A DNA stretch of 64,000 bases from Bugula neritina (lineage: Eukaryota; Animalia; Bryozoa), in assembly GCA_964035545.1 (NCBI GenBank), contig OZ037766.1, positions 30,928,773 to 30,992,772 on the forward strand, in the 5' to 3' direction. The notes below the pieces were generated by a model. The model saw only the letters and a list, made by a program, of their open reading frames with translations, was not told the DNA's origin and did not search any database. Numbering within the stretch: position 1 is the first letter of the stretch; the number at the start of each line of letters is the position of its first letter. Shown here in pieces: positions 1-64,000 of this stretch. Both the position numbers and the translations under genes were made by a program.

Positions 1-3000
1 TGATGGTTTGAGTTTCAAAAAACAAACTATAAACACAAGTGGTCTCTGTATTGCTAAAATATGATTTACAGTAAAGTAAACAGTTTTCTTATTATTTCAG
101 TATATTTCAGCCAAACATATAGACTAATATAAATATATTAATTATAAATATTACATATATACATCTAAATCTCAACTACCTAATTTGCATAGGTAGTGTG
201 TATAAATAGAAAAAGTAATGTATTGGTAGAAAAGTTTTAAACCAATTAATTTGTAACCAATTACTTGTGTTAAATATATATCAAGAACATTTTTAAACTT
301 TTAAATACCAAATATATATGTAAGTACTTTAATTCACTTACTTGGCAATGTATTTGTGACTTACCGCTGTGGCTGCAAATAGAAAGGTAACTCCCGAGAG
401 TATTAAAATTATTGTGCTGGACGATAGAGATGCCAGCCCTGAAGCAGCTGAAATTAAATAATTACTTATAAATTTTTGAATTAAATTTAAAAAAGCAAGA
501 CTAATAAGCTCAAGCAAGTTTATAGTTACCATATCTGTGAGAGAACCGGTAATAGAAAGAGTTTTTGTTAAATCGGGCTAAGGACTTATCAAGATGAGGC
601 ACAGGAGCAATTATGATTGGATGTTTTTTCTAACATCACCAATGGCCTTTGTCAGGGCTCAAACCCATGACTCCGTACACTTACTAGGCAAAATTTCTAA
701 CCTCAAGACTACGGCTGCTCCCTTAACAAGCGAGACTAGTAGAATTATTATAAAAATACTCAAATACGATTTTTTTGCTGTAAAGTGAGCAAAAATATGT
801 TTTTTTTTTATAGGTATATTTTTCGATACTTATTTAATAAATTTACTATTTAATAGCTACCAACTCTTGCACACAGCACAGCACTAACATATTTTCTTTA
901 CAAATAGCTATATTAGGAATTAAAATAAATAGAGTATAATTGAACACCATGCAACTACTTCCTTGCATACATATAAGCAACATGTACTGCAGTTTTAAAT
1001 ATTGACACTGTTATGTAGTATTAGAGAAGTATGCTTACAATTTTATCATCAACATAGCATATACAGGTATTCTTACCAAGTTCAGGAAAATTGGATACTT
1101 GTACTTTTTGGTTGTACCGAGAGTGATTTGATTGGCCAGCTATTTGAACTTGAAATTCAGCGCCAAAAATGTTTTCTGGCAAGTTATCGAAACTCTCCAA
1201 AGAAACTACTAATCTGTATCGAATTTTGACACCTAGTTTTGTGCCGCTATTTTTTTGAGTTTCCACCACTTTTCTAGAACATGCAGTAAAATACAGCATT
1301 TATAAGTTTTATATAGGTATAGAATGCTGTGTTTTTATATGAAATATTTTTGTAGGAAACAATTAAAAGTTGATCAATGTTTAATTTTTAGGTATAGTTG
1401 TACTTAAGCATATCAATTTGTTTTTACATGATAACTTATGATTTTATGTTTGATGCAATTTACCTGCCATCTAGTTGAGTTACTGATCTTCTGACAACAG
1501 AATTATCTGGTAGGAGAGTTAAAGTAATATGGTGAGGAGGTTCAATCTGACGAGTCTCTTCCCACGCCTCAAACACAACTTCTAATTCATTGTTGCTTTT
1601 ATTGTATATGCCTAGGCTTTGTGGAACAATTACAAGCTTTTTACCTACAAGTTTAAAACAAAGAACCAGCCATTATGGCCAAAAAACAAACACATCTCAT
1701 TTAATAAATTTCACAGATCGATCTAAATATACATCTTTTTTGTACAATAAAACTAATATAGTGTATAAATTTAATTCAAACCGCACTTTATTTATTTGAT
1801 GTAACAAATTTTGTGCTTTAAAAGCTGTATGTTGTAATTTACCAGTCAAGAAGAAGTATAAAGGTGGTTCCTTTCTGGGCTGAGATGGTGTCGTAAAGAT
1901 TATTGCGAAATCTAATCGGACGTAGGAGTGAGTGTCTTTATTGTAATTTGGATCTCGAAGATTGAAACTCTTCTCTTCTGTTATCAAAAAGTGAGAAAAT
2001 TAGAACTAATCATGTTTTACATAAATAAAACTCACGCAGGTTTATAGTCGCTATCTTTGTGAGAAACCCCTGATGGAAGGTTTTTTGTTAACTCGACTAA
2101 GGACTCATTTAAATAGGGCACAGAAGCAATTATGACTGGATGCTTTTCCTAACATCACCAATAGCCTTTGTTAGAGCTCAAACTAGTGACAATTTGTGCT
2201 TACTATAAGCAAGCTCTCTAACCCCTAGGGCCTGGACCACAGCTTCTCCTAATTATGTTACATCATGAATAAAAGAGCTATTTGAACTAATGCCTCTTTC
2301 CATGTTTAATTGGTATTGCTTAATATATAAAGACATTTTATTGTATTGAATACTGATCGATATTTATATACAATTATAGTACGATGCACCTTTGTGCTAT
2401 CAAAGTATTGCATAATTTTTACGAATATAGTGATAGGATTGTACATTTGTCAAACTTTTTCGAGTATAACCTTAAGAATTTTTGAACTTATTGAAGGCTT
2501 CTATGATTTAAGGTATTAAAAACATATGAGATTATATATAAAATATGTATATACATGAATTTGTATATGTATCTTCCCTTTCATATTGTATAAACTTGAA
2601 AATATGTTTTATGTCATATTTTCCTCACATTTGTCGTTAATTCTTACATTGTCTATAATCGATAAGAGGTCTTAAGCTTCAGATGCACAATACTATTATA
2701 ATAATACAGCAATACTTATATTAGATCAATAAAATGCAATAACTGCATGCACACCTAGTTTGAAGTTTTTACTGTAAATTACATCGCTGTTGATGTCGAA
2801 TATCTTTAGTGAAATAGCTTCAACTTTTTGGCAAGAGCCAATGCATAGTCCGTGATACTGGAAATTCCATGACAAAACATCACCTTCTGTTACTTTGACA
2901 TCAAGTTGATAATAGTTGTGTTCACTCAGTCTAAGTAAATAAATCAGATTTGAATTGACCAATTATCTAACTTAAATCAGAACTGAATCGATCAAATACC

Positions 3001-6000
3001 TAAAATAAATCAGAAGCGAGTTGACCAAATTTTTTAACATTTTCACATCAACTTCTTAAACACTCAAAAGCTTTAATATGTTACCAAAAGATTAAAACTT
3101 GATTATATACCAATGAACTATTTTAAATGCATTACTAATTTTAATAATGTGTAGTTGTAGAAAATATCTTATACACTGCACATGTTACTACTTAGACTAA
3201 GACTTTAAATAAGTACAAGAGCTAGGTTGATATGTAGACATTCTTTATTTTTAAAAGATGCTGAAGCCGTGTTTTAACAAAAAAAAAAGGAGTGTTAAAA
3301 TTTTCTTCCAGTCAAGTTATATAGGTTTTCAGAAGAACCAATTAATACTAGACCAACTTAAATATATAAATAAAGGTGTTAGCGTGTCAGATAAATGCAT
3401 GTTTATATTATTATACTTGGTAAATGACTCACTCAAGTTCACACCCTTTGGTGCATGTTAGACATGTTTCAGAATCTGTATCTTCTACTGTGTTGGGTGG
3501 GCAGCTTTCGACACAGTGGTTTCTTAGCTTGAGCTTTTTACAAGCTACGCACTGAGTGCTGGACTGCATAAATAGACAATAACACTGAATAACAATTAGG
3601 AACAAAATTTTTGTGTATATAACCGGCTATAAAATGACAATATATCATTGTTTAAATTATAAATTTATCTTACTGTAAATATAATCAGCTATAGTAGCTA
3701 CAGTAACTGTAGGAGACACTGAAGCATTGCTTACCCCTCCAGAACACCCTGATTTACAAGCTGGGTGACAGTTCTTGCAAACCATATCCAGACCTTCCTT
3801 AGCCACGTAATGGTGACCTACACAACTACGCACACACCTTCCCTCTTGCAAGTAGTTTACACAAGTTCTGCAGCTTTTGTCTAAGCAGGACAAACATTGA
3901 TCATCTCCGGGTCCAGTGCAGTCAGTGGCACAACTGGGCGAGCAGGTAGCCCCACTGGAACCTATGAATATATATCATTTCATTACATGCAGCTTTTTTT
4001 AAATAACAGTAATGTAATAATTCCACTCTGAATAAATAATTTTTTAACAATAATTCTCATAGAATATGTACGCTAAAGCCAATAAAATATAATATAAAAT
4101 ATGGATAAATATATCTTGAATAATTAATTAATAACAAAGATAGTCGACAAATGCATTTTTTGCAGGGCAGCAAGTTTTAAATGATCAAACATATTTATGC
4201 AAAGTCATCAAATTTAGCAATAATTGTTTAGGAATTTTATTGAAACTTTTAATTAGTTACTTATAAGTTAGAAATGGTTTCAGTTAGAGAGTCATATATT
4301 TTTCTAATTAAAATAGCAAATTGCTACAATTTTTACTACCACTGACTGACTGACACATGTCACTCACTTTATATAAACATGTGACATAAGCTGTCTTATA
4401 CCACTTACTGACTGACACTTGTCACTCACCTAGACATGTGAACTCTTGAAAAACACTGTTTGCAAAGTTTTTAAAGGAGATAGATTTGATCAAGTTTTGT
4501 TTTGTCGGATGACAGTTATCTGTAACTGCAATCCTAGCTGAGCCACCCACATACTCCAGTTTGTCCAAACCCCAGTAATGATATTCAGGGCCATTGGAGA
4601 TTATTAATAAAGTGTGCCTTGTCCATTCTCTGTATCAACATATTATATTAATTTGTTAAATAATATCTTCACAGGTTAGTAATAATATAATAATTATTTA
4701 TTGATAAAAATGAATAAATAAAGAACTTTTTTTAATTTTCTATTTATTTAAATGAATAAAATAGACTTATATTCTGTGACCACATTCAGATATGTTATCA
4801 AAATAGAAGTTTATTTTATTTATTTAAATAAACAAAGTAGTAAACAATAATGTTTCTCATATATTCATTTTTTATTTTAAGAACTATTATAGATCAAAGG
4901 TTTTGTTGTAATATTGTCTTTTTCAGTGTCTTTCTTGTTGAGACATAGGTATGCATACGAATCAATAAAGTCATAGAGGAAAGGTTTTTGTTGCGTTATT
5001 GCTCAGCATCAAATAATGTTAAATTTTATTTTTATGGTTTTGGTTACAAACTATAGAGTGTTTTAAATTGCTAGTTTCTTAATAATCACAAAAATATTCA
5101 TTCAAAAAACTGCTGAAAGAACTATGCATATTGAAATATCTATCAGTTGTTATATTCTTTACTTTTCCGGCTATACACACACACGCATGCACGCACGCAC
5201 GCACGCACGCACTTACGCACTTACGCATGCACGCACGCACGCACGCACAGACACACACACACACAAATGAATCGAGTAGTTAAATTACGTACTCAGAGCA
5301 GAGAGGACCTGAAGACTGAATGCAATCAAACTGGGTGCTCCAAGGAACGGATTTTCCTTTTATTCTCTTCAAGTTAGAAAGCTGTGACAAGACGTGATTT
5401 GTGTTTCGACGCGAGTTAGTAATTACCACCAAAGATCCTAAAATTTCCTCTAAAGTTTTTAATTTCTCTTCATGTTCATCAACTAAAACAACACCCTTAT
5501 TTATGTAAACACTTCTTATCATAGTAAAACCAACACAGCTAAATTTATTTATAATTGCTAATATATGAGCATCTGTTTTTTTGTTTCATTTTCTACACTA
5601 ACTTATACAGTTATAGTAGAATAACTGAAACTTTTTTGTTGAGCCAATATTAGCTAGAAAAATTTTTTGTTTAAAAAACTCATTTTTTTGTTTTATTAAG
5701 CATTACTCCCACTGTTTCTATGAGAGCAACCATTCATTATGAAAAAAACCAGATTAAATAAAATTAGCGGCGTCCTAAAGTTTTGAAATACTATACTTCA
5801 ACATGTGCCTATATATACTAACTTTTTCAAAATCGAAAGATGATTTTATGTGCAGTGTACATACATACATATATTTTCAAGCTCATAATTCAGAGCTCAA
5901 GCGTTTTTTAAAACGTATAATAATGTCTTTGTAGAAAATTTTTCTTCTCATAATTTAAGTTTGTCATTAATTGTTCTCTTTTTGTATATAAGATAAAATT

Positions 6001-9000
6001 GATAACTTTCAGTTTTTATATAAATATAAATTCCCAAAGTATACAGCGACGTTTAAAAATTATGAGACTAAGTTTTCATGGATAACAATATTTTTGTAAA
6101 AATTAAAATTTAACAATTTTTAACAGCGTTCCTGCAATATTTTACTTAATTAATTTGTCAGCTATAATGTAGTAAAATTATTAGATTTTTATATATGAAA
6201 ATTAGTTGAATTTTTTTTATTTTAGTATAATTAAAAACTTTAATTAGCTTTTCAAATTTTATAATTTTTTTACACGGCTACTATCATAAATTCCTGTGAA
6301 AAGTTTTCATTACATAGTTAACTAAATATTGTTTTAACTTGCTTATATTAGTTTAATTTATATTGGTTTCTTTTATGAAACAAATTAAAAAGTAACATTT
6401 GTTGTAATTTTCTACAATTTCTAATTGATAAAAAAATGTTATAGACAAACGAATAAAAGCACTAAACAACCTGCTTTACAAATGATATTAGGCTGTTAAA
6501 CTTTCCAAATATTTCACGGATTGAGCTACTATCGTGCATTTCTTTAACTAATTATTATTTATCAGTGTGACTGAAAGCATGTAATGTATTTCTATCATTA
6601 ATTTATAAAACATGATTTTTTTTCAAAGTTTGCTGTAGCTAGGCTATATTATTTATTTATTTTAGTTACACCATAATTATGCTTAATTTAGAATTTTTTT
6701 TTTGTACATGCTCTTCTACTTATAATAGAAAATAAAATGAGCCGCAGCCAAAATATTTTAATCTTACTTCCTTCACCAGAAAGCACAATATTTCCTTTGG
6801 CAATAGTGCAGCCTACTTCAGATGGAACTAAACTACCCCTGTCCACGATGGTGAAGCAATCCAGTGGACAAACTGGATCGCATTTTACACAAATCTTATC
6901 TCTTCCTGTAGTCGGACCAAAACCTTGTGGACATGTTTTCACACAAGTGTTCTTATAGGCATAGTAACCACCTGTAATACAATCAACAAGGCTGTAGTGA
7001 AAAATAGAACAACCGAACTTATGCAAAGTATATCTCTATAGACACGCTTTGCCACACCATAGGGCGTAACGCAAAATGTCAGCCATTTTTACAAATGTTT
7101 GTGCTTCTTGTACGGTGTTGCGGTATGTCAGGATCAAGCACAACTTAATTCAAACACGTTGCGTCGAGTTTTTACTAGAGAGAACAAGATTTGCTTCAAA
7201 TGATTAGATATGGATGTTTGGTGAGATGTCATATACCGTACCCAACAGCATACTTCAAGAACTTCAGTCCAGACAAATTAAAATTGGCTGAAATTTTAAG
7301 TTGCAGCCTACGCTGCGGCAAAGTATTTTTAAGGGGTTATATATATAGGTAATACATAGTTCCAATAACTTGTAAATAGTTTACAAAATTTTACACAATG
7401 TTCCTAATAACTTTTATAATCTTTTAAATTAAAACAAAATGTGATACATACTAAACTCATGTAAAGCATTAATTCAACGTTTTTGTTGCATTATTCATAT
7501 CTAAAGCAATATTTAAGTGAGCATCAGTCTTAAATCAAAAGCAGGTTTGCTTATAGTATTAGAAATGTTAAACGTATAAAATTTAGATGTGCCAATAAAT
7601 CATAGCTCTGTACTTCCAAACACAAGATCAACATTTACCTGGACACCTTTCCACACAGAACTTATCTAAATGTTTGTATTCTGGGATTTCTCTCTCAATG
7701 ATTTCATTAGTTTTTATATCATACTTCAATTCCCCACATGCATCAACACAGGATCCATCTAGTCTGTAGAACTTCTTACAACCTCCATACTACATACATA
7801 AGACAAAATAACACATATTTTGCTTTCAAACAACTAATCTATAGGTTGTGCTAAGTCATCATTTAAGTTACTGACTTTCTATACATTTAAGTTTTAAATA
7901 ATTTAGACAACAATTAGAAAACAGAGATGAAGTATAATAAATGAACACCTTAAAGTAAAGATACTGGAACTAGTTTAACTGCTAGACTAGTTAAAACATG
8001 TGCTCTAAAGAAATTTTTTTTATTAAATTGTTACACTTTTTACCTTCTTTACTTAAAAGCTCCTAAAGCAAACTATCAGAAAATTTAAAATATGTGACTG
8101 CAAAACAGAAGTTTTTGGTGAGCTTGAGTTTTTCAGATACTGTTTACATAAAAATGAGTAAGCTGAAATTAATAAATTTTGTTGAAAAAATGCAGATTTT
8201 CTCAAGTTTTAATAGCAGGAGTTACGTAAACGCAGGCATGGTTTGTTAAAGCTGGGCAATGAGCTAAAGTTGCAAAAATATTTTATTCTTAACAAATATT
8301 AGCAATTAATAACTTATTGTAGCATAGCAGTGCAGCAGGCTATGGCAATGTTGACTCTTTATTTAATAAGATCATCAAAAGCATATTTGAAATGCCTATA
8401 TAATCAAACAAAATATTAAGAGTTGATGAGTAATAATTCAGGGTGTGTCTAAAGTATATGGACAAGATATTGGATTGCTATGAGTTAAAAAACAGAGTTG
8501 ATAATTCAGTGATTGCTTAAGAAAAACATCATTCGCATAGCAATATGCACCTGATACTTTTATTTACAAAAAACTACTTGAATCGTAAAATTTATGAAGT
8601 TTACTTTTCCACATGCGTTTTCTATCTTAGGTCCAGGACAACTATCCAGACACACATTAGGGCAGCAGGTGTTGAGCTTATAATCATCTTCTGATTGACA
8701 GAATGATCTGGGTACGCAAAAACCATACTGGTAGCAATGATCTAAACAGGCGATAAATGGGCAAATCAGCGCTGCAAGAAAAAATAATATATTTACCTTG
8801 TTAATTTACACTCTAGACAAATTATTTTAATTATGAGTAATCAATTGGTTGTACTCAAAAATGTGTTGCAAGTTTGATAGTGTCAGTTCAAGAAAACTTT
8901 AAATTTGAGTTGAAGTTAGTTATAACGTTTGACAGTTAAAAAATAATTCAGAAAAAAGAAAAATTCAATTTTTAGTATTTGCATATTTTTATATTTCTAC

Positions 9001-9088
9001 AGAAAATCTTACCTTCACTAGAATAAATAAAAAGATGAAAAATAAAACAGGCTGTTTGCTGTTTACTTTGAGAAAAAAAGTCTAACAT
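1..9088 (-). CDS. EGFR/insulin-receptor-like single-pass receptor (Cys-rich, L domain, Cys-rich, 2 FN3-like units, TM); 3' part lies beyond the left edge
   Basis: Phase-consistent GT-AG exons: 9088-9013 (putative signal peptide MLDFFSQSKQQTACFIFHLFIYSSEA), 8771-8605 (CCPNVCLDSCPGP), 7789-7639, 6971-6768 (CVKTCP...CVKCDPVCPLDC...GCTIAKGNIVL), 5482-5293 (LKTLEEILGSLVV...LSNLKRIKG, L-domain motif), 4629-4430 (WGLDKLEYVGG), 3961-3735 (CSPSCATDCTGPGDDQC...CHPACKSGCSG), 3563-3433, 2930-2755, 1977-1843, 1644-1464, 1213-1077, 447-365 and 26-1 (TM IILILSGVTFLFAATAFVFL then KLK). No kinase exons are visible in the window. Confidence 0.8.
511..722 (-). mobile_element. tRNA-derived SINE-like repeat, copy 1
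   Basis: ~210 bp that aligns by eye with 2034-2249, 28382-28604 and (inverted) 25386-25595. The head carries A-box-like and B-box-like (GGGTTTGAGCCC) motifs. Confidence 0.65.
2034..2249 (-). mobile_element. tRNA-derived SINE-like repeat, copy 2
   Basis: Shares tgtgagaaacccct, gcaattatgactggatgct and ctaacatcaccaat blocks with the other copies. Confidence 0.65.
5175..5265. repeat. (GCAC)n/(CA)n microsatellite
   Basis: gcacgcacgcac and acacacac runs inside a receptor-gene intron. Confidence 0.9.
7036..7333. mobile_element. Degenerate ~300 bp MITE-like element with ~50 bp imperfect terminal inverted repeats
   Basis: Left ctttgccacaccatagggcgtaac...aaaatgtcagccattt matches the reverse complement of the right end (ctttgccgcagcgtaggctgcaac...aaaatttcagccaattt). 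The right end finishes in ttaa. Confidence 0.5.
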
Positions 9089-9952
9089 TATAGCTCTAAA
9101 AAATTTTATTTAAACAATAGTCAACAGTAAAACTTAGATGATTGCTAATTCGAAATTCAACAATAGTTTTGTTTCAAGTATATAAAATATTTTACTTTAT
9201 TGACAACTTGCAAAACAAATTGTTGGCACACAGTTTTTATGTTCTGTGCAATAACAGTAATGAAATGGCTTTAATAATAACAATTATTAAAAATTGCCTA
9301 ACTATTAGCTATATTATATAAACACTATAGCATGTCAATTTTAAGATGCTCCACTATGTATAGTGTTTTTTAAAAGTGAATAAATTATTATGAAAACATT
9401 GCGGCCAATCTTAATATTTTAGAATTTTATCGAAAAATTTTGGTTAATTAGAAAATGTGAAAAGTGTTTTAAAAAAGAGCAGTTTGAAGAAATGTTGTAC
9501 ACGATCATAAAGAAAGCTTGTGCAAAGCTGAAGTCAAATTAAAAAAAGGATATGCTGATAGATGAAATTGAAGAAAAAATGGAAGATGATTTAGACATTA
9601 TAGCAGTTGTGCTGTGAGCATATACGAGATTTTCTTCATCAATTAATTGCACTAATGTAAACTACGGCGCATTGAACAAAGACTAAAGTTTTAAAACTTA
9701 TTTAGAATAGAAAGCTATTAAAAGTTCTAGATATATGGCAATTATAGCGAATTTTTTGCTAATCATATTTAAACTTATCGATGTAGACAAAACATTTTAA
9801 AAATCCAACAATCATGCAATAAAGAAGTGTTTGCCTTGTGAAGCAAGAGCAACAGGTTAAAGGATAAGATCTTGAATAGAGTTTAAAATTTAAATTGAAT
9901 AAAATAAGAAAAAGTAATAAAACTAACAATAAAAATAGAATAATTAAGCAGA

Positions 9953-10352
9953 ATGAATCAATGGAGACCAAACCCCCAACATTTCACTAGCATCAAACAA
10001 GCATTTATGGCGATTTTCAACTGCATTATGTGAGTCATATGCTTTGAATAAATAATATTTACTTGTCACAAAATCTATTTGTATATCTTTAGCTAACAAA
10101 ATAATATGTGCTCAATTGTTAAACACACATATGTATATTTATATAATACATATATGCAAGTATATACATGTATACATGTATATATGTGTAATATGTACAT
10201 GTATATATATACATACATGTACATGTGTATGTCATGTATACATGTGCAGGTACACGTACATTTACATGACATACACACACAGGCACACAGGTACACATAC
10301 ACATACACACATATGCATATATATAAATATAAATATATATGCATATATATAA

Positions 10353-10407
<55 letters not shown>

Positions 10408-12448
10408 CGGAGTTGTGTTTACTTGTCAGCCTACCCCGTACAGAGTTAGAGCCTGGTGGTACATGTAGAACCCAGGCAATAAAGCAGGCAATGAAAAGAC
10501 ACAGACTCACAGTTGATATTCACACACTCTTCACACCTACTATGGACTGCATCAAAGAGATTGGTGAGTTGAACATATATCTTGCATATTCAGTTTGACC
10601 CCAAATGCATTGTAAGCTTTGCAAATAAATATCAATTGCAATAAATTGTATAGACAGAACAGTGAAAATATATTTAACTTTTCTATGAACTTAGTAATTT
10701 TAGGTTAAATTGCCTGCGCTGCTTAAAATAATTAGTATTTAACAGTTGTGATTTAACAACAGCATAAATACAGAAACCTATAATGCTGGTAAACCAAAAA
10801 ATAAATTTATAAACATATTATACCTTCTTTTGAAGCTTCTCTGCGTGCACAGGATGTGTGTATGTGGTTTTGTGCAATCATTTAAATGCATTTGTGCTGT
10901 TGTGTGTCTATGCAGTTGTGAATGTGTGTGTAAAATAAATTTCATGCTAATCAGAAAAAAATGTGCGTCTAATAATTTGCAGACAATAAGCTATGCCCAT
11001 GATGCATTGAAACAATTATATTCCAATCTGGTATCAAAATTCATACTGAAGTGCGTGCAACTAGGGTATTGCTATTAGATTTTATTGTAGTCTGCATCTA
11101 TATAAGAAATGCAAGAAGCTCAGATGGGGTAATAGACAGTTCAATACTAAAAAGGATAATGACTGAGAAGAAGTCAACGGCCATGACCTTGTTTTATGAA
11201 TACTTACATAAACTGAGCGTGTGCAGAGAGGATAGAAGTTTTGCAATCCTAATATCTGTAAATTCGTTACCTTTTAAATATTGACATAATAATGTGAATA
11301 TATGAAAATCCTAAAATAAATGTTATAACCAATTTTTAATTTTTTTATAATGCTTTTATATAAATCATACATAATTATCATGTCACATGGAAACTATGCA
11401 AAGAAAGATTATTATCTAAAATAACTTTGGTTTATATAAACAATATTGTAGCACTTACTGTGTGTTGGATTAATGATTGCTCAAGCACTGATAGAGCTGG
11501 AAGAGATAAATTATAACAGACTGTGTCACGTCATAGAGTGGCTCTATCACCATCTTATGTACACCAGAGAACCTTCTTGGAGCAGATATCTGGAAGATCA
11601 CGGAGGGTTTGTAAGTTGATAGTTTGCTCAAATCAAAGTTTAAGTTTGTATTATAGATGTTATATAGCTGCTAAAAGATAACTGCAGCTATATTCATGTA
11701 TCTGATTATTTGCATTGCTCTGTATATATAATAGGTTTTTATTGAACTGACATACTGCAACAAGCCTTTAAAATATGCTGTAGTTTTTTTAACTTTAAGC
11801 ATGCTCAGTTAGTGGTTTAAAAGTTTTGTGAATATCGTTTACTATATAAAACTTTTATACAATAAAATAATTTAAAAACTGATGTGTAGTTTGCAGTAAT
11901 AAAAATGTTTATGCTCAGTTTTCCTTAAATGTTGCATTATATCATTATATTTTCTACTAAATTAAAATTATAAAACATAAATACACATTTTTTGCAAAAT
12001 TAAATTATTTATTATTTTCTGACTAGCAGTTTTTGTTTGACTCTATTTAATCAGATATACTACTTCACATTTAGATGTGGCCTCAATGAATAAGCTACAC
12101 TTTATTTAGTAAACACTACAAAATCTTTAGGCTATGTTGACAAACTTACCAAAAGTGAGAGGAGGGATGACCATCTTCACTCAAGTACCACACTTTGTCC
12201 CAAGATCTGTGTCTAACATGTACCAATCACTGGCAGACGTTGCAGCAGAAATAGACTATCTGATTTCCCGTATGCAGAGCTGTTCCTCCGCTAGCCAACA
12301 GGACTGGAAGCAGTCTAGAATAAATGATGCACCAAACACTGATGACATAGTCACACCGAGGCATTTAATAGAAGGAATGGCTCAATCTGAAGTTGTCAAA
12401 ACTGGTGTGAAGTTTTTAGACGCAGTTTTAGACTCATCTTATAAATAA
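9953..12448 (+). CDS. Divergent Bcl-2-fold protein, array member A (~284 aa)
   Basis: Exons 9953-10029, 10430-10563, 11091-11257, 11452-11610, 12131-12448 (phases 2,1,0,0). BH1-equivalent SFAILIS|HLLCVG; BH2-equivalent WSRYLEDHGGF followed directly by a phase-0 intron. Confidence 0.7.
10120..10407. repeat. TA/CA-rich microsatellite
   Basis: (TA)n plus tacatg/caca runs in intron 1 of member A. Confidence 0.9.
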
Positions 12449-12863
12449 AATATTATGCCATCAGCAAGTTTTCACAAAACGTCTACAATTCATGGAAAAA
12501 AGAATGTGGAATATTTCTAATTGCAAAACAAAAGAAAGTTAAATAATTTTATTCTTATTTTAATTTTATTTTGAAATTATTGGTTCACAATAAAAGTTTA
12601 AAAATTCATAACAACATTAAATGCTTTTTATAGCTGTTTTATTTATGTTTTGCTTTTCTTTCACAAAAAAGCAAATATACATAGTGCATTAATATAACAG
12701 TTGGTCTTTTTATAAAAGCTTTTACTAAGAAAAGCATTTATTATCAAGCTGGTGCAGAATTTCAGCTGTCATTTTAGTAGAAACATTCTTAGTCAAGATT
12801 TTATTCTGTAGCACAGCTTTGCAAAGAGAAAATATACATTTTTTACTCAAACAAATTGACAAA

Positions 12864-15541
12864 ATGTTGAAAAGGAAAACAATCAAAACAAGCAAGTCGT
12901 GGACAGATTACATTATGGGAAATACAGTAGAAGCCGAGCTAGCTCTGCTAAAGTCTACAATCATTAGTTTGGTGAAACAAATGTACGTATTTATGTATAT
13001 ACATATATATTTATATTATGTACTTTAATAGTAAATGTCTATATGTCTATATGTTTCATACTAAAACTGTCAACATATTCATATAATTTCCTAGTACCTA
13101 TAATTAGTTAACAAACCTTTCCACTAGTTTTTAATATATACCTGCTGAGTTAATTAGCGCTTCCCAGGCTATAATTCAGTTGACTATTATAAATAATTTT
13201 AGGATCATCTCTCATCCTTCTAATAAAATGGGATTGTCTCCCCGATCTGAAAGCGTGCTCAGATGTCTACAGATGTCATCAGACAACCAAATCTCTGCTC
13301 CTCTGACTGTCAAGTTTATGAACATGAGTAAGTATAGTCATGTTAACTTTTGTATGCTATAATTTTTTTATGACACATTTCGTATAAATTCAATATTCAA
13401 GACTTGTGTATTTCTCAATAAATCTATCAACTAAAAATTAGCATCATTATATAGTTTTATAAGATTGATGCAAAATTTAATATTATTTAGATAGCTTAGT
13501 GCATGTGACTAATTATGCTGAAGTTTTTTTAATCACATGTATGGCTTTGTACAACACTGCAAAAGTTTTATATGGCTTGAATTTATTACTTTATTTTATG
13601 CGTTTCTTTACATACCTCATCTTAAAACATTGTCAAATTTGTTTTATATTCTATAATGTTTTATCATAATGAATGATGTATTATATTGTTTTATATTATA
13701 ATATCACTTGGTGTTATATATAGTGTATATTTTATTATGTCATGCTATATCATAATAACATACTATGTTACATATTTTACCACATTCAGTACAGTATGCA
13801 GACATAGACTCAATCAGACCTGTTCTCAACAGAGTAACAGTGACTGGATTCAGCATGTGCTGGTCAGAAGAACGGATTGAAACAGAACTCTGGTACATTG
13901 TAGTCGTCATTCTGCAGTCAACCAGAGAAAGAAAGTGCTTAGAAAAGTTGCTAGCCGTGGGTATCATGCAATTGTCAATTTGAATTATTTACAAATTTTC
14001 AACATTTAGTTATTTGAATTGAAAGACTTTTGCCAAATTAGCTTAGACAAGAAGTGATGATTATAGCAAATTTTAATGAAATATATATATAAACTACATT
14101 TTACATTCAGCATACTATAAGCTTCTTTTAAAAATAAGAAATGATAAAAATTCATAATGCAAACAAATTTGCATAACAAAAAGATTTTGCTATATTAAGT
14201 TATTGCCAACTATTTATTCCTTTAGATTGAAAAGTTTCTATATATGCAGAATAATAATCAAAAGTTGTATTCTCTACCATTATAACATAGCCAAGTCTAT
14301 CAAAGGGGCTAAAATGAAATATAACTAATGTATTGCACAACACCCATTTTAGTAGTCAAGGAGGGCTTTTAGGTTAAACTTGAGAGTGCCAATATAGTGA
14401 AAGCTATTGTAGCCCTTCGTGCAATAGTATATCTTACTGTATTTCTCTACAGATGATAGTATTGGTGATGGATGTGGTAGAAGATATCATAACCAACTAT
14501 CAAGTTCGTACAACTCGCGTCACAGTGTTCCTGAAATTTTTCTTTAAGAATCTTGACAAGGATTCAATTCCAACTTGGCACGAATTTCTACTTGCCTCCG
14601 GTGGTCTGGTTTGTATCAGTTCACCATCCAATTTATAATATAATATAAAATAATATAATATAATAATAATATATCATTTTTGCTCATGATAATGCATTGA
14701 AGAGTTTAAACAAGTTATATATGTTATATTAAGGAGTAACCTAACTAACATTTGCTTATGTAATAAAGATCTTTAACTGATTTTGAAGCATCGCTTAAAT
14801 TGTTGTGACTAAAACATAGTAAATTACCAGCTTTGCTATAACATTTGAAAGCAAAGATCAATTCGAAATGAAGCTATTTTAAATGTTGTTAAACTTTAAA
14901 TTATCAACAAGGTGTAATGGACTATAGAGGTTTTGACCGATAATAATTATAGTTAATTAATATCTTTGTAGAAGTCTTTATTAGAAGTTCCGACATTGAG
15001 TGTCGGTTTGCCGAGTGACGGTTGTTTTGACGTGGGAACTGTAGCCAGCTGGTACTCTCAGCACACCATCTCAAACTGTCACTGTTACAAGTACAATTTT
15101 ATTAACAAACCTAAAGTTTCTTCAGTCAGAACTTCCTGTATTTGCTTTAGCAATATCAACGGATTATTAAATCAAAATCACAATTTAGTTTTTTCAAAAA
15201 ACAATACACTTCACATCTCACCAATTGTTCACCAAAACCCTTATTCACGTAGTAAACGCCCATTGTCAGTTGCGTTAGGGCCAAAGGAGATTGATAAATC
15301 ACGAAAGCACGCTGAAAAAATGTTAAAGGAGTTCCTAACAACTCGCCGTTCTAAAGCAGTCCCAGCTTTCATTGATCATAATTCAGAGGATAATGGTTAT
15401 CTGTATACGAATGGCAAAGTCTTTGAGTTTCCTCATTTCTCGAAAATGACTGTTCATGGAATTGCTTTAAAGTTAAAGAAGGTCGTAAGAGTTCTTAGTG
15501 AATCAGCAAAAGGTAGTGGACACGAAGAAGTGAGTCTATAA
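12864..15541 (+). CDS. Divergent Bcl-2-fold protein, array member B (~360-380 aa, long C-terminal extension)
   Basis: Exons 12864 (or 12915)-12982, 13203-13327, 13790-13956, 14453-14608, 14972-15541 (possible extra donor at 15530); phases 2,1,0,0. BH2-equivalent TWHEFLLASGGL then intron. Confidence 0.65.
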
Positions 15542-16673
15542 GTATCTTATTCATTGCTGATGTAGAAGCTTCACAAGAAAGCTGAGTATATCACTTGTAG
15601 TGACACTTCCACTCTGACTATTTGTAGTAATCAAATGTTGATAATAAAACTGCTGTTTACTGCTACTATAGTTGATCAGAATGACATTGGAATTTTTTAT
15701 TTTACTTTAACATATTTAGTAGAGGTTTTTTTCAACATGTCCAGTTTTTTCATTGAGCAGCAGTTAGTTTTTGTATTATATTATAATTGCACTCTCATTT
15801 TATGATCATTTGATTTGTATTTGTTTGAATTGGTGATCATGGAAACACAACTGCATTTCTTATAATTTCTACTAATGTAATGCTTTGTCTTTTATAGATC
15901 TGATTTGTATTATTTTAGTAAAAAACTAGCTACAAACTATAAATAAAATAAAATATTTAGGATTATACACCTATCGTGTTTGATTTCTTATTTCTGATAG
16001 CTAAAACAGTGATTCTAAATACAAAAAAACAATTATAGCCTAAATTTTCAAACAACTTCACCTGCATGTGCTAATTTTATTTTAAGTACAAATGCTAATT
16101 ATATAAATAAATTAGGCATATTAATTTATGAAATAATTGAGAAAAGCTAAATTTGACAAATTCTAAAGTTAAAAGTGTCCATTTTGATTTAGGCTATATA
16201 ACTAGAGTGATAGCCAAAATATCTTTAGCTTCAAGCCAATAAAGCTATATTTATATACAGCTTTGATTGCTTTGCTATAACCAACAGCTATATAAGCTAT
16301 ACATGTATGTGTGTATATAAAACCACGTAAGAAATTTTTTGTATATAAAGCTGGTGATCCTCAAATAGATATCATTTATGATTTTATCCAGTGTACGAGG
16401 TATGGACATTTAGTACCTTTTCAGTTAAAGCAGCAGTAGTTAGAATATACTATAATATTTATACAATTTTATAGAATAATTTATACTATGATTATGTTTT
16501 CTTCTAAATATTTAACATTTTGATAAAGGCTTTATTAATTTGCTAATGAAAAAAATTTAAAGCATTTTTCAGTTTGAAATATTTCTATAGAATAGAAATT
16601 AAAAGTAATGCAGCTATGTGTAAAATCATGTTTTATAATATTTTAGCTTTTTTATTAATCTGAAGAAGAAACA

Positions 16674-19514
16674 ATGGCCGACGAGAAAGAACTGAGTTCA
16701 GATTTGGCTTCTTTGTCTCTTCATGATGATAACAGGGAGCATATCGTGATGAAAAGAATGCTGCTTGGATGTCTACATAGAATGTAAGTTTTTTTATGAC
16801 TCGGCATTGTGTATTATAATTGACAATGTAATTTTTAAAGAATTTATTTTTGTAGTACATTGACATGTGCTAGCAATTAGTGTATTTTACCAGTAAACAA
16901 TTGCTTGACAAAACTTATTGCAGTAGGCTAAAGTGCTATTTTTAAATAACTGATGGATTGTTTTAATGCGTACATTATTTTGGTTTTAGCGTTCACTTTT
17001 TGTAGTATTATCATTAATTTTTACGTTAACGATGTGAGCATTTTAAAAAAATCATAATTGCATTATGCTACCATTATATACAATCATTGAAGTTCACATA
17101 TTAATTTTAACTTATAAATACTGATTGTAAAACAGGAAAACTGACTTGCACAAAGCTAATAATTTAATTGAACGAACTTTTAAATAAAGCAAATCCATGA
17201 GCGGCTAAAAGCCAAAAAACTTTTGATAAATAAAAAAAGGTAAAAAATATAAGCCAGAAAATACAAGTCGAGTAATATAAATTATAATGGAATAGAAGTA
17301 ATTAATGTTATTGAATTACTCAAAGAATTTTAAAATTGTTTACCAGAATTATATTACTTCATAAAATATTGGCTGAATAAGTTATAGTTTTGTTCAGCAT
17401 GTGTAAAACAAATGTTGCAGAGTAGATACCTACAAGAGACATTCTCTGGAGCTGGAGGAAAGATATCAGCAAGCTGGTAAAGTTGAAAGTGCACTACAGA
17501 GATTCTGTGAGCTCGATGATGACGACGATTACTGTTTCATACGTCTAATGATACATGCAAGTAAGTTTACCTTTGAAAATAATATCATAGGTAATTGTTT
17601 TTGAAACGATGTACATGTACCTTCAATATATAATATCTTAAGTAACTGCAAATTCAATAATTTAAGTTTAACAAATGTAAATTTATTATTTTAAATTAAT
17701 TTATTAGATTATACAAAAGCAGCTTATATTTATTTAAGTTGAAGATATTGTCACACGAAGTCACTAAATGCCACAAATTCAGTTTCATCTATTTATGGAA
17801 AAAATTTTCAGTGAAGTTTATATTTTAACATTTAAAAAAATTAGTTATGAAATTGCTAAACTATAACAGTTTATTTGCAATTTTATCACTATAATTCTTT
17901 TTGCTAATATAGCAAATGTTGCATTATTGAAAGTCTTAAAAAGAACGATTGGTTTACAAGCACATTAGCTTGAAGAATGATAATTTTGGGTCAACATGTT
18001 CAATAGTTCGAGATGCAGATGTGGTAACTGGAGAGCCTGTCATTAGCCCCATACTGGTAGAGAGGCTTCTTCACTCCCTTGCAAGCTGCGAAGGGCAGCT
18101 GATTTACAATCAGGTGATGGACTCACTAATAGAAAATGACCAGAACCTGTCAGTGGTTGTCACGGTAAGTGAATGTCCTTCTCACAACAGATATTATTGA
18201 TTGGATTGGTAAAAATTGAGGAATAAAGTGTCTATATTTATAAAAAAATATGTATATATATATACATATATATAATTATATTATAATATAATAATTAATA
18301 TTATGTGTTTATATGTAAATTATTTCTTGCTGCGTGGTTTTCGACAAGTTCAAGACAATTCTCAATTTTTTTAATGTGAATCAAATTTTCTACATTGAGC
18401 TACTAAAAAAATTTTGAATCACCTCTTGAGGTATTGAAAATCCAATAATTGTAGTAGACCTACCAATGATTACCATTATACTATATTAGTTTGTTTATTT
18501 TACTACAAATTACAACTTAACTTATTATTGTCTTTTAAATATTAATATTTTTTGTATCCGATACTTGTAATATGCTATGAGAGGAAAACGTATATTTAAA
18601 GCTGCTTAATTTAGGCAATTGCATTTTCAACTCCCAATTCTTTATATAATTGTTTATCTTAGATCACCATAGTGACTGTAGCACTAGCAGAGGAGATTAT
18701 CCGAGACCAAACTGTTAACACGATGCGAGTTTGCTACATAGTGGAATGGTTCTTCAGTTATATACACTGTAGCTCATTGCAACCCATTCTAGAGAGCGGT
18801 TGTGGTCTGGTAAGATGTCTATCTAACTATTGCATAAATATGTTTGTATAAAGCTGATATGCTATTATTGTATCAATCTATAAAAACATTGCATAAATAT
18901 GTCTACACAGTTGTATTAATTCATCTATAATATTGTATAAACCTGTCTATGCTATTGTATAAACCCATCTATGCTATTGTATAAACCCATCTATGCTATT
19001 GTGTGAATCTATTCTAAAAGCTCTCTATGTTAATGTGTATAAAGTGTTTATGCCATTGTAAAAATCTATTCATACTGCTACATATAATACATATCTATAT
19101 TATTTATATTATATTTAATGCATTGTTCTTTTTTTGAAATACCATAAAATGGCAGGTGTCAAACTTAAGTTGATAAGATGTATATTAAGTGTAATTATAC
19201 TGCGTGTTGTATTAAAACAATTTTATCTAACAATTTTTGGCAGTCAACTAAATTTAAGTAATTGTGGTTGGTTTTAATGACACTTATGTTTTTGCTCTGA
19301 GTTCATTATACGGTTTGTGATAGTTATATATAGTAGCTTCAATCTCATGAACCTGAATCTCATAATATTTTAGATAAACTTTATGTTAGATGACTTGGAT
19401 TTCGAAAGTGTAAACAGATCAGCCATTTTGAATACTGTCAACAAACAGATAAAGAAAACAAGAAAATGGCAGCAGAATGTAGAAGAAGAACTCAGAAAAG
19501 AGTTGTGCCAATAA
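16674..19514 (+). CDS. Divergent Bcl-2-fold protein, array member C (~231 aa)
   Basis: Exons 16674-16783 (acaATGG; ...EHIVMKRMLLGCLHR), 17421-17560, 18007-18164, 18663-18809 (MRVCYIVEWFFSY...LESGCGL), 19374-19514; phases 2,1,0,0. Confidence 0.7.
18900..19060. repeat. Degenerate ~21 bp tandem minisatellite
   Basis: Repeated ctatgctattgtataaaccca-like units in intron 4 of member C. Confidence 0.7.
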
Positions 19515-19722
19515 AATATGTATTACTGCTTGTCTGTGTTTGTATATTATGTTTGTATGCCAGATGCAGTTGTTTATATTTTGTATACATTGTCTATTAT
19601 ATATGTCAAACTAAATGATTCACAATATAAAGAATGTAAAAGTTTAATATAACTTATCCTCTTTGCCTACCCTCATTTATCACTACTCTGCCCTGTTTGG
19701 TTGTTGGCTTTATATAATACAG

Positions 19723-19725
<3 letters not shown>

Positions 19726-19785
<60 letters not shown>
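19726..19785. repeat. (TA)n microsatellite
   Basis: Uninterrupted TA run. Confidence 0.95.
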
Positions 19786-19788
<3 letters not shown>

Positions 19789-19910
19789 TATAGTATGAAA
19801 AACATGTATTTTGCATACTAATCATGCACTGATATATTTATTTAGATAAAATCTATTACTAATGCATATATATTTAATTTAATATACTTATATATATAAT
19901 ACGTTTATGA

Positions 19911-20045
19911 GGGGCAGCCTTGGTCTATAGAGGTGAGAGACTGAGTAATTAGTGAACACAAGAATAAGGGTTCAGTCGATCCCAGAACAAGCTATTACTT
20001 GATGATGTTGAGGACAAACAGTCATATATATAGTTGCCCTCGTGG
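19911..20045 (+). mobile_element. Diverged SINE-like copy (related subfamily)
   Basis: Begins ggggcagccttggtcta like 25386; contains a gggttc...gatcc B-box-like segment and a tgatgttga block. Confidence 0.4.
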
Positions 20046-20870
20046 CGGCTTGTGACAGCATTATAGAAAGCACAAGTATATTGAACTTACTCAAGAATGT
20101 TTTCTGCATGTAAAACATAATTATAATGACACTGCATAGAATAAGGATAAAAAAATGTTTATACAGTAAATACTCAAGAAGCAAATGGCACCCATGACAT
20201 GTGACCAAAATGCAATACTATGAAACCACCTTTGTCTTGCTGGATGTACTATAATACCAAAAATTTTCATCTATAGCTTTTTTCTGAACAAACTTGCAGT
20301 TATCATTATATGCTGCCAAATTCAATTACCAAGTAACATTTTTAAATGCTAAATACCTATATATATACAGATATGGCAAACTTTATTAAATAAAAAGCTC
20401 TTTTATTAAAAAGTAGACTTACTATATATAATATAATAACTTAGCAATCTTTATAACATCTGCACTTAGTCTAATTTAAAAGATAATGCTTTTGTTCTGA
20501 TAACCGATACTTGATAGACAAAAAAGTCGCCTAAACTTAAATGTTTTCATGCAAAGACAATATTCTAAAAATTTATTTTAAACTTTTATATATAATATAC
20601 TCACTTCCAGAAAAATTTGATAATCTAATGCCTATAAAAGCCCAATTCACCACAATTTTCTGTCCAATAATTTTTTTCTAAAAGTGACTGACCATAAACG
20701 CATATAATATTGTGTCTATATATACGGCTAAGATAGGCAAAATATTTTTCATATAATTTGCATAAAAATATTAGTGTGGCATCATTTATAAATGGTTTCA
20801 CATAACTTTCATAAGACATTTCAAAACTCGGAGGTATTTTGTTCAGGCTGGTTTTATCCTTGACACAGAA

Positions 20871-23514
20871 ATGTATTGCCCACAGCAACCGGAGTCCAGT
20901 TGGAAGCCATTTCACCTGTTTGCTGCTCACAACAACACCGAGGAGGGTCAGGTGCAGCAGATAAAGATTATCCTAGTCGGGCTTGTCCGTAGAATGTTGG
21001 TAGTATTCTTGTTGTGAAAACTTGAAAAATTTTACACAGACATGTTCCATATATTGGATTGCCTTTTGCAAAAATGAATTATTTTAAAGATGCTAATTTG
21101 GATATTGCAATTCTACAAAATTTACATAGATATTGCCAAAGGCTTTTGGTCAAGTTTATATTAGTGAATTTACGCTTACACTAACGCAGTAATCGCAATT
21201 GAAATATCTGATATCATAAAATTTAAAAGTTGCAAAATCAAAAAATAGTTCATTGAAAAGTGAAATAATTTGTTTTTAACTTTATGTCACTGTTTTTATA
21301 CAAAACACACCATTGTAAAGTGTGCAGCTGATGTGTGCAGGAGACCATAATAATATTGTGATCATGATCATACAGGGCTGATACCACCATGGTTGATGAC
21401 GAGGGCGAATGCATGTCTCTGCATGCTTACAATGCTATTAATGAGTTAGACAACCAAAATGTTTCACCTTTCTTCTATAAAGCACCACACATTGATGAGA
21501 TGATTAAGTTGGGTAAATTTTTATGGACGTTATTAATATGATAGATATTATAACTATATTATATTATATGTTATTTATACCAATGATGTATTATAGAACC
21601 ATGTTTCTGAATTTGTCAGCTTCTTGGAATCAACAGTTATTATTTTTTGTTGACAATAAAAAATATATGATGTTCCCATTGGTAAATTATATCTTTTACA
21701 AAAGTTATTGAATATAAATAATTATATATATGTTACCAAGTAACTCGATTCTACATGTGATTTCAGATATGCAGTATTTAGCATATACTCTAATATATTC
21801 TTAGATTGCTTTAATCTAGTATAACCTCTTTATATAATTTAAAACAATGCAGTTATAGATGACTACAAAAATAGCTACATTGTAATGCATATAGAGTATT
21901 TTGTAGCTGAGTTTTCTAAACTCGTAGACGTAGCTCCCCTTGTGAGTCAAAACATCAGCAACATTATTCTTCGACATTCAGACGATAAAATATCCAAGGA
22001 CCAGTTTTTTCACATCTTGCAAGTAGCAAATGAAGCATCAGAAGATGGCAATATTGGAGAAATATTTGCTGTAAGTTAAAAAGTTATGGAAAATTTACAT
22101 TATTGAGTAATTTGAAAACTAAGTTTGTCATAAAGATCAAGATGACTATTTAATTTTGCAATTGCAATTGCAGCATGCATATTCTTGAACTTGGTGACCT
22201 TTAGGACAAGTTTGATTAGATTAGGTACAAATTTAATTTAGGCCAATATAACACTATAATTTTTTAAAAGTTTGAAATGGCATTGACTGTGTGATTTATG
22301 ATGCAAAACCCACCTTAATGCTCTCTAAATATAATTACAAAGACAAAACCATAATAATATACTTAATCAATTTCAAGCAGAGATAAAGGGTAAATTGGAT
22401 CAACTTTTAAATGTCTTTTGCACACTTGGTGCAAAAAGAGCATTCATAACTCACTAAAATCTTCACTATTTTCACTTATTATAGCAAATGTTCATCACTG
22501 CCTCATTGGTTGAGACGGCCATAGTGAGCAATGACGTTCCTTGCTACAGAGGAAATGACCTCATTTCCTGGTTTGTTGAGTATCTCAGCTGCGTCCAGAA
22601 AGTTGGCGAAAGTCTTCTAGAAGCAGGAGGTTTTGTGAGTATAAAATTTACCATAGTTTTATTTCGAGAATGATTATTGTATACACAGCAGTTTAATTGT
22701 GAGTTTAAATTTTTTAGACTTCAATGTCTATTATTTCAATAAAGCGGTTCATTGATCTCTACGAGTAAACATTTTTTGAAATTTTTTAAAACTGGCACGG
22801 CTTCAAATTTAGGATTCCTTTATTTGCAAACTTGGTACCAACTATTTCTAGCATGTAAGGAGCTTTATGCTATAATACTTAAACTATATACTAAAGAAAA
22901 CCAGCAGGTTATATAAGGAATGCATATATATAGTTCTAATTAAAATCAAATCCTGTGTTACAGAGAGAATCATATAATGCTTTAACTGTGCATGCTCTTT
23001 GATCAGCTGACTAGGTTATAGAGTATTATGTTTGTCAATAAAAGCTGCAGCATTAGAAGACTATAATACTATATAATGTACATTATATCTAGTCATCGTT
23101 TAGTTGTTTCAGAGTTTCACACAATTTAATGATTTATAAAATCAAATCTACTCTAATTATTATTTAATTACTAACTGCAGTTTTGCAAAAAATTATTTGC
23201 ACCATGTTTTTAGCTAACTTATTAAGTAATCATATTTAAATACTATTTTCTTGCAACTATTCACATGCATCAGTTTTAAAGATTTATTAATTTTTTATGT
23301 TCATAAAATGACGATAAAATTATGCGGCACATACAATACATTTTTTTTTTCTTTTATTTGGTTTTATTTTTTTAATATTTTGCATTCCTTGCTTTAGGCC
23401 TTGATGTTGGAGCCCGGTAATGATTTGTACATTTGGAACTACGCAGAGCAGTTGTCTTCTCATATTGTCCAAGTCATTCAGGAGGTGACTACTAACTCAT
23501 GTCCAAAAGTTTAA
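20871..23514 (+). CDS. Divergent Bcl-2-fold protein, array member D (~230 aa)
   Basis: Exons 20871-20995 (...QQIKIILVGLVRRM), 21376-21512, 21907-22070 (BH1-like DGNIGEIFA), 22485-22634 (ISWFVEYL...LLEAGGF), 23398-23514; phases 2,1,0,0. Confidence 0.7.
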
Positions 23515-24744
23515 GCCAAACCTCTGTCAATTAGTTTTTTTTTTCTGTATGCATGTTGATGTTTATGATTGATAAAAGTTGTGAAACAATAAATTTTATG
23601 GATTCGTATTTTTTAAAAGTTGTTTGTTTAAGTTATATGATGTAACTTATATCCGCAACATTAAATTAGCAATTATACATGTACATAATTGTTTAGATAA
23701 TAGTATGAATTGTCCTCTCATAAGCCAATTGTAAAAAGTGGAAGGTCAACATTGGGAAAACCAAGTATAGCCTTAAAATATGTGTAACTGCTAAATGGAA
23801 ATTACGTCTTAATACTTTCTTTACTGCATGTAGCATTTTTCAGCTTAATTTGTTATACTTCTATACAGTACGCCAAGAAGTAAGTGCATCTTTAGTGCAA
23901 AATATGCGTATGTTAAGTATAATTTTAAGTTATTGAAGTCATTTTTACAAATTATATTTTAATTGTTTTGAAATCAGAAAAAATTATTTTAATATAATTT
24001 GTACTGAATTGTGTTGCTTACTCACAACTTGTGTATCTTGAAAATAGTTTATGATACAACACTATAATGACACAAAGTGCTGAACATTGTTATAGCAGTG
24101 GCTTGCGAAAGTTTTCCAAAGAATGGGTTGGTAATCACTCAACCAAAGCTGGTGACAAAACTTACACTGAATAACACTCTGTTTCCATTATAGCATTATT
24201 CGTATGAGATTTTTATTTGCCTAATAGAAATATTTATACGTTGAATGAAGCCGCAACTATAAGTTAATGTAAACCATAGTTAATCCATACGAACATTCAT
24301 TTGAATAGTATGCAGTTATGGAAACACAGTGTATATGAAGAAACATATCCTAAACTCAGCCTATATTATAAGTATATTCAATTGTTGTACTTAGCCAAAC
24401 TAACACTTTTAAAGTCCTATTATGCATAAAATATTGTATACTTCTAAGACTTTTATATTTCCAGCAAATTTACAGAACTGATCACATTATAAGCTAACCA
24501 ATCTTGTATAGCAGAAGTAGTATCATTGGAATAATTTATTATAATAAAAGCAAACTATTTTTATTTAAGTATAATATTTCTATAGCAAAATCATGAACAT
24601 AACAAAATATTTCAGACCGAAATGGTTTTATTTTTGGCTTCACATAACTCTATGACAAGCTTCATAAAGGTCCAAAAATACCTCTAATTTAAAAATAAAA
24701 AAAGTTAAGAATTTCAAAGTGCTGGCACAAAAACTTCAATCAAC

Positions 24745-27480
24745 ATGTTTCCGAGCTCAAGATACATCGAGAAGAACCAGCTGTGCCAAGTAGAGCAGCT
24801 GATCATATCTCTGACAGAAATATTGTAAGTTTATTATTGCAGCTTTTAAATTACTTTTTTTAGAATTTCCATTTTTTTAAATTCCTTATTGTATAGCATT
24901 ATATAAATAAGCTTTATTGTGCACAAAAAATGTTAACTGATTGCATCATAGAGACAACAATATGTACATATGCCATAAGCTTTTTCTCTAAAAGCTTGCA
25001 TATCAACAATGCCATAAAATAACACTTAATTAACACATATATATATACATTACATAACATTGAAGTCAAATCTTATTATAGTATTATCATTTTACCATGT
25101 ATACTACTTTAAAGATATACATATGTCACAATCCAAAATTATATAATATATAATTAAGTTTTAGGAAAAATTTACATTATTATGCATTTACCTGCCATTC
25201 TTGTATTTGACTGCTAACAGGTTAAAGAGTTACCGTAACCCTTGCAACCAAACTCAAATAGACTATGTCATATTGCAAGCTACAATAAACAAATCTGTCT
25301 CTCCAGCAGTGGACCCGAAAGTCGTTGGGAGGTTCAGAAGTATTGGTGAGTATAAATATTGTTTTGTGTTTTGTTTTTAAAAATAGGGGCAGCCGTGGTT
25401 TAAGGGTTATAGAGCAATTTTGCTTAGTAAACCCGAATTATGGGTCCATCCGGACAAAGGCCATTGGTGATGTTAAAAAGAGCATGGAGTCATTATTGCT
25501 TTTGTGTCTCATCTTACTAAGTCCTTAGCTCAATTTAACAAACATTCCTTACTCTCAGGTGTTTCTCACAGGGATGGTAAGAAAAAAGTTTTGCGAGTTT
25601 TGTGCTTTAAAAATAGTTTGAACAAGTTTTGAATAAGTTCTTTTGCTAAGTGTGCAGCCTATAAAAAACTTTAACCTTCATCAACCATGACTGCTGTGTG
25701 TAAACGTCTTTACAAGTGTTATTGTTTTACAGTATTCAGCCGAATGATACTGTCTAAAGATGATTCTTATTCCCAGTACATCTCTGAGTCTACTGTAAAC
25801 AGCATCTGCAGAAGCCTGAACATCGAACAAGCGCAGATAAATTACAAAAAGCTCTTAAGTTGTGCAATGGACTTAAACAAGAGAACGCTGAGCTCGCTGT
25901 GTGCTGTACGTATAAACTTGGAAAATTTTTATTTTTATATTTACTCATTAGTGAAAATGTTTAAACATTGCAAATATATCCATTTGTGTGGATACTAACG
26001 AGATTTGAGTTTTTTATTCAGCGTGCTAGCATAATTTGCCTAGTAAAATCTTTTCTTCTACAGGGCTATAAGGTATTATAAAAATATATATTTCAATTAT
26101 TATAACTTAACTATAAAATTAATATTAAACCCAGAAATCGAACATGCAGTCATCCAAATTCCTAATACACAAAATATTGCACAAATTTTAGCCTTTTCAG
26201 GGTCTAAAATTTTTCCTATGTTTACACTTATACTGTAGCTCTAAATATCTACCAAGCTTGCAAACACATTTACACTGTTTTATGCTATAAATATAGTGTT
26301 TTATTACATACCAGTTAGTAAAATTGGAAAGTCAAATAAAACAGTTATAGAACTTTAAAAGTCATGATAGAATTGTCTAGAATATTGAAGGATTCAATTT
26401 AATTGGTTATGCATATTTGTAGAATACGCTTTGTTACTGCGTGTATATGTTTTTGTAAATGAAATCATTTTACTATTTTGCTAAAAGTTTTAAGTTTGTC
26501 ACCATCTCACTTACAGTAAATATTTACATATGTAGGCAATAGCGATGGGGCCATAATAGCGATTATATGTAACTATAAGTTTGTTTAATAAAAACGTAAT
26601 AATAACTCTATACATGTAATTAGACATATAATTTAATTAAAGCATTATACTAGAACTAACTTAACGTTGATTTTTATTCAGCTGCTCGCAATCACAATGA
26701 CATTGATAGAGCAAGTGGCAAAGGATCAGGAATGTCCACAAGACAGAGCATTCAATTTGATTAACTGGTTTAAAGAAGTCATCACAGATGGGCAGCAGAC
26801 CACTTACTGGATTAAATGGCTGCTTTCTATTGGAGGATTGGTAAGTCACATGACTTTGTAGTAGCAAGTAACGAATATAACAATATTGCTGTACGACTAA
26901 CTGAAATTTAGTATAAATACTAAAAGGATATAACGTTGTACTTAAATATTACTACTATAGGAAACTATAACAGTGGTATTAAAAGAACATTCTTTATACT
27001 ACAATATGATTTAACTTATAAATTTTTGAGCACCCGCTATATTAGTTTAATTTTACCAATGTCCCTTGATTGCACAAACCCAATATAATAATTAAAAATC
27101 TCTTTCTTATCGCATTATTTTTCAGGATGTTTCTTTTATAGTGTTTTGTAAATAACAATTTTTCATCTATTTTAAAAAAATAATGTTTTGTTCTAAAAAG
27201 CGACCAATAATCATGATTTCAGAGAACAATATTGAAGCTTCCAGATTATTCTGACTATTGCCAACCTAGCGATCTTTCTGCGGAGTGGTCGACAGAGTGG
27301 TCCATCCAGCAAATTACTAAGAACACAGCTTGTATTATGAGTAAGATGCAAATGGTGCAACGTCAATTGGCTGACAGCCAACAGGTTGGGCAGAGGGTTG
27401 ACGAATCATGTAACGAACAGAAAAGCCTAACAGTAGATGGTATGGCGGCTTTCCATAACTGGTACCAAATGGAATGTTGA
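24745..27480 (+). CDS. Divergent Bcl-2-fold protein, array member E (~264 aa)
   Basis: Exons 24745-24824, 25221-25345, 25733-25905, 26682-26840 (LINWFKEV...WIKWLLSIGGL), 27223-27480; phases 2,1,0,0. Confidence 0.72.
25386..25595 (+). mobile_element. tRNA-derived SINE-like repeat, copy in intron 2 of member E
   Basis: GGGGCAGCCGTGGTTTAAGGGTT head (A-box-like); reverse complement of the copies at 511, 2034 and 28382. Confidence 0.65.
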
Positions 27481-28381
27481 TCTCAAGATGGAGTGATAAA
27501 ATTTTCTATTCAGCTGAGACAACTCTGAGATTACAATAACTGGACACAAGTTTACTAATTTTTATTGCTGTTGCAATAAACAAAACAAAGACATATAGTT
27601 TTTATATAGTATTATATTTCTCAAGTTAAATTATAGTAACTTCACAGTTATTTTAAATATTTTTAATGATATTCTTTTGAAATAGTAGTAAAATAAATGT
27701 TGAAAATAGTGCAATAACTTCAAATTATTTTTTACTAAAATAAAAATCATAATAGAGTAATAATGTATTGCATATTTATGATTGAGAAGCACCAATCTAA
27801 TAATAATAAGATTTTTTTTGTAAAAAAAATTATAAATAAAGTTAAATTCAGGCAAATATGAAACTTTGTGCAATAAAAACATTAATTATATAAGTGCTTC
27901 CAAAATTTGCTGATCAATAAGGTCTGGTGTCTTTTTTTATAGTGCTTTAGCAAACTCAATAAACTATTATTGATATTAAACAATGCCTAAAACAAGCCAA
28001 TCAGAAGAGCTAAAGTATGCAGAAAAGAAAACAAATCCAGAAGATGATGATTATGTATATTAGCTGACCACTGATTGTCAATGTACTGCTACATTTAAAT
28101 AGGTATAGCAGATACTTTAAGAAATGAATTATATATTTTTTATGGTTACAATTTAAAAGATTGAAATTCTATATAGATTGTCACATGTTGGTCAACAAAA
28201 TCACACTTATTTTGCATGCTTAACAAAAAACTAAGTTAAATTGATGCGGAAACTCATCTATTATAGCCAAAGCATCATCTTTTCAATGTGGAATTCTACA
28301 ACCGAATGTCATAGCCTTGGAGGTTGTAATGAAATAAAGCCAATTGAACTTACTGGAAAGCATATAATAATAAGAAAAATT

Positions 28382-28604
28382 CAAGCAAGTTTATAGTCAC
28401 TTATATCTCTGTGAGAAACCCCTAATGGAAATAAAGGTTTTTGTTAAAGCTGGCTAAGGTCTATAATAATTTAAATGAAGCACACGAAGCAATTATGACT
28501 GGATGCTCTTATTCCTAACATCACCAATGACCTTTGTCCGGCTCGAACCCATGACCCTGTGTTTACTAAGCAAAATCTCTAACCCCTAGACCATGGCTGC
28601 TCCC
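28382..28604 (-). mobile_element. tRNA-derived SINE-like repeat
   Basis: Reverse strand reads GGGAGCAGCCATGGTCTAGGGGTTAGAG...GGGTTCGAGCCGG, with A-box-like and B-box-like motifs. Confidence 0.7.
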
Positions 28605-29072
28605 AAAGGCATATTATAATAAGGTTGAACAAAAAGTCTAAGGCTATGAGAAGAGCTAGTTGTAGTAATCTAAATAGTATAAACAACTAAGATGAACCTG
28701 CTTTGTCTTCAAATTGATGAATTCATAGATTATACATGCTCATTACTATTTAAAAGAATCTAGCTTCATTAAATTATTCTATCGTGCGACATAAAGTTAT
28801 AAAACTTCTAAGGCAAAAAATTTAAATTAAAAGCAAGTTTACTTGAATTACTAATGTTTGATACGATGCCAGTAATTCTTCAATAACCATATATTCAAAA
28901 ATAAGTATAAAGGTAATAAAATTTAACTTTAACTTATATGATTTTGACAACACTTTTGTCTGTTTTGATTTGAAACTGTAGCTTTTTATTATAGTATTTA
29001 AAACATTTTAGTTTAAATTCTTGAACTATCAAGTTATTTTGAAAAATAGTTGATTGCGTGCCAAATAAAAGT

Positions 29073-31462
29073 ATGGCAGGATGTGCAACTCCTTATACTA
29101 TACGAACAGTCACTGTAGCACTAGTTAGGAGAAGGTAACTCCCTATTTATACAAGTGCACAATGATGTTATATATGCAAAGATTAGAAACCAAGTAATAT
29201 GTTATTCCCTTAAATGCTGCACAGTCACATAAACCCAAATCTTAGTTTTTTTAAGAAACTTTAATCTTTAATCTTCGAGCTTCTGGCTGCCAACTATCTG
29301 CATACAATTAGAAATATACTTTTTAAACAACATGATGGATTTTACCTATCATTTATTCATTTTCACATTGTTAGAAAGCTTAGTACTCTTGTACTTTACA
29401 AAGCAAGGGCATACTTTAATCTAAAACAAGTCCAAAATTCTTATAAGATAAAGATTTACTATGATTGCATCACATCTAAAATTATATACATTTTGAGCAG
29501 CTTTTTGTCAGTCATTTAAAAGATATTGCATTAAGGTGCAAGATATTAGTTGAAGTTTGCACATTTCAAGCTGTCCTGCTGATGAATAAATTACTAGCTA
29601 GGTGGTAAAACTTCTGTACTTATAAAAGTCTGAGTGTTATTGGTTGAAATAAACTATAATCTGATCTACATAAACAAGTTAAGCAGATTGATAGTAAGTT
29701 GTTGTACTATATAGACTGAGAGAGGCAGGACACCTTGCGGGGCAAGGAAGGAACCCTCGACTATTATATGCACTGTGTAAACTTCAGTCCCACGCTATCT
29801 CTGCTGATATAGACAATTCAGATCTCATCAACGCAATACGCTTAATAGGTGAGATATTTTATTTTCTATATATTATGCTTGTTATACATTGTAAGGAATT
29901 GTGGTTCCATCAGAAGTGGCACAACTCCCATATTTTACTTTCTATATATGCTTGCTATTACATATTTTAAGCACTAATTTTGTAACTTCGATTAAACCTG
30001 CCGTGTTTTTTTACAAGAAAAATATCTAGTAGTAAACTCAACTTTTAGAAAACATTTCTCACTTCGATTTTGAGAGAAACTATCTACGTTTTACAAGACA
30101 TATTATATTTACTGGCTGTGAAGATAAAGCTAAGCAAAAACTTATGAATCATTTGGAGAAAATACTACAAAATGGCCTTGGCTGGGATACAGTAGTGTCT
30201 GTAAGTATACTGAAAGAAATGCTGCTTTTATCAATCAAATGCTTTACTAAATTGGTGGCAATCCTTTTGCTCTACACTTGATGTTTATTTAAACTCAGCA
30301 AAATTATGTTTGGAAATATTACCTTTTGTAAAACAATCTAACATTATTATCAATCAATAGCACACAGGTCACATGTGATAAATGATATAAAATACAATAT
30401 ATATTTGTAAATAAATATTTATATGAACAAGTAATTGTTACAGCTGCTGATAAGTGTGAGTGTATTGGCTGAGCAATGTTACACAGTAAACTCTAACAGG
30501 ATGGTGGATATTGTTGAATGGTTTATGACGGAGTCCAGTATTTGTGGAATTGGCAGTGCGAATATAAATCGATGGCTAGAGTTCAAGGGAGGCTTTGTAA
30601 GTGTAAGAGGTGCTCAGCATGGGTTGAGGTTTTCATCTACTCTGAATGGAGAATATACTAATTTTTTATAATGCACTATTTATTGTAATTAATATTCATT
30701 GTTTTAATGGGACAATTTATGTGCTCTTAAAAGTATCTAATCAATACTCTTTCTGCTTTTAAAAATTGTGAAAATATAACCCCTGGTTTAAATCTGTTAT
30801 TAGCCATTATAAGTACATATAAAATAGCTCATTGTATGCACATGAAATAAAATAATTATGGGGATAAAAGAGGAGATAACTTTAAATAATCAAGTGAATT
30901 ACTCGACTGCTTTACTTTGACAATAAATTCATTTGTTGCGCGCAATTTTTGATTGATATTTTGGTAATTTCAAATTTGATTATATTTTGATATTTTATTT
31001 TGAGTGTGCCTCTTTCCATAATATCGTTCAAAATAATGTTTATACTCCCCATGTCAAGCAACATATCTTTCTATGTACAATTATATGCCATGGTATATAC
31101 TGTATTCTTTATAATTTCTATATCCTTGCATTAATTTCGATTTCTGAAACATTTCTATATATCGTTAAAACTTCCACATCTCTATGCAATTCCCTAAATC
31201 TTTTCAATTTAAAGATTGCTCTCATAATTAACTGAATGTCCAGCGTATTCATTTCATCAGCTATCAGTCTGTCACCATTTCAAGCTGAAAGTTGTTCTTA
31301 CAGGAACAGCTGGAAAAGATGCCGGTGGGTTTGCTAGGAGTGGATATGAAAGATTGTGGGGGCAATACCCTGGCTATGATTGCCCATAGAGTTGATGATA
31401 TTTTCACTAATGTACAGGAGATGGCAAGAACTCCTGGCAAAGGTAAAAGAAAATCAAGATAA
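29073..31462 (+). CDS. BOK-like Bcl-2 family protein, array member F (~219 aa), the least diverged copy
   Basis: Exons 29073-29134, 29715-29848, 30049-30200, 30444-30596, 31304-31462. ALVRRRLREAG (BH4 end; BOK has ARLLRAG), NGLGWDTVVSLLISVSVLAEQC (BH1; BOK has GITWGKVVSLYAVAAGLAVDC), RWLEFKGGF (BH2; BOK has TWLRRRGGW). Confidence 0.82.
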
Positions 31463-32060
31463 TTGCAGATAAAAGATAGTTGGTGCAACTAAAGATTGAG
31501 GCAAATCATTGAGGCAAATGAAGATAAAATCAGAGTCAATATGAGCTTACTGTACTATTATAAACATTTACATCATAGTTGTATGTATGACTAATCACCC
31601 AGGTGCTACACCATCATACAGCGACTAGAAATCAAGTATATTTCAACTTTTTAAAACAAGAAACCTAATAAAAGTAATAACAATGTTGACTTAACAAAAT
31701 TCTCATTACAAAACTTGTAGAAGTAGCAAACCAGCCCTTTGAGGGTCTGAATTAGACAAGAAGACAATTACTCTATAGAATCTTCCTACGTGAAACGCAC
31801 CCATAAACTAGGGTGTGAAGAAAGTCAAATTTTAATACTAAAGGTTTCTATAAGAATGAGATAACATGTGAGCTTTGGCTCCAGTGAGTGACAAGATGTA
31901 ACTTTCAAATTATTAACCACTTCACAATAAATAAAGTAATTGAATCTTTAAGGATCCATATATAAAATCAAATGACTGAAAAAAATTAAGGCCAAAATCC
32001 AATATAAAAATGACTATATTGTTAGGTTTAAAGTTAACTTTTTAACAAAAATAAAATATT

Positions 32061-34938
32061 TCACTTCTTTTTGTGCTTAATATTTGATTTAAAGGCTTGC
32101 AAATTAGACTCGGCACCCCATAAACTTTTGAAAACATTTCTTTCATGCGTCACAGCTTCGGAGTAACTGAGTTTATGACTGTTAATTGCGACACTCTTTA
32201 GGCCACGTATAACGTGAGGTGCTAACCCTTTAAGTTTAGCTTCTATAACCTCCAGTGACAAGTCTAATAGAATGTCATCAGAGAGTTCTCCAGGTGGAGG
32301 TAATAAATAATCTACTAATCCTTTGGATAGGGCCGTGTTGGCATCCATCCCCTTCTCCATAAGCAAGATCTCTAAGGCTTTATGATAGCCCACTTTCTCA
32401 ACCAGATGTACAGCTCCTGCTAGGCCGGGTACTATGCCCATCCTACCCTGTAAACACATTCAATAAACTATTTGACGTCTTTGGCTATGAACTGTTTTTC
32501 TAGACACTCAAGACATGTGCCTTTTGTCACGGGAAAAGTATGCTGCTACTGTTTAAACGTAAAATCCTGCAGCATGCAACGTGTTTATTGTTGACTTATA
32601 GATACAGACTTATAATAATAGTTAAAGTGATATAAAAATAAGGAGATAACTCTACAGTTGCAGTGCATGCGTGTATAATATTTGCAGGCAAAGGGTGTAA
32701 GAAGCATGTTGCGTGAAATAATATTTTCTAAATAATGTAAACTCTGCAAGAGTTGGTAAAATATTTTTTTTCAAAATGCAGTGGTCAAAATAAACTGCAT
32801 ACATACTATATATACATTATATATAAACTATATACATGTATCACATATTACATTAAACTGTTGCTGTAGGTAGATTGAGTTAAATGAAATGTATAAGTAT
32901 AAAATATATAACAAAATCTTTAAAATTACATTTTTAACAGTAGAAAAACTTAGTAAATTGACAGCCGGTGATGTTATAAAGTTGTATAATATACTCGGTG
33001 CTTACAAACCTGAATGAATTGTATGTTAGTCTGTGGTGAGGCTATAACAAAATCACAGGCTACTAGTATCTCAGCACCACCTCCTAGTATGTTACCTACA
33101 TATATTAGTATATTAGTATTATTATATATTCCGAGTAGGTTACCTGCTATATATCATTTTTATGTTTTACTATTATTACTGTATTATTATTCCATTATAT
33201 TATTATTACTGTGTTACTATTTTATTATGTTGAATTATTATTACTGTTATATTATTTTATATCATTACTGTATTAATATTGTATCATTAGTATTATTGTA
33301 ATGTTATCCGATTATACCGTAAATATTATAATTGCATTGAAACTATGCATATTACAAAGAAAATATGAAATCCCTATTCAAAGAAATTACATTAATTGCC
33401 TCCTCAGCTCTAACCCTAATACTAATAATATACTACCATTTAATTACAGCAAGCAACTAAATAATTAGAGCTGAAATTACACTCTAACTGCTAGCTCTTG
33501 GATAGAGGAGGTTAGATCTGCATGCTCTGCTAACTATAATATACCATCACACCTTGTACAGCGGCGTAGGTAGGTGTGGGAAGGTGTCTGAGTGAACACA
33601 ATGTCTCCTGCATGAAATAACTAAACCTCTCCCCATTCGCAGGGTCGGCCATTCTCTTCACCATGTTCAAATCAGCTCCAGCACAGAAATGTCCTGTGAG
33701 AAATGCAAGTGTTTGTAGCTATTTTATCTATTGGTCAGTTGAATATGATTCAGTAGTATTCAGTCAGCGTGTATAGTTTTCCCCAATACAATTTTTTATA
33801 AAAAAATCACTGTAAATACTACTTTTTGGAGTCATGTGCACAAGCAAAGAAATTTTACAATTTTCCTACATATAATAATATTATATATTTGAACATTTTT
33901 GCCTTACTTTTATATTTTTTAAAATTGATTATTATAATGATATTACACATTGTACTTTTCTCTCATTTCAGAATTTCATTAAACTTACTGAATACTTAGT
34001 AAGCAACATTTTTGTGCAGATCAAAGTCAGATTAAGGTGAAATACTCAACATTTATATTTCGCCAAAAACTAAAAGACTACACTTGAATGGCAAATTAGC
34101 TGTCTATTGTTGAATAAGATACCAACACTAACCTTGAAGACCTCTAACAACAACTGCCTTATGCTGCTCGCTAGTAGAAAGTTGGCGTATGATGTCATAG
34201 AGGGACACGCACATGCTTCCTATAACATGTTTTTAGTGCTAGAGCGTATTACAAAGATATAACTCTAAGTAGAACAGAGTATTGTATAGAATCATGTCAA
34301 ATCATGACGTAAACCTTGACGCAAAAAATGATAAATAAAAGGAAGAATTATTCAAGTAACAAAAATTGACTTAAAATAAGTTTGAAAGTTGAAACCAAGA
34401 TTGAATTACAAGATTTCTTGTTACATGCATAGAATAACCCTTAAGAGAAGGATCCAACTTAGTTAGAAAATCAGATCAGCTGTATATTAGTTTGCTGGTG
34501 TCACAGGCACAGCTGAAAATCTCACTCAGAGAAACATAGGCTTTGTTGTTGTAATTTACACACTGCCTTGTAATGGTTTCCATGAATATTGACTTGAAAA
34601 CGATAAAACTACAGATTAGTACCGCTATTATAGTCAACAGCGCACCTAAAGTCTTTATTATAAACAACAAATGCTAAAACAGCCACTATAGAGTAGCCAA
34701 CAACCTTCTCACCTGTAAGAGCATTCATGCGGCCAGAGTGCAGCAAACTAATAACTGCAATACATCCATTATCTCCACTATAACTCAAATCAACATGGCC
34801 GCCTTGAAATTGATTAAGTTGTTCTCTAATTTCGGTGAGATTGAGACTTGAAGCAGTAGAGAGCAGTTGCTTTTGATAGGCTTTGTTAAATAAAACTGAT
34901 GTGTATTTAACACAGTGAGATATCCTTTGCAACAGCAT
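32061..34938 (-). CDS. ECHDC1: Ethylmalonyl-CoA decarboxylase-like crotonase-superfamily protein (~308 aa)
   Basis: Exons 34938-34713 (LNQFQGGHVDL...RMNALTG), 34219-34133, 33693-33553 (FCAGADL), 33095-33010 (LGGGAEILVACDF), 32447-32061 (MGIVP...ERNVFKSLWGAESNLQA). The N- and C-terminal motifs are typical of ECHDC1. Confidence 0.88.
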
Positions 34939-35319
34939 AGCTAAAAATAAAGATAAGTCAAATAAATGTCCTAAAGATGTTTTCATGAATCGAATGGTTA
35001 ATTGTTTTTTTTTATTATGCTTGAAAAAGTTCAGTTTTTGTTGAAGATGGATATAAACTTACATAAAAATTGCGGTAATCATATTTAAATAGTTCTATAC
35101 AAATAAAGAAACTGCTGAAAATCAAATCTATTTATAGGATGCACAATGAAAATGTTCAGTCAAATTATTATGAGTACGACTATCTAATTTTACTTTCAAC
35201 GTTAATGTTACTATAAGTATAAGTATAAATACAAAAATACCAATTACTGAATTAGCATATAACTATGAGTATATGAAACTAAAAGTCAGTGACGATGTCA
35301 ATGTTAACAGTTAAACTTA

Positions 35320-35425
35320 ATGGCTATCACTATCAGTATCAGTATGAGTATCATAATCGGTATCACTATCACTATGATGAGTATGACTATGAGTATCAGT
35401 ATGACTATGACTATGAGTCAGGGTG
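35320..35425. repeat. Degenerate hexamer repeat (TATCAG/TATGAG/TATGAC)
   Basis: tatcac tatcag tatcag tatgag ... tatgac tatgac tatgag periodicity. Confidence 0.7.
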
Positions 35426-35753
35426 AGGGTGGTTGAAGGACTTGGATAGCTACTGACTTTATTTAGCTTGTTTCAACTTTAACTCAACTTTTATTACTTC
35501 AATCATCAATGCATTTCAATGTAAAACGATTAAAACAGTAGAGCCCGTAGACAGTGGTGGGTTGGGAATGGCAATGAAGTATGAAGCAGAATTGGAGCTT
35601 TGATACTGATAATGATATCATAGGGTAGCATGAGAAACAGGAGACTTTATAGGCTTGACAAAACCGGAATGGCTGTACATCTTTAGCTCGTTTTTGACAC
35701 ACGTGCTTAGTGAAGTCCTGCGAGCTATCTATGTATACCACACTGGAACAATT

Positions 35754-37750
<1,997 letters not shown>

Positions 37751-38227
37751 GAACAATTTAGAGGTTAAAATGATGTAAAATGTAAAAGATATAATACGAA
37801 TTAGGGTAGCTATGCTGATTGGCGAAGATTGTCATGAATAAATCTATAAGCAGCTCCATGTTGTAGTAAACAAGTATAGTAATTCAGAGGGAAAGGGAGG
37901 GGAGTTTTAAGGTTTAGTGTTATGCCCCCAACTTCAAACTCGGATCCGCAAACTACTGCACTCATTCACCATCAACTAGGAGCTGCCTAAAACAACATTG
38001 TGCTACATAGAAGACCAGGATTTTAAAAGTGTGGTAATATTTTTAAAAAAAAAACAATTAGTGAATTTGAGCTCAAGAGTTTCTACCGCTAGCAGCGTAC
38101 ATCACTGCTTTGATAGTAATACCTAAAGTTGTTATTGATGGGTAAGCGCTGTTTAAATTAATAAAGTTCTGTATTCACTATACAGTATTGGGCTCTGGTC
38201 TCGGAGTTAACGAAAATTCAAAATTCC

Positions 38228-38300
38228 ACTACTACTACTACTAGTAGTAGTACTAGTACTACTACTACTATTAGTAGTACTAGTACTACTACTACTACTT

Positions 38301-38333
<33 letters not shown>

Positions 38334-38745
38334 GACACTAGTACTACTACTACTAGTACTACTAGTACTACTAGTACTAATGCAGTATGAGTACTACTGC
38401 TAGTACTAGTAGTAATACTAATATTACTAATACTAATAGTACTACTAATACTAATAGTAATAGGTATAGAACTACTACTACTGGTACTAATAGTAATAGT
38501 AATAGTAGTACTATTACTGTTAGTATTACTATTAGACTTAGTGTTACTAGTAAATGTAATATTAGTACTAGTAGCAGTAATACTAGACCTAGTAGTAGTA
38601 GTAGTTTAGTAGTAGTACTATTAGTACTATTACTATTAGTATTAGTAGTCCTCTAATAAGAGTAGTACTATTGTTAGAGTACTGCTACTGTAGTACTACT
38701 ACTAGTAGTAGTACTAGTAGTAACTACTACTAGTAGTACAGTTAT
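38228..38745. repeat. (ACT)n/(AGT)n trinucleotide low-complexity tract
   Basis: actactact and agtagtagt runs with many actagt/agtact palindromic junctions. Confidence 0.9.
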
Positions 38746-40358
38746 TTGAGTTTCAATCATTATTACTATTAGTATTATTATTTTTTATAGAAAAGAGAAT
38801 ATAAATATTTGGCTAGTAACTCAAAGTTCAGTACTACTACTGAATATACAGGTCCATTTGATAGCAAATGCAATGATTATGAACAGTTAACTCTAACTCC
38901 CGTCTCTATGATATTCATATCGGCCTAATCATATTCATACTCATAGGGATAGTAATAGTCACTCTCAAAGTGGTGGTGAAAATTTTCATACTGAGTATGA
39001 TGCTCCTAGTCATGTTTTGTGTAATTATACTTATGCTAATGTATTTGTGGAAAATTAATAGTATTACTATAAACATATTTATTGTGATCCTCTGATACTA
39101 CCATATTTATATCGTTAATATTGTATTTTGATATTAAATTTAATTACTTTGGTTGAAATTAGTATTATAACATGTTTTCTAAAATATGCTATTGAAAAAT
39201 CTAAACTATGAGTATACAGACATCTATTGAGATATATGTATGCCAAACGTCATGCTGATTTCATATATGTAGGTCATACTAAATTTTAATCAAATTTAAA
39301 ATTCACTATTTAGTATAAGTACTATTACTTAAGTATTGACACCCTCAATAAATGTGTTGACTAACAAGCAGGTGTGAGTTTATGACAATTATTATAATTA
39401 CTCTAAATTTTCTAAAGAGTTATTACAATTCTACATACAATCTTTATCAGATTCAAACCATGTGCAATGCTGATATAAATTAATGCAAAACAAACTAATT
39501 TAAATTTCTATTAAATTAAAAGTTTACAGAGTAAATGTATACCAGTTTTGTTTTTATTTTCGTTATTAGAAGCTAATTTAACTGAAACTTTGGTCAATTT
39601 AACAAAAGAATTAGTTGCACTATTCCTGAAATTTTGAAAAGCCAGTGTTGTAGACGAAATGTTTTTTTATTCTTGTGAGAGTTTTAACCTCCTGCCACAA
39701 CCCAAAACTTAAATAAAAATTAAAAACTTGAGCTGTTGAAATTTCTCTTTTACTGCACCTAACTATTTATTTCCCTGCAAAATATTGCTAATACCAATGT
39801 CATTTGACAAAGTGCTTTTTTTAGGATATTTTGCAGCCTCAGTTTGAAAGGATTCATAAATATTCATATTATTCTTTTAAACTTGAAATAAATTAACTGA
39901 AAGCTGTGGAACCTAAGCTTAAATACTTGCAAATGATTAGCCAGTTACATGTGATGTATTTATCTTTGTTTACTTCCTTGTTATCCTACCTTAAAATAAA
40001 TACATTGTTTAATTTGTATTGCATAATCTCTCAGATAGTGAGGCTTCTGAGATGTGTGTACATGCTGTTGAGATGTACTAGTGGAATCTAAACTGGCTTG
40101 TTGAATACTCCTTGGATGGGAACTTTCTGAGCATAAATATTAATACAACTATTTCAATTCATTCATTTATAGATTATTTTAATATTAGTATTTTCACAAC
40201 TTCTTTATGTTCAACTGCAATTGCATAAAACCTAACCACACATGCTTTTGTTTGATGAATGGTTCTCCCCAGTATATACACTGTATCTGTTGGTACCATT
40301 ATTTTCATTTGTTTACTTGCAGTATCTCTCTCTAATTTCTACTGATTTCCACTCAACC

Positions 40359-43300
40359 ATGGCTAAAGTCACAGCCAGTCATTCCAACTACACAATAGTT
40401 AACCTGCACATCACCAAAGTTGATCTCCTGATTGCTCGGAAGGATGAAATCAGTATTCGGTTCGACGTGCAGATGGATTTAGAAAAGCCAGAAGGGAGTG
40501 ATGAGTCAGGCTGTTGGGTTAATATCGCAGGATCCCCTAAGAAGGTGGAAACTGCAAAGGTATGCTCATATTATATTTACACTCTACAGTTAACTTGGCA
40601 TTGGCTAGTTTTAATAAGCCACATTTTCAGTTGCATTGACTGAGGTTTGTTTCGATTCATTTGCCACGTTGTCAATTGTATTATTTCTGTTGGAGTTATC
40701 TCTCTTGCTTTAGAATGCGGAGTTTTAAAATGCTCAATTCTGCTTAACTTATGAGAGCCAAACTTGTTATTCTGTAGCTGGCGGTTGACGCGGATGATTA
40801 TGCTATCGTGGTTATTTTTACTTGGCTTTGCTGTTTTTTTATTTCAATCAACTAAACTTGGGAAATTTCAAATTGTCTTTTGTTTTATTAAGAGAGTTAA
40901 GTAAAATAATTGCATTTTTGTTCTGCCCATCTTAGTCTTTTTAGATAATTGAAATATTTTACTTTTAAATGTAGCAAAGTTTATTGTTGTCATAAGACTG
41001 TGTGAAAATTTGTGTTTGATGTGGAAGGGTTGGTGTATTTGGGTATATTTTTCATTTGTTTTGTTGTAGTCGTATATCTGTAACCTGTGTGATCCACCCG
41101 ATACGGGCACTACTGCGTACCCCGGCGACCTTCATGGCTATCTCTCGGACAAAACTGTTGTCTTTGACCTTGAGGATAAGTATAGTGTCATTGTGGAGTT
41201 TGTAGATGCAGACGAAGTGGATCAGCCCGGAAAGGCTACTGTAAAAGGTAAGATAATTCCTTTAACTCACTCATATTTTTTGAATTTTTTTTTTAGATTT
41301 TATTTTAATTCCAGTCACTGATCGTATTGAGTCATTGGTTTGAGTTCAGTTATTATCAAAAGTGATTTTACCTGTACCTGTATCAGTTTTACCTGCACCT
41401 GTATTAGTTTGTCACATAGCTATTCGTTTCACCAGCATCTGTTTTAGTTTTACTTGCTTATACATATTTGGGTTAGTTTTGTTTTCCATCTGCTACCACA
41501 AGTAACTTCATGCACAAGAATGATGCCTTCCACTTTTGACAGTGTGTACCACATTGATTTTCTCTACTGATTCTGTTACACTGTGTATCTTGTGTCATTC
41601 ACACAACCACACGTTGTTAAAATACTAACCTACTTTAAGTGATGTTATCAATGCATAATAAAATTAGCTATTCACAATACAGTGTTTGTGTAAAGTGTAA
41701 AGCTATTAGCTAATGTTTAATTTGTGCATCTGTGTCACTATTGCATCATTACCTTATCCGGTCTGGTAATTTCAGTGTTTTCCCACATGAATGATGTCAT
41801 GTTTCCATCTCTATTACAATGCTTCTTGGAAAAACCCAGCTGTGTTGGAATTTCCAAAATTATTGCTTTGCAGTCCAATGTTGTATTAGATCATCCTTTT
41901 TTTGGTTTCATTTATCCACTCTAAATATGAAATTTATTCCATTTTATCTTCATTTCGGTAACCAGTGGAGCCCCTAATTATCAGACCAACATAGTATATA
42001 ACTATTCTATCATCTTGTTCACTTGTTATCCAGGAAAAGAGCTAAATGTAGCCCTAGCTCTTTCAGCTATTGAGGACATGATAGCTCAGTATATAGAGAA
42101 GAATCAAATCACCCTCCAAGAGAGCTCCAGTTGCAGTCACTTGTCTAGACAACATTCATACTCAGATCAAACCAGCAGCAAACTGAATGAAAGCTTAATG
42201 GGCCTGTCTAACCAGGTAGGTGGAGCTATAGCAGATTGTGCCTGCTTCCTCCTCCTTGGCCCCATCTCCTTGTGTAGTAGTAAAGTAAAATTTGTGCTTT
42301 TTTTAAGTTCTTCATTTATACAAACTGTTATGAAAAGTTTTAAGCATACAATATATTTAATTAAATGGAATGTTCCTAAGTTTAGTAGCTGTACTAATCA
42401 TCTTAGCTGAATATAGTTGAGTCGGTGTTTTGACTTGATTGGTTAAGGGATGCATATGCCCCACCGGGGTTAGTGTCATCAGCTAACACACTCTCAGATA
42501 ATATCTCCTTTCACTTCCTGTCTAGATCCAGTTAGACAAGAAGGCTGCGGCATCATGTCCAGATGTGATGAAGAAGCTTATGCTGTCATGGGTTGCTGCC
42601 CCGGCTGACGTAAGTTCAACACCACTCAATATTCCGGCATTTCTCTGATCGCATTGTGCAATAATTGGTACATTTACTGCTCTTTCTTCAGGATTCTTCT
42701 AGTCTTTCAGAATTGTTACATTATGTTGCTATTATATTAACACTGCTGTCTTGTTGTATAATTTGTTGTTTGAAGTTGTCGTTTCACTATGTAATAATAA
42801 GTTACCTGAATATATCATCATCCGTAACACTATTTCATGTTTGGTTGTATTAAGTTTTATTAGGTACATCTAGTGATCTATAGAATAGTACTAAAGCATC
42901 TTCTATTCTGAGAATTGCGTGTTGTCTGACATTGCTATACCTGAAGCTGTAACTCTGTGTCGTGTAGGGAAATGAAGAGACCGTGGATGTAGATATTGCT
43001 GACGATACGATGACCGGGCCAGACGGTGATGCAGGTACGTCTGTTTGTTGTCTAGTTTGTTCACTGCTCTGTCACAGAATAAAAACTGAAGATTATTTGG
43101 GCAACACTCGGTTTTCCAGATTTGTTTTCATCTTGTGCTGTTCATCCCAAGGTTATAGTGTGATGTATGCTAGGATACAGTCATAGCCAATCAGTAATTT
43201 GTAGCATTATTTTGACAATACTCTGTTATAGAATAAATATCTGCTACACACACACACATACACATTGATTTTACTCTTAGGTAGAGATTTAGACTGTTGA

Positions 43301-46300
43301 ATGTTTCGGTGCAGCTTTCCTTTCCTCTTACAGATAAGACAGCTGTACATTCAGCACCGAAATCTCCCATCACATCCACCCCCATAGTTCCTCCCAACAC
43401 ATCTAGGGTCAAGGTCGAGAGGCTGAGCTACGTGCCCGTACCGAGAGACGTGAAGTCACTGGAGGACAGTCCCGGTCTCCGCCTCTCCAACAGACAGGCT
43501 GCTGCCGGGAGAACCGCTGCCGATGTTACTGACTCACCAGCTTACCTTGCTAGTCGGCCAGGGCCTAGCGGTATTCAGAGGAAGACTAAAGGTCAGTCAG
43601 CAGGTGGTATGGTATGAGGCAGCATATATTTTATCTGCTAGCAGTTGTCTTATACTTGAATCATTGTGACTGTTTTACTGTTTCTCCCTGGTATTTCTGT
43701 GGTATTGCTATGAATTAATTTGGTTTAAATCTGTTACCATAGATATAGATTATAGTGTATAGACCGAAGTAGAAGTTATCAACGCTGTTGGTATTAAATA
43801 AGTCATTTCCTGTTTTGCTAACAGATTGACTTTATTTAGGCTCCCCTCTCCTCGTTGATCTCTGCAAAACTGAGCTCTCTAGTAGTGACGATGAAACGAC
43901 AATCCTAGTAGTTCCACCCAATAAAATAGCGACTTCAACCAATCACGCGGCGGCCTCACCCACTAAACCTGCGCACAATGTAAGTCAGCTGCTGTCTAAT
44001 AGTGTAGCTACATGCTGCCTGTGAGACTATGTGTGGCATATGAGTGTAGTACTACTTAGTATATGTGTGCAACCTGTATTATAATGTAGTCGGTGTTGTT
44101 TGGCTAGATGAAATTTGTCACCAGCATTTCTTAGTTCAGAGAAAATTTGCAAAATTATTTTCTCTGGCCAGGGCAGTACTTTATAAACTGTATGTAATTC
44201 TACATAAAGTCATAAACTGAGAAATAAACTCTACAGTTTAAGTGCACAAAGTGAGTTGACTATCTCTACCCAATGCCCTAGTAGACTGTCTTCTTTACTC
44301 TGCGGTGAAGCTGTGAATATCGGAGGTGGCGTAGTAATACCACAGCTCAAGTCTTGTAGCTGTGTAAATGGCCTACGCCTTACAAATATTATGCTGTCAG
44401 TATGTCTGTCTGTTCTGTATCAGCCGGCAGCCAGAGAGAGTAGGTATGAAGGAAGTCCAACCACTCAGACTGAGAGGGATATCTCTACCATCTCCCTCGA
44501 CGATGACGTATCCGCTGCTTCCGAGTACCAAGTCATCGATGAGGTAAATAACCCTCTTCTTGTTCTCTTAACTATCCATTCACTCTCCAACCCCTCATGT
44601 TTGCTAAACAGATGAAAATAACATCTAGTCTTACCGCAAGTTATTGTTGCAAATCAAAGTTGTGTAAGCCAGGAACTCTGTTATATATTGTGATAATGGA
44701 ATGATATACTCATAGTAACTATGTTTGCATAAGGATTTACTATATGCTCATATTTTCTGTCCTTCTCCTATCATTCAAGACTGGATACGACAGCGACATG
44801 ATCAGACTGGCTGAGATTGGTGCATCACGCGGCTATACTCAAGTAGAAGTTGCTCAGGTGAGTTGTCTTCTCTCTATACTCACAGTTTCTGGCAGTCTGT
44901 CTGTTTGTCTGCTCTTCTATTTCTCTCACTACCATTATAGCTCAGAACTGTCCTGCATATTTATCTTGTTTTTAGTTTTCTCTGTTCACCTGCACAGTTG
45001 ACTGTTTATATTTATTATTTCCCTGGTTTAATAAAGGCTCTTAGCCTGTGTGAATCAGAAGAGTTGAGTGAACAGAAGTTTTTCTCGCATCTCACGCAAG
45101 TTCGACGGGAGTCCCAAGCTCCATCCTCTCCTAGAACACCACAGGGACAGCGGCCTAAGAAAGGACGCAATGCTGCTGTGAGTGTGTAGTGTCTGCATTT
45201 CAAAGCAACCTTAAACGTTTGCGTATTTCAGTTTTGTCTCATTTTTGTGCTGAGAGTTAGAATTATCATCTCTCTACTTTAGCTGTTAATCAGTTTGATC
45301 ATCTCACTTTGATACTCTCTGTTGCTAATCTAGTGAATTTTATTAATCAATATGCATGTTCAAGTGTTTTAACTTGCTACTGGGGAAATTGTTTTCAGAA
45401 TATTTACTAGAAGGGATTTGAGTGGGTTCCAAAATGTTTAGAATTAAAATAACTAATATCTGCAAAGCTTCTAATAGAAAGTTGGCATTTGAGGATCTAA
45501 ATCTAGCAGATTTGTAATTGGGGAGAGGCTGGAAATCTGTGTAATACAGGAGGTGTAGTTAAGATGGTGTGTAGGGGGTTTGCAAGGGTTCCAAATCCAT
45601 ATAATGCAGTCGAGGGGGTTTCGTTTCAAATTCTTAGTTGGAGAGTATAAATAAGAGGCAGCAAAGTATGTCTCCCGGGGTGAGGGAAGTGATGCCGATA
45701 GAGAAGAGAGTGAGGACTGCTGCCCCACCACCTTCAGCCAGAATGCCAGGTTAGTTTCTCTTCCTACAGCTTCGTATATTCTGAATCAACATTTTAAATC
45801 AAAGACTGGTAACTTTTTCACTGTTGAGGAATTCATCCCCTAAATCAATGTACTAAATAATACTTGTAGTTGAAAGTAAAATAATTTTTTCAATATGATA
45901 TGAAAGCAGTGCATGTTGTGTTTGAAGTGGTGTCTGTAATATTTTTATATCTGCCCTTCAATACATAGTTGTCATGAAAAAAATGTTTCCCTGTTGATCG
46001 TCTGCAAGTAATTCAGTGTTTCAGCCTTTTTTTATTTAAGCAACAGAATATGAAATTATTGGTTTGCTCTGCTATTCACAAATAATAATTACGTAATATT
46101 TTACAGTGTGTGATGGTTATATCATAATTTATATGTAAAAAAAGATCAACTTTCTAGCAGTGGTTGATTTTTCACTTAGCAACAGCTTATTAAATCTCTA
46201 TCATTTCAATTTGGAGTTTCATGTGACTAAACTCTTCTGCTTAACAATTCCACTAGTTTACAGCTGACGAATTCAGTTGAGCTGGGAAGTTTATATAGCG

Positions 46301-48992
46301 TTCTCTGAGTGGTATTCTTATGTTACTGCAACATTTTATATTTAATGTAGTTAATAATCTTGCACCAATGGCGGTGGGTCCTTCGTTCTCTGCTGCTTCA
46401 CATCAACCAATCAGTGCTCCTCCACTCCCATCCACTCATTTCCACCAACCTCCACCTCTCATGGCTTCGGCCCTACCAGCCAGCAACCATAGGAAGACCA
46501 GGATGGTTGTTCTAGACGGTTCTAATATTGCCTACCAGTGAGTATTGGTAGCCTGTCTGTGTTATACAGCTCTCCGGATGGCATTGCCATGTATCTAAAC
46601 TTTTGCTCGTATTTTCAGTCACGGGGCGAAGTACTACGGTGCCCGAGAGAAAGTGTTTTCGTCTTATGGAATCCTATTGGCTGTGAAGTATCTGCAGCAG
46701 ACCTACGGGGCTACCAACGAGAACACTAAAGTCATTGTTCCAAACTACCGCAGAACGTAAGAGATCTGTGCATTGATTTCTTCTTATTGGTTGTCCCGGT
46801 GTAAAAACTTATCTTTACTTTAATATACTCTGTTGTTAGTGATCGGGCTACTAGAGATTCCCATCTGTTAGATCAGCTGCAGGCTTCAGGGTATCTGGTA
46901 TTCTCTCCCTGCAAGACAATGCCAGGAGGTAGAAGGATTATGCCTTACGATGACAGGTATGTGTTGGTGTATGACAAGTATGTGGCAGGTATTTATTGGT
47001 GTGTGGCATACATGTGTAGGTATGTGTTGGTGTATGGCAGTGTCTGACAGGTGTGTGTTGGGTATTTGTTGGTGTGTGGCAGTGTCTGACAGGTGTTTGT
47101 TGGTGTGTGGCAGGCATGTACAAATATGTAGCAGGGAGGAAATGCAAGAGACTTTGAACTTGTATTCTATAAAAGTGCTGTACTGATTGGTTACTTAAGA
47201 TGATGCTGCATTTACATCTGGTGGCAGGTTTATCCTTGACCTGGCTGTAGCCACAGATGGAGTTGTCATCTCCAACGACAAGTATGAGGACCTGAGAACA
47301 GAGCAGAACTGCAAGTACCGGGATGTTATTGATAACAGAGTCATTATGTTCATGTTTGCTGAAGACATCTTCATGATACCCACAGACCCTATGGGTAGAA
47401 ACGGGCCCACTCTAGAGAACCTTCTGCGACCTTCTCGGTATGGCTCAAGGTCAAATGTGCGGTCTTGGTTTTACTGACTATTGTGATTTCGTTACTGGTG
47501 ACTAATGCATTTGATGACTCATTGCGAGTAATTTTGACGTCTGATTAGTCATACTATGCTGTGCTTTCAATGGATGAGAGTTTGAATTTGGGATTAACGG
47601 GGCTCAGCTAGTCAATATCAGACATTTAGAGCTCAATGGCTCTGTTCTAGACATACTTGTGTATCTCATCTGTGATGAAAGAGCATTTCTTAACCTTTAA
47701 TTAAAAAACTGGTCTAGTTTAGTTTCCATATCTGCAGAGTTCATTAGACAGAGTAATACTCAGTCACGTGTTTCACCTGCTTTTTAGATAAGATATTTTG
47801 TATTCTGTTTCAGCTGGCACTCCCAGGGGATGAATAATAGACCAGCTCCAGTGTCTAGACCCATGTTTTATCGAGTGAGTTATTCTCTCTTGTTCTAGCA
47901 TGTCCAATCTATTAGCTATTCTATCAAAGCTAATCACTGCTGATTTCAATTGCCTTAAACACTTTTATTGTTCATCTGAATTTGTTAGCCAGTTGCAGTT
48001 TGTATTGCTATTTAATTGTTAGATCACCTTTGTATAAATACTCAAGCATATCAATAGTAACACACATTGTTTAAACATAATATATGCTTTCAGTTCAACT
48101 GCACAGCAAAATAAATTACCAGGAATTTCCAGCGAGTTAAATAAAGCATTCTAATAACATCCAAAGGATTTGATTTATTTTCAATACCAACTGAAAACTT
48201 CTTTGACTGTGTATAATATTGCATAGAATGAATTGTATTATCATCTTGTATGCAGTGTTGAGCATTGAACTTATAGTTTCAGTTCAGTGGTGTTGAGGTA
48301 TATTACCAATAGGGAGTTATTTTGTCTAGTATAGAAAGAAAATAACTCTTAGCTTGTTGCTATTGTTGCTAATGTCTGTTACATTTATAAGGAAAATAGA
48401 AGTTTCACTGGATGTTGAATCCATAGGGACTTTGAATCTGTTTCCATAAAACTTTACTTGTTATTAACTGCACTCCAACAACATGCAATTGGTTTGTAAA
48501 AGCATAAGTTTAGAATTAAAATTTCTTTCAAATGTCACATTTATTTATATCATGTGATTTTATTGGCTGAGCATAGCTCCGCTGTTGCCTATTCACACGT
48601 GTTTCCTTGGGTATTCTTGTAGCAAATCATACCTGAACTTATTAAACTCTTGACCTAATTTATTTATTTCTTTTAAAGCCTTAGATCTTCAATGTTAGCA
48701 AATGATATACAATCAAGAGCTCTGTACGCAGGTGCCACAGGCTTCAACAATGCATCCAGCTGCTCAACAAGTTCCCCCATCTCATCACAATGTCCCGTTC
48801 TCCTCCAAACAAATACCGAGACCTTCTCCCTCCATGCCACCAGCTCCAAGGGAACGCAGCAGCAGCGAAACGCAGTACATCATGGGGCAGCTGTTGAGTG
48901 TATTTCCTGAGAGGAGAGAAGATATTGTTCGACTCATGTCCAGGCACCCACATGAGAAAAGTGTAGATGCGTTTGTTGATAGACTATTGTAA
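40359..48992 (+). CDS. N4BP1: N4BP1/KHNYN-like protein: di-KH, UBA/CUE-like, NYN (Regnase-type PIN) RNase, C-terminal CoCUN/CUBAN-like domain
   Basis: About 17 exons. 40359-40559 (WVNIAGSPKKVETAK) and 41070-41247 (SYICNLCDP...YPGDLH) are KH-like. Linker exons at 42034, 42526, 42968, 43334, 43841, 44424. ~44780-44857 (SRGYTQVEVAQ) is UBA-like. NYN exons: 46351-46537 (VVLDGSNIA), 46619-46756 (FSSYGILLAV), 46840-46956 (PYDDR), 47228-47437 (ISNDKYED...DPMGRNGPTLENLL). Last exon RSSSETQYIMGQLLSVFP...RHPH. Some linker exon boundaries are approximate; N4BP1 versus KHNYN orthology cannot be resolved by eye. Confidence 0.85.
46957..47120. repeat. GT-rich minisatellite starting at an intron donor
   Basis: Repeated caggtatgtgttggtgtgtggca-like units. 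Confidence 0.75.
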
Positions 48993-50276
48993 ATATTTGT
49001 TATTGTTTATAAACTAAAGCATGGTGACATACTTTATATTGGATAGTATTAGTGGTATGCAATGGCATCGATTTTATCAAAGTTTATTTTACCTTTATTT
49101 CCTCTTAAGTTACTAATTCTCATACTCAATCCTTCAGATTTACCTGAGTTTTTGACAAAACATGTTAATGCTGTTCTGCTGCTCCCAAATGCTTTAGCAA
49201 ACTTTTTCTGTGCCATTCTTTTATGTTGGTTGTATAATAATCTTGTATTTCTACTTTTGTGGCTGTATAGAAACTGTCTTGCTTCGTTCTTTGTCTTGTT
49301 TCTACTTTTTATCCCTGTGATAGAATTGGTATATTTTTATATTCTGGCAAATCATTCGCACATGTGTGTAGAAATACGCAATAGTGTTCTTTTTGTTTTT
49401 ATACAAATGTACTACCTGTCAAATATATCATCTATGTTCGCATTGCTGTCTCTACTCCTATTATATCCAGTGTATCAGCAAACAAAACCTTGACACAAGT
49501 TCTTTAAAATGATTTAAAAAGTTTGTATGAAAAAATTGCATTTCATCAATTTAGCAAATTCATCTGAATATAGTTTGTAGCCCATCTAATCTCATATCAG
49601 CTAATTTCTTTTCTCTCAGCTTGCAGATGTGACATCAAAAACAAATTGCCAGAAATGTTTAAATTAAAAGATCATGATTTGTAATCTTAAATAAAATACT
49701 TCAGAGAAACCGGTCACTATTTCTGCTTGGTTCAATGTAACAGACCAAGGTGTTGGTTGAGTTAAATTTTATTGTTCATAAGAAATTACGAGGAATAATC
49801 ATCGATCTAGTCATCTATGTGCCTTTGTAAGTAGCTACTTCTAAACGTAATAACAGAGGCAACTAGGAGTCGAATGAGAGAACAGGGTAGAATCAGGTAG
49901 TGCTGTGAGTTATTATAGTAAATAATAAGTAGGCAGGTTTAAAATAATACCCTCTTTTTTCTAGTTGTTATGAGCTCAAGTCAGCTGTCTAGTGTGATGT
50001 AATGCAGGGGTGTAGCTCCATGCTAAACTTAGCAAAAGGGGGTTCATTCATTGCTGCCATTGACTTTAAAAGTGTTAGTTTTGAAAACAAACATTTCTAT
50101 AAAAAAAATTGGAAAAGTTTTTGTCAGACTTTTTAATTAAGTCTAAATTGATATTTTTCCTTACTATGTATGCAGTGCCCTTTTGATGAATGCTGCTACA
50201 CTCCTTGTATCATCTATATGCTCTATAGTCTATAATACCTGCCCGTGATGCTCAGAGAGTCTGAGACTGTCTAGTC

Positions 50277-50744
50277 ATGTGGATGTTAACTGCTCTTTGC
50301 ATGCTGCTGACTTTAGAGGTTTCGTCAGCAGGTCAGTATAAGCTGAGTTCTTATTTGGTTTGCAAAACCAACAAATAGCATTACACTATAATTGTAATAC
50401 TATTCTGAACAATTCCATTATGCAAGCTGGATTCATGCAGAGTATTTTGTTTTCGATATTGAATAAATTTCTTACCTTTTGGTTTTACATGAATAGAAGT
50501 TAGATTTTTAATAAAGTATATTATGTTCTGCATTTGCTAATCAAAGTTATACAAATATACAATTTTTTTGTAATAATTTTGTGACGTTTGCAAGTTGCAA
50601 CAATCTGAGGTTGGGCTGAAACATAACATATTTATGCCTGAAATATAATTAAAAATACTGGCACAAATTTTACTAGTTTATATCCTGTACCAGTCTTTAG
50701 TGCAATATATATATAAATATATATATATAAATATATATATACAA

Positions 50745-50836
<92 letters not shown>

Positions 50837-53800
50837 TGCATATATATATACTGCATATATATATACTGCATATCATATATATTATTTACTATAATATACT
50901 TTACCCGCATTTATACAATAAAATATTATATATTACATGGTATATGTTATATCATGCATAGTATATCCTTTATAACACTATGTTAGAATTTATACAATAA
51001 TACTTAAAATTATATGCCACTCAACTTGCTTTTGAAACTATGAAATGTCTGCAAAGTTTAGAAACACATTTTGAATATGCAAACATAACTAACCGTTATT
51101 ACAACTGTCCCATATATATTCAGGTATTTCACAATGTGGAGCCCCGCCAACAGTATCCAATGCTACTGTAGAGGTTAATGAGACATCCTTACCCTACCCT
51201 GCTGCTAGGTATACATGTGATGCTGCCAATGGATACGTGCTGACAGGAAATGACACCATCTTCTGTGTTGATGTCTTGGATTACAGTATATGGAGCTCTG
51301 TTAACTTCAATTGTACAGGTTGATAAATGACGTACTCTGCTCACATGATGCAAATATTTTCAAAATACTGATTGTGTTTACTTTTTGGTCATATTGTAGT
51401 TATTATTACTAATAATAACATTCAGGTTTATATTACTCCAAGTTATTTGGTGACGAACTTTAGTAAAATTTAGAAGCTTGCATGACAATTATTTGTTTGC
51501 CATCAGTTCAATCTCCACTTTCTTATGAATCTACAATTTGTCTGGGGATGTAGTCATTAAAACAAAGCAGGTAGTTTGGGACAACCAGGTAAATTTATTT
51601 CAGAGTTTTAAGTGACTTTATAGAAACTAACAGAACATGAGTATTATGCATATGAAAATTTTCTGTGGCTATGATTATATTATTTTACACAACTGCGTAT
51701 TCTATGAAACCAATCATTCATTCATAAAGCAGAATAATATTAAATGATGAAAGACATAATATTTTATAAAATAATATTCTAGAAAACTGGGTTTTATAGA
51801 ATTGATATTCTAAAGAGCTAAAATTTTATTATAGAACTGATATTTTGTAGATATGATACTCTATCGCTATGATACTACTGTATATTGTAGAAATATTATG
51901 CAGAAGATATCCAACTCGAAACAATCTCACATCAACAGTAGACTTCATAGAGACTGTGAGTGAGAGTTATATTTACGAGAGTCGCTACAGCTATTGCTAT
52001 GACAGATATGGCAGCAGATACAGATGCCGTAGTACCAGATACAGGATGGTTACTCGAGCTAAGAAAATGTGAGAATAACTTAATATACCTTCACATATGT
52101 TACTATTATAATAACATCAATGATACATGTATAGGCATTATTATAGCGTCTTGTTCCACCCCACATGCAGCTCTATAATCGTACAGAACACAATCGTGGT
52201 ATTGGGAATCTCTTTGCATGTGAGATATCAAATTTGGCGCTTTAATATTATGCTTTAAGTCTCAAGAATTCATTGGTCGCAGTTGGAGTGATGGCAGTAT
52301 AAAATATGTGTACGTAATATTTTATCATAAGTTTGCAGAAAATTTCTTTAAATTTTAAGTGATTTTGACAAGTTTGGTTGGTATAAAGAACCAGGCAGTA
52401 GTTTCTTGTTATGGAGATGATATAGATGTTACATAATCACAAATGTTGTGATTCACTGCAGAGATTAAACAATCCATAATGAAATCATTGCTAATGCAGC
52501 TTGTAGGGCCAATAAGTTATTAGATTTCTATTTCATGTGAAATTTTCTAAGACCTTAAAGCCATACTTAGTTTATTTATATTTGTTTTAAGTCCCTCTCT
52601 CTTCCTGTATAGGGGGGAGGGGCAATTGAGGCCTAAAGACAAGTTCCATCAAATGCTTTTTCTAGCAGTTCTAATAACCCTGCTAAGAGTCAAACCCATA
52701 ACCTTGCACTTCACAGTATAGTGATGGCTAGGCTATGCTACTTTTCTATATGTCGCAATGTCTGACAACTTCGTGATAAATACATGTACAATTATACTTT
52801 AAAATGTTTATAATGCAATTGCTCTAAAATTTGCACATTGTACTCTGTCACTAATCTTTTTAACACTTTTTGAATACTTTTTTTCATATTGCATATAAAG
52901 ACCCTTAAACAATTTCAGTCAACAGAATGCATTTAACATTTCGTTATGTGTTAAAATCCTTTGTTTTAGACACTATGGACAGAATATAACCATTTCCTGT
53001 AGACCTGGCTATGAGCACCCTAATGGATCTACTACGGCTTCTGCTGAATGCAGTATTAATGGGACATGGATTCACCCTCCCACTGAGTGTCAACGTAAAC
53101 ACTTAGCTTATTAATGACACAATACATCAGTGTGTGTTGCCTGTTTATTAGTGAAACACATTTGGCCGCATTGTATATGTTTGGTTTCTTTTTTACTACC
53201 AATATCTTTTCTAAATGTTTTCTTTATACAAAAGCAATGCAAAAATTAACATTAAAATTTGGGCAAAAAAGTATTATATATATAAACATTTTGCTTTCTA
53301 TAATACTGCATTTATTTTTCTCCATGTTGCAAATTTCATCGTTTATAAATAATTATTAAAACTTTTACTGGAAATACTTGAAAATACAGTTATTTTATTT
53401 TTATCACTTGCTTTAGTATCATTTAAAGCATATAATAATATTTATAGCAAAGAACTGTGGTGCAGTGCAGAATATGACGGGTGTTACATGTGACGTCCCA
53501 TCTACACTGTACCCCAATCAGTCTACATGCAGATGCATTAAGGGCTACGAAAGAATCTATAGGGGAAGATATTACAGTGGCTCTTATTTATACACAGACA
53601 ATGTATTCACAATAAAGTGCATGACCTCGGGGCAATGGAGTGACCCCATTGACTATTCGCATCTCAAAACTTGCACTAGTAAGTATTCAGTATTCAGTTA
53701 ATATTAATAGAATTATTCTTTTAAATTTAAAAGAAGATATATACAATACTTATATGCAATATATTGATTCAAAAATCAAAATACATTTTTCAACTTTTTA

Positions 53801-56800
53801 AAAGCAAACATCAAATGTTTGTCATTATCACTTTTGGTTGAATTTTCACACTATAAGGCATTTGTGGGGCTTTCCACAAAATTGAAAATAGCAGTTTCTT
53901 ATTTTAAAAATGAAATTTAAATTTTTATTGTTTTTGTTGCATATAATTTCTTCTGGTTATAATGTATGAGCAATGTTGAATTTTTGTTGAATTTTAGATT
54001 TTCCATATCATAAAAGCAAAACAATTTTACTTTAATTTAAAAAACATGAAACATCACAGCTTTGTTATTCTTTTTGTCAAATATAGTATGTTTTCTACTA
54101 GTAACTAAGATTGTTTTCATTTCCCGCAGGAGTACAGTGTCCAGTGCCAAAGCGTATCTCAAACATGGCGTCTCGAAACTACACCGGGACAAGCTATGAA
54201 GACACAGCTCTGTACACGTGCATACCTGGATATGAGACAAATATTACTGGGAGTATTTGGTGTCGAGCTAACAAAACCTGGTCAAGCTTTGTTAGCTGTG
54301 TCCGTGAGTATCTCTTTCATCAGTTCTTATATGTGAAAGTGCCGATTGATTTTTGTTATAAATAAAACTTGCTTTACTAAAGAGACTTAGGCTCAGGCTA
54401 AGTAAGTATATTTTACATATATATTAGTTCATTACTATTCAATATCACTTTCGTTACATAATGCTTAGTCTAAAATTATATTCTGTCAGAAAAATTCTTA
54501 GTTATTTTTCTGGATGCTGTATAAATGTTAAAACGACCAGCAGGTGATAACGGTTGATTCTATTTACAAGTGGTGACTCATCTGAGACTGCATGTTCCTA
54601 GTATCTATTATTCAATTAATTGTGTCTATTGGCTTTTAATATTGATAACTGTTTAGCTAAATTGATTGATTCTACTTTGTCTTACAATGAAGGTATATAT
54701 AAGCTCTATACAAAAGGTTTCGGGATTATGTGTTAGTGTTTATACATGCAGTGATAACAAACATGCGACTTTTAATCAGTTAGTAATGTGTATAAGACTG
54801 TGTTGTTTACACAAATGTTTATGTTACATATCAACTGTGGACAGAAAGCTTTTAAAAAACACTTTTGGCTGTTATAGGTCATCACTTTATTTACTATAAA
54901 TATTTGAAAATTGTTTTATTGAAAAATAACTTTTTAAACAGCTGGTTTCCCCAGGTACCTAGATGTTGTGCAAATCTAGCTCCTCTCTCTGCAGAATTAA
55001 ACAAACTATAGCGTCAACAAGCTTACTCAAGTAATGCTATGTAATGTAAATAATTATGAACAATATTCAACAAGTATAGCTTTATAAGTTCAAAATGTTG
55101 TATAGCAAATTACCCTAAACTGTGGTCATTAAACGTAGAATTTTTTAGTTTCTGTCTATAACTTTTTTAAAGTTACTGCAACTTTTATGGTAAAACTTTG
55201 CTACTCAGTACACATGATTATAGCAAATATAGTTCAGATTATGTAATTCAGCTGCAGAGTATAACCCTATTCATATTTAGCCAGGTTTGGTTAAGTTTTT
55301 CAAACAACTACTATGTTGTGATAAGTTCCAGAAAAAGAAATACTGTTTATCAAACCATAAACATTGTACTTCACATAAACTAATGAATATCGGTTTCTGT
55401 ATAATGTGACATTGTTTATATTATTATACATAATATATATATTCTATACGACTTAAAGTAGGTGAAATGAGTTTTGACACATAAGAGAATAATATTTGTT
55501 AAACTTTTTGACCTTGCAGTGCTTTGCTGATTTGTTCCTGAGTTCCTGGGTTCCTGGTATAGTCTTTATAATACTGTATTACAACATCTTGAAATGATTT
55601 TCAACTTATTGCTACACGTTACATTGCACAACATATAACATACTTTGTTGTTAGGCTATTTTGCAGCTAAAAAAGATTTACAGATATTCAAGTAATACAA
55701 TCAACTAATAAAAGTACTTGCATAAATTATTAGTTAGTTATTTTTTCTGAATTAAATTAATTTTATTGTTTGAATAAAAGACAGGTTTTTTAGTCTAAAG
55801 TAAAATGAGTAATTAAGAAAAATTCTTTAGCAAATAAATTCATTATACCAGCTTTTTAAAATATCTGTATCCAAACAACTAATAAACTGCAATTTTACTT
55901 TAAAATGACTTCCTTTAACCTTTCCCATTATTTGTTTGATAAAAAGTTTAATTAATTTGAAGCAGAAATACAAATAATTATATAGTTACCAATAAAACAA
56001 CAATTATGGTTTAAATTATATTGTTTTAATTTGTAGGTAAGAACTGTGGATCACCTCCTATCTTGCCAAATGGTTATGTAACACACTACGTCTACACAAC
56101 AACCTTTCAATCTAATGTCACATACGGCTGTAGCAGAGGCTATATATTAGATGGCTCCTCTACTATTACATGCAATGAGGAGGGAGTGTGGACCACGCCC
56201 CCAATTTGTCATAGTGAGTTCAACTGAGAAAAGATGCAAAAACTACTTTGAAAAATAAAACATTTGAATTGCAAATTGAGCAGGCCAGAAACTGCATATA
56301 TTTTTTAGTTGAAATTTTAAAAAAGATGTAACATTTCGTTTGATTATTCTTAATGCATGTCTTGCAATATTTCCAGGAATAAGATGCAATGAACCACCAG
56401 AAATCCAAAATGGCCGCCGGCATGTTGGTGGCCATTATTATAGAGATTTGACAGTGTATGAGTGTGATATTGGCTATCTTCTGTCTGGAAACTCTTCTAT
56501 CTTCTGTCAGTTTGATGGGCACTGGTCAGCCAAACCTGAGTGCCATGGTGGGTGTGAAACTACATGTACTAAGCAATGTTTTTATGCACATACCATATGC
56601 CAATAGATTGAGTTCATGTTTCAAAAAATGAGTTACACTAGAGTAGTTCTTACATCAACTTGAAAATTTTGATAGCAATATGGTTTAGTTTTTTTTCATA
56701 TATAAACATTGCTCTCAAAGAAATACATAAGTTGGTACGTGTTTAATATTTCAGTCGTATCTTGCGGCAGACCGCCACAAGTTGAACATGGCTCCCTCAA

Positions 56801-58300
56801 AGTAGTCTCCGGATACAAGTTTACTGATCACATTGAGTACTTTTGCTTTAATGGATATCTGTTGTATGGAGTAAACTTTGCCACCTGTTTATCTAATGGA
56901 AGCTGGAGCAGAGCACCATCATGTATCTCTTCCTTATATATAAAGCCTAAAGGTCAAGGGTATCTAGCATCTAGCCCACCTTTGTCATTGCTTTTTACAA
57001 ATACAATAACTATAGCAAAAGCTATGACTTCCTCTAAGCCAACCACACCAACTACCATACCAACTACCAAACCAACCACCAAACAAACCACCAAACCAAC
57101 CACCTTACCAACTACCAAACCAACCACTACATTAACCACCAAACCAACCACCACACCAACCACTACAACAACCACCACACCAACCACCACACCAGTTACC
57201 AAACCAACCACCTCACCAACTATCAAACCAACTACTACATTAACCACCATACCAACCACCACACCAGTTACCAAACCAACCACCTCACCAACTATCAAAC
57301 CAACTACCAAACCAACTACAGCAATGGTAGGTGTATCATCTACTCGGTTATCTGCCAAAGCAGCCACTATAACAAAGCCTATGAATGCTACAGGAATAAC
57401 AGAAAAGGGCACTGCTTCAACAAAAAGATTAGGCAATGAGAACAAGTTTAGGTCAGCATCTGGCTCAGCTGCTACGACAGCAAACAACATGCAAACAAAA
57501 TTTACTTTCCCAACTGTAAACAGTCAACCAGAACCCCATAGTAAATACAATGTCATCGATAATGTGACCCTTAAGGATGATGATAACTCCCCAGAAATTT
57601 CAGCCATCTCTTCTAAAGATGGAAAGATGTATCAGCAGAGTAAAGTTCATCAGAAGAAAGCTAAATCAAATGGATTTGCAATTGGATTTTCCGTTTTGGC
57701 AATTATTTTGGCTGCCCTCTGTATTTTATTTGTCACCTGGAGACTTCTTAAAATTAGGTAAGCATGTAGTTGATAATGTTGTTGATAGATTTGAAGTTTA
57801 TACTAAATACTTGGTCTAAACTCTGTTGCCCTTAGCATTGCTGCTTTTACTGATTGTTACAGTTTCTACTGTTCAGCATATCAAACAAATTAGTTTAAGA
57901 ACTCAACTTCGGTAATTAGTTTTGGTGGGTTCATTCAGGGCTTTTACTCAGAATTATTTTCTTATAAACTATGTTGGTGAAGTTAAATGAATTATATTAA
58001 TTATACATCTATAGCTAATTGTTATTATACTGAATAGTTGGGCGATATCTTTTTTCTCTCAGCCTGCAATGCAGCAGTAGAAAAATAACCCCATGCACTC
58101 TATAAATCCAGCTTTGTTCTGTAGTATAAACAGTATTGCTCTGTGCTATGTTCTAATTGGCTTATAATCAGTTGTGCATAACTTTATGTAGGAAGCGAAG
58201 AGGTCAGTGTGCAGTGACAGTAAGCAATGCTCTCTACAGCAGTGAAGGCCAAACTATGACTGTCTACTCATTTAAAAGTAAAGAACCCTCAGAAGAGTAA
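50277..58300 (+). CDS. Type I membrane protein with 7 sushi/CCP domains, Thr/Pro/Lys mucin stalk, TM and short tail (paralog S1)
   Basis: Exons 50277-50331 (signal MWMLTALCMLLTLEVSSAG), 51124-51318, 51891-52068 plus 52970-53094 (split CCP2), 53448-53678, 54130-54303, 56037-56213, 56377-56547, 56755-57757 (CCP7, mucin, TM FAIGFSVLAIILAALCILFVTW), 58192-58300. CCP pattern C..P...Y.C..GY...C...G.W...P.C with phase-1 domain boundaries. Confidence 0.85.
50704..50880. repeat. (TA)n microsatellite
   Basis: Long TA run in intron 1 of S1. Confidence 0.95.
57035..57320 (+). repeat. Coding 12-bp repeat (PTTK/PTTT) forming the mucin stalk
   Basis: ccaaccaccaaa-type units, with a duplicated PTTTPVTKPTTSPTIKPTT block. 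Confidence 0.9.
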
Positions 58301-59825
58301 ACTCTATCTTATATGACTTCACTGTAACTACCTAGCATTTACTACCAGAAAAGATGAATTGAGAGCTTAAATTGCACTTCTACGTAAGCTCTAACAGTAA
58401 AACTTACCATAATGCAGTAAAAATATATTTATGATTTTAGCTGTAGTTAATAAAATGTTGAATATTGTTGTAACATACATTATTGTAAAGTCAGGGTAGC
58501 TGCAATAATATTGAGTATGGCAAAATGCAAATGATGGTAAACGTTGCCCTGCTTTAAATTTCATATGAAAGCTAAAATTTTTAATGACTAATAAAGCTTG
58601 CAGGCATTTATATAGGTGATGCTGTAATTTAGTTCACTTAAAACAAGAACTCTATTAACCGAAAGCAGCTTCGATCACTTCGGAGGGTGTTACAGCTGTA
58701 AGCTAAAAGACTGTTTTAAGTTGCATTAGTATAATGAAGCTGTTTTATAGCTGTTAAAAACCTGTGCAACCAGTCTAACGGAAATATACTGCTGACCTAA
58801 TTCTAATTATATTTATTTAGCTTTCCAAAATAAACATCTGGATGCTATAGTACCTATACTATTTTAAGCCTGTGTACTTGAGATTATGATTTATATCCAT
58901 TGCTACACATTCATTAAACTGTAACATAATTTTTGGGAAAACCATATTTGATGCTTTTATGCACAAACACAGTATTGCAACAATGATGGTTTGATATAAT
59001 GTAAGATGCTGTATTAATATACAAATAAGAATGTGATATATATATATTACATGAAAGATGTGCGGTTGTGATATAATCCTAAACTATCAGATATGAAGCT
59101 GGTAATAAGTTCAAAGAAATTATTAAGCATTGAACAATTGGAACATTCATGCAGTCTACTATACTCCCAGTCTAAATAAAACACTCAGCTTTCCAAACTC
59201 TACTTTGCAAAAAGGCGGTTTTTGGTTGAAAAGCTATAGTATCATGAATATGCTCAAGTGAAAACCTGAAAAAGTAGTGCTTTTCATCAAAAAAGTGCAA
59301 GTATAAAGATAGAAGAATAGTAATTTTCATTACAATCTCTATAACATCACAAAAAATATCAATTTCTGCAAAATTAATTTGAAAAAATAACTGGATTGGT
59401 TTAATTTTGAATTTTTTCTGTTATAGTTATAATGAAACAGTAACATGCATACATAATCTAAAAGTATGGGGGCAAGGGGTTTTTTAAAAAATATATTTTT
59501 CAATCATTCATTTATTTGTTTGCACCGCAGTAAATTAACGTCAAAGCAATGTTACAAATTTCATGTGCAAAGCTACTTTTGTTCAACTAAATACAAATAA
59601 CAATACCACAGTGACTCCCCTTCCCCTTCGCATTCAGTTTGGATTGGCTCCACTCCCTGTGAACACTGAGGATGGCTCACAGAGTATAAAAATAGTTGCA
59701 AGAGCCAACTATTTGGATAATTAGTATATATATTAGCTGCAGCATTGATGCTCTAGTATAGCAGTCACATGTTATAGCTCCTTTATAGCCTTTTCTAGAA
59801 AACCAATCTAGTAAGAACATCTTGC

Positions 59826-62800
59826 ATGGTAATGGAAGTTTTGGTGCTTGCTGGAATCTTGCTCTTGCAGTCAAGTTTTGGTGAGTCTGACTAATTTTTA
59901 ACAAAAATAACAAAATAATTTTAAGCGTGTTTGTATACTTGGGCTGTGCATCTAATTACTATCCTGTCTATACAAAACAAACGTAAATTTGTATGACTGG
60001 AAATAATGTGCCTGTGTTACTATTTGGTAAGGATAATTAACTCAATACTTATCAATGATATCTTTATGTGATGCATTGTAGTCTATTTGGTTTATAGCTT
60101 CGCTTATCTGTTTATATAACGAAACTCTATTCATTTTATGTTTCAAATTTGTAGACTATAATAATCTTCTGAAACAAACAGTTTTCAACCAGCAACCAGC
60201 ACACTTGCATAAGCTTACTCTACTGCAGCTGATCAAAACTGTTTTCTTATTAAGCTGTGAGACAAGTTTGTTATATATAAGAGTAATCAATTTTAAGAGC
60301 TTGAATTCCAATAGCTTTAGTTGAAGGTGTGACATGAGATTTTCTCAAGAGCATCTTTTGTTCTCTTGCTACATTTTTTATCTAGAACATAGGCTTACCC
60401 TAATCTATAAGTTGCTGTATTTTTAGTATTCACTTTCGTATGATGGCATGATATTTTAATCATTTGCAAATTTACAATAAGTAAATTATAAAGCTATAAC
60501 CATCTTGTTTTACTAGGTGTAGTATCCAGCTCACCATGTGGAGACCCCCCAACAGTATCCAATGCTACTGTAGAGGTTAATGAGACAGCGGTACCCTACC
60601 CTACGGCCACGTACACATGTGATGCTGCCAATGGATACGTGCTGACAGGAAATGACACCATCTACTGCTTTAGTGACTTTCAAATGAATATATGGAGTTC
60701 ATCACAGTTCACATGCACAAGTAATGAATTATATGCAATAATTTCTGTCAATTCTAGAACCCTTCTCAATAAATGCCGTAGACTCCAGTGTATTAGGATG
60801 TGCAGAAACTATAGCTGTGCAACTCAGAGTATTCTAGTGCTATATTGTATTGTTATGTTATATTATGTTATTCTTTTATATTATTATATTGTTATGTATT
60901 GTTGCATTATATTATATTATTCTATTCTATTATTATATTCTTATGTATTATTTATAATGTCTATATATAGAAGCTTATAAGTACTTATTGCTATAATATT
61001 CTAATTTCTTATATGGCAGTCAAGTAGAGCTTATACCTTCACGATTTTCAGTCAGAATTTCAATGTCTCCAAGTTGCATAGCATTGTCAAAGCCACCATG
61101 TGATATTTTTTTAGACTACGATAATTTAATCAACAGAGTTCAGAATATTATAATAATTAAAAGGAGTAATAACTCTTCGTAAATATCAATTAGATGGCGA
61201 ACTTATATGTTTATACTTATATATTACTCATGCTTTTTAAATTATTGCTTTTATGCTGTCAACTTTACTAATTCATGATGTTTTCAAAGATTATTAAATA
61301 ATGATTAGGCGAGTTATATTTTACTATTAGAAAGTGAGCTTCATCATCTATATGCTTGCATCGAGTTTCAGTTTAACACTGAACTGGGGTGCGTACTCAA
61401 GAGAGTGCTATTAACTGAAACTCGGTACTTTTTTCAGCAGAGGTATATAAATGCAACTTTAAAAAGAAGTTGAATTGTCAAAAAACCACAAATAACTAAT
61501 AACAAGCCTATTCACATTATGCTGAACAGTAATAATTTATTGGCAGTTTTAATAGACGCTTATTTTTTATTTGTAGGGACAAAATGCTCTGAGGACCCTT
61601 ACAAAGACAGCAATCACACTATAACGTATTTTGAGACAACTCGCACTGAAAGCTACACAGAATTTATTGAGTATGCATACTCATATTTTAATTACGAGTA
61701 TAATAACACTTATGGCTATTGGGCAACAAGGTACCGGACAGTTGAACAGAAATCTGAAGTGTAAGGATGCCAAATACTTATAAAAATTAAATTATAAAAA
61801 GTGCTATGATTTATAGTAGTTAGAACCATGCTAAATTTGTGGCCTAATTTATGCAACAAAAGACTCTTGAATAAGTGTAATAATATAGTTCAATGCATTC
61901 TATATTAAGTATAGGTTACAGTCATTCAGCTATGCATTCAGCTAAGAAAATTGATAAATAAAACAAAGTTATTCAACAACAGGTTTTAGCAGACACCACA
62001 TCTAAATTTTAATTGAATGAGAAGGGATAGTTTTGTCCTTTCACTAAGATGATAGTTGCTTTGCATTAGGTACTATGGGCAGAATATAACCAGTTACTGT
62101 AAAGCTGGCTATGAATATCCAGATGGATCAACAACTTCCTCAGTTGAATGTAGTATTAACGGGACGTGGATCTACCCACCCACTGAGTGTCAAAGTGAGT
62201 ACATCAATGCTCATGCAGCCTATCTCTAGCTGCTAATGGATATAACACAAATATATCTACGTACATTGTACATCCCATATCATTATTTTAGAAAAGGATT
62301 GTGGGGCAGTAGAAAATATGACTGGGGTGGAATGTTACGTTTCATCTACAGTGTACCAAAGTGTGGCTAGCTGCAGATGTAAAGATGGTTATGAGAGAAA
62401 ATACTTATATTATTATCGAGGAAGGTATTATACAGACAACTATTACACAATGACTTGTCGCTCCAATAGCCAATGGAGCCGGCCTGATGACGGTAGACAA
62501 AATTATTGCACCAGTGAGTTATTTATGTCTTAACTAAATTGAAGTGTTGTCAAAACTGCAGTGAGAAAAGAATTTAGCTGACCATAATGTTTTATATAAC
62601 ATACACTGAAAGTTTTTGCAATATTGTCTTACAAACTTGCACTTTTATTGATTTAATCATCAAAGAGATATGTTGTACATGGTTTAGACTTGAGCTAATT
62701 ATATGCCAGTTCAAAGCTAATTCTTTTAGTGTTCACTATATAAACCTTAAGCTATCGCACAAAAAGACGTAATTTTAAAAACAGCACTCTGACTTTTTTA

Positions 62801-63830
62801 GTTTGAGCTTTTTTATATATAAAACAGAAATGAAAAAAAACTGTCAAAAAAGTTGCACAGCTGAAAGTTATAAAAAGAAACTAGATGGGCAAATAGGATA
62901 TTTTTTTACAAAATAACTTGCACTTATTAGCTATATCAGAGCTTTCATAATCTTTGACAGGGGTGCAATGTCCTGCCTTGAACCAAAACATTCTTAGCAA
63001 TGTAGCCTCATTAAACTATACTGGAACAAGCTATGAAGATATAGTTCTGTACACATGCATACCTGGATATGAGACAAATGTTACTGAGAGTATTTGGTGT
63101 CAAGCTAACAAAACCTGGTCAAGCTCTGCTGGCTGTGTCCGTGAGTTTTCCATGCATGTATATATCTATCAAAAGTTAAATCCAACAGACATGAACACTC
63201 TAAGTTCAATAGGTTCTTGCAACAGAGCCTGACACTCTTTTTTATATTTTTGCTGCAGCTAAAGATTGTGGGACACCTCCAATTGTACAAGATGGTTATG
63301 CTGTAGACTACATGGGCTCAACAACTTTCTCGTCTAGGATATTTTATAGTTGTAACAGAGGCTATACAATAATTGGATTATCTTCGATTGTATGCAATGA
63401 GAATGGAGTATGGACCCCACCACCCATTTGTCACAGTAGGTTGATTCCAGGCTAATAAATGTATTCGGCTATACATGCATACAAGCATCTGAATATTCTA
63501 CAGTTCGCCCTGAACAAATCCAACTATATCAAATGCATCTTAAATATCCTTCTGTTGATGTTTCCTAATTAACCCTAAGGTGGATTTATAAATAACTGCG
63601 ATTCTTACTGTACAAAAATGACAGCTATAGTTAAAATTACAATTACAAATTTATTTCAGGAATAAGATGCAATGAACCACCAGAAATCCAAAATGGCCGA
63701 CGACATGTTGGTGGTCATTATTATGGAGATTCAACAGTGTATGAGTGTGATATTGGCTATCTTCTGTCTGGAAAATCTTCTATCTCCTGTCAGTTTGACG
63801 GGCACTGGTCAGCCAGGCCTGAGTGTCATG
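59826..63830 (+). CDS. Sushi/CCP-domain receptor paralog S2 (3' part beyond the right edge)
   Basis: Exons 59826-59880 (signal MVMEVLVLAGILLLQSSFG), 60517-60720, 61577-61760, 62070-62194, 62292-62513, 62961-63140, 63259-63435, 63660-63830. Colinear exon for exon with S1. Confidence 0.83.
60835..60965. repeat. TAT/TGT low-complexity tract
   Basis: tattgtattgttatgttatatt runs in an S2 intron. Confidence 0.7.
61359..61427. repeat. Small hairpin / miniature inverted-repeat element
   Basis: cgagtttcagtttaacact ... agtgctattaactgaaactcg form ~19 bp imperfect inverted arms around a ~23 nt spacer. Confidence 0.55.
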
Positions 63831-64000
63831 GTGGGTGTGTAAATGTGAATGCCATCTCTTTACTATCACAGCTCAAGTGTTTATCATTTATAACTTGTTA
63901 CACTGAAAAGTTTACAAAACAACATTGGCAAGTTAGAAATTGCTTTATTCATCCGTTTATACATGTACATGCCCTGGCTTACATTTTATGTTTTACAACC

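Follow-up and report, generated by a model that had tools for sequence, protein, structure and literature searches.

The stretch of Bugula neritina DNA analysed here (the window; 64,000 nucleotides, contig OZ037766.1, positions 30,928,773 to 30,992,772) carries six predicted genes (A to F) between its positions 9953 and 31462, all on the forward strand. These are probably (we estimate a probability of about 0.78) intact protein-coding genes and old tandem duplicates of one BAX/BOK-type Bcl-2 ancestor, from a family that appears hugely expanded in this genome. The ancestor would have come from the multi-intron, pro-apoptotic BAX/BOK-type branch and would have been duplicated in tandem long ago.

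An earlier note on this DNA had given all six genes five coding exons of similar sizes with intron phases 2-1-0-0. This layout produced complete open models for five of them (A, B, C, E and F), each with a length that is a multiple of three, no internal stop and a terminal stop (Table 1). First exons with an ATG and a phase-2 donor were identified for the same five genes, while a search for such an exon in gene D found none. For gene B, an ATG at 12864 is an alternative start of exon 1, and for gene F the orthologue lacks the stretch 29582-29604, so that an alternative first exon there was ruled out. In all six genes we identified an exon 2 (125-140 nt, entered in phase 2 and left in phase 1), an exon 3 (152-173 nt, entered in phase 1 and left in phase 0) and a stop-terminated last exon; in genes C and D the acceptor of exon 3 has an uncertainty of 6-12 nt, and the last exons vary widely in length (38-189 residues). 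We also confirmed that exon 4 (147-159 nt, AG acceptor and GT donor in six of six) always ends at GGF, GGL or CGL, with the GT donor directly after. Overall, the observation of six intact same-strand genes was confirmed for these predicted models and lies far beyond chance.

Table 1 The six predicted genes of the array. Positions are those of the window.
Gene	Span	Strand	Coding exons	Model length (nt)	Codons	BH2 position (end of exon 4)	Further feature	Basis of prediction
A	9953-12448	+	9953-10029, 10430-10563, 11091-11257, 11452-11610, 12131-12448	855	284	GGF	without membrane anchor	splice sites, open frames
B	12915-15541	+	12915-12982, 13203-13327, 13790-13956, 14453-14608, 14972-15541	1086	~361	GGL	189-residue last exon	splice sites, open frames
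C	16674-19514	+	16674-16783, 17421-17560, 18007 (or 18013)-18164, 18663-18809, 19374-19514	696	231	CGL		splice sites, open frames only
D	20816-23514 (exons 2-5)	+	20816-20946, 21907-22070, 22485-22634, 23398-23514 (exons 2-5)			GGF		splice sites, open frames
E	24745-27480	+	24745-24824, 25221-25345, 25733-25905, 26682-26840, 27223-27480	795	264	GGL		splice sites, open frames
F	29073-31462	+	29073-29134, 29715-29848, 30049-30200, 30444-30596, 31304-31462	660	219	GGF		splice sites, open frames

The proposed descent of the six genes from the Bcl-2 family is supported by a profile-profile match in exon 4, which spans helices alpha5 to alpha7 and ends at the BH2 position, and by the positions and phases of the introns. 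When the exon-4 alignment of the six genes was compared by hhalign to the exon-4 alignment of 15 paralogues from the same genome, the match reached a probability of 96% (E 4e-9, score 39.8) at a sequence identity of only ~13%. Column shuffles (n = 100) scored 8.3 on average and 14.6 at most, and a score of 31.8 was obtained when the GGW/GGF columns were left out. The paralogue alignment in turn matched solved BAX structures over residues 115-158 (E 3e-11). Against a canonical single-exon Bcl-2 gene, the alignment of the six genes matched the last 31 residues of that gene, ending exactly at GGW (E 2.8e-4). A phase-0 intron directly after the GGW of BH2, which the earlier note had called a hallmark of the family, is documented as such (PMC8998228), and both its position and its phase are present in all six genes. 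In a tree of 36 exon-4 sequences, the six genes form one clade (support 97/94).

The six-gene array is present as first described, but it is not an isolated oddity, since at least 34 other Bcl-2-type loci were found in the genome, several of them in tandem arrays, including one of 11 genes. Two paralogues (C3:19.927 and 19.9295 Mb) were fully reconstructed and show the layout of five coding exons and phases 2-1-0-0; a third was partly reconstructed with this layout. In the two C3 paralogues (exon 3, 155 nt; exon 4, 141 nt), intron 1 lies just before L-x-x-A/E-G, intron 2 inside the BH3 glycine codon, intron 3 five residues past the BH1 tryptophan and intron 4 after GGW. The exon count, order and approximate size as well as the four intron positions and phases of the six genes match those of these BAX-like paralogues, and in genes C, D and F intron 1 precedes the same L-x-x-A-G end of helix 1.

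At the level of sequence, detectable Bcl-2 homology is restricted to exon 4. For exons 1-3 and 5, no similarity could be detected among the six genes or with the paralogues or the canonical Bcl-2 gene, and an hhalign comparison of exons 2 and 3 with the paralogues and the canonical gene gave no signal. The tryptophan of BH2 is replaced in six of six genes, and the BH1 motif NWGR is absent from all of them, gene F alone retaining a tryptophan (GLGWDT) where A to E have unrelated residues. Gene F has the most family-like motifs of the six (helix 1 end, ...RR-R-LREAGH; BH1 position, GWDT; BH2 position, GGF). The BH3 motif L-x-x-x-G-D is likewise absent from all six; at the codon split by intron 2, where the paralogues have glycine, genes A to F have V, I, I, A, V and E, respectively. 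The IGE that looks like a BH3 where exon 2 ends was dropped as read-through of the G/GTGAG donor. Kyte-Doolittle hydropathy over 19 residues peaked at 0.15-0.86 in the last exons, compared to 2.36 in the tail of a paralogue, showing that the predicted proteins of all six genes lack a C-terminal hydrophobic membrane anchor. The earlier note had not mentioned this absence.

It is conceivable that the genes are real but that only exon 4 is derived from Bcl-2, the N-terminal half having diverged or been replaced, so that the proteins form no bundle and have a role unrelated to cell death. Such an origin would fit exon 4 as the sole detectably similar part, the missing BH1 and BH3 motifs and anchor, and the very unequal lengths of the last exons. 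We consider it unlikely, however, because exons 1-3 still agree with bona fide paralogues in size, order and intron phases, because intron 1 is placed before the same helix-1 end in three of the genes, and because exons 2 and 3 are under strong purifying selection (7 synonymous and no nonsynonymous changes in exon 2 of gene A, and likewise of gene E, in the comparison described below).

Constraint was assessed by comparison with orthologous DNA of a related, diverged Bugula lineage. In genes A, D, E and F, the 2664 nt of aligned exon contained no indel bases and were 92.8% identical; the introns (5497 nt) contained 637 indel bases (116 per kb) and were 86.2% identical. All testable splice sites were conserved, and substitutions were chiefly synonymous, with a synonymous divergence of ~0.15-0.37 substitutions per site over the compared exons. 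The ratio dN/dS, a comparison envisaged in the earlier note, was 0.07-0.20 for these four genes: 0.09 for A (versus orthologue L037; exons 2-5 indel-free, splice sites conserved), 0.07 for D (versus L036 and L038; exons 3-5 indel-free), 0.05-0.10 for E taken by itself and 0.20 for F (both versus L036, all five exons indel-free). The estimates support purifying selection in four of the five testable genes and agree with the earlier statement that the array has been kept intact. Gene B is, judged from its orthologues, intact but fast-evolving and weakly constrained (dN/dS 0.6-0.77 versus L037 and L039); indels in its exon 5 compensate for one another so that the frame is regained, and 191 codons of the orthologue are open. 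Metagenome scans found no DNA orthologous to exon 4 of gene C and no orthologues of the 5' part of gene D. A public AUGUSTUS model of the gene E orthologue (P0001) has the identical GGL/R junction between exons 4 and 5. The one sequencing run found to contain the locus is not recorded as RNA and resembles the DNA source sample. Present dN is 0.02-0.03 (B excepted), compared to ~1 change per site between paralogues, which points to old duplications. Of the alternative first proposed, an old or a fast-evolving expansion, the former part thus stands, while current fast evolution applies to gene B only. That the array consists of decaying or untranscribed gene relics is highly improbable: the absence of an RNA run containing the locus, a public draft annotation that covers just part of one gene, the high dN/dS of gene B and the missing start of gene D would be expected of relics, but the five complete open models, the lack of indels and conservation of splice sites over the synonymous divergence given above, the low dN/dS in four genes and the preservation of the frame of gene B in both lineages are not.

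As had been suspected, the members escape motif annotation. Among 16 pieces of one exon each, all from exons 2-5, the Pfam Bcl-2 profile (PF00452) gave only chance-level matches, and none of its 29 matches in a six-frame scan of the whole genome fell inside the window. Searches of PDB sequences with HMMER profiles built from exons 3 and 4 retrieved no significant Bcl-2 structure, nor was anything significant found there with exons 3 and 4 of gene F; its exon 3 reached E ~1.3 to Bcl-2 and Bcl-xL, aligning to their BH2 region and not to BH1. Among 1.84 billion representative proteins, a profile search recovered only the orthologues of genes A, B, D, E and F in Bugula and low-complexity noise, and an ESM Atlas query with exon 4 of gene A gave no usable match. 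An AlphaFold model of part of the gene E orthologue (P0001, exons 4-5) contains four helices in the order expected for alpha5-alpha8 at low confidence (helices pLDDT ~70-80, mean pLDDT 58.9), and Foldseek of this partial model against the PDB gave no match. An unrelated helical family with an exon ending at GG-aromatic would account for the lack of Pfam, PDB and HMMER matches and for the low identity to the paralogues, but there is very little chance that the Bcl-2 likeness is such a coincidence or convergence, since the profile-profile score far exceeds all 100 shuffles and persists without the GGW columns, and four common intron positions and phases would also need to be accidental.

If the six genes descend from a BAX/BOK-type ancestor, as we prefer, their proteins would still fold as Bcl-2-type helical bundles, yet be soluble. 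Because the anchor and the motifs for pore formation are missing, a role as cytosolic binding partners of membrane-anchored BAX-like killers or of BH3-like ligands is considered most likely; the proteins would restrain or prime the killers and so tune cell death, and would not form pores. The setting might be, speculatively, the repeated degeneration and regrowth of bryozoan feeding zooids. A more far-reaching proposal, which we put forward tentatively and at well below even odds, is that the array is a soluble, anchor-less Bcl-2 branch to which sequence models are blind, inside the largest animal family yet seen (~40 loci), whose diversified cytosolic regulators or decoys choose which BAX-like killers fire, for example in cycles of zooid self-destruction and regrowth or in the response to microbes.

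The repertoire of Bcl-2 proteins, which determine the threshold at which cells kill themselves, is as a rule small. Some 40 loci with a selected clade stripped of its anchor and canonical motifs would amount to a natural experiment on how far a fold can drift while remaining useful, and the array cautions that censuses relying on domains underestimate the family. The six genes are concrete candidates for studies of programmed tissue turnover in colonial animals. As a method, profiles of intermediate sequences from the same genome combined with common intron positions can bring to light members of a family that are overlooked by HMM searches.

The nearest detectable relatives by sequence are the BAX-like paralogues (C3:19.927 and 19.9295 Mb and an array at C8:9.87-9.94 Mb), which share with the six genes the arrangement in tandem arrays, the exon sizes (exon 3 ~155 nt, exon 4 ~141-159 nt), the exon-4 profile homology and the intron positions. 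They keep NWGR, LG(D/N), GGW and a hydrophobic tail exon, none of which the six keep canonically, and they are detectable by Pfam or by BAX structures, whereas the six are not and form a separate clade. Similar to the six genes, BOK is multi-exon, with BH3 divided between two exons, a split that is special to BOK among mammalian members (PMC8998228), and with a phase-0 intron after BH2; the LREAGH at the helix-1 end of gene F, which is of the family type, also counts as a likeness. BOK, however, has an untranslated first exon and four coding exons (PMC7523462) as well as a membrane anchor, compared to five coding exons and no anchor in the six genes; BH4 and part of BH3 are reported to be lost when its exon 2 is skipped (PMC7523462). 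The earlier claim that gene F resembles BOK was not supported, in that no sequence match to BOK was found, and instead of a closer, one-to-one relationship to BOK the six genes form a clade of their own among the paralogues of the genome. The paralogue exon-4 profile that links to the six prefers BAX, its best match being the alpha5-alpha6-BH2 segment of BAX (e.g. 1F16), and the exon 3 profile of the paralogues aligns with BAX as far as ~residue 111; the six themselves have no HMMER match to BAX and are without its tail helix and BH3 GD pair. Bcl-2 folds that lack an anchor or are cryptic in sequence occur in BID, BCL2L15/Bfk and the poxvirus proteins N1, A52, B14 and K7, lineages unrelated to the six genes, as soluble bundles whose BH motifs are weak or missing and whose action depends on binding to partners instead of pore formation. 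To our knowledge, none of these forms a six-gene array within a ~40-gene expansion. Mammals have nine members with a Bcl-2 fold. Lineage-specific increases in multi-motif Bcl-2 genes have likewise been reported in Hydra (11), Acropora millepora (11), Amphimedon (7) and sea urchin (up to 8), 11 being the maximum among the invertebrates of that survey, whose coverage does not include Bryozoa (PMC8998228). With at least 34 loci in addition to the six, largely in tandem, Bugula has ~3-4 times the counts for these invertebrates, and its family of ~40 genes far exceeds the animal counts that we found reported.

The six same-strand candidate genes, A-F, are a highly divergent new branch within the known Bcl-2 family, and we put the probability that they descend from BAX/BOK-type Bcl-2 genes at about 0.85. 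The arrangement described in the earlier note was confirmed, and its interpretation proved largely right after three corrections, which concern the scope of the homology, the tail anchor and the standing of the array as one of several. The branch is of solid interest for students of cell-death evolution.

In this AT-rich animal DNA, all six units carried upstream of exon 4 the exon sizes and phases that the earlier note had claimed, and the last exon of each opened in phase 0 and closed with a stop. Exon 4 (159, 156, 147, 150, 159 and 153 nt in A to F) was bounded in every unit by a polypyrimidine/AG acceptor and a GT donor and ended in GGF, GGL, CGL, GGF, GGL and GGF, respectively. A first exon with ATG and a phase-2 donor was identified for A, B, C, E and F; that of D was looked for and not found. 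One candidate for F was dropped because the orthologue has a deletion of 29560-29599, which leaves the exon listed in the table. The five complete models are open, as judged from exon frames and split codons, have lengths divisible by three and share intron phases 2-1-0-0.

Features of the window and Bcl-2-type loci elsewhere in the same assembly (C2, C3, C6 and C8 are contigs; the window lies on C2)
Feature	Sequence	Position	Strand	Remarks
A intron 1	window	10093-10420		nearly all TG/CA/TA microsatellite, the source of long spurious ORFs on each strand
Gene B	window	12864-15541		189-residue last exon, without Pfam match
F first exon	window	29073-29134
Enoyl-CoA hydratase family gene	window	32061-35700	minus	directly downstream of F; last-exon ORF 32061-32459, exon 92.7% identical between lineages; draft-assembly orthologue has Pfam ECH_1 and ECH_2
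(TA)n tract	window	36195-37320		1.1 kb, 115-nt higher-order period; GC 14% over 36-38 kb
(ACT)n tract	window	38228-38518		290 nt
Array of 11 or more BAX-like genes in tandem	C8	9,874,256-9,942,874 (~70 kb)	two on minus	L022, L015, L023, L040-L044, L024
Further Bcl-2-type groups	C8	4.776-4.786, 5.106/5.137, 8.425/8.438, 10.79 Mb
Further Bcl-2-type groups	C3	7.507-7.517, 19.927-19.930 Mb
Further Bcl-2-type group	C2	19.838-19.843 Mb
Bcl-2-like locus L013	C6	15,567,325-15,568,600

Orthologous DNA from a diverged Bugula lineage came from the public Bugula neritina draft assembly GCA_010799875.2 and from two JGI metagenomes. The draft-assembly locus L036 covers E and F completely, D in part, and the enoyl-CoA hydratase gene flanking the array; in the metagenomes, L037 contains A, L039 contains B, and L038 contains D with exons 1-3 of E. 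None was found for C in the collections searched. Introns differ by many indels and are ~86% identical in aligned bases; the synonymous divergence of 0.15-0.37 suffices for a selection test. For A, D, E and F taken together, exons were 92.8% identical over 2664 aligned bases with no indel bases, and introns 86.2% identical over 5497 aligned bases with 637 indel bases. All readable splice acceptors and donors are kept in the orthologue, one acceptor being blurred by an alignment gap. The dN/dS values were 0.09 (A), 0.07 (D), 0.05-0.10 (E) and 0.20 (F). Several exons have changed at synonymous sites only, with seven such substitutions in exon 2 of A, seven in exon 2 of E and five in exon 5 of D. 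The claim that the genes are kept intact, and the dN/dS comparison proposed with it, held for these four, which are almost certainly real genes under selection. Only B is weakly constrained (dN/dS 0.6-0.77). In its exon 5 we saw a single 3-base insertion as well as a 4-base deletion followed a few bases downstream by a 4-base insertion that restores the frame; the corresponding exon of the orthologue is open across 191 codons, and the frame is kept in both lineages. We are less sure of B, C and the start of D. An AUGUSTUS model of the E orthologue in the draft assembly (P0001), from an annotation that used transcriptome hints (PMC7576161), joins exon 4 to exon 5 exactly between GGL and R, and is an independent prediction, short of proof.

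As had been suspected, the members escape motif annotation: Pfam gave no Bcl-2 match for 16 single-exon pieces (exons 2-5), and a whole-genome scan with Pfam Bcl-2 gave 29 matches, all elsewhere in the genome and none at A-F. PDB sequence searches with array exons returned no significant match. The genome scan revealed the paralogue exons that bridge A-F to Bcl-2, since many of its matches span just profile positions ~55-100, end at GGW then GT, and are 141-nt phase-0 to phase-0 exons, the counterpart of array exon 4. An alignment of 15 such exons matched BAX residues 115-158 among solved structures (E 3e-11), and the exon-4 alignment of A-F matched it over 45 columns with a probability of 96% (E 4e-9). 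This score was 39.8, against 8.3 ± 2.0 (maximum 14.6) in 100 column shuffles of the paralogue alignment and 8.3 for the reversed alignment, and was still 31.8 with the last five columns removed. A canonical single-exon Bcl-2 gene of the same genome was likewise matched at its end by the exon-4 alignment, the match stopping exactly at GGW (E 2.8e-4). For exons 1-3 and 5, no similarity could be detected to the paralogues or the canonical gene, or within A-F. Homology is shown for exon 4 only, together with the gene architecture.

That architecture repeats the layout of the BAX-like paralogues. Two bona fide ones rebuilt on C3 have five coding exons each and phases 2-1-0-0. Exon 1 stops after the second base of a codon, directly before the L-x-x-(A/E)-G closing helix 1, exon 2 (107-116 nt) after the first base of the codon for the BH3 glycine, exon 3 (155 nt) five residues past the BH1 tryptophan and exon 4 (141 nt) at GGW, and exon 5 carries a hydrophobic tail. 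F retains ...VRR-R-LREAGH across intron 1 and GW plus five residues before intron 3. The intron after GGW, which the earlier note had called a family hallmark in phase 0, is described as highly conserved across the family, BAX, BAK and BOK have 4-6 exons, and BOK stands out from the other mammalian members by a BH3 split over two exons (PMC8998228). The term BOK-like, then, suits the gene structure with its split BH3, whereas the sequence links go via BAX-like paralogues.

The sole remnant of BH1 is GWDT in F; the BH3 glycine position holds V, I, I, A, V and E in A to F, and the BH2 tryptophan position F or L. The last exons contain no hydrophobic stretch (maximum 19-residue hydropathy 0.15-0.86, compared to 2.36 in a paralogue), and the proteins have no C-terminal tail anchor, which corrects the earlier interpretation. 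The predicted structure of P0001 (exons 4-5 of the E orthologue, the sole foldable reference) has four helices, arranged along the chain as expected of alpha5-alpha8, with pLDDT ~70-80 over the first 60 residues and a mean of 58.9; this partial model had no Foldseek match. We therefore infer the full fold from descent and architecture, by which A-F probably keep the whole Bcl-2 bundle. Anchor-less Bcl-2 folds include BID, Bfk and poxvirus proteins. Given this precedent and the loss of both the anchor and the pore-formation motifs, the mechanism we prefer is that A-F would act as soluble binding partners, restraining or priming BH3-like ligands or the anchored BAX-like proteins.

A maximum-likelihood tree built from 36 exon-4 sequences of this genome places A-F in a single group (ultrafast bootstrap 97, SH-aLRT 94), whose terminal branches are 0.8-1.5 changes per site long; the order within the group is not readable, since the alignment has just 47 columns and the branches are long. 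The present rate is dN 0.02-0.03 at dS ~0.15-0.37. Long terminal branches and low present dN together point to old duplications followed by constraint, with no rapid ongoing change except in B, so that of the earlier wording, old or fast-evolving, the first part stands and the second now applies to B. Among 1.84 billion representative proteins, the family was seen in Bugula material only.

Searched with the paralogue alignment, the genome yielded 36 matches (E ≤ 1). The alpha5-BH2 exon is present in at least 34, most of them ending in GGW followed by GT; together with A-F, these make ~40 Bcl-2-type loci, some of which may be pseudogenes. In the C8 array each gene has an exon of ~141 nt, which ends at GGW (or QGW/CGW) followed by GT in 9 of 11, the two minus-strand genes being those without it. 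At L013, the frame is open for 376 residues through ~25 copies of a ~10-residue tandem unit (YSTIYYIVICL-like) between the BH1-side and BH2-side coding parts, which is either an intron open by chance or a stretch of repeats inserted within alpha5-alpha6. The proposed expansion is borne out as a large family expansion, but the six-gene array is not singular, being one of several in a very large family. A full-text literature search for Bcl-2 and bryozoan returned pharmacology papers and unrelated work only. A survey of the family, whose coverage lies outside Bryozoa, gives nine fold members for mammals and 11 each for Hydra and Acropora millepora (PMC8998228); this bryozoan genome has far more than it reports for any animal.
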